In this document: positions 1-64,000 of the stretch, piece after piece
Layout: each line of letters opens with the position of its first letter
Position numbering within the stretch: the stretch's first letter is position 1
DNA from: Obrimoposthia wandeli
Lineage: Eukaryota
Direction of reading: 5' to 3'
Assembly (NCBI GenBank): GCA_977020255.1
Contig: CDROCS010001561.1
Coordinates: forward strand, 62,001 to 126,000
Length of the DNA stretch: 64,000 bases
The notes under the pieces: generated by a model
What the model was told of the DNA's origin: nothing
Database searches by the model: none
What the model saw: the letters and a program-made list of their open reading frames with translations, nothing else
Made by a program: the position numbers and the translations under genes

Positions 1-708
1 TTATTGTGACAGACAATGGATTTTGATTTGACATAATTGTTACTAAAATTCGACTTTACATTTTATTGTTTTTGTAACTACGTGAAAATATTAAATGGTA
101 ATAATATTTATCTGCTATCAGATAATACAAATACTTTATTTATTTTGAAGATTAATTTATTAAATGAAGTTTCTCAATTTATATGACTTCCTTAGTTATT
201 CATATAGATATTTAGTACAAAATATATTACATTGATGATCAAGATAATTTACATTGTAAAACCTTCAAAAAACTGATTATTTTTATTTTAGTACATACAA
301 TGATGATATTTTATAGAAACATTTTAAGAGACTAACAACAAAATTAAGAATGTAACATTTAATCAGTGACAAAAATACCAAAAAAAATTAATTCGGTTTG
401 GACTATTAAGTCGCAAAGACAATCGATGTATCTTTTCTGAGACACAATTTTACAATTACAGACTTGTTAGGTGTTTAGTATAAACATGTATTTAATTCCT
501 TTTAACTCCCTTTATCTAATGAAGATGTGAACATTTTCAAAAAAAATTCTAAGAGTTAATATTTTGTAGTTTCTTATACGAATTTGCATCTGATTATATA
601 ACTTTGACATCATGATTTAAAGTAGACTTTTTACCGTCATTTGGAGTTTCAAATTTTGACTCGTTATATTGTGATTATTTAATATTTCCAATGTATACTT
701 TTCTGCAG

Positions 709-807
709 CGAGGAAACGCAAATGTCAGCGACGATTTGTCAGAACTTCTGACGGAGATGAGCCATAGAAACCCTATTTCCAGACCAACCCTGTCACGACT
801 TCTCCAG
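709..807 (+). CDS. PTPN13: Exon: C-terminal part of KIND domain (RGNANVSDDLSELLTEMSHRNPISRPTLSRLLQ)
   Basis: ttctgcag|...CAG|gttagt, 99 nt, phase 0-0. Resembles the KIND/kinase C-lobe end (S-x-x-L-x-x-L-L-x-x-M...R-P/V-S/T-L/V-x-x-L/V-L) of PTPN13. Confidence 0.75.
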
Positions 808-3800
808 GTTAGTTGTCAAGATTTTCTAAATTACGTTCATCAGTGTACCGATATATACCAAAATGACGTGAAATATCTGGATTTAGGTGTCAAGGGGGAA
901 TTTTATTAACAAAATATAGCACCATTTTAAACTTTCTCCGACAAAATCGTCTAGCACGCTATTTCCCAGAAAACTTATTCGATTCAGTAAGCGGATAGCT
1001 TATTCGAACGACAATCAAAATCTAAGATACAATTTTTCTTCGTATCTTCATTGCAATGGTAAATGATTAATTCGGACGAAATTTTATTATTCGAATGAGA
1101 CTTTTGATTAAAACAGTTTACAGCTTTTGCTAGTTTTTTTCACTCCAAGACATATCCTTAAGTTTATTGAGGAATTTTCTCAAACATATACAAACATAGG
1201 CAAAAAAGCCTTTGTCGGAGAGAAATTGAATATTGGTTTTCCGAGAATTAAGTGATGGTATGAAGATGAAAAGAAAAACGTTTTCTTAAGATTTGTTTCT
1301 CTTTCCTATAAGCTATTGGTAAAGTTTTGGATAAATTTTATGGAAAATAGCGCGTGGGAAAATTTTCACGGAGACAGTTATCGATTTTTTTAAACATCTA
1401 TTGTCATTGTCACGTGAATATTAAACAAGATATACTGGTTCAGAAACGTGTATTATTAGGGACGGGTATTTGAAAGGGATTCAGCCCTAGTTTTGTGACA
1501 AACGACATTGTTTATCATTGTAAATAATTTAGGTTTCTTTACATTATTTTTCTGTTTAGTTGTAACAAAACTTCTTCAAATTATGCTCTGTTTAAAATAA
1601 AGATGCAAATATCTTATTAATTAATTTAACTGACCCTGACTTATTAATAAAGGTTCTCTAGACATCGGCATTTCATAATCTATATCCGTAATAGCATTGT
1701 CCGTAATAATCCCTTCGGTATCTATCTGTGATATAGAAATTGTACAAATCACAGTGACAATTTAATTAAATAAGGATAAGAATACAGATTTGCCTATTTC
1801 AGACATAAACTCATAATTACATTTTATTTTGGACGTATTGTTACATTAACATTATTTTTGTCGTAATTAGGATGCGAAACAACCGCTAAAATGGCTAGTT
1901 TCATTAGAAGGAAAATTTTCATGATGCGCTTTGTAATTGGACAGTGTAATTTAGCGTAAATTTCAATTTAAAAACCGCGTTGTATTTGACTGTTTGACAA
2001 ATCATTACATAGATATATTTTAAAAATATGAACTTGTGAAACAAATATTTCGCTAATGTTGCTTGAACAATTACACGATCTTCATTTGTCATTATAAGCT
2101 TTGCTTGTAAATAATTTCTCCAAATATGTGCAATAATTTTATTTTAGAATTTCAGTTAATTTATCAATGAAGTTAGTAGCACAATATTAACTATAATATG
2201 AAAAGTATTCGATTGTATTTGTAACATTATTTTTTATCAACATTCCAACCGTAATGGGAGTATGTATATGTTTAGCAGTCACCAGGCTCTAAAATATTCT
2301 CAAAATCAGCGTTAACTACAGATAATTGTTAGATAAATAAGTAAATATTTAAATATTATCAAAATCTTTATGCGATTTTTGATTTTTAATTCGAAAAGCA
2401 ATTCGAATTTCTTCAACTAATCTGCTGCAATCACTTTAACAACCACAGTAACCTTAATAATCTTTTGTGGTTATTTGAAATGTCAATGAATTTCTGAAAT
2501 TGAAAAATACATTAAGCATTTGAGTGCTTTGTTGAAAGTCATATTCTGTCATAATACAGCTGTTATACAAGCCACTTCATTTGTGCTACCAAATATGTAG
2601 TTTAATTTTGACATAACATTTTAATTAAACTTTGCGGCATTAACTTATAAACCTGCTAATCAATGTCTAGCCAGTTGAAAGCGATTATCAGTCATAGGCG
2701 CATTAAAACTCAAACTAAATGGAGTCCATAAAGAGAATCATGTGTTGTATTTGACTAATCATTTTGATTTGCAATACACATTCGATTTGTACATCTTTTA
2801 TACTAATGAAATTATGCGAGTGTTAGGTTCAGGAGAAAGTGAATGGCCGCATCCGATTTCTAACCACTGAACTATCACGTCTCGTTATCTCTCTCGATAA
2901 CCTAACTCAATTTCTAAATGGGAATTATTCACATAATTTTGAAATAAATTTATTTTGTTTAATATTTAATTTAACAACAGTAGGGATTTCATTTATAACA
3001 AAGATTTTCCTCAAGCACTCAAAAATAAAACAAATTTCAAATTGCTCCTGGTTCAGCATGTTAAAAGTTATGTTTTCAATAATAGTTACTATTTAAGAAA
3101 GGATGTTATATATGTGTAACGTGAAGAAAATCAAGTATAGAGTTATGTTTTCTATCGTAGACATAATTCAAGACTTAAATTCCACAACACAATGTATATT
3201 ATACTAATATTAAGTACTAGTACTTTAAAAAAATTATTGAGAGTAAGATAATTCCGGTTTCTGTTTACATAACTTATAGCATACGGAAAGAGATTTCTAG
3301 AAAGTTTCTAAATGGATTTTCATTTGATAATAACATCCATCACATTTTAGTATTATATAATATGATGTTGAAGGTCATATGTGCTTTATATAAGTCATAA
3401 CAATCTCTCATGTGAGACGATGCTTTAAGAGTAAAAACATGAATTCTTTTGTAATATGTAACACTTGCTCCTTACCCAATAGTCTAAACCAGAGTCCATG
3501 ATACATCGAAGACAACCAAAGACCACAACAGCTTCCGGCAAAATCACTATAAAGTTGAATAATTTTGGTCAGATTTTTTAATTTGCATTTCTGGATAATC
3601 TACAAATTACATTTTTATCGTTTACTATGTAAATTTTAATAAAAATGTATAAATTTTTGAAATAATAATGTCATTTTAGTATTATTTTATCGTAATATTG
3701 TTGTATTATTGTTTTATTATTAACGTTTGTTTATTTGTATTTTCATAATTACCTTAAAATAAAGAAAATAAATAACTTCAATGGCTTATGGGGGCCATGG

Positions 3801-6800
3801 ACTAAAAGAGGCTAAGAGATACTGGTGTAAACTCTATCCGTTATTGTCGATGGCTTTAAAGTGTATGGAAAAACTTTATCGTCTATTTGTAAGATCGTTA
3901 TGTTTGTTTTTAAGGTGAATATGGATACATTTTTACTGATCTACCTTGACATTTTGTATGAAAGAGCAATATGTTGACCAAATCGACCATTTTTAAAAAA
4001 TAATAATAAACAATTAATGATAATATATTTATGCTTATGAAAAAATACTTAATAACCTTGTTAATAGTTTAGATCGTAAGCTAAAAAAATTCAAGTATGA
4101 CAGAAATATATTTAATGTGAGCCCGTTTACCTTGTATGATCGTGTCCCTAAAGCAGGAAAGTTCAAATCTTGCAAGTCTCAAATTGGATTTGTTAGATCC
4201 AGATTTATGAATACAGAAAATAGGAAAACATAATTTACAAGACATAAAATGAATTAGTAAATTAAAATCAGAACAAATTATCAATCAATTCTTTACAAAA
4301 GGTATCATAAAATAGTTACCCATAGATATACAAAAACGACCAATATTGTAAATATATTAATTACTTTTTTGTACAATTCTTTATTTTGTGAAAGACCTTT
4401 TGTACCGTGAATTTATTTGAGAATCATAATTATATCAAGATACAATATTAAATACTCATTCTTATCATATTTGAACGTTCTTCAAATTATGTATTAGAAA
4501 TAATTCACAAGAACGTAATTTTAGTTAATTAGAACGTTGATTTTATTGATGAATTGTTAAGCAATAAATTATTTATAGAACTTTAAATGCTGACATACAC
4601 GCACACCTCGACTAGGGGTTTCTTTGTAGTCTTTCAATCATGATAATGGACGAAAATTGAATCAGTTAATTTTCTTCATGTGCCCACAAGGTATTTTATA
4701 GGAACTCCAAACTATAAAAGGCCAAAATTTGAGGCAAATAATTAGACACCTCATCGTTGTGATCTTTAGAGGTTTTCACAGTGTATTCAGAGTATTCAAG
4801 AGCTTTCCTAATTGTTAGCGCCCTGTTTTAGTTGTAGTTCATTTTATATGTTATTGTCATTTCATTAGTAAAGTGATGTTTTGAAATAAGTTTGAATTTT
4901 TGTTAATGAAACAGATTCTAAAATTATAAAAATCGCAAAGCACTGTTCGGCAATAATCAGACATTGATTGCGATTGAAAGAGGCCATTGAAACTTGTTCC
5001 AGTTTATGGGTGTTCTAACAATCGACAGTTGAATTCAATTTACCGAAAAATATCCACCCTCTTGCAGGATCTGGATGTTTCCTAAAGACTCATTAATAAA
5101 TTCCGAAAGTAATCGACAAAGTTTTATAAGCGATTCGAGCCAGTATCTCTCGACAACCAATATACATGAGTATGTTGTAGAAGACTTCCAGAAGAGCCTT
5201 TCAGTTTTAGCGTTTGCTTTGATATATTATGATAAATTCCTATTGAACAATGGACAGTGATCAGCTCCAGATTGTCATTACACATTAAACAACCTGCTTT
5301 TTCCGAATAAACTCACCTGTTCATATACCTTCAAAATTGCATTTTAAAGTCATTGCAGTTAGAAAGTTTGTAGTTGAATTTGAAGTTTAATCCTTATCTA
5401 GATCTCTAATTCTTGAAGCAGGCTTACTTCTGACTAGAGAATACTAGAACAGTACTTTGGTTATATTTTAAAAGTGTACGGAACTAAAGTAATTAGTAAA
5501 AGAGAATGACAAAGCATACGTATGCTGATGTGGGAGCTGAAATTCTTGGATTATCAGCATTAATATGCTTTGATATTCTCAAGCCTGGTGTAGTGAGGGT
5601 GTATATACATCTTAGAAAGCAACAATTATGACTGGTTATTATTGGTTAAGAAATTATCCATAAACAGAGTGAAGAAATATTTGAAATTCATTCTCCGAAT
5701 CTTTACAACAAATTACCGATGGATGTCAGAAACTGTAATAGTGTAGAAAAATTCAAAAAACATCCGATGACTTTACTATTTTACAACTGTTATAATTTTC
5801 TAGAAACGGTCTGTTCTCTGAAATAAGGGTTCTAATTCATTCATACACATTTCTGCTACATTCTGTGAAGTTAAAAACGACTGTTAAATGAATAATTGTA
5901 AAAAAATATTATTGGCTAGGTTTATTTTATAAGTTACTATTTTAAGAACTAATTGTATTTGTTCCAACCTACAAAACTAAATTTAGATACAACATCAAAA
6001 GCCAGATAATTTGGCAGAAAGTGAGCCTATGTAAAGGTGGTTCATAACAACGGCTAAATTGATCAGCTATGAAATACACCCACACACCATCCTGTTTCGT
6101 GTTCCATTCACTGTTGTTCAGAACCAGTAAAGCAATGATTTATTCGTGCACCACCACAGTTGTCGCCAACATCTAAAAAAGTCTGTAAGCTGTCAAAATT
6201 TACAAAAAATGCACCTGATTGTGGTTTCTAATCGCCTTCTTCTAAGTGTCAACTTGTGGCGTTTTCTGTGCTCTGAGGTCAGTTTCTTGAAATTGATTAC
6301 AATACTTGAGCACTGTCACAAAACGTGTATGTGTATAAGTCTATTTGACATTATTATGAAGTGACTTCATATTACAATCTTGCTTGCTTTTCTGTCTATT
6401 CTTTACGTCTTTATAATATTTAAATTATCATACACATTCGAGGGTTAGAGAGATTAACAAAGATCTGAATTCATAATTTTATTGGAACTTATTGCGGATA
6501 TTTGGAATTTTAACAATAATATATACAGCGCTAACATCTGATGAATCTATGATTTATTACTCAACTGCGATTCTTGTTTCTATTATTCTTCGTAAAATTT
6601 TATGAATAGTAAAGTCTTCAGTTGTTCCTTGACTTTTTCAATATTTTTATGGTTTCTTAAATTCATCGGTAGATTGTAAAGATTTAGAGAATAGATTTCC
6701 AATATTCCATCACTCGTATTGAAATTTAAGAATTTCTTAACCAATCTTTAGTCATAATCATTGCTTCGAAGATGCATATACATGCTTACTGTACCAGGTT

Positions 6801-9800
6801 CGAGACGATCATATAAATATTTCCCCCCATAATAAGCAATAAATATTCAATGGTACTAGCAGTTTAGTATTAATAATTTTAAGCAAATTTGAAGTACTAT
6901 GCTGTCTAAAAGAATCTGTAATACAAGTAATGGTACTTGATGATTCAAGAACCTATCAATTACAGTGACCAATAAAAACTATTCTACTGAAAAACGTGAT
7001 CAGCCAACTTTATAGAGCTTCTAATTAATCTTATGAAAAAGTAAAAAGTGCCATTGGATACAGTATGCCGTTAAAAATTCATTTTGCCATTATCATGACT
7101 TCTTTCCAGAAATATTCCATCAAACATTTTGACAATGAGGTAACGATACATATGACAGTGGAATACAGAAAGTATTTATGATGCTATACAAATGATAATC
7201 AAAATGATAATAACATTTTTCTAATCAAAATATAGTGAAATAAATCAATATTTTAACAAAAATTAGATGTTTAAGAGAAAAGATAATTACATATTTGAAA
7301 TTTGTATGTTCAAAACAATTATTAGAACTTTACATATGTTATATAATTCCAAATGCATCGGCTAAAAATTGTGTACAATGATTACAATGAACCGTAACAT
7401 ATTCTGATATTGAAATCGATATTTTTTTATAAAAAACAACAAGGGATTTTATATTAACGTCCAATGAAATTTTATGAGATATGCAGAGTACCATGAATCT
7501 CAACAAAATAGAAATACCATTGGTATTTGTCGAATAAGCACACTAGAAAAGGTCACAACCAGTATTACAGAAATTGTGAATGACAAACAAACATATAAAC
7601 ACGCACACATTTACGTCAACCTTGAGAGTGGTCAGTGATTTGCGGGAGGCTGAACTGTCAGTTGTCGTGCTGCGGTTCAAATTACAGCTTCAATTATTGG
7701 TTTTGTATTTCTGCAACTTTGTTACGTGCAGTCTGATGACTGAAGCTTAAATACTAAGATCAAAGTGTATTACAAAGTCGGTTTCAGTTTTGAAAGTTAA
7801 TTTTGAAGTTGACTAGAACAGTTAGAATCTTAGTTTTTGTCAATTAAATTTATCGTTTCATTTTATTGCTAAATTACAGTCGATAAAAACTTGAATTATT
7901 TAATTTCAGACATGCAATCAAAAAGGTCGGCGATATACAGAAGACTTGTCTTTCAATCAGCACATTCTGGATTTTTATAAATCCTACAATGACCGTTTTA
8001 CGAAGAAAGACAGATTGGTTATACTTAATTATACTTATTGCTCGATTAAATTTTAGTACCATATTACTTCGCTGCAAATAACTTTAAAAAATATTAACAA
8101 ATAGTTTTTAATTAAAAAAGTAAATGTTAAAAAAAGAAATAAGTGAAAAACAAAAGTTGGTGAACTTTCTAAAATGAACACAAAAAATTAATATGGTTTT
8201 GATTAAGGGTGTTAAAGCAAAGTTATGGCTTTATACGTTATAAAATGTATCTTTTACTTTTATTACACTACTTATAAGTGTCAATAACACAGAATCACAG
8301 TTTTTAAATAACTATTGGATGTAAAATTTAAACAAATGTGTTTATATTTAACATCATCTTTTTCTATCTTCAAAGGAAAAATAAATTAAGCTTATGGATA
8401 GTCGTTGTAAACATAATTTTAGCTTGTTGAACCATTTCCAAGTTCAGATAAATACTTTTTTAATTCTAATTTGAATGATAATTGATATTTTTAAATCAAT
8501 TTTATGCAATGTTCAGTAAGCCTTTAAAAGTTACTGCGTAAATTTAATTTTACGAGATTATTGGCAGCTTCTATTTACTCAAATTTATTTGAGGTAAATT
8601 AATTAAAAAATTAAGTATTTTAAGTAAAAAATGAATATTTAAAATGACTAATTTTTTTTTTTAATTTTGTCAAGTAGAATTTTATTTAAAGAAAATTCGT
8701 CGGGTTTCTGGAATAAGCATGGCAAATGAGAAAACTTCCAGCAACATTGTTATATAAATTAAATAAATACACCTTTATATTGTGGGTGAAATTACATAGG
8801 CGAACTCCGGAGACATATTTTGAGGAGAAATATGATAATATTTGGAATTTAAAGCTCATTTAAGTTTCATACAAATAAATATATTCTCGATCAAAGCACT
8901 AAATATCAACATTTGTTAAACGTGAGTTTTTCTAAAATTTTAATCGCTTATCAAATTTATTTTAACTAACAGGGTTTTCTTCTTTGATTGTTAATATGAA
9001 AAATAATATTTGTTACATTAAAAGTTTAGTGTCTGTTTTGAACATGTTTTAGTATAATAAACTTAATTTTTTACATTAGATTGACAGTTTCAAGAATGTA
9101 GATAATTTTATGTTTTATTAGTCAAAGTTATTTTATATTTCCATTGTCATCTTCTCTTTCAGTCAAAAACCAATTCTGTTGAAGGTTCCGACGTTGAATT
9201 GACAGCAACCCGAGGCAACAGACAACATTCTCTTCTTTTAGAAGACTGTCGATCCAACCACACAGATTCTGCTCATCAGCGATTGTCCTACTTCGATTCA
9301 AGCACGTGAGAGTTTTGTTTTATTTCGTATTTTCAAAATAATACAAATTTTTATAGTTATTCAATAATATCCTAATGGAACATTTTTTTAAATAACGCCA
9401 GTTTCATACTAATTGTTATTATCTTTTTACTCAACTGGGTCACTGCTATAAGTGAAAAATAACGTTTTGATATTTCCTCTATGTAATATTATTCATCCCA
9501 CATCGCCAGTTCTGCTTACCAAAAATGGCCCACTGGGCATTCGTATATAATCGAGCGACTCCAATGCAGAAAGTCACCCCTCGTACGCATTGCATTTGGG
9601 AATAAGTTGAGGATGTTACATCTCTAGTACTTCTAATCGCTCTAAATGTCTGCTATCCTAAGAGAAACTTCGGAGGTAACCAGCTACTAGATGGTTCAGT
9701 TAGTCTTTCTCTCCTTAATGCATATCTGAAACATTTTAATGCTTATAAAAGATTTCTTAAACAAAGTATTAAAATTATATTAAAAAAGAAAAATTAAAGT

Positions 9801-12800
9801 TTGTCTCTTTCATCGGGTGCTCCATTTGAATCAAGGCGCTTATGCAAACTGTTGTACAATTTTTTAAACACCTCGTCTACATTGCAAAAATACAACGATG
9901 ACAAATTTGTGAGCAACAAAATGAAAATTTTATAATTTTATTTAAAAAAACTATTTAAAACTATTTTATTTATACCTAGTTTCATTTAATTAGACACCGA
10001 AAATATCGTAGATAAACTTTTAGAATAGTACATTACTATATCAAAAAATTACTTTTAACCAGCTGCTTTACTTGATTTCTATCAATGCCTGTTTCACAAG
10101 AATATGATTTCGTGAAGAAACTATAAGAAAAGTGACCTAATAAATTGTATTACAGTAACTTAATTTTTTTTCTCTCTTTTTTTCCAAAAAGTATTGTAAC
10201 ATCTTAAACCAAATTTAATACGATTTAAAATGACTTCTAAGGGTGCTAATTTTGGTAAGCAGAACGGGTGATGTGGAATGAGTTTGTTATAAAAAGTTTT
10301 AAACCTCGACATAAAACTGACTTTTTTATTCATTTTTAATAATTATTATGTAACGCCGCAAAGCTATTCGGCGAAAGGCTTTATTGAAGTTCCTGGGTCT
10401 TTGATGCTTGTTTGCGTATGATCACCATCTGCAATGACAGATTTAATGACGGTTTTCCATTCTTTCTTTTGCTAGGTGACTACTTCTAACATAGTCAGGC
10501 ACAGTGCCTGCATATTTGAAACTGGTGAAATTGCCGACGATCGTATTGTATGAGGGAATATTGTCCAATTAGTCTACTAAATTTTATTTCACTAATTCAA
10601 TGCGTTTATTAAATTTGTTTATATTGCTTTTAATAAAAATTGTATACGCATTTAAACTATTTCTGGGACTTTCAAATCATCCCGTATTCATCAATATGTA
10701 TACATCTTCTTACATAATAACCCTTTGATTACTGAATATAGAAAAATTCATTTACAAACCTTAATTTCACATATGATGTTTTTTTGAACCAACTAACAAG
10801 GGAAGGCCTCATACTTGGACACTTTGCATATAGATAGATAATGGTAAACTATTATACTCTGCCAGGAGTTTTACGTGGAGCACAAAATAAGTTTGTATTT
10901 GGACACAAGAAATTCAAGAAAACGTTAAATAAAATATATTTATTTGATCGAGAATATTTTTAATTATATATGATTTTGAATAAAGTTATTTCTAAATATA
11001 TTGCAGAATATAATGCATATAGTATGTAAATAATAAATATTGGCAAAATTAGTTTTTAAATGCGCTAACTAAATAAATGAAAATTTAAGAAAATTGTTTT
11101 TGTCACTGTCATATGATTATTATTTAAGTTTTTAATTCTTTACTGTACTACAATAATTTTATTTATACTTTGCATATTGATAAATTTTGATTAACAAAAC
11201 ATTATCTGAAGTTAAAAATAAAATTAGCTATCTAGCTATTAAATTTTCACATTGGAATAACAAATACAAAACATTTAATTGTTTTGATAGTCTTAAGTCT
11301 TTGAATAATACGATTTTTAACTTTATAGAAAAACTTAAATTTTAATAATTCGTAGTCTTTAATTAAATTACAGAAAGTTTTGTAAAATACGGTTTTGTTT
11401 TTAAACAGCTTTTAACTTTAAAATTTTTGCGAACGTATTTAGCGTAAAAAAGAATCATCATAACGAGAAAATAAAGTTGCCAAAGACCATTTAAGACTTT
11501 TATCGGGGAGCAATGCATTCGGTGACTTCAACTTAAAACATATGCTTGTGCACAGAGCAGAAAATCCAAGGGCTCTACAATCCCATTCCAAACATAGCCT
11601 TCCACTATTATGGCGATAAAACAAGCAAGCATCGGTAACAATACAATTGTTTGAAGATTGGTTTGAAAATTAGTTTTACCCAGAAGTTGAAGGTTATTGA
11701 AAAAATAATAAAATCGATTTTAAAATTTTATTGTTATTGGACAATGCACGAAGTCATGATTCGTCTCTTTCTGACTAATGAAAATGTCAAGGTAATTTTC
11801 CTGCCACCGCAACATCATTAATACAACCAATATACATGGAGGTCATTGCTATCTGTAAGAGATATTATCTCAGGCGTACTTTTTCGCAAGCTATAAAAGG
11901 TTACAACATCCGAAATTCCATTGAAAATATCAGTGAATGATAGTGTGAAGTAACAGCGACCAATATGAAATCTGTTTCGAAAGTTCTTTTGCCGCATTGT
12001 GCCAATGATTTTGTCGATTTTGAATCTCAAATTCGAAATGTTTCTAAAAACATTGTTCAGCTAGGTAAATATCGTCTCAAAGTTGAATCTCTGTATTGTG
12101 AGAATGTGCTTCAATGCATAGCTTTGTATTTTGATGACCTCGACGATGAAACACTTGTGGATATTGATCAGAAACGTTTGCATGAAGATACAGAAGAAAA
12201 TCAAGAAAACAAAATGTTGTACCTATGAAAAAAATCACTTTAAATAATTTATCAATGTTAATTAACAAAGTAGACGATGTTTGTGAATTAATAATCACCG
12301 CATACCAAAATATTGAAAGAGGCATGAAAATTAGAGATTTGTTACAAAATGGCATTCGTTGCTATAAAGACATGTATGCTGCTAAGAAGAAGAAAAACGG
12401 TGCAAACAACTTTGTGGAATTATTTCTCAAATTAAATATATTATTTATTAGTTTTCATTAATTTTTTTAAATAGACTTCTCTATTTTATTGTTGTTTTTG
12501 AAGCAAGTAATTGTTTTTACATTGGTTTAGATAGTTAAATAGGTTTTAATTAGTATGATTTTGCATAACGGTTTATTGTTAGAACGGATTAACCGTACTA
12601 TTCCAGGATTTCCTTTATTTGGTAATTTTAAATTCTGACATACATTTACTAATTTTTGTATCATTTGAGAAAGTTTAAATATATTTTATAATAAGATTAT
12701 TTTATTTTACGCCAAATATGAGATTTTTCATAATTTACAAATTAAATTATTCAATAAGGGGAGTATAATGTTTTTTCATTATCTATCTATATGTAAATTT

Positions 12801-15800
12801 TCATTCAATTCCAACCGTCGAAGTTGAAAGCCTTTTCTTGTAAGACACATATGAAAGTGTTTTGTCAAATTTACGACGTTTTTCTGTTTGTAAACGTGTT
12901 TCTAAAACATTCAATACATTGGAAAATTTAATCTATAAATTTGACACGGATATAATGAAAGAAAAGGCTTTATATTCATACGACAAAATTATTTCAATTT
13001 TAAAAGAACATCTCTATAGTTTTCATCGGTCCATCTGTATTAACTTAAAAGTATAAATGTACAATTTAATTTTTTAAAATTAATTTGCTTTATTGAAATA
13101 ATAATACAGCAAACTTTGGAAACTAGTCAAAATTTATTTCAAAACTATTTTTTGGTTAATGTTTTAGATAATAATATATTTTCATTTAATAGTATATTTC
13201 AGTTTATTAATAAATTCACCATTGAAGAAATATCGAAATTAATTATTAAAATATAACTAACGCTGATTCATTTTTTTAACTTACTGTTTTTATTTGACAA
13301 ATACAGGATGTCTCAAAATGTACTATTCATTCTTAACCCTATTAACGTTTTTGGAAAAATATTGGTTATTGTTTTGCTTAACAAATATTGTATGTTTAGT
13401 TTGAAGCGCCATTTTTGAAAATGAATCAATATTCTGTGAACCACCACCCCTAAGTCTCTTCCCCCAACCTCCCTATCAATAATCAGCATCATTACTAAGT
13501 TAGGAAGATACGTTTGAAAGAAAGGATCAGTTGAAATGACACATATAGTATTAAGATACCTAAATCAGTCAGATCTGATGAAACCATTGAAGATATTAAA
13601 CACCGCATGTTTGAACAACCCACTGATTTGAATCCTCCGGATGTTTTCATGGGGTTATTTTAAACATATTTTCTATGGTCAGAAACCTGAAACGTTGACT
13701 GAACTTTAAGGAAGTATCAGACTTATCTTAACTCAAGTCAACAGTGAAATGATTAAAAATTCTTGTAAAAGTGTTGTGAATCGATGTCAACTTCGATTAG
13801 ATTATGAATTTAAGAAGACGTAGTTGTATTATTTAATTTTTGTTGTTGTTTTCTATGATATCTATAATTATATTTATATTAGAAAGAAAAATAACAATAG
13901 AATTAATTAGTTAAACTTAATCATATGTTAATATCTTTAATAAATTTTCTTTGAATTCTTGTTAAACTGTTTATAAATTTAGAGGGTTCAAACAAATTAA
14001 TAAAATAAAAATTGTCTATTATTATTTATTAACTTAATACAGATGAGCTAAGAAAAAACTACTTATAAAATTGAAATAATTTAATTTTATGAATATAAAA
14101 TCTATTTGTCATTTCAAGTGAAAAAACGTTCCGATCAATGAGCTATGATTTGCAAGTGGTTGTTCTCACCAAAATTTCCAAATTTAACATAAAAATTTGT
14201 CAGTAACTATTTATATTCAAAAGAACTCTGGAAATTAATTGGAAGAAATTATTTTCGTTTTTTTTAAAAATCATCTGAAAATGTCTGAATTCAATTTTTA
14301 GTCGACCAGAAAGTTGATGTTTTATACAAAACGTTTATTTGCCAGAAGGACTTTGAAAGATGAAATTCTGAATCCTTTAGAATCCCAAGAGTCAACAGAG
14401 TCAGCTGGTTTCAACAGATATCCCCAGAGCCTTTTTCTCCCCCAACCCCAGTGAAAGAAGTACATTGGCAACGGTAGGACGCGACTTTCACAGGTTCCGA
14501 CTCGGTCCCTCGATTGTTTTATGCGCTGCAGTCAGTCGAATTTCTATTGTCTTAGCTTTGGATTTTGAACACATTTCTGACTATGCAGTTATTCCATGAT
14601 CAGTTTTGTTATTTCGATTTTCTTGATTATGCTTATGACTATTTATGTACTATGAGCAACTCAACCATTAATCTCTTACTAAAATTGTTCTTTAAAATGA
14701 ACTTTGATAAAGTTAATAAATGAAAATATTCATTATTTCTAGAAAGTCTGCAAATTTCTTTTCTGCCACTTTTATAATAATTAAGTACAAATGTTTATGC
14801 TAAAATCTCGAAATTTAACTAAAAGTATTAAATATTACGATGTCAAAAGGCAGTCTTCAAAATAGACCACACTTTTCTCATTTAAGTTTGTACTTATTAA
14901 AATATGAAGATTTTTGTAAATTAAATTCTCTACTCATTCTTAAACGATACCCTTTTTAATTTACGCGATAAGTAGCTTAAAGGTTATTGCAATGGAAAAT
15001 CGTGTTTATAACATGTTTAGTTGCATTAAATATTTTTTCAAGCATAGGCGATTCTTTTTAGTTAAAATATATCTTTGTTATTTTTATTAAAGTATTGAAT
15101 TATAATTATGTCAAAAGTGCTTATTTGATTATATAATGAAAATTTAAATGAAGAAAGTTGTTTTTATATCGAATATACAGGAATACCTAACCCCGATTAT
15201 TGCAGTTTATAATTAGTGAGATTTTTTTTTTAAGAATTTAAATATTTGAAATGTTAAAAAATTTGAAAAGTAGAAAATTTGTTTGTTTAAATTTATTAAT
15301 TTTCTAGAAATCTCATTTAAAAACAGAATTCAAAGATAAATGCTACAGATGCAGTTTAAAGCAATATAAAACGTAAGGTTATTGGTTTAGAAGAAAAATT
15401 TATCATAATTAATTAACATGATGCTGGTGCAACGTAAGCTAAGATAAGTAGAGACCATGCAATAAGTGACTACGCCATATTAAAAAAACACTTTAAACAA
15501 TATACGAAACAAGGACAAAGTGCTTCAACTACTTTTGGTTTTCGAATGATTTATATGGAACGTGTGGTATCAATATGGATTGAAAATTGTAAACAAACGA
15601 AAATTCCTTTAAATCAAATGACTTTTTTTTTTATAAGTCTCTTTGAAACTCTAAAGAAAAAACATTCAAAAGGAAATCAAAATGCAGAAGAGTATAAAGA
15701 AACATTTATTGCCAGTTCTGGGTGGTTTGATCGGCACAAATACTGTATTTTTCATACGTTATAGTTCCTGGTTATTGCGATTATTCTCTGCCATAATCTG

Positions 15801-18800
15801 GGAATTAATTCCCTACATGTGTTTACTATGAATTTAGTTTTCTTATCTTATTTTGATTGATAAACTGTTTGCTCCAATAATCTTTAAATTAATATTAATT
15901 TAACCAAAAAAAATTGGTTTTCGATATTTCAAAAGTATTTATTTTGTAAAGTAAAGGTAATTTTACATTTTCTAGCTTTTTATGTTATGGTTCTGATATT
16001 CTGCTTAATTTTGAGATCAGTCAATCAAATAAGGTAGTTAGTGAAATTGTGATTTTATTTCATTAATTGCACAATCCTTAGCATCGGCATCGATTTAAAA
16101 TGAAATATATATTCTTTAATTTCAAACTTATTTTCTTCAAGTAATTTATAATTTACTACAAAAAATAGTTTTTGAAAACTTTGTAATTTTAATAATTTTG
16201 GAAAGAAATTTATACTTTGATATTTTAAAATAATGGTACGGTAGATAAAAGTAAATCAAATAATTAAATAAATATAAAAACATAAAATTATCTTATAAAT
16301 TTTTAAAAACTTTAAACAAACTTTTTGAAGGGGATTGAAATATTGGTCGATTATTGGAACGATTTAGTTTACAGAAGTAACACACAATAAACAATCTGTA
16401 GAAATATAATAAATTTTAAATAAATACGATTATGTTTAGAAAATATTATTAGTTTGACATAAATGACTTCGAATAGAAAGATTAAAAAATTTGAAATATT
16501 TTCTTAGTTTAGCAAAATTCATTTTCACACAAATAATTGATTAAAAAAATTATAACTTTCCAAATAAATATAATTTTTAACAATTTGTAAAGTTTTACTC
16601 CAATTCCATTCAATGGGAAAATGATACTGCTAGCCTGATCAAGCCATCTAATGCTTCATAACATTCCGATGACATTCCTTTCGTACTACCATACCACATA
16701 AATTGCCCATGGTGTTCAAATCTTGAGAACAAGCTCGCCAATCCATAGAGCGAACATCTATAGCAGTTAACCATGCCTGGATACTTCCATTGTCTTGATG
16801 AAACTGAAATTATCGTATCGAACTTAAGTAAGGCGGAAGGTTTTAATTGAGTACATTTTGGTAGTCTAAACTATCAATTTCTGTTCTGGGAAAGCAAGGA
16901 GCTACACTCCATGAAATGCTGAAAGCACCACATATCATAATGTGTCCATCACCAAAATTTCGTTGACTAAAACACTGTGGAGCTTTTTTGTAAATCTCTC
17001 TAATAATAAGTGTAACTCTCTGGTCCATGTAAATTGAACTTCTTTCCGTCACTAAATATAACCTGACATATTTAGTAGAAACCATTTTACAAATATACCC
17101 TTATCAAATCTCGTTTTATCCTTCTTCGATTCTTTGAGAAATATGATTACTCTTCCCTTTAGGAAACGCTCTGAGTTGTTCTTTTTACATATTTTAATTT
17201 CTGTTTAGGCTTCTTCAAATAGTTGATGGTGAAACGGTCAAGTCCTTTCTTGTCAAATCTGTGTCAAACGTATGAATGAATTGATTGCTGTTCGATTTAT
17301 AAGACGTTCTCGGAGGTAACTAATCTTTGTTTGTTTCCCGGTTAATTTGTTTGTTCAAGATGTATCAGGATTTTTTAAATAATTACTTATAATTTAATCG
17401 AAGTGTTTAAAAATTCTCCAAATTTATCTTTGTGACTTCACAAAATACGTTTGAATTTGACTCTTCTAATTTTTTATAGAGATTACAAAAGACAATGGTT
17501 TTGTAATAATGAAGCAAACCTTTTTAGAAATGTATTTAATAAATCATAACTAAAAACTGTCAATGGCAGTTTTTTAGACAGTTAACAAATTATATTACAC
17601 ATTAATATGTATTAGTAAAATAATCTGATTTCATCTTCAAAAATACAAGTTATGCAAAGAAATGGTGTGTATATATGTTAGACCAAATTTGCGAAAACAA
17701 CAATTTTGCAAAATTGTCAATTGACTCAAGCAACAATTTTGCAAAATTGTTGTTTTTGCAAATTTGCTCTAACATATCTACTTAATTAAATCGTTAATTT
17801 GACCCATAATATTGAACCTTCAACGAAAGTCTAAAAATTTTCATTATATTTAATCGATCGAAATTAAAATGTTCAAGTACGACTTCTTAATTCAGCAGAT
17901 TTTCTTCTTTACATAATCCTTTGGAATTATATTTTTTAGAAACAGGATATATGGTAGTTAGTTTAATATCATTTTACAATCAAATTCGCGGTGTACTAAA
18001 TTTTTGTTGTTGCTTTCTTGTATTATATTTCCATAAAATGTAATTGAAAATTGATTTATTAAAAATATTCTTTTATTTATGTTGTGAGTTAGTTTTTGTC
18101 TCAAATTTTTAGTTCGAATTTAATTATATAGGGAAAAAGCAATTAAAAAACTTAATAGCTGAATGACTCTAAAGTTAACCGAAAATAAAATTAAATGCAT
18201 AAAATTTAGTAATAAGCACAATTTAGAACATTAGAGGTTCTATATAAATTATAATTCACATTAAGGGATAACGAAATATATGTCAAATATTATATTAACA
18301 TTATACTTTGCTTATAAGATGCGAATATGGTCATGACTCAGAAAAATAATAAAACAAGACTTGCAATTATCATATTACTCACTCGGTTATAAGTCAAGAT
18401 TAGATTTCCGTAATTTGTTGTTCTACAACTCGCCAACTAACCATTTAAGTCGTCTCAAATTATTCTTAATACATCTGTAAGATTAGTATTTCAACTACGA
18501 AGAAGATATGGCTCAACACCATATATTTTAAAACTCCATTGGCTACTGATAAAAGGCTAGAATTGAATTTAAATTACCTTTTTTATTCAGTAAATCACAT
18601 GTTTTAATAAGCAAACACAGATAAGTCGTCTGATAACATTTAGAAATTCAATTATATGACATAAATAAGAGAAGGGTCGCAAAAGCTTATTATAAAAGCA
18701 TCAACCACAAAACATTATGACTGAATTATGTATTCAGAATTGGCGAAATATAGAGACGTATAAACAATGCTGAAGACTTTCCCATCTTTTTCCTGTACAA

Positions 18801-21800
18801 ACGTTTGACGTAATGTGTAGATTCTGCCACTTTTTAAATATATCGTATCTTATATATTATTTTTCCAATAGATTTAAGTAACATTGTGTGCTCTGTTATT
18901 GCTAGTTAATTTTATTTGGCTAGGAAATGTCTTATGTAGTGAGGTAGAACGTTTAATATCCATTTTGTGTTATATTTATTACACCATATAATTTTCAAAT
19001 GGCTCCAGATTAAAGAAATAATCAAAATGTTGTGAAAGTCATCCAATGAAAACATAAATTATGCTCTTATTATAATACGAATAATGTTTGTCCTTCATTA
19101 TTTTTTTTTATATTTCAATTTGCTTTGTTGAATAATTTAAATGACTCTGTTAAATTTGCAAAGGCAATGTAAGAAACTTTCATTTTCTCTTTTACTTTTA
19201 TTGTTTGTCAGTGTCCATTGGAGAATATAATAATATTATAGAATAAAGAATATGCTTCTCTAAATGTAATTTTATATTATTTTGATGGATGTAGTTGAAA
19301 AAACTATCAACAAAATCTTTTTTGTCAAATTTTATTATTTAGAAAAGATGTTTTGCAAGAAACATTTTTGCAAGAAACATTTTTTAAGAACAATTTTGAT
19401 CTAAATAGGATTTATTCAATTAACCTAATATTTCTTTTAATGTAACTTACTTTGTAATTTTTGCAAAATATTGATAATTAAAATTTAATTTATACAAGCA
19501 TTTATTGCTTATAAATAAATGTAGTAAATTATATTGAATTTATATTAAATATATATATATTTATTTAATAAACTGACCAGTTGGTTCCGACTTTGATGCA
19601 GTGTGACAGCCCCGAGGTTTAATCAAAAATAGGTCCCACAATTTTGAAGAAAAAAAAGCTAAGAGTTTGCAACTTTTAATATTTTTATACGGGTTTAAAT
19701 TGAATTCGAATTAAAATTTTCTTTGACAGGCCCCCAATAATTTTTTTTTGAATTTCAGAAATTTTGCTTTAATAATTTAAAATTTAAAAATATTTCATTT
19801 TTTGACAAATTATATTTATTAAAGTCATTTTATGGTAATTAACATGTTTTTTTATAAATTGTTTAGAAATATTAATAGTTAGATAATGTTAAAAGAGGGG
19901 AAAGGATATTTGAAGTAAATGAAAATGTGCTTGTTGAAAAGGACCCAATTAAAAGAAGCAAGAATAGTGAATAATATGAAGGCCCATATAGAATAATATA
20001 ATCTGGCGTGGTAGCCAGTTATGTTTTCTATCGTATACATAATTCAAGACTTAGATTCCACAACACAATTTATATTAAATTATTTAAATAGTAATATTTA
20101 AACAAATAAATGCAAGTAGGATAAATCCGGTTTCTGATTACGTAACTTTATTCATTGAACAAAATCGCGATTTCGACATCTGATTCTGAATTGAAGGAAA
20201 TTAATAGTAGGCAATATTTTAGACCTTCATAAGTTGTGCTTTTCAAAAATATATTAAGTAATTTATAATTTTTACGGTTATGTTGATAAATTTTCTGTCA
20301 AAAATTATTTTAGAAAAATACAGGAATGAGTAATTTTTTCTATTAAAAACATTGGAATTGATTTGCATTGAAATCAAACTTCCGAAAATTTTGACGATGC
20401 TATTGTATTCTTAACTAAAAATTAAAAAAACGCGACAAATTTTTAAAACAATTTATATATATATCAGTAAACCGAGGCCAGTTTCAGATCTCTATCGTCT
20501 GCTCTGATGCAGTATTCGAGTTTACCATCCAAATGAGCTTTACAATCAGTCAGTTTAAAATTAAGTAATTACAAATAAAATTTTGACTGAAATAAACTTT
20601 AACATTTATTTTTCAATATCACCATTTGGTACCAAGACACTAGAAACGGGTTTGGAAAAGTCTCGATGGTGTCTGAATTATTTCTGTTCAAGGATTATTT
20701 TTTGTCACAAATCGATATTTTTCTTCAAACTATTTTCAAAGTTCTTTTTGCATTTAGATATTTACTACAAGCCTATTTCAAACTATATCGACGACGGGCT
20801 ACATAGTGAGGTTAAAACTAACCGCATCAAAATTCGTTTTTCATTCTATTTAGGTTTGCAACCACAGACACAAACCCCCATGTTACATGCTTAATATCAT
20901 TATAGAATAATTTTTTACCTGATTGAGAAAAGGGAGTTTCATTATTGAATTCAGGATAGAAAAAGTCACTGTCTAGGTCTCTTAAACATAACTTTTGTAA
21001 TCAATGAGCTGTGACGTGCAGCGAGTCTCTGGAGTGCTCAGAATCGGCCATGTCAACCACCTCAGATAGCACCAACAACTCGGTTGCCATGACAGCGCTC
21101 AATCGAGCACCGCGCAGTAACTACTTGCTTGTCAACTCCATCGATCTCTCCGCTTCAATAGTAGCTACTCAAAATCGAGCCAAGGCCAGAAAGAAGTTGT
21201 CAGGAGTTATTGGACCGGGTAAATTCAGTTATGAGACGATGAAAACAAAGCGTAAACTTTGGTCAAATTGATAGAAATTAGATGAATAATTATAGAAAAA
21301 TATGCTGATCAATTTAATATTTTAATGAATATAAATTAGCATTTTATTTTAAACAAAGTTGTTAGTACCCAGTATTAAAATAGCAAAGATATTGTACGTT
21401 ACATTAACATTGTCAGTTAATATAAATTAAAAAATAATTCGTGGAAATTTAAAAATGAGAATTAAAATTAACAATTTATTTAAACTTTCAATTTTCATAT
21501 GTAAATAGCTTTGTCATTAATTTAAGGAAAAATATACTACAATATATAAATTTAGTAGATGATTAATTTCCGTGATGTGAATTTAAAAATCGTCGACGAA
21601 TATACGAATTGGCTCCGGTGACCTTTCTGAGAGATAATGTTTTAGACGATGTAAATTCATAATTAAGAAAAAATTGATCCAAAGAAAAATCCATAAGCAA
21701 ATCTTTCACTAAAATAATTGTTGGTATAGTTTTCCATAATAACCCCGATGAAGAAATCTTCAGTCATTTTCTTTAGAAGAATTATATAGTAACACAAAAA

Positions 21801-24800
21801 ATTGCGACTACAGCAAGAATTATCTTAACCCTCATCGAATAAAAATTTATTTCTTGACGAAATCGTATTTTTAAATATTCTCAGTAACAAACAATTTTGA
21901 CAAAATTTAGACTTGGTAAATTAATTTTTAAATGATTTTCTTCTTTTACCTCATTAATTTCAGTGCGTACAAAGATTTCTGGAACTTCGAATATTCAAGA
22001 TTTCGGTGGAGTTCAACTTGGAGATTCCAGGTCGGTTTTTGTTTTCTTCTATAATAATAAAATGTTAAATAACTTTCTATCAACAATGTATTTCAAACAT
22101 GCCAAAATCCATTTATCCATTAAACAAACATACGTTTTAGTTCAATCAGTATAGAGAATCCTAAATAATGTGAATAATGTGATTACTTATTTTGGTTACT
22201 CACTATTTCACATACCAAATACTGTACCTGCTCTGCTACATCGATGTGCTCAGAATCGAAGCTGTTGATTGTGTACTTCAGTTTTTCTAGCACAAGACTC
22301 GGCGCGATTTCTTTTTTGCTACTCTGAACTAACTCATCGACTAACACTCATTTCAGAATCGGTAGACTCAATCAAGTCATGTTCGAATCTAATAATCAAA
22401 TATCAACAACTGCTCATATCGCTGCGGACAGAGTGAGTAATAGTAAATTAATTCGGATTATGTTTCATAATTATATATATATACATATTATTTATAACCT
22501 AATACATACTACTGATTTCTGAAGGTAGCTCATTTTAATTAAATGTAAAAAAGGTTTTCTGACAATAGTTCAAAATGATTTAAATGCTCAAAGACAATAT
22601 TATTGAAGTTCTGAAGGGATTTTAAAGAATAAATAAGAAATTTCAAACTTCATAAAATAATTCTGTTTTCTTTTTGTCGAAGAAATCAAGGGATATTTAA
22701 AGGATAGAAAGTAGTATCTTTTTTTACAAATTTAAAAACCGAAATATAACCTAAACATATATACATATATTTAAGCGCCAAAATCCAAAATTATTCTACA
22801 CATTGCACAAAGGTACATCAAACATTCGTACAGGAACTCTTCGTATTATTTCTTAACTAGAAAAGTCTGCGGCATTGTTTAATCCGTGTATATATTCTGA
22901 CAATTCATGATCCACAATTCGATCTTATTTTTGTATCACGACACGTCCTTATTTGTCATTCATCAATTAATATGATGAGAATTTCTGACATAATTTAACG
23001 TGACAAGTTTAATGGTTCTCATATCGAATCCTAGACTTAGAATAATATAAGTATTTGTTTAAAGTATCAAAAACACTACACACAATAATAAAAATATTAT
23101 CAGCACAATAGTATGAAAGCTAATAATAGAGAATGAATTATAAAACTTTCGTTGCTGGAAATGTGTCCTAAAAATCAGGTGATAGTACCAGTTCACGTTC
23201 AATGCACATTATTGCCGGACAGTTCAATCTTTTTTGTCTCGTTGTACTACAAAATAAATTTTTAAATCTCTTCACTACAGAACATAATCGTTATACATGA
23301 AAAGAAATATTCAGGGGGCAAGATGGGAAAATAAGAGTCAACTGTTTTTCGTGTAGGTGTTTACAAAGTTCAGAGGGTCTGATAAGTGATCTTTCTGCCA
23401 ACTGTTTCAAGTGGTGTCAAAGACCTTTCAAGTAAGCTTTGCAATGCTCCAAATCGTTTGCGTATTGCCTTTGCAGGGGATTAGCAGACTGCTTGATTTG
23501 TCAGGGATGTCAAGACTGATTTTACTCGGAAGGTATCGATAATATCTTCAGATGTCTATATCGCCACATAAAATACACCAATTCTAAATGAATCAAAGTT
23601 AGTCATTTGCAGAACACCATAATTATCAGTTTCAACAAAGAATGCTTTTGGTTTTTTCTGTCTATCTTGTAGTTTGTAGGTTTCAATTTTCGTGAGTTCC
23701 ATCTCAATACAGTTGTCACAAATCTGTTCGAAAAAAATAATAAGATACTAATATAAGTCCAAAATCTAATGATCACGCATTATTCAAAAGCACATCCAAA
23801 CACTCTTTTTGCAGGATCTCTGAGACTAACCCACTTATTGTATCTTGAACAAGATGTCACAGAAACTCTTAATAATGCTTCTTAAATAGGAAAGTCTTAG
23901 ATATCCTTTAGAATTATTTCGATTCTTTCAATTTATAATGCATAAAAACAATTTATGTTATAACTGCACACTATAAACTTTAAATATTTTATCTTAATTT
24001 AGTCGGAGCAAAACTAAGACTTCTTAGGTTCATATAATTTGAATTGACCTTCAATATTAATACCATAATAATAAACTGGTTTCTCATAGATGATATTTTT
24101 CTAAATAATTAGAAGTATTTTGAATTTAATTTCTGCTTTAATTGGTAGACTAGTATTTGACAAGATAATGTGTTATGAAATCTCTTTATTCAGTTGAAAT
24201 ATTGCTTTAGCAGCTTCATTCAGAATGAGTTGAAGACGACTCAATTGTTTATTGTCATATTATAGACCAATGGATTTTGAAAATTCGTTGGTGAAGTTAG
24301 CACTGAGTTTGTAACGATCATTGTAATGCTCTTATTAACAAAAAACAGTTTACAGTACTCCACGCTTAATTCGATGTCACTTTACTTTGCGTAATTTTAA
24401 AAACTTATTTGGATTTATTGATACTTTTACGATTTAAACTATAAATTGCCTCAGTCATTATATGGCTTATGCCGATGAAAATTTGTGATAATTATTTTTT
24501 TTAAATTAATCATTTACTTTTAACACTTTTTTTCATTTTAACATTTAGCAATTTCCTAAATAAGTCCCAAAACCAATATCTGTCTAGAAATTAATTTTTG
24601 ACACTAAGCGAAAGGTAAATTTGATGTATTTGGAAAAGAAAATTTTTGCAGTAATATCTATTGGAAATGAAGAAAAATAGTTAAGGATATTTGAAATTAT
24701 TATTGTTAATTGTTATGTTCTGTTTTTAGTTCGAGAGTTAAATGTGAAGCTAAATACTGTCATTGGATGGATGCAGGACTAGGGAAAGATTGTAGATAAC

Positions 24801-27800
24801 TATAAAGCTTTGCGTCAGAATTATTTAATCTAAAAAATTAAATATTTCAATATCGATAAATCGATGATGCTCTCCAAAAATGGTTTCATTTGGTACAAGT
24901 AAAATCGTTGAAATAAAGAACCAAAATTAATATAAAAGACAGAAGATTTTCCGGCTTTATTTCAAATTGAAGAATTCATATTTAGCAAAGGTTGGCTTCA
25001 AAAATTCCAAGAAAGATTGCAAGAGTACGCGGTGAAGTTTTTAGCGTTTATCCTAACACAGTTCGAGATTAGAAAGATAAACTCAGTAAAATTTGCAAAG
25101 GGTTCGAGGACAAAGACGAATACATGTTTAATACATACGGATTTCGATATGAAGTTCGGCAATAACATTTAAGAATCAAATAGTTGAAGATTGAAAGCTA
25201 AGTAAAGTAGGATTGACTCATTTATTTGGGACAAGTTATTCATTTTAAAAATGTATTCCACATGCTATAAGACAATCCATGAATCCCAAATGTTTAAAGA
25301 ATTTTCATAGGAAAAGTATAGATTTACTGGATGACGTGTGATATTTCTAACGAATGACTTTTAATAATAAATTAATTTTAAAAAAGTTTAAAGGAGAAAC
25401 CACATACTTTTTCTTGATAATTTTTCAGCCCATTCATTGAAAGGTAAGACATTTTTTTAAACAAAATATTCCAGCAATAACATATCTTATTCTGATTTTT
25501 ATATTTTCATAGTTGAAGCAACACAAGTTCCCTAATATTAGCAACTAATAACAGCTCTTACAGCAACAAGCAAACGAGTCATTCAATGGTTTGGTAATTT
25601 AGACTCTTTCTATCAAGTGACAAACCATTCTGTAAACTTTGGTGACCCTACAAACTAAACTTTTGCCTACGCAAACCACGTAGAATGTCTCTGGGAGCAG
25701 CAAACAGTCGAAAAAACCCTGAAAATGAAACACTTGGAACACTATTAGACTCACATTTGATCAACTTCATATGGAGATATCAATTGGAAACTATTAATTC
25801 CAACAATTAATATAATGTTTTTTTAATTTCTTATTTATGTTTCATTAATTATGTGTTTTGTTAATGTTTTCATTTAATATTTTTACAATGTCTTTAAATA
25901 TTTTCACACAAAAATAACTGACACGTAAAAATGAAACGGTCCTTTTATATGGTAAAATTCTATAAACAATTATTTATTCAGAATATCCTGGGTCCAGAAT
26001 TCGCGATTCGGAAATCCGAAAATAAAAGTATTTCTGCAGTGAAACCGGTTAGTTTTAAAAATCTTACAGTTTATGATTCTAAATGAATCTTTACTAATAC
26101 CCTTATTTGACCCTTATTTAAAAAAAAATTCAAAGAAATTTTCATAATGTGTTACTCACTATAATCATTTATTTATGTATGTTTTCATACAGTTAGTTGC
26201 AAAAGTAAGCAGCAATTATAAAATTTTCACAAAAAACATTGGAATAAAGAAGTTTAAAAATAGCTTGTAAAAATCTTTTGTTCCTTAATATGTATATTGA
26301 AAAAAATATTTTGTTAAATATTTATTACCAACAAAATTTTAGTAGTTTACAATTAATACACAAAAATTGAATATCATATTTAGGTGGTGGATACAAAAAT
26401 TAGAATTAAATATCATATCGTATACAATGATTAGAGGTAAGTTCATGAAATTTATTGAAATGTAAATTTTTTTCACTTAGGATATTTTAAAATATATTTC
26501 AGAATAGATCGGTGATAATGTACACCATATTCTGTTTTATGCAGTAATAGCGTTCCATACAAAAAGCTCATAAATCCTAAACAAAGAAAAAAATACACTA
26601 AAATTCATATTAGAGTCGATAAAAAGTCAGCAAAATGCCTATCAAACTTCCATAAATTAGAAAAACTAAGATACAAATAGGTAGTAAGAGTGTGTATAAT
26701 TTTCATAATTAATATAGTATTGAAAAAAGAGATAATATTATGACATGTTTATGTTTTTTAATCATTATTATCCGTCGCCATCAAACAGTATTGTGTATGA
26801 ACTAGTTCAGGGTCACTTTCATCAGAAAAATGTAATTATCTCATCAGTTCTGTGTGGTAATGACAATGCTTCGTCTTCAATTTTTGTGGGGGGTTTTCTT
26901 TGAAATTGAAATCTGTAATTAAAGATTGCACTCATGATTTGATGGTTTCTTTATAAAGTATTTGGTAGCCAGATATACAAGATTTAAACTAATGTTGTTC
27001 GTTCAAAATCATCATATTTTACAAGAAAATTAGTTTCTAGTCTGCTGTGAATAAATTATTTTTGTGTTTGTTATTGTTTATATTTGCTTAATTTTATCAT
27101 TTTCCTGATGTACTACTTACTTTTGAAGTATATTAATTTTCTAATACAAAAATACTTAAGTCGCGTATTAATTTGTAGGGTTTCATCATTTATAGTGGTT
27201 ATAATATGATTCAGAACATACAATTTAACATAATATTATGAAATTAAAGACATACGAAATACTTTTTTAATAATTTTTGAAATTTAATGAATTTTTGTAT
27301 TTTTCAATATTATCAATCACTACATTCTTTGAAAATGAATGTTTATTGTGCATGTAACCAGAGTAAACCAAAATAAACTTTAATTATTTATATTTAGAGA
27401 GTAACATTATCAGTTTTTAAAATTGATAGGTAAGATTTAATGTAAATTTATATTATGAAAATATTAATTTAAACTAAATACACAAATTATTTCTTTCGGT
27501 AATGTTTTAATATTTTATTTATAAATTATAATTTAATATTAAACATTGTAAGTCTTACTTAGATTTAAAAGTAGATACAAAAATAAAATTTAATAAAAAA
27601 TAGCGGTTTGATAAATAAAATATTAGTAACAAACATTTATTTATCACTTCCTGATTACCAATATCTAATTAAAGTAATTTGAAATAAATATATTTAAAGC
27701 AAGTTCAAATAATTTTTTGTAGTGAACGATATTTTATGTATAAGCATCATGCAATTAAATCAAATTACTGAATACGTTATAACAATGCAATTAGTAATAA

Positions 27801-30800
27801 TTAGGTATTCAATTGAACTGAAGTAAAGTGTATTTACACATCAACTAGTTATATAATGTTGCACTTTAAAAATATCAAATTTGTATTTTTAAACTTTAAA
27901 TTACATTTGTTGCAGCTACGCTACCTTAATTGTCAATATTTCACAAATATAACAGAATCAAAATTCAGAATTTTTGAAATGTAATCTTATATTTGTTTAA
28001 AATTAAAACAAATTGGAAAAAACGATTACCTATTTACTTAATCACTGTCTAGTTTAATAAGTATTTTTAAACAAAATCAACTATAAAAATTGTAGATAAT
28101 TTTAAAATAACTTAAATCGAAGAGTAACACGAAGGATATTTTAAAAAATTTAATATATAACAGGTTACTTGCAAATAAGTGTATGATGCGTTTACATTTA
28201 AATCTATCAAATCAATGAACAGATTCTGCCATATTTTTTAATAATTGAATTCGTTTTTGTCCGATTTCTCTGGATTTTATTTTATTTTGTTCTTTAACAT
28301 TACCAGTAAAGTATGTGAAGTAAGCAAAGCCTACCAACCACTCAGATAAGACGAACACGTCTCTCTAGAGCCGAAAGCAGTCGGGTCTTGAGTCTCAATG
28401 TTAGTGTTCAATTACTCTCTGGACTGACGTTGAACATCCGAGGTTTACTCAAGCATAGCACCGTCTCCACAGTGATAGAAACTGTTGGACAGGCCCACCC
28501 AGACCTGGAGTTCGTCAATTACGGTCTTTGCGTCATGATTGGTGAGTTGGGTCTTTAAATATTTTCCTGTCGGAATTCAACTTTTTCCTTATTTTATCAG
28601 AGTACACAGCTGGGAATAAAACAACTCAAATTTTTAAGATTTAAAAGCTAAAATAGGTCCAGATAATGAGATGTGTCCTGAACGCGTTTGCGGAAACCAT
28701 ATAATACTTGTCTAAATTATCATAAAAGGACTCACGGAAATGTTTTCGCCTTCAAAAAAATAATGATTATTCATATACTGATGAAAAACGTTTATCCCTT
28801 AGCCAAGTGTTCAGTGTTAAACGGGTATCTGAGACTTGTCACATACGTCCTAATTTGAAGCATCTTTAATTGCCTCTTAGTCTCAAACGTAAGGGAGGTG
28901 TAGCTGTTTTGCTACATAGTTTTTTATGTATTGTGGACTGTTACTTTCTTTGATATCTAAAAGAAATTAATATAAAAACAAAGAAATCTTTTTTTAAACA
29001 TTAAAAATAAAACATGATAAAAGCAATATATTGAAACATAAACAATACAATTAATAGTTTTTTACTATATTAAAAAAATGTAAACTTCTAAACTATCAGT
29101 AGAGTATTTGAGTTTATTTGTCGAAGAGGAACGTAATGTTTGGATTTATTGAAAATGTTTTTCCCATGTGATTTAAAAAGGTACAATATATCTGTCAGCT
29201 TTGGTAAAAACGTCTGAGTATTCATCAGTTTTATTAAGATGTAACAAAAGTTCTAACAAAAACTGAAGTAGTTAAGTAAGTATTTTTTAAAATTTATATA
29301 ATTAATCACCAAACACCATATATTTTTTTCACCATCTCTCGAAAGAACATAACCAAATTTTGATCCTATAAATTCAATAGCAAATATCCGGTTGCCTTTG
29401 TGTTCTTGGGCTTCGATCCGCCCTTAGGACCTCTTGTAATCTCGTTTGTTTGCATATATCTAAATATGAGATATCTCACGCTGTGTCTATTGATTCCTAA
29501 TTTCTGTACCAAAAGGAAATAATCCTCTCCATTCAGATAGGTGTTCACTAGTCTTTGTTGGTCCTAAAAATGGAATCATGCAAAAAGATACCCTAAAACT
29601 TACACTTCCGGTTTCTGACTTTCATGCTTTATTTGGGTATAAAATTTGAAAAAAAGTATTAACTAAGTTACCTGTATGTGTACATAGATGCGCCTGAACA
29701 TCAAGCAGCAGTAAATAAGTGCATTTTCATTAGTTTCCGTGTTGAAATTCAGATTTCGTTATGGTATTCATTTATATTCTTTGTTCTATATAAACCTAAT
29801 CCAATTGGCAAGAAATATATAATATAAAAATCATAACAAATACTATTACATGGTAAAACTTACGATTGAAATCAGCATCTAACACAACTCGATTGTGCCA
29901 TGAAAACTGTTTAATTACTTACTATAGTAGGCATCCAGTCAGAAATGTCCACGGAAGAAAAAACTGAGTGTGTTTTGTTTGTTTTATAATGTTTCTATTA
30001 AAATTTAATAGTACCGCCATTTTTAATTAAAATATATGAAGAATATCAAACATATACCCCAAGCAAAGAAATGCTGGGGAAATGGTGGAAATCCAAACAA
30101 TGTGTTTATATCCACGAAACGTCTGTTTGTGGCAGCCTAGTTTCTAATAATATTCTGCTACTATTTTCATTTTGCTGGAACGTATAAATCGAATTAAGCG
30201 AATTTTATATCCATCATAATTAGCTTCAACTGTGACTATGTCTGACGTTTGGCGCTCTGTGAACACTCATGCCATAGTTACGGACTCGGAATTGCTTCAG
30301 ACGACGAATACTTCTTTCTGCGGGTGGAGAACATTGTGGCCGACATCGCGCAATATCTGAATCGTAAGAAACCCAAAGCCGATGGCGAAAAATGTCTGCA
30401 TCTCTTTTACAGGCTGCAGTTCTATCCCACTCCGGAGTCTCTCCATGCAATGTGAGTTTACAGTTAATAACAGCAAATAATTGTTAACAACGTGGAAATT
30501 TGTGAAAATAATGATAATGTACAAATGTCGAAACAGAGCTCGATGTTTGATAAAGCAATTGTTCGATCTGTTAACTACAGTTAAGCCACAATAGAAAACT
30601 AAACGATAAATGGTACACTCGTTGTAACTTACTAAATTGAATCTAGAAAGTTACTAGATAAATTACGGCTTAATATTCCAAGAAATAAAATTAAGTTACT
30701 AAATAATCTAGTTACATTTTCCTCTATGTAATACGAACAATCGGACAGCCACAGTCCGATTAAGTACTAAATATGTATGTAATAATTATTGGAAAACGAT

Positions 30801-33800
30801 ACTTAAACTTTCTAAGTTTAACATTACGTTGCCTCAGTTATAAAGTTAGGCGTCAAGCTGCATTAAACACAGCACATACAAACAGTAGCTTGGTGTTTGG
30901 GACTGCTATACTTCACCGATATATGTGAATAACCTCTCTAAATTTGTACTGTGTAAACCGATATCAGTAATAAAGTAAAACGATCGGAAAAGAACTGGTA
31001 TAAACTTTATTATGCAAAATTGACTGTATATGACATAATTAAAGGCAGCCCAAAATATTACTGTAGTGGAAATTTTTAACAATTGACAATCAATTATAAT
31101 CGTAATTGACTTAGTGCCATTTTTATAATTTTCATTAACTTTCACTTATAACGTAACAGTATTAAGAGATATTATACCGGAAATTATATCATTGAAAGTC
31201 TGTTAATTTTTAGAATTTCAAAACATAATAATAGTAAACTTCATATTCAACAAGAGTAAATGTCTTTTTTTAATTCAAAATATAACTTTAGCTATTCTTT
31301 CATTTGCACAAAATATTAATTAATATTTTCGATGTTAGGAGAATGTGAAATTTCGGAATTTATGTTTCGAAGTTATGAATACCGAAAAGTTAACATACGT
31401 TTGGTTTAATAGGACTCCACCAAATGAAGAATGTCGAACCGTGTAATTTTTACCAACGAGGGGATACAGAATTTATTATTATCCAATTTATGAATTTAAA
31501 TTTTAATAATTTGAGTATTGTTAAAAATATTGTAATCATCTCCAGCAGAATTAAATGAAGCTATTTGAAGTCATGAGTTGTAAATTTTAATCATATAATA
31601 ATTGTAGCATCTTTGGTGGACTTATAACACCAAAAATCTTTGAAAGTCGAAACTTACGCATGGTTTTACCGATAAATCAAAAAATACACTGAACACTAAA
31701 AGCGTGGGTAGAGTCAATTAACGTTTTGCACTTTTTACAAACACGCAAGTTATACTTTGTACATACATTTGGGGTTCTATTTTGATTACAACAACTTTTT
31801 TTTTATGCATAGTTAATTCATTTTTTAAGGACAGTAGGTTCAGCTGGTTGTTAAGAATCATATTATGCCTTTCCTTCGTCTGGCAAAAGTGAAAGTTTGG
31901 TCTGTGGGAGACGGACTAACAGAGATATCACCCCTTTATGTCAGGGACGCCATCTCACAGCGCCAGCTCTATCTTCAACTGCGCCAAGACATCGTGCACA
32001 GAAACTGTCCTCCACTAACCTTTTCCGACAGCATAACTTTGGCGGGACTGGCAATGCGAGCAGAGTACGGTGACCCTGGTGACGAAGCCCAGGATGACAA
32101 AGGGTGAGCACTTTCACAGCAAAATGTTTACCAACAATAAAAGAAAGAGAAGCTGAATGCGTGAAAAAATAATTTATGTAGGATTGGTATTGTAGTGAAT
32201 ACTATTATTAATTCAAAAGGATTTTCTTGAATTTATTATTAGAGACGACAATAATGCCAATTTCCGCCTTCCCAATACGTCGAGAAGTCATTGTTGCTGG
32301 GTGATGTTCACAAAAAAGCACCAATATGCAACCTCGTGATTAGTTTCAATTGTTATGCTGTTGAATTTCCTGAATATGATTAAAAGTCATTGAGTAAATT
32401 TAAAATATATTTTGTCACTTTATGACTATTGAGTACTGGTCTGTATTTTTCAACGAGATATCTGCTGGGAAGAAATTGGAAGAAATGGAAATCTGTATTT
32501 TTTTCAGATTAGTCCGGAATAATCATTAAGAGTATACATACCAAAATAGTGTCGCCTGTATCTAAAATTTTGAAAGTAGTTAGTCAAAATAGATGTATTT
32601 TTGGAAGTTTCGTTAGATTAATTAGTTGTAAGATAGCCTTTATCAAGTGGAAATTGTTCCAAAACGGCCATCGACTGACTTATTTTCCGAATCAATTCAA
32701 ATTACTTCAGAGTTCCTCCGGATAGCTAAACAAATCAGAGTTCTGAATCCACTTATGTTGACGCATCCCCACCATATCATCTCATAGAAGTCCGAGGTGG
32801 TGATTTTCTATTTTATTTTGTTATCTGAGAGGTCCTGACAGGGTTCTGTTCATTTATCCATCAAATCCTTCCACCACATTTGTTTTATTTTTCAACGGGT
32901 AATGTAACATGCTATCAAATAGAATTGTCTGCTCAACTTGTACAAAACCGTTGTCCTGACTTCATCCCTATAATCTCCGGTTAACAAAAGGTTAAAGGTT
33001 CATTCGAGCATATTTCAAAATTTTCAAATTGTAACTTTAATCCCTTTGAGTCTTAACTTTTACTTTTTATCAATCTACAAATTATGACCTCGATATTTAT
33101 TTAGTTGAACAGTTTTGAGATATTCCACCCATGCAGTTTTTCTCTTATTTTTGACCTATAGATGGATGTTGTATAACTAACTGATCTTAATGTACAAAAT
33201 TACTCACACCACGTCTTACATCTAGAGTATTATGTCAATGAACCACGTAAACATCAAAATATTAAGGAAAATCATAAAATACGAACTTTAAGAAATATTT
33301 GCTTCTTTCTATTTAGTCTTTTCAATTTACGAATAGTTTCATATTATGTTTTACACATTTGCATTTTTGTTCGACTAGTAGAAGAACATTCTATTTTGTC
33401 CTAACTGTGTAAATAAATATTACATTTTAATATTTTGATTCTATTTTGATTCCATACTCATCAGACAAATGACGGTGGAAAACTACTTTCATTCCTCTTT
33501 CCATCGCTATCTGGATGCCTATGAGAACGAGACGGAGTTTCTTCTGCAACACCAGAATTGCTGGAAGAGCTTCAGCTGGCAAGAGTGTCAGAGACGATTT
33601 ATTGAGGTTAGTTTCATTGAGAACTTTGGTTTTCTTTATTTTTGGATTGTTTCATAAGTCTTGTTGCCTTTAACCCATTATTACGGGAATATTGTCTCAA
33701 ATTTACTCAATTTTCATCAAGAAAATACTACTTCAAAATCATAAAATAAAACAATTTGACATAGAAATATATTGAAACATTCAATAATACAAGTGGAGAA

Positions 33801-36136
33801 ACGAAATATGCGCTAGTTTTAAAACATCATGCTGCCATTTGGATTGACCAGGATTTTAAAGTGAAAAGTGATTGTGAATTTTTAGAGTTCTAATAAAGAA
33901 GATTAACAAAATTTTGTGGTTTTAATATAATAAGTCGAAAGCAATAGTAAGTCTTTTCAACGTTTAGTAAAACATGCGCACAATATCGCATTTCGAGTTA
34001 TAAGATTATTTATGTGACGTCTTGATTGCTGAATCTTGACATAGGTTAACTGAACTACTAACGTACCCATACATGGTACAACTACTTTGGATGTCGCTAG
34101 TAAGCTTATATTATTTTTACTTAAATAATAAATTTGTCGATAGTACTCAGTTTGCTAAAATTATCCACTTCAATTCACTGATAATATTTGAGACTCTCAA
34201 ATACTAAAGGACAGTTTTGAGATTTTTAGTGTTCTGGAAGTAAAATAAAGCCTAGTCTGACTTCATCTTACATGAGATCCCATTGACACGTATATGGGAG
34301 TCTATTCAGTTATAACAATTAATTATAAAGAACGATCTGTTACAAAAAATGAAATGTTTGTATTGGTTTCTAATAGAATGTTTTTGCAAACGTGAGCCAA
34401 GTATTTCATCTTGCCGTTTAGAAACATTTAAATATGTTATTAAGTAATGTATTTGACCCTGACTTATTAATACGGGTTCTTTAGACATCAGCATTTCATA
34501 ATCTGTATTCCTAATATCATTTTCCATAATACTCTCTTCGGTATCTATCTCAGATATAGAAATTTTGCAATTTACACCGATAATCTAATTAGTTAAGGAT
34601 AAAAAATATTAGCTTGCCTTTATAGACATAAAATTATAATTCAAGTTTTTTTGAACTTGCTGGTGCATTAAAATTATTTCTGTCGCCATCAGAATGCAAA
34701 AATATCCCTAAAAAGTTTATTTTAATTACAGTGAAAATGTTCATATTGCGATGAATATGTAAACTGATTGTTAAAATATATTATAATTTCAATTGTTGAA
34801 ACTGTTTTGCAATTTTTCAGCGAGTGCAAGAACAACGATTCTACGGCATGCACTGGTATCGAGTCAATAAGGTAATACATTTTTAGCACTATTTCATCTT
34901 TGTATTTCTTTTCACTATATATATATATATAACATGCTATTTTTATTTCGGGAGTATCTTCCTTATCATCAGAAATTATTTAACATTGGATTCAAATTGC
35001 TTTATAGCATATAGCCAAACTCTGATTAAGCGGTAGATCAATAATATTATTTTAATATATTTGAAATGTTGATTGAATCTTGCTGAAAATTTGATCCTGG
35101 ATTATGTAATCTGATAAGTAAAGCTTCAGCAGTAATCCTCTCGCGGTAAACAGCTGCAAAGAGCTACATAAAAAAACAAAATACAGAATTAGTCTACACG
35201 AAATCTGTGTAGGAGCTCTAGTATGCTGGGACAAACCTAATAATAAAGTACTACTAAGCTTAAGATATAACAACAAGGAGATTCAACAGCTGTCACTCAA
35301 CTGCAGAAGAATCGCAATTGAAGAATCCAGTAAAATCTACAAAGTCCACATGCTGCACATGTCATACTTGACGCAACTAGGTCGAAGGAGATGAGGAGTC
35401 GTAGAGAAATATGTTGCTTCTTCTGGTTCAGGAGAAAACATAGATTGCTGTAGCATTTGTGCTTGATTAATATATCTATAAATTGCAAAATATATGACGA
35501 TTTTTGTTGATGAATGTAATTTCAAAACTATTTAATTTTTTTCGCATATTGCATGTTTTGGAATTATATAAAAATATTATATATATAAACACTTTTCAAG
35601 TCTAAATTTTCTTCTGTTTATATTTAACCCTGTTGTTCAAACTGTAAATTGAGTTTTAAATGTATGGACTAATTTCAGAAGAAGATCGCTTACTTCATTT
35701 GAGTGTTATCTGGGGCAACAGTTTGTTGTTTTAAAAATCCCAAACGAAACCTCTGAAATCTAACCCCTAAACCTTTGTTCAGTTATTCTTAAGCAACTCT
35801 GCCACATCAAATCATTCATAGATTTCTCTTTTCCTGTCGTATTTGATGATTTTTGCTGTACGCCTGTATGCGGCCCGAAACTGAATAACCAAGGTAACAT
35901 AATCAGGATGTATGGTTAAGTGGGAGTTGGTTTTTATCATTAGACTTTCCATAGTTAAAATCGAGATCTCTACCAAATATATTCGGGAGAGTTTGACTGC
36001 TCGCGTCGATAATTTGAGTGCTAATAAATAAACTTACTCGGAGACAATGTATAAATGTATAATTTATAATAATTAGGTCCAAGCCCAAAGTCGGTAAAAA
36101 TTATTTATTCTAACCGTAATTATTTTTATCGGGCGG

Positions 36137-36180
<44 letters not shown>

Positions 36181-39100
36181 ATTTGCATAGTAGAGGCTTG
36201 GGCCCAAACGCCACCATGTCTGGGGAATTGCTCAGGCGGGGCTTACAAGTATGCTTGTCCAAGTAAAACTCGTAGGTTTAGAAGACTCCCAACTGCATCT
36301 CTTGTACACTGATGACGAGTCGCCTTTGCTGCCACCCAGAACCAGCTGGAGGTGATGGGCGCTCTTGGAAAGGAGACATGTCTGCTGATCGGCTGCGATG
36401 GCATCCAGCTCGTCGACAAGAGCAGCAACAGTACTACCGGAAATTGTGGTCTCGAGAGCAGCGTCCACCGGCACTTCTGCTACAAGTGGCGACAGATCGA
36501 AGTAATCAGCCTCAAACAAAAGAAGCTGATCGTCATTAAACCGCGACTCCAGCTCAAGGTGCACGGTGTCAATGAGGCCAGCAGTTTCTACCAATGTCAC
36601 ATTGACAGTCACACCAAGTAAGTGTCCGCATTTACCATTTGTCAAGAACGAAATTATATACGGTTTTGTCCAATTTTATAGACAGACATTATTTTTACCT
36701 TCATTTGGTAAAAAGTACCATGAGAAAAGAGCAGTGCTTGACAGGTTTGGAAAGTCGCTTGAAAAAAAATCGTAGAGTGTTATCCTGAAGTAAATGGAAT
36801 ATTCATGCATGATCAATTTATCAATCATGTTTCTCTACCATACATCTGATATCATATCTAACTAATTAGAAGACAATGCTGTACAGGTGCTTTACTGACC
36901 TAGAAATAACCCAAATCTTATATCCCTTGAAAATATAGGGAAGATATGAAAATTATGGGAAACGTTAAAATGTAACAATTAATAATAAAACAAGAAACTC
37001 TTAGCAAACTTATCGAATCAGTACCTCGTAAAAGCAAGCAGCAAAAATGAGCAATCAAAAAAATTAAAGATTATTTTAAGGTATATTTATGTGTATGTAG
37101 TTAATTTCTTTTATAGAATCACAAATTTCCAATTTCAAGTGGGCCTTAGTTGAATTAAGTAAAATAGTTGAAATGAATGCAACAAAAGTCGAATATTTAC
37201 TTTGTCTCTCTTCAATTTGCCAATACTGTATACATTAGAAATATATTAGGCGAATTAAACATTTTACAGATTTGGTTATGAGTGAAATTCTTTTTTTAAA
37301 TTATTAATGATTTATTAAAGAAAGATATATATTAAATAAGTTAATTATTTAACTAACAATTTGCATATGCTGTTAAATTTTAAATATTGATTCATGGAAT
37401 TATATTTTAAAACTCAAAAATTAAACATTTTACATTATTGAATAAATATTTTTTCTAAGTTTGTTTTTAGTGTTTCTGAGTCAATCTATTTTAGATGGAA
37501 TCTTTCAAAAGAAAATTAGTTCTTGATTCAATAAAGTATCTTATTCGCCAAGAAATAAATGAAGGAAAAACAATAACTGTACTTTCTAAAAATAATCCAC
37601 CCACAATTTAAAAAACTAAATGAAAAGTTCCAGGACAATATAATACCAAAAATCGTGTTGGTCAAATTAAAAATAAGTATCAGAAAGATCAAAAATACAA
37701 GCAAAGAGAAACAGTGTCAAAAATATAAAGAGAATATTTCAGAAAATGTTTCACTCAGAACCCTCCAAAAAGATCTTTAAGAAAGTAAGTCGTTTGTATT
37801 ACGTAATATACAAAAGAAAATTAAATTGTCTGAAAATCAAAAGAGAAACCGGATGACAAAAATTAAATAGTAGTAAATATATAATCCAGATTTTCATTAA
37901 ACTACCATAATAATTTCTTGGGATGAAAATCATACGAAGAAGATGGAACATATGTAAGAGATTTGCGAGAATTTGGTGGAGGAGTAATGGTTTATGGTTT
38001 TATAACTTTTAATGGAACTTTGATTATTCAAAATATCGATGGCACTTGGAATGGTAAGAAACACCGTAAATTAAGTATTCGGAATCTGGGACAGTATCGT
38101 CAATTATAACATAGTGTCTGTACAAAAGTAAATTACGTTTAAATTAATTGAACTCCTCTCTTTTGATTCCAATAGTTTCCAAATATTTTAATAATACTTC
38201 TTGATTAACACCTACTCACAAAATTGTATTTCCTGTTTACAACCATGAGTTGGGTTACGTATAATTGACCTAAATATATTGTTTTGATATCAATTTACCT
38301 GAATGAATGAAACACGCTTTCATTTTAAAACAACAATTACTTTCCCCTTCTTCGAGGGTTGTTTTAATAACGTAAACTAGTTTACCTTTCATCTAAATGC
38401 ACTGTTTCTCTGTGGTCATCCCCAAAGCAATAGTAAAGGCTTCGTCACAACTGGTTATGTTTTCTCTTATTTTTCAAATATTCTGATGGTCTTTTTTTTG
38501 GGGAATTATATTTCATTACACACAATGGCCATTTGCAATGATTTGTTGTAACCTATGCACAACAGTCTTTCATGAGCTACCCTACGCAGAGCGAAGTACA
38601 TCATTCGATTATGTCGCAAGCACCACTTGTTGGCGTCACAGTTCGAGGACTCGACAATCGTCAATGGCGCCGACAATCCCAGTCAGTATCAACAGCAGAA
38701 ATACGAGAGTAATAAAATGATTAGTCGCAGAGGTCTTCCTTCACATCTCAGATCAGGTGAGTTATGATCTCCCGGGGAGACACCAAATTCAGATTTATCT
38801 GCACTAATACAGTATTGTCCAAATTAATTGAAACCAACACTATGTAGATGGTATCATGAAAAATAGAGCAGTACATCACAGTTTTGGAGATTTGTGTGAA
38901 TATACAGATGAAAGAGTGGTATCCGGAAGGAAATGACATATTTATGCATGATCGATTTCTCTACCATACAGGCGAGATCATATCTAATTATCTGGAAGAC
39001 AATGGTGTAAGGATGTTAGACTAGCCTAGGAATGAGCAAGATATTAACTCATTTAAAAGTCTTTGGTGGATGATAAAATATAGTTGGACATGTGAAAATG

Positions 39101-42100
39101 TAACAACAAAATATCACATCATTATTTATTATTGGAATTATGTCTATTATATCTACGAAACCCTTAGCAACTCATCGAATAAATACCTCGTAGAAAGCAA
39201 GTAGCAAAAGAGACACACAATAATTAAAAATATTTTCTGGTTATTTAATATGAATTTTTTTGCATACAAATATGTATATGTTTTAGGAACCGTGAGTGCA
39301 GATGAACCGGACACTGTCGAACCACGTTGAAAGGGAACAATTGTACGTAAAGAGTAATTAAATTCAATTTTCTCCTTATCCACCATTAAACCTTTTCGAC
39401 AATAAAATAATTTTTTTAGATGTGTGTTTAACAAAATTCTACATTGTAAATCACAAATGATTTGTTCTTTTAGACCAGTGGTTCATAAACTGCATTATGC
39501 AATGGTAAGGTAGGTGATACGCAGAGGTTATAAATGGAAAATTAAATCACATTATTAAATTAAAGACCAAAAAATGTAAATACCCATTTGATAAAGCAGC
39601 ATACATGTGACGTACCTGTACTGTGACAAAGCCGAAAATAATCTTTTCAAAAAAAAAGTTCAAGAAATGCAAACAAGTGCTTGTTGTTAACATTATTTTA
39701 TTTTGTTTGCATTTGTAAAATTAGAGGTACGTCTTTGCTTAAAATAATTATATTTTTTGTAAATTAAGATTAGGAACCGCTGTCTAATTTAAAAGGCTAT
39801 TAATATTGCTGTGATATAGTGCCTCCCACCCGTAGAATAAATATCTTGCTTTAGCATACGAAAAAAGTCTTCTATCGGTCTGATTTGAGGAACTGGCTGG
39901 ATTCTCTTCCTTCGTCACAGTATTGAGTTAGTTATTTTCTAGATATTTCTCTGATGAAAGGAGATAATCGCTTTTCTATACACTTTTTGAAATAGATTTC
40001 TTTGTTGACACTCGAAATTGTTTTGAAATACAACGAGGTGATATTTAATTGATTGCTGTACGGAGTTTTATTTGTCACATTGCATTTATAGGGAGAGCTA
40101 ACAGTAGATGAGTAAACAAACATTATCAATCGATCACTATTCCAGGAGAACTGACAGTATTAACGAAATACATCCTAACTATATTTCAGTCAGTATCGAT
40201 TATCCGCGATCTCTTAAAAACTCTGTGGATTATCCAAATGGCGTATTTGTTGACTTTTCGTCAGATGACGATTCTAGAGACAATTCCAGTGACGAGCCAG
40301 AGGAAACGTACGATGGAAGTCGAAGTGCCCGTGAAGCCAAAGAGAGCACAGAGCGAAGATCTAGATGTGGGTGAGTGAAGTTATGTTTTATTGAAGTGGT
40401 TCGCAATTTTATTTCCCCCTTTTACTACCACAATAAAAATTTGTGATTTTTTTCATAATGATTTTTGTTTGTTTAACGAATACTTTGAAACACAATTATA
40501 ATCATTATTCGTAATATGTGAGCTATACTGGAATGTACCATATATGGTATGTTTGTAGATTAACCCGGAAAGTGAGGAAATCACTATTTTCTATTTACAT
40601 TAGATTTTTGATTTTTTAAAAATTATTTCAACCAGTTCTGATCATTTGCACTTTTTGACCAAAGTTGAATTTTCTCTCTTTATTCTTTATAACAAAAATA
40701 TATTATTCATATAGCGCATATAACTATTAAATTTGTGATTTATTACTGAAAAGCGCTGAATGTTTTTCAAAATTCTTTGTAATATTTTCTGAACGAAAAA
40801 GTTTTAAGCTGTTTTTAAATTGTTCAAAAGAATCTAGCTTAACATGTACACATTTGCAGATTGTTTGCAACACAACAGAATGGAAAGCCAGAAAATCTCA
40901 ATCCGAAGAGAGGAACCTCCTGTGGTGTTGTAGAAAGTAAATTTGTGTTTTGTTTTGTTTAATCTTTTTCTGCTCAGGATCAAATTTTCAAACCAAACAA
41001 ATGAAAAACAACGTTCAGAAATTGGATCCAACGTTCAAAGGTTTTTTTCATTGCATTGCGATTGTTAAATGTCCACAAGAGTTTTATTTATATGAATACC
41101 TAATAAAGTCGACCTCAAGATTGGCTCTTTAATTCATGTAAGCCACGGCTTACAACCTTGGAAAAGGATAGAAGCAAAATAAAAATTGTAAAAATGTGAT
41201 CTATCAGAATCAATATTATTCTTAAGTTGAACTATTTGATCTGGGAACATGAGAAAAGATATGTTGTACTTGTTAAATTAATTTATGTATCGCAATAATT
41301 AAATATTCGTTTTACCATAATTCTCTGCAAATTAATTTGTTAAAATTGTTTTAGAAATATTCGACTCCGACAACCAATTGAAACTGAAACCATCGCTAAA
41401 GGATTTTGGTAGAGTAAGTTTTATGTCAATTTTGTTGAAAAATATAATTTCAATTGTTTGTAATATATATATATATTATTTTTTTTTATTGACATTTATT
41501 TTTATTTAAAAATTTAATAATTTTTGTGGGTTATGGAGATTTGTGTGTAAAACTCTGGTGTAACTCTCAACTTTCTCCCAATGAAGCACCATGGTACTCT
41601 GCAAATAAAAAATATTACCGGCTGTTGCTAAGATAATAACATGTCAATAATTACAGGCGAATTCCGGAAAGTTACAATTTCGCATTAATAAAACCATTGT
41701 TCAAAGTCAAAATGGAGATAATACTTATTTTAAATTTTAAACTGATTTCAGACATCTCCTTCCTATCGAAATTTCTTTAAAAATTGATTTTGATACAGTT
41801 ATTTACCAATAATATAATATAAGTTATTATTCAACTGAACATGTGTACTTATGATGTTTCTAGACCCTCTTTTCCTAAAATATTATTAAAGATCAATGGA
41901 ATGAAACTGAATTGATTTAAAAGTTTTTTACATTTCCGCAAACAATCTATTATAATTGATGGCACTGTCTCAGATCCTAAATACTTAAAATAATTTGTTC
42001 TTCAGGATTCATTTAATGTCGGTGAAAATATTATTAATTTAAAAAGTATAATAAAGAAACTCGGTGCAAACATTACAATGAATTGTCAAATTAATATTGA

Positions 42101-45100
42101 TAAAACCATGCAACAGTCACATCAAAGATTTATCAAATAAGAAATTAGGAATATTAGGAATACAAAGACACAAAGCTTTCGTTTCATTGTCACTGTAGGA
42201 ATCAATCAGTTTGCAAATGCAGTCAAACCTGTGTATATAAAAAATTAAATGCTTTGGAAAGGTTTACGGTGAAATGACCTCTTTAACTTTTCTAATAATT
42301 AAAGGTGCAATTTTTTTCCTTCTTTTGTATTCCTTCGTACTCATAAATGAAATTGTTCACATTACAAAATCTAATAATAATTAGATATCCTTTTCTACGA
42401 ATTTAGTAGTAAAAGTTTGTGATAGAAACAGATATTTACCGACCGTCGCTAACATTTTTCCATAATTCCAAACTTTTTATTTGTTGAATGCAATCGTTTA
42501 AAATTAGCAGTAAATATTTTCTGGTGTCATTTAAATAAATGGCCAAATTTCCAGGCCTTGGAGAGTTTAAACGACTTAGTAAACAACGTAGAAGGTAGAA
42601 GGATGGAGTCTAGATCACTTAACCCCCCCCCTTGTGCGCACACAATTTTAAAGGATTTCACAACATAAGGGTGTCACACCATAGAAATGTCACACCATAA
42701 AGGTATATTTTGACTCACCATAAGGGTGTCTTGCCACACCATAAGGGTCTGGCTCAGAAAGGTTAAGATAGGGGGAGGGGGAAGGGTTAAGTGATTTAGT
42801 CTTCACCCTTCTTTGGTTAACCACTAAAGGGTTTTGGTCGTCCATAATTCAAAGGGTCAGGCAGAGTTTTGACTTGAAGGTTTTAAGGCACAGAAAGAAA
42901 ATACCCAATATAAAATATATGAAATTTAAAAATCAGTAATAGAGAATTAAAGAATTACTAAACTCTGCTATTTTATATTCTTTTGTGCGACAGAAATACC
43001 AATTAGACAAAAGACCATCCACCGAACGGTCCGGGGAAATGTTCGAGGTGGAGCTGCATCAGCTGGGCAACGAGGGTAGCCTTGGGATCGGGATTGTGGC
43101 GCTGTCAGAGCCGGTGACAGGTATATTTGTGAAGTGTCTGCGCAAGCACAGTCAAGCCGACCGACTGGGCACAGTGCGAGTGCACGACGAGATCGTGGCT
43201 GTCAATGGAGAGTCTGTGTCGCATCGAACCAAGGACGAAGTCGCCCAACTCATGCTCCAGTCCGGAGCCGTAGTCCGTCTTCAATTGCGCAGAGAGTAGG
43301 TGACGTTCATTGTCACTCCGTTGTCCACTGATCGTGAGCTAGGCATTCTAAAACTGATCACTGCAAATTATGTTTGAGCTGCATAATTCAACTATCCACA
43401 TTTTTAGTATAAATGAACAAGCATAGCATGTGTATGAAAACAAATCTAAAGCCAATAAAAGTGTATAGGTGTTGCAATATTACAATACACCTTTGTGATT
43501 CATACAAGACGCAGTCAGAAGAAACCTTCAGAAGTACTCTTTTACTAATAACGGATATTGCCTAATAGTACGACCTCTCCTAATAGTATGACTATCCAAT
43601 AGTATGACTATAATTGAAATTAAATATACGAAAGGTGGAAATCCTAAACCACCTTCAATTTCCAGAGTAAATTCGTGGATTAAAGATTCTTGGAATGATT
43701 TATCTATAAACAATATTGTAAATTCTATAAAATCTGCTGGCTTCTCAAATGTTTGTGCTGATTTGCATATTTCTAAGCATGATATTTATGGTGATTTATT
43801 TTAGGTAGGATTTGTTGAAACTCTATCAAACAATAATTCTCAAGAATTGAAAGATTTATCAGATGATTCTGACTTATTTGATATAGAAGATGAATAAATG
43901 TTTATTTTATACTTATATTATTTCTAACAGTAATACCAATTTATTGTTTAGAAATAAAATATTTTGTAAATAATTATTAAAATTTATTATTTTATTTGAA
44001 AGGTCCAAATAGTATGACCATAACCTTTTTAAAGGTCATACTATTACAATAGTATGGCCCATATTATTTGTCAATATCCGATAGTTTTAAGTTCACATTT
44101 TGGCCACAAACACCTTCTTATCCCATAGTACGTTTCTTCTTCAGTAAACACTTCTTGTTTAAGTCTTCCGTCATTCACAAACACAGATTTTTTCAACATT
44201 GAACAATCTGTCATCTTCACGATTACCTTTTTCTACTTCTACTACTCCAAGCTCTAATTCTGCTGTTCTTTGACAAAAACTACGGTATTCATTGAGTAAA
44301 TCGGATACCAATCTTTTTAAATGATTTTGTATTAATCAAAACCTATTTCAATACGCAGAAGTACTCTGATAAAAACTCTGAAATGCCAATGATAAAATTC
44401 ATATTACGTAAGCATTTATGAGAATTGTGAAAATGTTGTGAAAACACTATTTTTACTTCTATTTGGTAGAGGGTACCATGAGAAAAGAGCTGTACTTGAC
44501 AGTTTCGGAGAGTCGCATGAAAATGCAAATGGAAAGAACACATGATAGATTTTTCTACCATACATCCGAGATCATATCTAACTATTTGGAAGACAATAGT
44601 GTAAGTTTAACCCCCTTGAAAATCTTTGACAGATAGATAAAGATCGTTGAAAACGTGAAAATGTAACAAACATTGGTGCATATCCAGATTCATTTTTTAT
44701 TGTACTAATGATGATGGTATTCAGAAAACCCTTAGCGAGCAGGAAAAGAAAACTTTAAAAATTAAGAACATTTTTCTTTTAATTTTATATAAATATGTAT
44801 GTATAGTACTTTTCCTAATTTCAAGCGGGCAAAGTTGAATTAAATGAAATAGTTGACTTGAATGCATTAAACTGTAGATTTTAAGGTTGTCTTTATTCTT
44901 TTTGGTCAATACTCTAATTTCAGAGTCGTGATTAATACCACTGCTATATTTAAATATTAATTAACGCATGAAAATATAAATTTTATCATTTATTCTTTCT
45001 TCTAATTCAGCAATTACTCAACTGACAATCAAAAATCACCGTTGAAAGTAAACGAAGAAAGATGCTTTTCAAGTACACCAAAAAAAGAATTGAAGGTAAG

Positions 45101-48100
45101 CATTTATAAGAATTTGACATAATGTTCACCGTATTTTAATCATCATTCAAATCGGTTATCTGGAAAAGAATTTTTTTAAATATTAATTTTTAAAATTTTA
45201 ACTTTTACTGAAATTTTAAAACTTGAGCTTTTTAAGTTGTTTTCTAAATTTTGCACTAAATTGTTGCTTATGATAAAATGTACACAAATATTATATTTAA
45301 ACTATTTAAAAAAGTTTATTTTGAGAATTTTAGTGAAACTTGATTAAAATTATTGATGTATCAGCGAGAATATTGTTATTAATAGTCTTCAAGTAATCTG
45401 AATAAATTATGACTAAGATAAATATATGCTCTAAACTTTATTAGTAAATGTTATCAACACTTATAAATAATGAATAAAATAGGTTTAAATGACTCGATTT
45501 ACAGTTAAGAGAAAGAGGATATAAACATAATTTATTCCATTTCTAGTCCTGATGTAATAATTTCTAAGAAATATGTTACAATATACAAATACAGTATTGA
45601 TATCTAATACTTACTAATGACAATTTAATTAAAAACTTCTTATGTATTACTTAATATTACTTAAATAACATAATCTTCAAAGTAGTATCAACAAGGATAG
45701 TATCAACAAGGATAGTAATATAATTTTATCAATTTTAAGTAACAAAACTTTTACAAATAAAAACTTTACAAAAGAAAGTAGAAAAGGAAAACAGTTACAA
45801 AATTTTAATAAATTGTTAAAAAAAACTTTTACAAAAAAATTAGATGAAATTTTAAGAAAAATAAATTTTAAAGAAGTAATTTAAAAAATTAAAAATTTGT
45901 GAATCGTTTTTAAATTGAATAAAACTTTTAGTTAAACGAATAAGATGCCTATAAAAATTGGAATTTAAAAAAATATATTTTAGAATAATTTGTTTCTCGC
46001 TAATTGACTGTAATAAACTCTCACTAATTGACCGTAATAAACTCTCACTAATTGTCAGTAACAAAGTCTCTTTAATGAACTATCAGTAGCTTTATAACAC
46101 AGAGGAAATATTTAAATATGTTGAAGATATTACAGAGAAATCCTTGAAATATTCAATGCTAAAAATGACATTAAAATCTAACTAAAATCGATGAAAATTG
46201 AACTTTTTTGCCTCTAAATTTACATTATTCTGAAAAATTAAAATCGATCAAATATAACTATAAAATGATCAACTATTCTCTCTATACTTTTCCTTGTTCC
46301 GAAAGACACATCGCCCTACTGGTATTGGTAATCAATGTGATTTGGTCAAATATGGAGTGATACAAAGATCATTTTTACAGTTTTATTCAAAGTTCTTTGC
46401 AATGTTTAATGAATTATTTGATTGGCTTATTAGCAATGAATTTTGTATATCAAGTCTTGCAGCTGTAATTGCATGTGCTAAAATTTTCTTGATATCTATA
46501 TCTATGAATTCTTGTCATATTTTCTTTCAAATGGATCTTTAATACATTAACTATCTTGTTTTTAACATAAGATATACAGGGTAATTTCTAAATAGTAATA
46601 CAAATTTGAATGGTGATAAAATAAAATAAATGTCTTACTTTATCAATTTTTAGGAACATTCGACAGATAATTCGATTTTAATCTAAATATTTACCTTTCA
46701 ATTAGTATGAAAAGAAAGCAATATGGTGTCTACATATCTTTAAATGAAATAATAAAGACTAGTATATAAATACAATTTATCTTCTCCAACAGATCGTTCA
46801 GTTTCAAAAAGTGAGGATGAACTTAAAGAATTATTATTCGAAATCCGCAACTTTGAGCAGTTAACTTTAGTATTTGCTAAAAATAAACGCTGGATGCGTA
46901 TGCTCAATTCTTTAATATTATTGCACTTTCTTACTGCCAATGGCAAACTATTATAAAGTTTGTATACATACACCCGGAAAATATGGTTTTATATTTGATA
47001 TAGATATTTAAATTACCACTCATCTTTTATCGTAATTTCTTTTCAAATTAATAGTACTTGGAATTTCAATCTCTAGAAGTTGATGCAAATACGGAGGTGA
47101 CTTTAAAACTTTTTTAGAAAAGCAGTCAACTCCCGATAATCCGAACTTTAAAAAAATAATTAGTTTCGGACAGCGTGTTTTTCGGATTACAGGGTTTTTC
47201 CTGAAAATGAACATAGATGCAGATATGCACATATTCATTCAATTATTTTCGACAAATTCATTCAATGTAGTTTGCCCAATGTTTTTTATACGCAATTCTT
47301 CGATATTTTCTTTCATTTCGGTCAAATGGTTTCTTAGATCTGGATGAAATCTTACTGAAACTTTATGTTATTTAAATAATCGACAATAACTTCAATTGCA
47401 TTGTACACATCTTTGACAGGAACTCCTGCTTCAACAATATCGCTATTGCCAACGTCATCATCACAGTTTTTTCTAGTTTTATCCGAAGAAATAAGTTGAA
47501 TAATTTCCTCGACGGTTATGTTGTCACCAGTTTTTGCATCAACAGTTTTTAGATCATTTATATATTTTATGGATGGATACAAACCATTGAAAATCGAATC
47601 AAATTCTTTTTTGATGAATATTTCTTCTGATTCTATACCACCAGTTTACCAAAAACAATTGTTAATTGTCTCTGGTTTTACTTTTCTCCAAGAAAGATAA
47701 ATTAAGAAAATTGTTTTTTTGACATCCACATGATACTCTGCATCTCTGTCTAAATGAGCCATATATTCTTGAACTAATAATAACTTAATTTTTTTGTTCT
47801 AATCGGTTGTAAACGTGTTGTAGTATTTTTTGGCAGCATGATAATGTCGAATTTTGAATATGTTTGTGTTGTTCTATGCGGAGGAGCACTGTCAACTAAA
47901 AGGGTTATTTTTCTTTTATAAATGAATAATTCGTCGTTCAAATGTGAGAAAAATTGTCATACATCACTGATGTCATAAACAAACTTATTAACATCAACAA
48001 ATTTTAAACTTCTTTTTGTGTTACCTATCATAAAGGTTTTGATCTTAATTGTTCCACTTGTGTTTGGACATAGAGCTGCAGTTATTCTACGTTTTTAAAT

Positions 48101-51100
48101 TTGATACCCTTTCTGTACTTATCAGATATGGAGTGCGAACGGAATGCTTGATAGAATAAACCCGTCTAATACATGTTTAATATAGTGTCTGGATCAATAC
48201 CATTTAACACGTCTAACAGTTTCTTTCTTCCTGATTGATCATCTTCAATGGAAGTAGAACTTTCTTCACCATAAAGAATTCTTTTCTTGACGTTATGACG
48301 GCACTTAAACCGATATAGCCACCCATTTGAATAGGCAAAATCACTAATACATTTTTCGTTGGCAAAATATTTGTCATTTTCAACGATAATCTCGTCATTT
48401 ATAAAGCCATTAGTAGCATTCATTAATCCAATCCAAGCTGTGAGAGCAACTTCTAAACTTTCAATTTTCGGATTACTTACTCTTGTAATCATTTTTCCTT
48501 CGTAATTCAGGCATTTTTCAAAATTCTTTATGATGTCCGATATTGTAGAAATACCCAAATTGATTCCATTTTCTCTCTAAATTAATGATCTAATATCTCC
48601 AATCATCCATTTTATGTTTTTCAATTTCAGTTTACATATTTTTGACTTGATGTTAGAGTGCTGAATGCAATGAAAACATTTTGGAGGTCTACCAATGAAT
48701 ATCCGTCAGAGGAAATGATAGAGTTTGATAAGAAATGTATTTTGGATGTTGCAAATGATCTTTTATTTGCGATAACTCTTTTTCCCCATTAAAACTTATA
48801 ATAATGATGAATCTTACAGTCTTGACTCTGACAGTGATTCTTCTGACGAATCGGAAACTGATTCAGAGTAACAAATAGAAACGAACTAAGAAAATGTAAC
48901 TAAATATATTTTTTTACAAATTTTGTTTTTATTGTAATTATTGAATATTGTAAATTATCAAATTTAGTTTTATATTTTTGAATTACTTTATTGATTTTGA
49001 CAATTCTAGCATTGAAAACAAAATATTTTATATAATTTATTTCAAACTTTCGCATTTGAAATATTCTAATAAAGTTACGTTAAAACAAACAAAGTGTATG
49101 AAGTTTCTAAATTGAAACTTACATACATAGTTTCAGATTTCACTATGTTTTAGCATTTACATTCATTTTAAAGGAAAATAATTATTTTAAAGTCGATACA
49201 GTGACATTGATTTAAATTAAATTTATTATTTATCTTTTATTTTGTGACTTTTGCTTGTAATGGTGTAATGTTCACCACCAGAAATCGAAAACAAACGAAG
49301 TATTTTACATACATTTCAGAAAAAAAGTTGATAATTATATTTAACATTCATTTTAAACGGAACTATTTGTGTTAAAATCGATAGGGGTATTAATTTTGAA
49401 GATAAAAATAATCATTTTTAAATCGTTAAATGCAAATTTATTCAAATTATTAAAAAAATACATTACATTTTGTGAAGATTTGAAATTTTTAAATAATGCA
49501 TTAAAATCCAAAATAAATCATTTTAAGTCTCTGACTTCAAACTGATAAAGCTATATACAAATATAGATATTTTTTAAATATTGAGTATTAATAACCACGA
49601 TTGACTTTTTTTCCTAGTAAAGAAAACATTGACGCTCACAAAACTGAAAAAGTAAATTTCTGCACTCCGCTCCTCGGTCGTTGCTCCCTCGTAAATTCAA
49701 AATCACCTCGTACTGAAAATTGATACTTTTCTAGTGTCATGTAAACTATCATGTTTTAGTTTGAAAGTACACGAAATTTCTTTCTCGATTACATCGCAAA
49801 CTTCACAAAATTTAAATAGAAATGATTTTGTGTCAATAATAAAACTATTTTTCATCTGCAGACGCTGAAAAACATCTTGGAGTCTAAGAGGCCATTAGAG
49901 CATCTAGATGAAGAGACAATGATGGATCTAGTTCCGTCTCTGCAGTTGTCTTCTGCTCGAATCAGCAACAACATGAAGTCGTTAAATTTAGATTTACATT
50001 CAAAAACGGAGTATCGTTTGCTACAGAATGTTCTTGGTAGATATGGCCAAGTTATACCAGGTTGGCGAATTGCTGAATGCTAGTTTAATTGAAAGATTGT
50101 TGTAAAATGAACCCCATAACATTGCGTAACAGATAATAACTTTCATTTTTTTTTTAACGAAATAGCATATTTTCAGTCTAAATTTGGTGGCTTAATTCAA
50201 AAAATAGTTCACCTCGTCAAGATTTTGATATATCGATATGGTTAGAAACACAGTTTTTACACAAAGTCATGATATAACAATTTGCAGATGACGAGTAATT
50301 GAGATGTGCATTAAACTGCGAATAGTGTCTAACTCGATACGGACAAAAACAAATATACTTTATACCACTAGTCTCGAGAAAGTAAAATCATAATATGATT
50401 TAAATTTCACTGACTTTATTTTCGATTAGAAAGTTCGATGTTCACTGAGCAGCTGCTTTGACCATGTGTCCGTGTCTTGCCAGGCTCAAAGCTACCTCCT
50501 ATGGTTCGTCTGGACCTGGCAGCCGTGAGCACCGTTCTTCTGAACCACAAGCTGCCTCTCAACTTCCTGGTGTATGCTAGTCCCGGCCTCAAGCGAGCCT
50601 CCTCGGATGAGTACTGGCGCCACATACTCATTCAGCGCTGTCCACTCGTGGTCCAGCTCAACTTTGGCTACTCAACGACCATCACCAAAAGTCAGGAGAA
50701 TGGACACCAGCTCAATGGTCTGCGCCGACCTTTAGAGTAAGTAAAATTTGCAACCCCAAATAATTTCCTATTTTTTACTTTATATTGTTTCTGTGCAAAC
50801 CTGTATATGTAATTCAGTTTTTCACATATATCCGTGAGTTTTAGCAATCCCAACCGTATTTTACTGCTTGTATGTACTATTTTAATCCGGTGAAAAATCA
50901 TTTTTCAAATAATATTTGATGTTTAACTGTTTAAGTGCAATGGAAATGACGTAATGCTAAAATCAGAACAAAGTCTATGTATAGTTTTCCAGGAATTACA
51001 TACTGCGCGGGACTGTGACTGGCTGTCCGAATGTTGCTACTACATAGAAGAAAATATAATGAGATTATTTAGTAACTTAATTTGATTTCCTGACGACATT

Positions 51101-54100
51101 TATCATTTAGTTTTCTATTGTGGCTAAGCATGACAATAGAAATGAGAATGGAATAATTTTTAATTGTTGAGAAAACCCTTCTATCAAGAAAAAAGATATT
51201 GCTTCACGTTTTCATTTCAAGCAGAAAACATGTAGTGATTTTCTTTTTCAACAGTTCAGCGGTGTACGTTTATCATATATGCTCACAAACTGGTTAGTAC
51301 TACATAATTAAACATTGCACAAGAATCCTTACTCGCCCAATCAGTTACATTTGACAACAAACGTATAAGTGAGCACCAATCTTTACAATTGGACAATTTA
51401 CTCTTAATATATTATTCAATATATGCAAAGAAAAATTCGATGTAGCCAAAATTCCTTATAACCGAAATCTATTGTAATTTTATTTTAAATGTAAAATTTT
51501 CATGTTTACGCATCTCAGATTGGTTCAAATTATAATTTTCTGATTCTTCACTGTTCAATGTGTAACAATGAGCAAGAACAAAAAATACGAGTGTATATGA
51601 GTAAGTAGGTATGTGGTCTCTAAGTCCCTCTATGGTCCCTTAAGTATCTTATTTTCCCGGTTATATATGCTATATTTTTCCTATATGTTCTTCAGTGTGT
51701 TCTTCAATTCTTTAGGACTGTATATTTGGTCTGATCTTGGTCAGACATTTGAGGGTGAACCTATAGGGGTCAAAAAATATATTTATACTTTTTAATAGGA
51801 ATTGAAATGCACTTGGTTTCACCTTCATAAAACCTTCAAAAATTATTACATATGTCTAAAACCTTCAAAATTTTAATTTTTCTACTTTCAAAAGTTTTAT
51901 TTGATAAGATTTGGTCTTGAAGGTCAACTTTCAAGGGTACAAAACTTTCAAATATTATTACAATAGTATAAAACAGTTTTTTTCTACTTTTTGAAGGCCA
52001 AATGCACTTGGTCTGAATCTGATTAGACCTCCGAAAATCAATATAAAAGGGTACACAACATTCTTTTTTTTAATTTAAAAAAAAAATAATTATAAAACAA
52101 TTTTAAAAAAATAATTAAATTTTCCACAAAATATTATAAAATTAAAAAAATAGCCTTCAAATTTAAAATGTTTTACATTCCTTGTACTTTTTTTTTTTTC
52201 ATACGTTATTTATGTTTTTTTTAATTTTAACTTCGTACAAAACTTTCTGTTGTAAAATCTTTTTGTTCTAAAATCTTTTGTAAAAACATTTTGTTGGTAA
52301 ATCTTTTTGTTGTAAAATTTTTTTTCAAATACTTTTTGTTAAATCTTTGTAAAATACATTTTGTTATAAAATCTTTTGTTAAAACTTTTTTTTGTAAAAA
52401 CCTTTTCTTATAAAAACTTTTTAAATCCTTATTATTCATTGTATACGAAAATTACACAATAAAGACAAGAACATTTTCTAAAACTAAATATTTGACATAA
52501 GAACAATAAAAATGTGTTTACTAAAATCAGTCAGGATGCAAATAATGTCCATATGCAACTGACTCGTTCTTGCTAATCCATTTTTTCTTGTTTTCGTAGG
52601 CATTTAATGCGATCTTGGAAGAGACTATGGTAAACAGCTGATGATTGAGGGACTGGAACCGGCGTATTGGATTCGCTGGCTTTCTCCAGTATTGTAGACC
52701 TTCATATGTGTTTCGTGCTTTATATTGATCTGCTTGATGCTCACTCTCTTACCTTTCATGGATTCTGAACTCTTCTCTGCCAGCATGCTATATGTTTTAG
52801 CGTATAGATATATACATTCGCTAAAAATCCTAACCCCTTCACTTTCATCCTTAAACTTACCTATAGCAGTTTTCACTCTAGTATATAGTGGATGAGTTTT
52901 TTTGGAACTTTGACGTATTTAATAATCCATTTGCTATCATAGCCGGTAATAGTTGACCGAGGACATCGATATTTTGACAGTTTAAGAAGAAACTGTCAGT
53001 GTCACCAGCCAGTACTCGGATATCTCGGATAAATAATACCGTAACTAAATCGTCGTCTATCTCAATCGATTTCCTAAATTTAACCTTGCTAGTATAAGTC
53101 ACTAATCTTGATCCCTAACTCGGTCATCAGCACCCATAGCTCCATGACACAAGAAACAAGTTGCAGCCAAACGAAAACTACTTTTTTGTGTCCGTGTCAG
53201 TGGATTCATTCTCGCCACTACATGTCATTTATACCATGGCAAAAAAGTGAACATAGCAAAATTTTCTATCTGAGTTAAAAAGTGAATAACACAATCAGGT
53301 CCGGTTAAACTGTGATTGCGTTGCCTTTAGGGCTGAACAGAAAATTCCCGCAGCAGTTGGAAGGAGTTTTGTGCATATTGATGATGCAGAGGTAAAATTG
53401 ACTCAAAGTCAAGTCGGTGAATTAGAGACCATATCTACCTACTTAAATGCACTTAAATCAAACTGAGTGCATAACTGATCATTGGATCACTCTGGATGAC
53501 GTGACGCTGTTGTTACCCATCTGTGAGGATGTAGCATTGGATGTGTGTTGATTGGTGTGTATTGTATTGTTTCTGTTGCCATGTGGCAAAATTATTATTC
53601 ATATACAATAATCATTAAATTGATTATTGATTGATTAATGAAAATCTGAATTTAAAATGTTTCAAATACAAACCATTTGTTATTCTGATTTTAGTGACTG
53701 AATTAATTGTGGAAAGTAAACCTACCACCATTTCAGGATCCTGATGGAGAAGAGCGTAGACCTCAACAAGTGTCTTAATCTACAGTGTGTGCGCATCAGC
53801 GAAAGTCCCACCTCCGAGACTAGCCACCGGGTTCTGTTGCTCCGCTGCACCACCAGCTTCAGTTCGCTCAACAAAGACAGCCTCGCCGTTCTTCTCAATG
53901 TGAGTGGACATCAAGTACCAAAGGGTCATCACGGTATCTGAAATCTTCTGCACTATTTGTAGTACAAAAATAATTGTTGACATGAAGATGTGACTAATTT
54001 CTACTCGAATATTTTTCTTTAATTCGTTTAAATCAATAATATCACGTTTAGAATTTTTAGTATTTAATAAAATTAAAATAACTTTGTGATAAATGAGGTA

Positions 54101-57100
54101 TGATAACAATATCAGTATCAATATGAAACATATCATTGATTAAATGTGATTATCATTTATTTAAATACATTTATTAAACAACGATTTAAAGATTTCATTA
54201 TTTGGTTGCTCGCGGTCACTGAATATCGGTTTTGGAATCTCAACAGTTTTGTGACAATTTAGTTTCTCCCTAATACGGCGAATTGAATGAAAAAAGATAT
54301 ACCGGTATCATTTGTTTTGATCTACTAATGTTCTAAAGCGATTGTTTTGAAATACACGTTGGTTGCCGTATAAAATGGAAAATAAACCTGAAGACAGTCA
54401 AATCAAAGATAACATTTTTTACCCTAATTATCTTTTGATTAAAGCTGACATTTTACATTTAACTTTCCTCCAAGCAAAGAATAGAAATTCTTTAAAAATC
54501 GATGACCGAAATGCAAACTTTAACCGTTAATCATCACAGTGAAAATAAAAACTGATATTCATAAAGTTTGAGGGGTCTATCTTATTATTTCTTACTTTGA
54601 AAAGGTTGTGTTATGTTCTTTTGAGATAGTGCTAGGAAGTGCAGGATTCAGAAATGTGGGGAATCCCTGATTTACACAAAATGTGTGTGATCAAAACACT
54701 TCTCATGTTATTGATTTTCTCGTAGTTTAAATATTTAAATTTCATGTTCATATTGATTAATTTATGTGTGTTTTTAACAGAGGTCAAAGTATGCCCATGG
54801 CAAATGTGTCTAGATACATTGCTGTAAAGTGTTGGTGTTCATTCTGATTTGTCTGTTCACAGGTTCTCAATATCGCCAGTGCCATCAGCCGCAACGTCAG
54901 CAACGGTCACACAATTTGCCTCAGTCCCAGCATCATTGATGCCCGAGTCGGCATGGCGATGGTGCTGTTTGGCACCGTCCATCTCTTCAATCGAGACGAC
55001 AACCCGCAACCGTCATCTGGCCCAGCTCCCATCATGAATAGTCATGTGAGTTTAAATGTTTACACAATAAAACAACGGTATTTTCAAAATCAGTAAATAT
55101 TATTTTTATTTATTTCGGATTACTTCATTGATTTTTTATTTATTGATGATTGCAACAACGCTTTTCTGAATCCCGAACCTCACATCACATTCACCCAAGC
55201 GTAAACTAAATTTCATTTCTCTATTCACCAAATCCTTCTCCTTCAGACTATCGTTTATCATCTCTTCCACAAGGTCATCAGTCAAAGACGTGATTGGCTA
55301 CCGTCAGAGGTGAGGATACTTTCATTTTCTTAATCCTTTTTTACCGTGACGATAAAAGGAAAATTACTATTTACATTGTAATAGATACTGTAAACTACTA
55401 GATACTGTTTTACAAAATAGTGGCGGAACGATATAGAAACGATGAATTGTGTGGAATGCATTTGCAATGCTATTTTCTGATATCTCCATCAGGATTTACC
55501 CTAAAGCCTAACAAACCACGCACATAATTGTAAATGAATGATGTTGATAGATTTGGATTGGCATATAACAGTAGATGTGTGTTTTTTTAATTCGGTTGGC
55601 ACAAGCATCTCAAGTATAGTGGTGCTCTAACTTCAGATACTTGGTTTTTTAAACATTTTGAGTTAAACCCTCTTCTACTTAAATTTGATTGAAGTCATCA
55701 AATGCCTAAAATTGAGATTCTCGCTTCTGATCCCTATCGCTCGATAGCTACCATACATTTTCCTATATAAATTTCCTATGTATATATAACAAAAAAGTAT
55801 TTTTGGGTCTAAACCACGAAACATTCCAAATAAAGTTTTAATGATTTTGGTACCTAACCAATTTATTGCATTATCAACTTCGTGATACTTTTAATTCAAA
55901 GTGTACATCCTGGAGAAATGTATCTAGAATGAAGGGTACTCAATTTTAGTATTTAAACCCCCTAGGAAAGTATCCTAAAAACATAGTGATGGTGGAGGGA
56001 AAATTGGGACTTGCCTTGTGATCTTAGATCGCTATAGTTGCAAAACATTATGTAAAACTAAAAAACCGTATGACAAAATTAAAATATAACAAATGAACCA
56101 TATATACAGGGTGTCCCATAACGAATTACCCATGTTAAAAAATATTATAAAACGATTATAAATTCGATCAAAATCTTCAAGATTTTTAACTTTGCATGGA
56201 GTATATATTTGCTACACATCCTTATTGTTTCGTTTTACTATATTAATTTTATCAATAAGATATGGCGCCAGAAACAAAACGTGCCCAAATTGTTGCATTA
56301 AAAAATGCTGGAATTTCTAACAGTGATCTAGTAAAGCAGCTGGGTGTGTGTCGCAAAACTGTTTTCAACGTCATAATGCACGAAATTTCGCTTGAAGTGC
56401 ATTTACCACAGATTATTACCAAACATCGATGGCAAGAGACATTCGTTTTATTGAGACAAGTGTAGCATTGATTCCACTTCAAGATTCTGGAAATTCCTTC
56501 ATTTTCCCGCCTACGATATTCTTCAGTGGGTGCCTTACATAAAAGATCAAAGAGGAATTATCTTCAACTGATTTGAGGTGCTGGTGATTGCTTATAAAGG
56601 ATACATGCATTAGTACCACCCCAAATGACATAGATTATAAATTATAGCAAGGGGCAAATGACGTAACAAATAAATCAAATTCAAGAATACAAAATCTTTT
56701 TCGACAAATCAAAACATTTTGAAAATAATATCAACAACAACAATTTATGTAGATAAAGAAATCGCTGACATATCCGACGATTTAGGTTCTTCAAAAAATG
56801 TATCGAATATGGATCAGTATCATCATTAATATCTACTTGAAAAATATTTTCGTCTTCAAATTCATTTTCTGTCTCTTCTTCACCTGAGTTGTCCTCGGCA
56901 TTGCTTTTTCCAAAAGTTCTTTGATATTGTAATGTTTTGCCTATTTTATTTCATTAATTAAGTTTAAATATGCAATAGTGGTCAAAATGACCGCTTGGGC
57001 AGTTAAACAGTATGATCAAATATACCTATAAAAATAAGGATAACTGTAAAAATATACGTTTATATAAAATCCCCATTAAAATTGAGTGAAGGTTTTTTAA

Positions 57101-57481
57101 TTTCAAACGGATAGAAACATGAAATCGGTGCATCAAAATCTGAATGAGACCCATCGAATTTAAAAGACTCCCTAAAGATGTCCAAATATGTCAATTTTTA
57201 AAAAATAAGTTCAAAGAAAACCCTTTAAATCTGAAAATAAATAAATCTCCTCTGTTTATAATCTTTAATTTTATCAGGGCTCTAAGACTAAATTTCCAAT
57301 GTTGGATGTTTTAGGGTATTTCCCACCTCTGGAATTCGTTCTCTAAAATATTTGTTGTTCATTGTAGGCGCAGTTCGGAGAGTGCATGTACAGTCTGGCC
57401 GCATTGTGCGACGGTAAAGTCCTTGGTAACCTCAACAGTTCCTCCTCCAATCAGCAACAAGATCAGTCCGATGTAGAATGA
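709..57481 (+). CDS. PTPN13: PTPN13-like multi-exon gene (5' part outside window): KIND(C-term)-linker-FERM-PDZ-degenerate PTP
   Basis: GC-richer segments bounded by AG/GT sites splice into one frame from 28346 to the stop at 57481 (one ambiguous junction at 39.3-40.3 kb). Domain order KIND-FERM-PDZ-PTP is characteristic of PTPN13; FRMPD2 lacks the PTP domain. Linker exons between 0.8 and 22.4 kb are less certain. Confidence 0.82.
920..1385. mobile_element. Possible MITE-like element with imperfect inverted repeats
   Basis: ctccgacaaaatcgtctagcacgctatttccca (~935-968) is an imperfect inverted match to tggaaaatagcgcgtgggaaaattttcacggag (~1341-1373); an inner inverted copy ttgtcggagagaaa lies near 1212. 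Confidence 0.35.
1610..1890 (-). mobile_element. DNA-transposon-derived fragment, paralog of 34430-34710
   Basis: Clear nucleotide similarity to 34430-34710 (shared tgaccctgacttattaata and cttcggtatctatct...atatagaaatt). Confidence 0.65.
2827..2883 (+). CDS. Candidate linker exon after KIND (VQEKVNGRIRFLTTELSRL)
   Basis: gtgttag acceptor, open in phase 0, slightly GC-richer. Only a weak donor (gttatc), so the 3' boundary is uncertain. Confidence 0.3.
3150..3290 (+). repeat. Dispersed ~130-bp repeat, second copy at ~20025-20155
   Basis: Shared tatcgta(g/t)acataattcaagactta(a/g)attccacaacacaat and ccggtttctg(t/a)ttac(a/g)taactt. Confidence 0.75.
3483..3567 (+). CDS. Candidate linker exon (SKPESMIHRRQPKTTTASGKITIK...)
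   Basis: cttacccaatag acceptor; only the phase-0 frame is open. Donor ambiguous (gttgaa or gtcaga). Confidence 0.4.
5068..5169 (+). CDS. Linker exon (IWMFPKDSLINSESNRQSFISDSSQYLSTTNIH)
   Basis: ccctcttgcag acceptor, GA|gtatgt donor, one open frame (phase 2-2), Ser-rich. Confidence 0.55.
5300..5800 (+). mobile_element. 3' end of a CR1/L2-clade-like LINE
   Basis: Translates to PNLYNKLPMDVRNCNSVEKFKKH, the typical post-RT C-terminal motif x-L-x-N-x-L-P-x-x-I/V-R...F-K. Confidence 0.6.
9163..9305 (+). CDS. Linker exon (SKTNSVEGSDVELTATRGNRQHSLLLEDCRSNHTDSAHQRLSYFDSS)
   Basis: Strong polypyrimidine acceptor cttctctttcag, donor AC|gtgaga, open frame in phase 0. Confidence 0.65.
9492..9729 (-). 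pseudogene. Degenerate 28S (LSU) rRNA fragment, antisense to host gene
   Basis: Contains reverse complements of conserved LSU segments: catcccacatcgccagttctgcttaccaaaaatggcccact and ctgctatcctaagagaaacttcggaggtaaccagctactagatggttc. Has an internal deletion and substitutions relative to canonical 28S. Confidence 0.9.
10248..10282 (+). repeat. Second short 28S-derived copy, inverted relative to 9492-9526
   Basis: aattttggtaagcagaacgggtgatgtggaatgag is the reverse complement of 9492-9526 with 5 mismatches in 35 nt. Confidence 0.8.
10320..10760 (-). mobile_element. Heavily degenerate Tc1-like transposase C-terminal relic
   Basis: Weak, frameshifted similarity to FQQD...WP-x-x-SPDL...AVI-x-A-x-G-x-x-T-x-Y. 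Confidence 0.35.
11400..12620 (+). mobile_element. pogo/Tigger transposon relic (DDE_1 domain, C-terminus, right terminal region)
   Basis: Translates to NAFGDFNLKHMLVHRAENPRAL, KILLLLDNARSH and NVKVIFLPP; Tigger-type C-terminal ORFs 11965-12461; subterminal gaacggattaaccg near 12585. Confidence 0.85.
13280..13810 (+). mobile_element. Internally deleted Tc1/mariner-family element
   Basis: TA-CAGGATGTCTC terminal motif; C-terminal DLNPPDVF-x-WGYFKHIFYGQKPETLTEL...NRCQ. Confidence 0.7.
14381..14473 (+). CDS. Linker exon, frame ambiguous (IPRVNRVSWFQQISPEPFSPPTPVKEVHWQ or NPKSQQSQLVSTDIPRAFFSPNPSERSTLAT)
   Basis: aatcctttag acceptor, CG|gtagga donor, GC-rich island in AT-rich intron; two frames are open. 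Confidence 0.5.
15175..15760 (+). mobile_element. Tigger transposon 5' relic (CENP-B-type HTH)
   Basis: TA-CAGGAATACC terminus; ORF 15546 MERVVSIWIENCKQTKIPL...FIASSGWFDR. Confidence 0.8.
16620..17450 (-). mobile_element. Tc1/Tc3-like transposase relic
   Basis: ORF 16843..17085 RNFGDGHIMICGAFS...DSLDYQNVL corresponds to FGGGSVMVWGAF...NS-x-x-Y-x-x-V-L. Confidence 0.75.
17673..17777. repeat. 105-bp near-perfect palindrome (mini-MITE-like)
   Basis: 44-bp arms with 2 mismatches: atatgttagaccaaatttgcgaaaacaacaattttgcaaaattg versus its inverted copy ending ...tctaacatat. Confidence 0.85.
19581..19616 (+). CDS. Possible small linker exon (LVPTLMQCDSPE)
   Basis: aactgaccag acceptor and a short GC-richer open stretch; weak donor. 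Confidence 0.25.
21022..21218 (+). CDS. PTPN13: Pre-FERM linker exon (...ESLECSESAMSTTSDSTNNSVAMTALNRAPRSNYLLVNSIDLSASIVATQNRAKARKKLSGVIGP)
   Basis: GC-rich open frame (ORF 21011) ending CCG G|gtaaat. Basic patch followed by GP resembles the pre-FERM RKK..GPEF segment of PTPN13. Acceptor uncertain (21009, 21022 or 21026). Confidence 0.7.
21964..22030 (+). CDS. Pre-FERM exon, two frames open (VRTKISGTSNIQDFGGVQLGDS or CVQRFLELRIFKISVEFNLEIP)
   Basis: ttaatttcag acceptor, CCAG|gtcggt donor. Confidence 0.55.
22357..22432 (+). CDS. Pre-FERM exon, two frames open (IGRLNQVMFESNNQISTTAHIAADR or SVDSIKSCSNLIIKYQQLLISLRT)
   Basis: ctcatttcag acceptor, consensus donor gtgagt. Confidence 0.55.
23100..23900 (-). 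mobile_element. Degenerate piggyBac transposase relic
   Basis: Frameshifted matches to the DN-x-F-T-S...GT-x-R-K-N-R region and the C-terminal KW-Y-x-x-L-x-F segment (NWYYHLIF). Confidence 0.5.
24720..25040 (+). mobile_element. Tigger HTH fragment
   Basis: EEFIFSKGWLQKFQER followed by RGE matches the S-x-GWL-x-x-F...GE motif. Confidence 0.65.
28346..28541 (+). CDS. PTPN13: FERM F1 exon (IRRTRLSRAESSRVLSLNVSVQLLSGLTLNIRGLLKHSTVSTVIETVGQAHPDLEFVNYGLCVMI)
   Basis: V-x-V-Q-L-L-S-G start of FERM F1 and YGL motif; ATT G|gtgagt donor; possible acceptors at 28346 and 28369. Confidence 0.8.
29330..29620 (-). mobile_element. IS630/Tc1-like transposase N-terminal HTH relic
   Basis: ORF 29366..29548 NGEDYFLLVQKLGINRHSVRYLIFRY...GPKGGSKPK. 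Confidence 0.65.
30301..30451 (+). CDS. PTPN13: FERM F1 exon (DDEYFFLRVENIVADIAQYLNRKKPKADGEKCLHLFYRLQFYPTPESLHA)
   Basis: ttgcttcag acceptor, gtgagt donor. DEYFF and LFYRLQFY match DNEYFF...LFFRIKFF of the PTPN13 FERM domain. Confidence 0.9.
31945..32103 (+). CDS. PTPN13: FERM F2 exon (DAISQRQLYLQLRQDIVHRNCPPLTFSDSITLAGLAMRAEYGDPGDEAQDDK)
   Basis: Y-L-Q-L-R-x-D-I and L-A-x-L-A-x-x-A-E-Y-G-D FERM motifs; gtcag acceptor, gtgagc donor; phases match neighbours. Confidence 0.93.
32230..33000 (-). mobile_element. Degenerate Tc1-like transposase relic
   Basis: K-x-P...MIWWGCVNISGFRTL corresponds to the MVWGC-x-x-x-x-G-x-G-x-L motif. Confidence 0.55.
33465..33606 (+). CDS. PTPN13: FERM F2 exon (QMTVENYFHSSFHRYLDAYENETEFLLQHQNCWKSFSWQECQRRFIE)
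   Basis: catcag acceptor, GAG|gttagt donor, phase 2-0; corresponds to E-H-Y-L-P...E-x-E-x-x-F-L-K. Confidence 0.85.
34306..34710 (-). mobile_element. Relic of a widespread metazoan transposase-like family (motif EP-x-L-x-SQ-x-E-L-N-D-L-x-x-D-L-x-L-S-K-x-x-x-E-x-L-x-S-R-L)
   Basis: ORF 34306..34527 reads KEPVLISQGQIHYLITYLNVSKRQDEILGSRLQ; I cannot name the superfamily with confidence. Confidence 0.6.
34821..34871 (+). CDS. PTPN13: FERM F2/F3 junction exon (RVQEQRFYGMHWYRVNK)
   Basis: YG-x-H-x-x-x-V FERM motif; atttttcag acceptor, AAG|gtaata donor; 51 nt, phase 0-0. Confidence 0.88.
36141..36174. repeat. (TA)n microsatellite
   Basis: About 17 TA units. Confidence 0.95.
36340..36617 (+). CDS. 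PTPN13: FERM F3 (PH-like) exon (NQLEVMGALGKETCLLIGCDGIQLVDK...FCYKWRQIEVISLKQKKLIVIKPR...CHIDSHT)
   Basis: L-x-I-x-x-x-G-I and F-x-W-x-x-I-x-x-I-S-x-x-x-K-K motifs; cccag acceptor, gtaagt donor. Confidence 0.9.
36690..37228 (+). mobile_element. Tc1-like element, 3' half with right TIR
   Basis: IFMHD...SN-x-LEDN-x-V...N-P-x-E-N-I DDE remnant; ends ...ttcaatttgccaatactg|TA, the reverse complement of the left TIR CAGTATTGTCCAAATT seen at 38811. Confidence 0.75.
37231..38075 (+). mobile_element. Tc3-like element, 5' half (HTH to GGGVMV region)
   Basis: PGQYNTKNRVG (compare P-x-x-Y-G-T-K-K-R-x-G-R); REFGGGVMVYGFITFNG; IDGT-x-N. Confidence 0.65.
38590..38756 (+). CDS. PTPN13: FERM C-terminal helix and linker exon (AKYIIRLCRKHHLLASQFEDSTIVNGADNPSQYQQQKYESNKMISRRGLPSHLRS)
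   Basis: K-A-K-Y-I-I-R-L-C-x-x-H-H matches the FERM terminal helix; cgcag acceptor, G|gtgagt donor. Confidence 0.85.
38811..39235 (+). mobile_element. Internally deleted Tc1-like element with left TIR
   Basis: TA|CAGTATTGTCCAAATTAATTGAAAC, then YVDGIM and IFMHD...SNYLEDNGVRMLD*P. Confidence 0.75.
39780..40060 (-). mobile_element. Tc1/IS630-family transposase C-terminal relic
   Basis: PVPQIRPIEDFFRMLKQDIYSTG matches P-x-x-P-Q-x-R-P-I-E-x-F-W-x-x-L-K-x-x-V-Y. Confidence 0.7.
40265..40370 (+). CDS. FERM-PDZ linker exon (probably MTILETIPVTSQRKRTMEVEVPVKPKRAQSEDLDV)
   Basis: cttttcgtcag acceptor (an upstream acceptor at 40146 is also possible), gtgagt donor; frame chosen to fit the 41355 exon. 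Confidence 0.65.
40830..41140 (-). mobile_element. piggyBac (PGBD2/3-like) transposase fragment
   Basis: Frameshifted similarity to the YN-x-x-MGG and W-W-x-x-I-F...N-A-x-x-L region (FYNTTGG...IFWLSILL...SANVYML). Confidence 0.45.
41355..41413 (+). CDS. Linker exon (EIFDSDNQLKLKPSLKDFGR)
   Basis: ttgttttag acceptor, AGA|gtaagt donor, phase 1-0, joins the PDZ exon in frame. Confidence 0.7.
41660..42140 (+). mobile_element. LINE reverse-transcriptase relic
   Basis: Degenerate I-x-P-L-F-K, ISFLS-K-F, W-F-K-S-x-L...I-D-G-T-V-S-D-P and VLQDS (compare VPQGS). Confidence 0.65.
42600..42900. repeat. GC-richer repeat with inverted ends and internal caccataagggt units; related to 58700-59430
   Basis: ctagatcacttaacccc...gggttaagtgatttag inverted pair; shares gatggagtc(t/c)aga(t/c)cactt and aagggtctggctcag with the 58.7-kb copy. 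Confidence 0.7.
42994..43295 (+). CDS. PTPN13: PDZ domain exon (MFEVELHQLGNEGSLGIGIVALSEPVTGIFVKCLRKHSQADRLGTVRVHDEIVAVNGESV...VRLQLRR)
   Basis: GSLGI carboxylate-binding loop, GIFV, A-D-x-x-G-x-x-x-x-x-D-E-I-x-x-V-N-G; cgacag acceptor, GA|gtaggt donor. Confidence 0.93.
43551..44081 (+). mobile_element. Non-autonomous pogo-like element retaining transposase C-terminus
   Basis: Inverted ends cggatattg / caatatccg; subterminal aatagtatgac repeats at both ends; ORF 43604 TKGGNPKPPSISRVNSWIKDSWNDLS...IKSAGF. Confidence 0.75.
44450..44900 (+). mobile_element. Third copy of the Tc1-like 3' half seen at 36690 and 38900
   Basis: Shared gtaccatgagaaaagagc, ctaccatacatccgagatcatatctaacta and tttcaagcgggc...agttgaattaa. 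Confidence 0.75.
45011..45095 (+). CDS. PDZ-PTP linker exon (NYSTDNQKSPLKVNEERCFSSTPKKELK)
   Basis: ctaattcag acceptor, AAG|gtaagc donor; phase 2-0 bridges the PDZ exon and the 49862 exon exactly. Confidence 0.75.
45990..46065. repeat. Tandem ~21-bp repeat, about 3 copies
   Basis: actaattgac(t/c)gtaataaactctc units. Confidence 0.8.
46740..46975 (-). mobile_element. LINE 3' end fragment (CR1/L2-clade-like)
   Basis: ORF reads KLYNSLPLAVRKCNNIKEL...L-x-x-L-F-L. Confidence 0.6.
47123..48640 (-). mobile_element. pogo/Tigger transposon relic with terminal repeat
   Basis: ORF 48166..48558 (CENP-B HTH, FAYSNGWLYRFKCRHNV...GE); C-terminal ORF 47352..47582; terminal motif cagtcaactcccgataatccgaac at 47123. 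Confidence 0.85.
49862..50060 (+). CDS. PTPN13: Start of PTP-like domain (TLKNILESKRPLEHL...LSSARISNNMK...LGRYGQVIP)
   Basis: ttcatctgcag acceptor; RYGQVIP aligns with the pTyr-loop motif NRYxxILP; CCA G|gttggc donor. Confidence 0.75.
50484..50736 (+). CDS. PTPN13: PTP-like domain exon (SKLPPMVRLDLAAVSTVLLNHKLPLNFLVYASPGLKRASSDEYWRHILIQRCPLVVQL...)
   Basis: Degenerate equivalents of RVxL, YINAS, YIAxQGP and DFWxMIWEQ; cttgccag acceptor, gtaagt donor. Confidence 0.82.
51600..52030. repeat. Motif-rich repeat (accttcaaa / ttgaaggtc units), possibly a Maverick terminal region
   Basis: Repeated aaaaccttcaaaa and gcacttggt; lies beyond the 3' end of the PolB relic; shares motifs with 58700-59430. 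Confidence 0.4.
52230..52430. repeat. Degenerate AT-rich tandem array (about 11-14-bp units like aaaatctttttgt)
   Basis: Direct inspection. Confidence 0.8.
52540..53110 (-). mobile_element. Maverick/Polinton protein-primed DNA polymerase B, C-terminal relic
   Basis: ORFs 52878..53102 and 52625..52876: LAGDTDSFFL (YxDTDS motif), IGKFKDESEG, K-x-Y-S and K-G, all typical of the Polinton pPolB C-terminus. Confidence 0.85.
53737..53899 (+). CDS. PTPN13: PTP-like domain exon (ILMEKSVDLNKCLNLQCVRISESPTSETSHRVLLLRCTTSFSSLNKDSLAVLLN)
   Basis: catttcag acceptor, AAT|gtgagt donor, phase 2-0; covers the region where the WPD loop should lie, and no WPD is present. Confidence 0.8.
54863..55045 (+). CDS. 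PTPN13: PTP-like exon with degenerate P-loop (VLNIASAISRNVSNGHTICLSPSIIDARVGMAMVLFGTVHLFNRDD...)
   Basis: ttcacag acceptor, CAT|gtgagt donor, 183 nt; SPSIIDARVG aligns with HCSAGIGRSG. Confidence 0.8.
55247..55309 (+). CDS. PTPN13: PTP-like exon with Q-loop region (TIVYHLFHKVISQRRDWLPSE)
   Basis: Strong acceptor ccttctccttcag, GAG|gtgagg donor, 63 nt; VISQRRDWLPSE|AQF aligns with MRxQRxGMVQTxxQY. Confidence 0.82.
56105..56520 (+). mobile_element. Internally deleted Tc1/mariner (maT-like) element
   Basis: TA-CAGGGTGTCCC terminus; ORF 56262 KRAQIVALKNAGISNSDLVKQLGVCRKTVFNV is an HTH. Confidence 0.75.
56520..57006 (-). mobile_element. Internally deleted piggyBac element
   Basis: On the minus strand: TTAA then ctgcccaagcggtcattttgacc terminal motif; acidic N-terminus (EDNSGEEETENEFEDE); C-terminal NACILYK...FLFDL. 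Confidence 0.6.
57368..57481 (+). CDS. PTPN13: Terminal coding exon (AQFGECMYSLAALCDGKVLGNLNSSSSNQQQDQSDVE*)
   Basis: cattgtag acceptor; QF-x-x-C-x-x-x-L terminal PTP helix; TGA at 57479-57481. Confidence 0.82.
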   Translation, partial: AQFGECMYSLAALCDGKVLGNLNSSSSNQQQDQSDVE

Positions 57482-57656
57482 GTTCTAGGTCGACCTTGGC
57501 TTGCAATACTCCCCTTGACCAAATCTTGCCTCGTCAATCTTCCATATCCTGGTGCTGTTCACCTCAGTCATTCACACATACACACACTATCTACCTGACA
57601 AATCGATTACTATTATTATTATTATTATTGTTATTATTGATTTTACACAGTTTTGT

Positions 57657-57662
57657 AATAAA
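57657..57662 (+). promoter_or_regulatory. Candidate polyadenylation signal AATAAA
   Basis: First AATAAA ~175 nt after the stop, followed by T-rich sequence. Confidence 0.55.
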
Positions 57663-57789
57663 CGTTTTCATCAGGCTTTGCTTTTTTGATTGACTTAGAA
57701 TGTACAGCTTCGACATTTTGTGCCAAATTGAATAAGTATTTAAATATAACCACTCTAAATATTGCAATGCTCATGTGGATATCATGTAT

Positions 57790-58392
57790 TTCTTTTATAT
57801 AATCACAAATTTCCAATTTCAAGTGGGCCTTAGTTGAATAAATAAAATAGTTGAAATGAATGCATTAAGAGTCGAATTTTTTGCTTTGTCTCTATTCAAT
57901 TTGCAATACTGTATACATTAGAAATATATTAGGCGAATTAAACATTTTACTGATTTGGTTTTGAGTGAAATTCTTTTTAATTCTTAATGATGTATAAAAG
58001 GAAGATATATCATAAATAAGTTAATTATTTAAGTAAAAATATGCATTTATATCAAATAAATGCATATGCTGTTTATTTATAAAAATTTAATTTTATATAT
58101 TGATCCGTGGAATTATATTTTAAAACTCACGAATTAAACATTTTACATCATTAAATAAATATTAATTCTAAGTTTCTGAGTTTATATATTTTAGATGGAA
58201 TCTTTCAAAATAAAATTAGTTTTTGATTCATATAATACGGTAATTTCTAAAAAAAATCCAACTTTTGACCAACAATTTAAAAACCTAACGGAATAATAAA
58301 AATCGTGTTGATCAAATTAAAATAAAATAACAGGAAAATCCAAAAATACAAGCAAAAAGTAACAGCGTAAAAAGAGGAATATTTCAGAAAAT
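57790..58392 (+). repeat. ~600-bp direct repeat of 37105-37748 (Tc1 right TIR joined to Tc3-like 5' end)
   Basis: Long collinear similarity, for example aatcacaaatttccaatttcaagtgggccttagttgaat and caatactgtatacattagaaatatattaggcgaattaaacattttac. Confidence 0.9.
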
Positions 58393-58699
58393 ATATCAAA
58401 AAACAATTTATGTCACTTTTGCATTCCTAGAGGACGAAGATATTGGTGAATTTCATTAATAATATCATTACCGTTCTTCGGAGGAATGAAAATTATATCT
58501 GTAAATTTTTTTTCAAAATAAAGGGTTTAATCGCAGAGTTTAAGTTTTTCTTTTATCTGATAAATCCAACTTCTTTTGCATTCTTTTGATAAATCCTTAC
58601 TTTCTAGTTGGAGGAAACTTTCAAATATTTCACGTGAATATCTTCTTGTAGTATGTTTTTATCTTACTTAAGAAGTTTTCTAAAGTAGGTACTTTGATG

Positions 58700-59430
58700 G
58701 AGTCCAGACCACTTTAAGGGGGTACACTCCTTTTTGTCATAACCGGAAATGAATGTGTGTAATCCGGAAGTGATTGCGTAATCACCAAAAGGTGATTGTC
58801 CTCACCATAAGAGTCGGGCTGAGAATGTTATAAAGGTTTGAAGGTATGGTCGTGACCCTTTATGGTCGCCAAATTACCCAAGGTGTTGTGATCGTCCATA
58901 GCTGAAAGGGTCTGGCTCAGCTATGACCTGAAAGTTTGAAGGTATGGTTAAAGTCAATTATGGTTGACCAATACATCCAAAGGGTTTCTGACTTGTTTCT
59001 TGTCTCAGTTATGACTTGGAGGTTTGAAGTTATGGTTGAAGTCATATATGATTGGCCAATAAATTTAAAGGGTCATGGTAGGTCATAGATAAAAGGTTCG
59101 GGCTTAAAACAAAATCAAGTTTTAAATGGCAATGTTTGAGTTCATGGTTGAGATCATCTTTAGGATACGAATTCAAGCATAAGGATATGGTCAACAAAAG
59201 ATGAAAAAGTTTTAAAAAAGTTGGAATTTTAAAGTTTTAAGCACAATGATCTGTTTTTCATAATATTGTACGTTTTACCATGAATAATTTCTATGGTCGT
59301 CCTCAAAGTAAGAGTCAGAATCAGAACAAACATGATTATTTTATTTCATGGTTGGATTTGTCTATAAACATCAAGTACAATCATACTCTTATGGTCCTGC
59401 ATAAGTTAAGGGGTCCTTGTGAGAAAATAA
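58700..59430. repeat. Motif-rich repeat (tttgaaggtatgg, aaagggtc, caccataag), candidate Maverick terminal/subterminal region
   Basis: Multiple short internal repeats, homology to 42600-42900, and position next to PolB-derived sequence. Confidence 0.5.
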
Positions 59431-60329
59431 ATCTTGTCATTTCAAAAAATAATAATAATTTTAAATTTATGCAAAGTTTTCATTGTCTCTATTGATTTAA
59501 TTAAAATAATTTTAATTTTACAACAAATATTTTTTAAATAAAATATGAAAGTGTCATTATCTAAAATATTAAAAAATTAAGCAAATGTTTAATAAAAAAA
59601 CTCAATAGTCTTTTCTATTTGTAGTAAATATTTATATTTACGCAAAGTTTTCATTGTTTCTATTGATTTAATTAAACAAATTTGATTTTAAACATAAGTG
59701 TCAGACAAAAGTTAATTATAAAATAAAAGAAAAATATGCAATTTTTTGAAATAAAATTTAAAAAACTTTGCATAATTAACAATTTTGATAAATAATCTAC
59801 TTACTGCAAGTATTTTCATAAGACACATTGAGATATATCTGAAAGATTAACTTTAACATAACAGGTTCTTAAAATAAAATATTAAAGTAACATATATATA
59901 TTATATATAAATTGAGCAGGGATGGATCGGGTTGATGGCCTATATGGATGTCATGAGGATGGATTGTGCTTATGCAAGTCGGTGTCAGAGTTATGCATGG
60001 AGCCTACTCTAAAGGTGATAACGGTTCGGGAACGAGAAATTAATTACTGGGTTACAAGACAGTAGCCTGCACCATTAACCGTCGTGTGTGCAGGTATCCA
60101 TAGTTAAAACAGATCTGAACCATGCGATGACTCTGACGAATCGAAGTGATGGAACCAATTGTCATAGTGACTGCCGAGCTAGAACAAAAGAAATCACAAA
60201 TAGAAGAGTATCACTACAAGTGGTAGTGCTATTCAACTTGTCAAGTGTGCTCTCCTCAATCATACTCGTGGGAACAGCGGCGAGGAAGTAAACTCGAATA
60301 CAAGGGTGTACTGTACCAGTTGTAAATCA

Positions 60330-60880
60330 CCAACCCCGTATATCTGGATATCTAAGTGTTGAAGTGTCCGGGATAAGGGTGCTGCGTCCGTAGCTGTCAT
60401 GGGTCTCAGGTCCTAATTAATTCCTGGTCAGCTTGTGGCGGTAGGGCGATGGCGCTCCGAAGGCTTTCATCGTAGAGCTCAGACTATAGGTGACATAAAT
60501 CATATGGCATGAGTGCGGTTTGGAATCTTGACTGACGGCTGCGTGATATCTGTGAGAGCCCGATGGGTTCGCTGGATAGCCGGCTTGCCAGTATTAGACC
60601 TACATTTCTTGTAGGGGGCTGTATTGATGGAGTTGATTCGTGACTGTTCTTGCTGGATGGTCAGGGATGGGTACCTGAAGAATAAAGATTGGACCACGGT
60701 CCGTGAACTGGCTACTAATAATAGCTTTGGTCTTGTGGTATGACCCTCATAAAGGCCGGAAGGAGATGACACCTTGGCAAAAAACATACCCCAACAAGGA
60801 GTTTGCAACCTTGTAAAAATCTCAGCTGGACCCACGTAAAGTGGAAGAGGTTTCGGCCTATTGTCTCCGATAATTTTCAC
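60330..60880 (-). mobile_element. Degenerate retroviral-type (rve) integrase, probably Ty3/Gypsy
   Basis: ORF 60500..60931 contains FRYPSLTIQQEQ and INSINTAPYK..SN.G..IQRTHRAL (compare FG-x-P-x-x-I-x-SDQG and T-x-PYHPQSNG-x-x-ER-x-HRTL). Clearly higher GC than the flanking Maverick DNA. Confidence 0.6.
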
Positions 60881-60911
60881 ATCTGTAAGATGTTTGATCT
60901 TTATCTTTATG

Positions 60912-61668
60912 TCATATGAAAACTTTGTCAATGAATTTATAAAAGTTTATAGAAAGTTTATTTTGCTTTTCGAATGTAGGCAAACCAATAAGTTTCATTT
61001 GACTAGGATCGTACCAAAATATTTTCAAATATAGAATAAAATGTGAAACACGATAACAATGCTCAAATATTTCATTCAGTTTTTGAACTTTGAGAATCGC
61101 ATACAAAAGACATAATGAATCATAGTTTTGTACGTTTACAACTGATTTTATTCGAGATAATGCAAGAGAAATAGATATATAACTACTACCACTCAGATAC
61201 ATTACATCAAAATATTTTGTTAAAGTAAAATGTATTTGTAATATGCGCAACACTCGCCATCCACTACTCAATTCACTGTAGTTGGCAATTTTCTGGTCTA
61301 ACGTTTGAGATATGTCTGCCAAACTATCATCATTATACTCAATAGCTTTATCAAAAGATACCATTGTTTCATTTCGCCATCATCTTTTGTAAATAAGAAA
61401 AGCGCTCCATATTGTAATTTAAATCATTCCTTACTCCAAAACCAACCTGACGTATGTATTTAGAAGGCATATTAGTGCTGGATATATTTGTATGCTTAAG
61501 TGATGGCTTACCAATCGGAGCATATAAACACATTTTTCTTTTAAAATAACATAAATGATTCTTATGTAGCTCATAAAATTTTTCATAATTATCAATTGTA
61601 CATGTATTACAATTAGGACATACATAATAAATATTACCATTATGTCTAAGTCTATAATATGGCTCCAT
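60912..61668 (-). mobile_element. Maverick/Polinton (adintovirus-type) PolB N-terminal region, frameshifted
   Basis: SGWRVLRILQIHF..KY...LSGSSYI...KSVVNVQNYDSLCLLYAI matches SGW...GSSYI-x-L-P...AIINV-x-N-x-D-x-x-C-F-x-W/Y-x-I; upstream CxxC and QVGFG segment. Confidence 0.8.
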
Positions 61669-62535
61669 GATAATATTACAATTGTTATGAGATAAATTTA
61701 AACAGTAAAATGGATAAAGTTTTCATAAAATAAAAGGAGCCGACTGTTCTGATAGATATTGTGGTGTTATGTGTGATAATGTAAACTGTTGTTTCGCTGT
61801 TGATGAAATCAGTATATGATTAGCGATGGAGATAGATCCGATAGATGGAAGTTTCATTATTTGAGCCATCTGAATATATACATATAAAATTATAATAACA
61901 ATCTATTTTTGTTAATCATGATTAACAACATCAATTAGAAAGGAATTGTTTTACAAGATGTTTCTCATCTAGAGTTGACATGGAAACCTAAACAGCATAT
62001 AATCAAAACTACGGATTATACTATTATGATGATCAAGACTAGTATATGTAAAATTATGGGGTGCAAGACACCATTGTTATTTATAACAACACCATTGAAG
62101 TTTAGTATTGATAAAATTCAATCTATTACAATAGTTAAAAATTTTAGAAAATCAATAAATTTACATAAGCTATCATGTAAAGTAGCATGTATGTGTTATA
62201 AATGTTTCTAATAAAGGAGAAGGCACAAAATTCAATTCTATTTGATCTTGATTTGGATAACAATTCAAGCTGCAATAATTCAATTTGTTTAATATTTCAA
62301 TGTTATAATTTGGATAATATTCAATATAGATCTAAAAATAAGTAAAAGCAAAATTATAAATATATTCTTAAATAGTAGTTTAATAATAATAATTTCCGTG
62401 TTATACTTTGTAGAAATTGTCTGCACCAATAAAGCTGCAATAGCAATCATCATTATCCTCATCGAATAAGAACATCGAAATAAAAATCAATGAGTGAGTT
62501 TGTGTGTCAATGATAGTTTGCCAAAGGGAAGTGAT

Positions 62536-62799
62536 AAATCCCCGGCTACACACATACACACACACGCAGCCGGGGATTTTTTCCGCCTGTCCGGATGATA
62601 GGACACTACACACACCGGCCGACTGGGATGACCGAGAAGGATGATGCAGAAGGAAGGTGGAAGAGAGAGGCCGCTGCTACTGGGCGGTAAATCTTTGGAG
62701 GTCAAAACCGCTTTACTTTTTTGTCAGACTTATCTCTGACATTTTTGCCATCTCCCTGACGAGGCCAAGGCAGGCCGAAACGGGTTTATCCCGTCAGAG
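62536..62799. other. GC-rich multi-hairpin island
   Basis: Perfect 12-bp stem aaatccccggct/agccggggattt (62536-62547, 62568-62579) around a CA-repeat loop; tgtcaga/tctgaca; cggg-tttat-cccg; ctgacg/cgtcag. Confidence 0.7.
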
Positions 62800-62825
62800 G
62801 TTGATTAAAATAAATACCTCCCTGA

Positions 62826-63014
62826 TTGTGGGCATTTCAGAATGTCAATTTAAATTGGCATAAATTAATTAATTTCAAAGCCCAACATATGTACGAACCA
62901 GAATTATTTCCAGGTTTTCGATTGAATAAGTTTAACCCATTATGTGTAAATAATTTCTCTATTGGAAAGATTATCATTTTAGATATCAAATCATTGAATT
63001 ACAAACATCAATAA
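62826..63014 (+). pseudogene. TBP (TATA-binding protein)-like fragment inside the Maverick-like region
   Basis: MYEPELFPGFRLNKFNPLCVNNFSIGKIIILDIKSL aligns with the TBP repeat SYEPELFPGLIYRM-x-x-P-x-x-x-x-x-IF-x-SGKVVLTGAK. Confidence 0.75.
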
Positions 63015-63129
63015 AAATCAATAATAAAATATATTGAAAAATGTATGATTGGTTGAAGTTGAATATATATAAACGTAATATAAAAAAAAAATTCATTTCT
63101 CAAAATGGAATACAAAAACTCATTTGTAT

Positions 63130-63845
63130 GTTTTAATTACAGAATGAATACATTAAAAACAGTTGGACTTTTACCTTTTCACTACCAGTATCTATAAGTG
63201 TTGCCAAATTCAACTACAAGCTTTCTGATATTGTAATATCAGATGTAGATGATTTGAACAAAATTTTGAGAAACATGAATATTAAGTATACATCGGAGAA
63301 ACCCTTCTTGTTTATAAAATGGTTTTTCAACCGTTTTGGAAAGAAGATAGACTTTGAAGATGGTCAAGAACGGTTGATTGAAATATCAATACAAGGATTC
63401 AAAAATAATGAAGAAGCCCAAATCAGTTCAATCTGGAAAGTAAATTCTGCTCACCAATGTTTTTTAATATATTTTCTATGACTTGTTCTTATGTTTTTCT
63501 TTACATTTTAACAAAATCTTTAAATCATCGATATTTTTTATTTAATTTAGAATACTATACAACAAGAAGAAACAATATTATTTAATATATGTATAATTGT
63601 GATAGAATCGAAAAACAATATATTTTTCAAGAAAAATCCACGTGATCAAACCATTATTAATTTTGTTGCTAGATAGGCTTATCCTCATAATAAACACTTT
63701 ATTGTTGATTCATTTAATGAAGTTACAAATAAACCACATGGTTATTTCTTTATTGATTTTACACAGGAATGCAATGATGATTTACAAGTATCTACAGATT
63801 TAATTAATTCAATTGTTTATACTGTATATAAACAAATGTCTTAAA
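63130..63845 (+). pseudogene. Maverick A32/FtsK-like packaging ATPase, decayed
   Basis: IFFKKNPRDQTIINFVAR*AYPHNKHFIVDSFNEVTNKPHGYFFIDFTQE matches the Polinton ATPase C-terminus (F-K-N-P-R-D...L-A-R-Q-x-Y-P...A-T-x-K-P-Y-G-Y-L-x-I-D). Premature TAG at 63674; Walker A region degraded. Confidence 0.85.
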
Positions 63846-63859
63846 AAGGTAAATCAAAA

Positions 63860-64000
63860 ATGACTTTTAAAAAGGTTGTTGTTCCACATGAAAAAAGAGA
63901 ATTTAAGAGATTGATTTCCAATATTTCGTTTCAAAGAAAATCCAATCCAGATATTAATATATTGTTAAAGTCGCCATACAATCGTATAATGCGAATTTTA
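63860..64000 (+). CDS. Start of an ORF following the ATPase (MTFKKVVVPHE...), runs off the window
   Basis: ATG at 63860, open to the window end; position and K-K-x-V-x-V-P start recall the ORF that often follows Maverick ATPases. Confidence 0.35.
   Translation, partial: MTFKKVVVPHEKREFKRLISNISFQRKSNPDINILLKSPYNRIMRIL

Follow-up and report, generated by a model that had tools for sequence, protein, structure and literature searches.

A degenerate protein tyrosine phosphatase-like domain encoded downstream of FERM and PDZ exons in Obrimoposthia wandeli

Organization of the locus

The window (the whole stretch analysed, 64,000 nucleotides of one Obrimoposthia wandeli contig) carries on its forward strand exons for FERM and PDZ domains, followed by six exons that join into a protein tyrosine phosphatase (PTP)-like model. 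Its features, in window coordinates, are listed below.

31838..32104, + strand: FERM central-domain exon (open stretch; Pfam FERM_M E=1.8e-7)
36316..36618, + strand: probable FERM C-lobe exon (open stretch; weak Pfam FERM_C match, E=0.064; GC1/2/3 0.54/0.37/0.70)
42994..43295, + strand: PDZ exon (Pfam PDZ E=1.3e-10; the donor, GTAGGT after GA, leaves phase 2)
49618..49690, + strand: candidate linking exon, hypothetical, 73 nt (phase 2 to phase 0; T-rich tract before AG; GTAAAT donor; GC 0.44)
49862..50036, + strand: exon 1, N-terminal lead-in of the PTP-like domain (acceptor with pyrimidine tract and CAG; donor GTAGAT; GC 0.39)
50484..50736, + strand: exon 2, relic of PTP motifs 2-6 with the DFW/IVMLT relic at 50576-50659 (BLASTP and block matches)
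53737..53899, + strand: exon 3, beta-sheet and WPD-loop region with the TTSFSSL relic (from frame, splice sites and collinearity)
54863..55045, + strand: exon 4, strand, P-loop relic SPSIIDARVG, helix and then a 14-residue Pro/Ser-rich insertion
55247..55309, + strand: exon 5, helix ahead of the Q-loop, ending in QR plus seven residues (the last being PSE) at a phase-0 intron
57368..57481, + strand: exon 6, AQF start (second half of the Q-loop), last helix, Ser/Gln-rich tail and TGA
57657..57662, + strand: AATAAA, possible poly-A signal 176 nt past the stop (weak evidence in an AT-rich genome)

The FERM central-domain exon was also recovered by a FERM_M scan of the animal's own genome (C1561:93934-94143), and its sole PDB matches are to the FERM domain of PTPN21 (E=6e-5); the probable C-lobe exon had no match in PDB. 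The PDZ exon is the sole PDZ match on the contig, with INADL, PSD-95, GRIP and PTPN13 PDZ2 as its best PDB matches. A homologue search with it found no relatives, and within the genome the PDZ exon and exons 2 and 4 of the PTP-like model are each single copy, with no haplotig and no paralogue. The FERM part likewise finds no paralogue in the genome. Farther 5', an exon at 616-906 has no Pfam match, and the sub-ORF 691-909 gave chance-level PDB matches only, three of the four being kinase proteins (best kinase E=0.84; a ROS kinase E=0.93).

The FERM-PDZ exons and the PTP-like exons probably belong to one gene. Since the PDZ exon leaves phase 2 and exon 1 requires phase 0, the two cannot be joined in frame without one or more additional exons between them. 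Between 43310 and 49855, only three stretches without a stop have AG and GT at their flanks and a length of 3n+1, with 49618..49690 being the best of them; no further GC-rich open exon was found between the PDZ exon and the PTP-like exons.

Reading frame and composition of the PTP-like exons

The sequence-only reading that preceded this analysis had the six exons splicing in frame, and we observe the same: the joined model (49862-57481, + strand) comprises 948 nt, or 316 codons, with no internal stop and a terminal TGA at 57479-57481. All five introns are of the GT..AG type, with all ten splice dinucleotides intact, and the remaining five frames of the same joined DNA contain 10 to 28 stops. 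An open run of 316 codons would arise with a probability of 1.3e-6 given the base composition of the exons and of 1.5e-11 given that of the introns; with the latter composition, about 24 stops per 316 codons are expected under neutral drift, compared with the 0 observed. Furthermore, GC1/2/3 of the model is 0.53/0.38/0.61, a composition that resembles the FERM and PDZ exons of the gene (0.67/0.38/0.63 for the PDZ exon) and not the introns, at about 0.31 (0.30-0.33). The open frame, together with exon-like GC3 against the GC of the introns, argues for a maintained coding sequence rather than one in decay. The earlier claim of a maintained gene, not a pseudogene, is to this extent strengthened, with frame, splice sites and GC3 (0.61 versus about 0.31) all opposing decay. 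Exon 1 is the least certain of the six exons.

Loss of the catalytic motifs

The three degenerate motifs described in the sequence-only reading are all present at their places: SPSIIDARVG substitutes for the P-loop (54923-54952), TTSFSSL lies where the WPD loop is expected (53849-53869), and PSE and AQF, divided by the last intron, lie where the Q-loop is expected (55301-55309 and 57368-57376). In the P-loop relic the nucleophile Cys has become Pro, as had been claimed, with the Arg kept; the preceding His has become Ser, two Gly have become Ile and Ala, and there is an Asp inside the loop. The WPD general-acid loop has been replaced and its Asp is absent, the first Gln of the Q-loop has become Pro, and the KNRY pTyr-recognition loop is unrecognisable. 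Of the catalytic landmarks, the Arg of the P-loop and the second Gln of the Q-loop alone survive, and the model lacks the catalytic signature of HCX5R(S/T), the WPD general acid and QTxxQY.

Without the nucleophile Cys, the Asp of WPD and the first Gln of the Q-loop, this domain cannot perform cysteine-based (cysteinyl-phosphate) catalysis, and phosphate binding is probably poor too. With respect to active versions of these motifs, none of CX5R in PTP context, WPD, QTxxQY and KNRY was seen when every frame was read across the 64-kb window and across 20 kb of the contig both upstream and downstream of it, and therefore no hidden active exon was found. This covers the alternative exon with HCxxGxxR and WPD that the earlier reading had itself raised, which is found neither in the window nor within 20 kb on either side.

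Descent from a classical PTP domain

Standard searches returned no phosphatase for these exons. Pfam, PDB and ESM Atlas were queried with single exons: none of the six matched any Pfam profile at E<=10, PDB phmmer with exons 2-4 gave nothing or chance bacteriorhodopsin matches, and ESM Atlas gave nothing. The proposed check by alignment to Pfam Y_phosphatase accordingly failed, with no PF00102 match for any single exon, and a PF00102 scan of the own genome does not include this contig among the 150 matches listed of 155. The local profile and pairwise tests used the joined model, which scored no better than shuffles against LAR-type PTP domains, whether by a profile HMM, by hhalign (local and global) or by pairwise Smith-Waterman and global alignment. 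A phmmer search of 1.84 billion representatives with exon 2 found no orthologue; two of its three matches are repeat-protein artefacts, and the PTP match is one tandem PTP fragment (P0002), aligned on the DFW motif.

Measurable PTP similarity was observed to one gene only, an intact FERM-PDZ-PTP gene on contig C249 of the same genome. Exon 2 matches the equivalent exon of this gene (L006:4214-4468) with a BLASTP E of 8e-5 (11/28 identical), and the N-terminal half of the model aligns to it with a Smith-Waterman z of 6.3, a score reached by 1 of 2000 shuffles. Taken by itself, the C-terminal half does not reach significance with C249 (z=1.0), exon 3 and its C249 counterpart show no detectable similarity, and the model is not significantly similar to the PTP domain of a related gene on contig C3303. 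For exon 4, the best BLASTP HSP with L006:7034-7225 of C249 lies in the P-loop register (E=1.4).

In sliding-block comparisons with each of 20 PTP domains, the DFW/IVMLT block of exon 2 ranks first among about 285 positions. The P-loop block of C249 ranks first (z=4.1, with a runner-up score of -1), and the P-loop register ranks 1-3 with 22 of 23 PTP domains, while the Q-loop block ranks first with C249 (z=3.7) and with 13 of 20 PTP domains. Each of the three long C249 blocks (DFW, P-loop and Q-loop) is the best of about 285 offsets at its collinear position, and replication with 20-23 PTP domains puts the blocks at the top or within the top 3-4, in collinear order. For the KNRY-loop block of C249, the expected position in exon 1 is the third best only (z=2.8). 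Identities in the best-kept blocks of the C-terminal half are 7/34 and 6/31, and 35 residues separate W from H in the model as in C249, with exon 3 being placed by collinearity alone. The Q-loop intron is in phase 0, seven residues past QR, in the model, C249 and C3303 alike, and the exon that follows begins with AQF in both the model and C249 (L006:7676-).

The model therefore retains the PTP core motifs in relic form and collinear order (YIAxQGP..DFWxM..IVMLT; strand-P-loop-helix; the QR..QTxxQY helix). That the six exons encode a PTP-derived domain is supported above chance, with the support coming from the tests of register and introns and not from standard E-values. Of the PTP fold claimed in the sequence-only reading, descent from a PTP stands on the exon 2 match (E=8e-5), the blind P- and Q-loop registers and the Q-loop intron, and the fold itself is probably retained. 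As for the other introns, intron 1 has the same phase as in C249 and lies two residues off in one alignment, without being conserved in another, and intron 3 has the same phase and lies four residues off; neither is counted as evidence.

Family placement and alternative readings

The best explanation, to which we give a probability of about 0.6, is that a rapidly evolving FERM-PDZ scaffold gene ends 3' in these six exons and that its dead terminal domain descended from a classical PTP and may serve as a structural or docking module. The order of FERM, PDZ and C-terminal PTP-type domain is the same as in PTPN13 (PTP-BL/FAP-1) and PTPN20/FRMPD2. PTPN13 has five PDZ domains and a KIND domain, whereas the studied gene has one PDZ, the only one on the contig, and no detected KIND; the Pfam KIND profile had no match in the whole genome, a search in which its positive controls were also missed. 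The C-terminal PTP domain is present here as a degenerate relic. PTPN13 and PTPN20 retain HCSAGxGRSG, WPD and QTxxQY, in contrast to the studied domain, which appears catalytically dead and lies beyond Pfam detection. The "PTPN13-like" label given earlier is thus weak, with a PDZ of PTPN13-PDZ2/INADL type in its favour and the single PDZ and missing KIND match against it.

It is possible, though doubtful, that the gene instead belongs, as a highly divergent third member, to the PTPN3/PTPN4 (Ptpmeg) family, a placement that would leave the dead domain unchanged. This family is marked by a Band-4.1-type FERM, one GRFGF-type PDZ and a PTP. The FERM-one PDZ-PTP architecture fits it, and the genome already holds two intact genes of this kind, C249 and C3303; there is one PDZ only and no KIND match, the PDZ-to-PTP linker would be short if the candidate exon at 49618..49690 is used, and C249, the one gene with a detectable PTP similarity to the model, has a PTP and a PDZ of PTPN3/4 type and shares the phase-0 Q-loop intron and AQF exon start. 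Yet C249 and C3303 keep HCSAGIGRTG, WPD and a GRYGF-type PDZ, and the studied gene has none of these: its PDZ is of GLGI type, matches INADL, PSD-95 and PTPN13 PDZ2 with no PTPN3/4 PDZ among the 60 best PDB matches, and has no paralogue in the genome, and its FERM_M exon matches the PTPN21 FERM only, not the full-length PTPN3 chain in PDB. The PTP-like exons might also be transcribed on their own, next to a FERM-PDZ gene, to give an independent dead-PTP protein whose start could be, for instance, the Met pair of exon 1. The first annotations of vertebrate FRMPD2 and PTPN20 were of a similar kind, and both separate and joined transcripts of the two are documented (PMC3335823). The phase mismatch is in line with this reading, as are the 6.5 kb, holding transposon remnants, that separate the PDZ exon from exon 1; we nevertheless regard it as unlikely, given that both exon sets share a strand and an unusual GC3-rich coding style, that a well-flanked 73-nt candidate exon restores the frame, and that exon 1 opens at a strong acceptor with no promoter-like start.

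Decay, either of a 3' end gone out of use or of the whole gene as a unitary pseudogene, would account for the loss of every catalytic motif and for a divergence that leaves even the FERM exons barely detectable. At a divergence this deep (7/34 and 6/31 identities), however, about 24 stops are expected and 0 are seen (P=1.5e-11), GC3 is 0.61 against 0.31 in introns, and ten of ten splice dinucleotides are intact, which makes decay improbable. Less probable still, and in our view highly so, is that the PTP likeness arose by chance and that the C-terminal domain encoded here is unrelated to PTPs or novel: no standard tool gave a PTP match, but exon 2 matches the PTP exon at the equivalent position with E=8e-5, three independent blocks are best or in the top 3-4 of about 285 offsets and collinear, and the Q-loop intron and AQF exon start are identical.

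Context among pseudophosphatases

Under the preferred reading of a FERM-PDZ scaffold with a dead terminal domain, the gene is presumably expressed, and a classical PTP domain would have lost its catalytic chemistry with its landmarks still in order (DFW/IVMLT core, strand-loop-helix at the P-loop, helix-Q-loop-helix). The product would act as a membrane-cortex adaptor, in which the FERM domain may contact membrane or cortex and the PDZ may recognise C-terminal peptides, with the dead PTP fold possibly retained as a structural or protein-docking module.

Phosphatase ancestry and loss of essential catalytic residues are both observed here, and the open frame, splice sites and GC3 (0.61 versus 0.31) favour a maintained gene, so that the domain would be an unusually eroded example of an already known kind of pseudophosphatase. 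Classical-PTP pseudophosphatases retain an inactive PTP domain in a maintained gene (PMC2661844, PMC7320164), and HD-PTP/PTPN23, PTPRU D1, the D2 domains of receptor PTPs and IA-2/PTPRN all have lost activity and kept a PTP-family domain. The catalytic Cys persists in HD-PTP and PTPRU (PMC9900141, PMC7320164); PTPRU reportedly sequesters pTyr substrates. These known cases keep an easily recognisable PTP domain, in contrast to the one studied here, for which substrate trapping seems unlikely because the Cys, His, two P-loop Gly, WPD loop and KNRY loop are all gone.

Ptpn13 deltaP mice, without the PTP domain, show a mild effect, and FRMPD2 is a PTP-less product with scaffold function without PTPN20 (PMC3335823, PMC9900141). 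Since the class of pseudophosphatases is accepted and proteins of the PTPN13 type are known to fulfil their scaffold roles largely without catalysis, a dead domain at this position is no conceptual surprise. In the literature searched, we found no FERM-containing classical PTP that is a fully dead pseudophosphatase. We tentatively suggest, as a possibility well short of the main reading, that a PTP fold stripped of catalytic, phosphate-binding and pTyr-recognition determinants has long been selected as a pure docking module ending a FERM-PDZ adaptor, and that this might be the triclad-wide version of PTPN13/PTPN20; if true, this would reach one step further than the substrate-trapping pseudophosphatases described to date. 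Provided that planarians express and conserve the gene, RNAi could directly reveal the role of a FERM-PDZ adaptor without phosphatase chemistry. The locus further indicates that a PTP domain can erode to below sequence detection by Pfam and PDB with frame and codon style kept, which is a caution for phosphatome censuses based on profile matches.

Six-exon model and coding signature

The PTP-like domain at the probable 3' end of the FERM-PDZ gene is modeled on six open segments, all with canonical splice sites:

49862-50036, +, exon 1
50484-50736, +, exon 2
53737-53899, +, exon 3
54863-55045, +, exon 4
55247-55309, +, exon 5
57368-57481, +, exon 6, with stop codon TGA at 57479-57481

Joined by script from their coordinates, these exons give 948 nt, or 316 codons, with no stop before the terminal TGA, and the joined DNA holds 10-28 stops in the remaining five frames. 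With the base composition of the exons, a stop-free run of 316 codons has a probability of 1.3e-6; with that of the introns, 1.5e-11. We observe all three relic motifs described in the sequence-only reading: SPSIIDARVG for the P-loop (54923-54952), TTSFSSL in place of the WPD loop (53849-53869), and PSE|AQF for the Q-loop (55301-55309 plus 57368-57376, with the last intron in between).

GC content at the three codon positions is 0.53/0.38/0.61 across the six exons, a pattern shared with the PDZ exon (0.67/0.38/0.63) and the FERM_C exon (0.54/0.37/0.70) of the same gene; the GC content of the five introns between the PTP-like exons is 0.30-0.33. The best-kept C-terminal blocks show only 7/34 and 6/31 identities with an intact gene of the same genome (on contig C249); equally deep neutral decay should have erased both frame and GC3, and their retention is indirect evidence of continued selection on the PTP-like exons as coding sequence. 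The domain had been proposed to be maintained rather than pseudogenic, which stands as far as the coding-type signature (open frame, GC3 0.61) is concerned. The genome has one copy each of exon 2, exon 4, and the PDZ exon, with no haplotig, and no orthologues were found in the protein collections searched. Across the whole gene (616-57481), exons have a GC content of 0.48-0.56 and a GC3 of up to 0.7, versus a background GC of 0.27-0.33. Its FERM exons are so divergent that one alone passes the Pfam threshold, indicating that the whole gene, PTP end included, is fast-evolving.

Evidence for PTP ancestry

Searched singly against Pfam (E ≤ 10), none of the six exons matched a family; PDB phmmer searches with exons 2, 3, and 4 gave no match or chance matches, and ESM Atlas features gave nothing usable for either exon 2 or exon 4. 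Exon 2 had three phmmer matches among 1.84 billion representatives, one of them (P0002) to a tandem PTP fragment through the motif FIATQG..DFW..IVMLT; the other two are repeat artefacts. Against 21 LAR/RPTP-type PTP domains, the joined model did not score above its own shuffles (pairwise z ~1; hhalign, 16.8 versus 14.3±2.6, with 33/200 shuffles equal or higher), and hmmsearch with a LAR/RPTP-type profile ranked it 315th among 924 reported matches from 2001 target sequences.

Profile scans of the own genome (1.35 Gb) revealed two intact FERM-PDZ-PTP genes among the matches listed (loci L006, L007, and L012-L015):

C249:30352-77721, FERM at 30352, PDZ at 69731, PTP at ~72.7-77.7 kb
C3303:86109-157064, FERM at 86109, PDZ at 127199, PTP at 154-157 kb

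Both retain HCSAGIGRTG and WPD in the PTP domain and a GRYGF signature in the PDZ, and PTPN3/PTPN4 are nearest to their PTP exons among single-domain PDB chains; by these sequence features, they are of the PTPN3/PTPN4 (Ptpmeg) type. The C249 Q-loop reads QTPAQF, with Phe where Tyr is usual, and its PTP domain has an acidic insertion of ~19 residues after the YWP motif.

In BLASTP, exon 2 matches its positional counterpart in C249 (L006:4214-4468; E=8e-5, 11/28 identical), the aligned core being AxxG..D-[FY]-WR..LVV-x-L, and the N-terminal half of the model aligns to C249 with a Smith-Waterman z of 6.3 (1/2000 shuffles as high). BLASTP of exon 4 with the P-loop exon of C249 is not significant (E=1.4), the best HSP having the register of the sequence-only reading, S-P-S..R-V-G over H-C-S..R-T-G; exon 3 has no detectable similarity to its C249 counterpart. 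When three long ungapped C249 blocks were moved along all ~285 model positions, each scored highest at the collinear position.

Sliding-block scores of C249 blocks on the model
Block, length, best score, z, next-best score
DFW, 33 aa, 42, 6.5, -6
P-loop, 34 aa, 18, 4.1, -1
Q-loop, 31 aa, 16, 3.7, 6

When the blocks were taken from 20-23 PTP domains instead, the expected register ranked 1 in 20/20 domains for the DFW block, 1-3 in 22/23 for the P-loop block, and 1 in 13/20 (≤4 in 19/20) for the Q-loop block; because the domains are related, the results count as replicates rather than as independent trials. The short KNRY, DYINAS, and WPD blocks did not recover their register. Model, C249, and C3303 have in common a phase-0 intron exactly 7 residues after a conserved QR, where it separates the two variable residues of QTxxQY; AQF opens the next exon of the model (57368) and of C249 (L006:7676). 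WPD-to-P-loop (W-to-H) spacing is 35 residues in the model and in C249. Two further introns of the same phase lie near equivalent positions, 2-4 residues off, and were left out of the evidence. We place the probability that the six exons represent a PTP-derived domain at about 0.9. Of the proposed PTP fold, the ancestry is supported by exon 2, the sliding blocks, and the Q-loop intron; standard profile and PDB searches did not detect it.

Loss of catalytic residues

In PTPs, Cys215 (PTP1B numbering) is the nucleophile and the WPD loop provides the general acid.

Catalytic positions of the model aligned on C249 (PTP1B numbering)
Cys215, nucleophile: Pro
His214: Ser
Two P-loop Gly: Ile and Ala, with Asp inside the loop
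Arg221: retained
WPD loop, general acid: replaced
Gln262: Pro
Gln266: retained

The KNRY loop is unrecognisable. A lone nearby Cys lies 3 residues N-terminal to the usual nucleophile site and 8 before the Arg, so that the model contains no CX5R. Judged from these residues, cysteine-based catalysis is excluded and phosphate binding would be doubtful. The alignment agrees with the earlier claim of catalytic death: Cys, His, WPD, and the first Q-loop Gln are replaced, with the P-loop Arg kept as noted. No CX5R in PTP context, WPD, QTxxQY, or KNRY was found in any frame of the 64-kb window plus 20 kb on each side of it on contig C1561, and, at this level, no exon with HCxxGxxR or WPD that a transcript could swap in.

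D2 domains are established pseudophosphatases among classical PTPs. So are HD-PTP (PMC2661844) and PTPRU (PMC7320164). In the PTPN13 family, the scaffold half can occur apart from the phosphatase (FRMPD2 and PTPN20), and phosphatase-deficient PTP-BL mice show mild effects (PMC3335823, PMC9900141). The literature searched describes no dead FERM-PDZ PTP and no flatworm pseudo-PTP of this type. The reading as a maintained pseudophosphatase scaffold is partly supported: the six exons very probably encode a PTP-derived domain that has lost catalysis and keeps a coding-type signature. It would add one case to the known pseudophosphatases.

Gene context and family assignment

Upstream of the PTP-like exons and on the same strand lie the following:

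31838-32104, +, FERM_M exon (Pfam E=1.8e-7)
36316-36618, +, FERM_C exon (weak Pfam match)
42994-43295, +, single PDZ exon (Pfam E=1.3e-10)
49618-49690, +, best candidate linking exon (73 nt, T-rich acceptor, GC 0.44, 171 nt upstream of exon 1)

Direct splicing of the PDZ exon, which ends in phase 2 (GA|GTAGGT), to exon 1 would break the frame, because exon 1 begins in phase 0. Three stop-free AG...GT segments of length 3n+1 occur in the interval, and the best of these candidates would restore the frame. The 5' exon (616-906) has no Pfam match, and its sub-ORF 691-909 has PDB matches at chance level only.

The order of FERM, one PDZ, and PTP relic is that of PTPN3/4, as expected of a third, very divergent Ptpmeg-type gene. 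We consider this rather unlikely: the PDZ is of the GLGI type, nearest to INADL, PSD-95, GRIP, and PTPN13 PDZ2, with no PTPN3/4 PDZ among the 60 best PDB matches, and the FERM_M exon matches the PTPN21 FERM alone, leaving the full-length PTPN3 chain unmatched. Unlike C249 and C3303, the gene lacks a GRYGF PDZ and intact HCSAGIGRTG and WPD; a recent copy of either is ruled out, its PDZ exon having no paralogue in the genome. Since PDZ type and FERM_M match speak against PTPN3/4, the proposed "PTPN13-like" label is possible, and the gene may be of the PTPN13/20 type with a reduced PDZ number. The label fits the PDZ type but fails, as tested, on one defining feature, multiple PDZs; for a second, KIND, the Pfam model had no match in the whole genome, although KIND controls had none either. 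The family would be either PTPN13/20 or divergent Ptpmeg.

Two transposase remnants lie within introns: a Pogo/Tigger-type remnant on the opposite strand (47352-48558, -; HTH_Tnp_Tc5 E=8.5e-11) in the long intron between the PDZ exon and exon 1, and a helix-turn-helix remnant, probably from a Tc1/mariner element, in the last intron (56262-56465, +; HTH_23 E=7e-6).

Other PTP and PDZ matches in the assembly

In the PF00102 scan, the matches listed also include many pairs of almost identical PTP exons, spread over at least 8 contigs (e.g., C3788:20106-20351 with C3788:29535-29699; also C5893, C3270, C1387, C6679, and C2037). The pairs share the same bit scores and span profile positions 10-85 and 170-221, pointing to a PTP gene family that was amplified recently or to PTP cargo carried by elements. 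Dozens of PDZ matches fall inside uninterrupted open frames of 430-760 aa (e.g., C253:295284, C665:1677936, and C372:1303250) and resemble bacterial genes of protease type (HtrA or Ctp-like), which suggests that the assembly includes bacterial contigs.

Follow-up and report, generated by a model that had tools for sequence, protein, structure and literature searches.

Anatomy of the locus

Near its 3' end, the window (i.e., the whole 64,000-nt stretch of Obrimoposthia wandeli DNA analysed here) holds a broken, LTR-split fossil of a 144-codon, two-lobe TATA-binding protein (TBP)-like gene that starts at 61918. The copy of the element in which this gene lies is an internal fragment, and the Maverick core genes present here are pieces of the protein-primed DNA polymerase (pPolB) and of the packaging ATPase only (Table 1). 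The initial annotation had drawn attention to a frame with YEPELFPG and FSIGKIII at 62826-63014 of the forward strand, and such a 62-codon, stop-to-stop frame is indeed present. Comparison with other copies showed, however, that the frame is a chimera: only 62888-63014 is TBP-like, whereas its first part (62826-62887) is the 3' terminus of an LTR-like insert of 694 bp. That is, the window aligns with other copies at 61918-62193 and then again from 62888, and since the insert splits the aligned copy in this way, the gene starts at 61918, had both lobes (codons 1-92 lie upstream of the insert), and is dead here, carrying stops at 61936 and 63012 in addition to the insert. The view that about half a repeat is visible has therefore to be given up. 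The same is true for the packaging ATPase reported ~120 bp downstream, because the adjoining open reading frame (63105-63463) has a predicted T7 gp2.5-like fold and the ATPase remnant lies ~620 bp off. The window fragment by itself matches Pfam PF00352 at E 3.3e-4 and 20.9 bits, below the 22.9 cut-off.

Table 1. Features of the element copy in the window (positions are those of the window).
Feature	Position	Strand	Remarks
Maverick protein-primed DNA polymerase (pPolB), N-terminal fragment	60939..61719	-	tblastn; ~codons 42-343 of the 1221-aa reference frame; frameshifted; points away from the TBP-like gene
Canonical TATA box TATAAAA	61883..61889	+	35 bp 5' of the TBP-like start codon
TBP-like gene, 5' part, codons 1-92 (N-lobe and start of C-lobe)	61918..62193	+	in-frame stop 61936-61938; 251/275 bases match an open copy
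694-bp insert, likely solo LTR	62194..62887	.	TG...CA ends; 4-bp target duplication TATG at 62190-62193 / 62888-62891; dispersed repeat
TBP-like gene, 3' part (C-lobe stirrup, last strands, last helix)	62888..63050	+	premature stop 63012-63014; the part behind the initial annotation
TATAAACG box	63068..63075	+	37 bp 5' of the SSB-like start codon; overlaps a TATATATA run
Companion gene, ~122 aa, likely single-stranded DNA-binding protein	63105..63463	+	frameshifted here; predicted OB fold like T7 gp2.5 / ASFV CP312R
Packaging ATPase remnant, codons 154-221 only	63632..63844	+	last third; 5' part deleted; a whole copy matches Pox_A32
TATAAACA box	63827..63834	+	within the last ATPase codons; 33 bp 5' of the next start codon
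Small basic gene, start (putative core protein)	63860..64000	+	no Pfam match; continues ~110 bp beyond the window, where the element copy ends

As a dispersed repeat, the insert gave 75 matches from 40 scored candidates, and it is likely a solo LTR because two of its copies on contig C75, in the same orientation and ~12 kb apart, flank aspartic-protease and integrase-like frames. Another locus of the genome (L002/L170; G000:C2494, ~142500-142900) has the same insert-to-gene junction with no 5' half nearby; this second copy is only 83% identical and, therefore, the LTR-split element was duplicated long ago. Other Maverick remains in the area are a C-terminal pPolB piece from a different fragment at 52542-53114 of the window and a copy of another Maverick lineage ~9 kb beyond the window end (L021, L022).

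The TBP-like gene is linked to Maverick elements

Searches of the O. wandeli genome with the peptide and with PF00352 returned at least 150 matches each, and a 23-base pattern allowing up to one mismatch returned 217 vs. none for its reversed control, at least one of the 217 being a host TRF-like gene. Among the matches of the peptide and PF00352 searches, we examined 40 element-type loci, and at 34 of these an ATPase, pPolB, integrase or capsid gene lies no more than 1.5 kb from the TBP-like gene (hereafter, vTBP). The other six comprise one locus with the protease, three tandem arrays of fragments, and two loci beside other accessory frames. When loci were picked by the ATPase instead, vTBP was present at 30/30, most of them members of one young lineage. 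The proposed assignment to a Maverick/Polinton-like element is thus borne out, and copies cut off from Maverick genes are not the pattern among the loci examined. The copies do not always flank the ATPase; the latter is within 1.5 kb at 28 of the 40 loci and gene order varies among loci, so vTBP is linked to the element and not to the ATPase. Relatives of vTBP are also encoded by 77 metagenome loci, and among those of at least 3 kb a core Maverick gene was found in 26/32 and some element gene in 30/32.

The gene order of a near-complete copy is pPolB (in reverse), vTBP, the companion gene, ATPase, the basic gene, integrase, putative minor capsid, pX-like, putative major capsid and exonuclease-like; the genes without a Pfam match bear presumed names, based on position and general likeness. 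Pfam matches of the Maverick genes were to Pox_A32 and rve, with Peptidase_C5 at E 0.002 and PF03175 in lineage G; the pPolB proteins of lineages G and B are 42-58% identical. The 412-aa putative major capsid frame has no Pfam or PDB sequence match, and its alignment with a PF21738 capsid, albeit full-length, is weak (324 columns, 22%, E 0.016, probability 2.8). No long inverted repeat was seen in four (partial) metagenome contigs.

Several of the loci have features of their own. One Maverick lineage (L180-L209) has more than 100 near-identical ATPase frames, indicating recent expansion, and carries an intron-bearing vTBP, and at L017, L018 and L020 (G000:C1417, C4120) pieces of the vTBP gene and promoter form tandem arrays with a period of ~650 bp. 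Accessory frames in vTBP lineages (L056, L058, L061) resemble, by their motifs, a BIR-domain protein and a dual-specificity phosphatase, and one metagenome element encodes a ubiquitin-conjugating enzyme (PF00179; L086:225-722). The genome also has a second Polinton-like family (L259-L263, L267-L268; G000:C2441, C1559, C725), whose capsid is of the PF21738 type and whose integrase is fused to a phospholipase-A2-like domain; its core genes have no vTBP next to them. Finally, a 3.8-kb contig in a Bacteroidota-labelled bin (L210) encodes vTBP and a Maverick ATPase and likely represents a binning contaminant.

Predicted fold and conserved residues

An open 144-aa copy matched PF00352 in two stretches at E 2e-18 (66.4 bits vs. 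the 22.9 cut-off), and its predicted model (pLDDT 95.5) aligned over 144 residues with human TBP 164-336 (Z 14.1, rmsd 2.3 Å), the next unrelated fold scoring Z 6.7. With both a significant profile match and a fold match in hand, we regard it as virtually certain that vTBP is an element-borne TATA-binding protein. The N-lobe of the short-form model has no helix, and its spans measure 36 and 21 residues in short vTBP vs. 48 and 34 in host TBP and 45-48 and 29-33 in long-form relatives.

Conservation was counted over 59 aligned proteins of the vTBP family, whose members are 144-171 aa long. The YEPELFPG motif, previously put forward as a TBP hallmark, does mark a TBP, but its G, to which it owes its host-like look, is a minority state (A in 56/59 family members). 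In the stirrup, E94 is found in 55 of the 59 proteins (D in the other four) and E96 in all; F39, F98 and F114 are each invariant (59/59). The first intercalating position of the N-lobe lacks a phenylalanine in either register, i.e., three of the four intercalating phenylalanines are kept; in TRF2, a missing intercalating phenylalanine goes with loss of TATA binding. Six further positions, which correspond through the host alignment to DNA-facing positions of TBP, are altered relative to host TBP, where they read V, V, T, N, I/V and L: N6 (58/59), R45 (56/59), M47 (59/59), S69 (59/59), R102 (58/59) and N112 (59/59). The altered face is also present in 10/10 long-form relatives, with S69 replaced by T in two. 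Judging from these alignments, the DNA face of vTBP is near-invariant and mostly polar in the short as well as the long forms.

In TBP, the stirrup glutamates are contacted by TFIIB and the basic patch of helix H2 is bound by TFIIA, TAF1, Brf1/2 and Mot1, according to PMC7221094; the same source gives stirrup residue conservation of ~40% at one position among viral TBPs, and the majority of these are accompanied by a virus-encoded TFIIB. The conserved residues suggest that the stirrup of vTBP likely contacts host TFIIB.

Origin, selection and splicing

The host genome has its own TBP genes with 47-48-nt introns, together with several paralogues. Two host TBP genes are arranged head to head, ~1 kb apart (G000:C238:871800-874000; L032, L033), and three more divergent paralogues map to C60, C1092 (with an intronless core) and C968; there are also several TFIIB/BRF-like loci (L172-L179; 12 matches to PF00382). 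Far from near-identity, vTBP shares 30/122 residues (~25%) with host TBP. In a 64-row, midpoint-rooted tree, a 49-row group with all Maverick-linked proteins (and with genomic context not known for 17 of its rows) was separated at 100/100 from the cellular, archaeal-like and giant-virus-like TBPs, and short-form vTBP was nested within this group at 100/99; the sole giant-virus-like TBP in the tree (L062) grouped on the cellular side. A clade uniting the vTBP of this genome with host genes, including TBP/TRF, was rejected (p-AU 1.4e-54; 34 of the 64 rows, LG+G4). Accordingly, of the two origins suggested at the outset ("captured or virus-type"), the virus-type one is upheld and a recent acquisition from this host is not.

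Between lineages A and B (four and six open copies), dN/dS was 0.17 for both vTBP and the companion gene vs. 0.19 for the ATPase, and closely related metagenome pairs gave 0.06-0.45; we used between-lineage values since those within lineages (0.27-1.87) are noisy and biased by the choice of open frames. vTBP is a long-standing part of a Maverick clade and is under purifying selection. A scan of viral contigs with the vTBP profile gave a single match, a giant-virus-like canonical TBP, and a protein atlas search returned only generic TBP clusters for vTBP and nothing usable for the SSB-like gene described below.

In several lineages of the genome and in the metagenome locus L111, one and the same vTBP codon is the site of a 38-40-nt GT-AG interruption, which is absent from lineages A, B and G. 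As a candidate intron, it fits transcription by Pol II followed by splicing.

The companion gene

The gene that most commonly neighbours vTBP, often directly adjoining it, encodes a protein whose predicted model (pLDDT 94) resembles single-stranded DNA-binding (SSB) proteins, i.e., T7 gp2.5 (Z 7.1, below the Z 8 guide line; rmsd 3.0, 104 aligned), Enc34 SSB (Z 6.9) and ASFV CP312R (Z 6.7). Because these are the best matches of the model, the companion is likely a single-stranded DNA-binding or replication protein. A role as a transcription partner of vTBP was considered and dropped, given that the fold matches ssDNA-binding proteins.

A TATAAAC box precedes packaging and capsid genes

Upstream sequences of several gene classes of the elements share a (T/C)ATAAAC(A/G) box. 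Counted between 90 and 15 bases 5' of the start codon in de-duplicated metagenome loci, the box precedes 46/63 packaging, capsid and related genes vs. 1/52 vTBP genes, with 0.1-1.4 occurrences in shuffles. By gene, it was found before 16/18 ATPase, 6/6 basic, 8/9 capsid, 4/5 protease and 9/12 exonuclease-like genes, and was weak before minor capsid (2/7), pX-like (1/6) and integrase (2/9) genes. Its distance from the start codon is mostly 32-50 bases, with some cases of 57-84 for capsid and protease. The vTBP genes have instead a canonical TATA in 27/52 cases (12 in shuffles) and a TCA(C/T/G)T motif in 30/52 (6 in shuffles). For the companion gene, the count is 3/15, with the start codon uncertain and an intron possibly preceding it; the SSB-like gene of the window's lineage is also preceded by the box. 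An SSB is expected to be an early gene.

At 24 of 28 ATPase ends, exact TATAAAC lies in a Tyr-Lys codon pair, for which codon use predicts ~47% per pair (of the remaining four, two are His-Lys, one is a fragment and one was wrongly chosen by the script), and 8/9 boxes in the gene preceding the capsid gene lie in a different frame. These patterns of codon and frame indicate that the box is held at the DNA level. The box was first spotted by eye in loci that were later counted, and only lineage G (two copies) was fetched afterwards; over 10 kb of this lineage, nine boxes lie on the coding strand and one on the opposite strand.

Where the DNA fetched for an element contained no vTBP (nine viral contigs and the second family of this genome, in contigs of 4-16 kb or 20-30 kb of own-genome sequence), the box was present before 1/38 genes, and the ATPase genes of these elements have the box in 0/7 and canonical TATA in 7/7 cases. 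This set consists of two distant lineages on partial contigs and, therefore, provides a contrast between clades and not independent losses, so that Fisher p-values overstate it. Our searches yielded no vTBP-less Mavericks from the same virion lineage: none came up when viral contigs were scanned with the ATPase and capsid alignments, the single locus from the genome-contig scan bears vTBP, and own-genome searches returned vTBP-bearing lineages or a distant capsid type.

A proposed late-gene switch and alternative explanations

We infer that vTBP directs the transcription of its element, for which the promoter-like motif provides backing, and that a working vTBP is likely the late-gene switch of the element for its packaging and capsid genes. 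That is, the vTBP gene itself would be transcribed by host TBP/TFIID from an ordinary TATA box and the initiator-like TCA(C/T/G)T motif; the polar face of the protein would then bind the TATAAAC box 30-50 bp 5' of the ATPase, basic core, capsid, protease and exonuclease-like genes; and the retained acidic stirrup would recruit host TFIIB and, with it, Pol II. vTBP would also escape host control because the loss of H1 and H2 from the N-lobe removes the surface gripped by regulators (TFIIA, TAF1, Brf, Mot1/BTAF1). We consider the whole chain, an early viral TBP that likely reads the TATAAAC box and recruits host TFIIB, to be moderately probable from the sequence comparisons. Counting against it are the rarity of the box before minor capsid, pX-like and integrase genes, its occurrence before the SSB-like gene of the window's lineage, and the missing N-lobe phenylalanine. 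As for an animal Maverick lineage with a two-stage programme run by one 144-residue protein, the smallest TBP-type factor, which lacks host control surfaces, reads TATAAAC and uses host TFIIB, we see the case for and against as evenly balanced.

Alternatively, and this is the main rival, the box might be a weak TATA read by host TBP, perhaps only after replication raises the copy number, with vTBP having another job (e.g., at termini or on replication intermediates). TATAAAC differs from the TATA consensus at a single base, and TATAAACG was still 27% active in Arabidopsis protoplasts (PMC10005294), so host TBP can use the box; in addition, a C(-25) TATA variant was crystallised with wild-type TBP (1qn3, by its title), and the direct vicinity of the SSB-like gene to vTBP at many loci would suit a replication role. 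Nonetheless, we find this explanation unlikely, since an invariant acidic TFIIB stirrup would be needless for replication, the C at position 7 is kept across frames and synonymous sites, and the elements without vTBP have a canonical TATA before the ATPase in every case counted.

More doubtful is the hypothesis that vTBP reads the box with an element-encoded partner, as in herpesvirus vTBPs, and not with host TFIIB alone. The herpes mimic requires several viral partners (10.1101/2025.08.25.672222), and several small ORFs of the elements without a Pfam match could supply one. The 16 element frames scanned, however, gave no TFIIB-like match, the commonest neighbour of vTBP is SSB-like, and both TFIIB-contact glutamates are kept, as opposed to most viral TBPs (the ~40% at one position cited above from PMC7221094).

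A little more doubtful again is a decoy or repressor that soaks up host TFIIB or occupies TATA boxes, damping host or early viral transcription; the kept TFIIB stirrup, together with the loss of one phenylalanine and both N-lobe helices, is compatible with such a role, but a pure TFIIB sponge needs no six invariant DNA-face residues, and the matching box before packaging and capsid genes would be left unexplained. Finally, it has a negligible probability that vTBP is a processed pseudogene, or a host TBP picked up recently and kept as a passenger. The broken window copy and the intronless lineages A, B and G might recall one, but the dN/dS of 0.17 and the split in the 64-row tree with the AU test refute it, and the ~25% identity to host TBP and the relatives in Mavericks on many metagenome contigs speak against it as well.

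Relation to known systems

The elements studied here share with Mavericks, Polintons and adintoviruses pPolB, ATPase, an rve integrase, an adenovirus-type protease, putative capsids and many decayed copies (PMC8502044 and PMC8097293), and differ from them by vTBP, the SSB-like and exonuclease-like genes and, in some lineages, the vTBP intron; intact vertebrate Maverick elements are described as intronless. A TBP-like gene in a Polinton-like element has a precedent in the MELD viruses with adintovirus-like PolB, for which Starrett et al. 2021 (PMC8502044) list a gene "similar to TATA binding proteins". This gene appears as an abbreviation in the legend of Figure 5 only, in a section on non-animal datasets, and our comparison is by the legend label alone; the searched text of that article contains no TBP analysis, structure or promoter, and one supplementary file gave no match. 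Term searches for TBP found no mention in PMC11131425, PMC8097293 and 10.64898/2026.06.19.733378, and in PMC10675990 they returned TATA-binding proteins only for elements of putative mirusvirus origin. Within the Polinton, Maverick and adintovirus literature searched, which included few subscription journals, we found no study of such a gene or box.

The closest parallel in function may be the herpesvirus TBP mimics (KSHV ORF24 and its beta/gammaherpesvirus relatives, with TATT late promoters), which likewise represent a TBP fold in a nuclear DNA virus (10.1101/2025.08.25.672222). ORF24 and vTBP both have a polar, asparagine-rich DNA face with N-x-N in the first strand (the pair being essential in ORF24), and both systems have a non-canonical TATA-like box, which in herpesviruses is before late genes. 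By analogy, the vTBP system may work like these mimics, with a box that is specific to a class of genes. The two also differ: ORF24 is large and multi-domain, acts in a six-factor complex, has four phenylalanines and is without the TFIIB-binding acidic residues, whereas vTBP is a bare 144-aa saddle with the TFIIB-contact acidic residues kept, and the herpes proteins gave weak fold matches to the vTBP model (E 3e-3 or worse).

With cellular TBP, TRF/TBPL and archaeal TBP (PF00352), vTBP has in common the two-lobe saddle, the stirrup glutamates and three of the four phenylalanines; unlike cellular TBP, it is ~29 residues shorter, has no N-lobe helices (in the model), has the altered face, sits on a separate long branch and is borne by a mobile element. 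Giant-virus TBP-like proteins are also virus-encoded and have also lost the N-lobe regulatory signature, but most have their own TFIIB and drifted stirrup residues (PMC7221094), as opposed to the host-like stirrup of vTBP and the absence of a TFIIB-like gene among the 16 element frames.

In conclusion, how animal Mavericks time their capsid genes, or whether they have a viral cycle, becomes testable via a small protein and an 8-bp motif. If the proposed mechanism is true, vTBP and its box would give RNA polymerase II a minimal and orthogonal pair of promoter and factor, and would provide evidence of a regulated early/late viral cycle in these "transposons". Further, the vTBP series, in which the long forms have N-lobe helices and the short ones do not, would then reveal how far a TBP can be trimmed and re-specified while its contact with TFIIB is kept.
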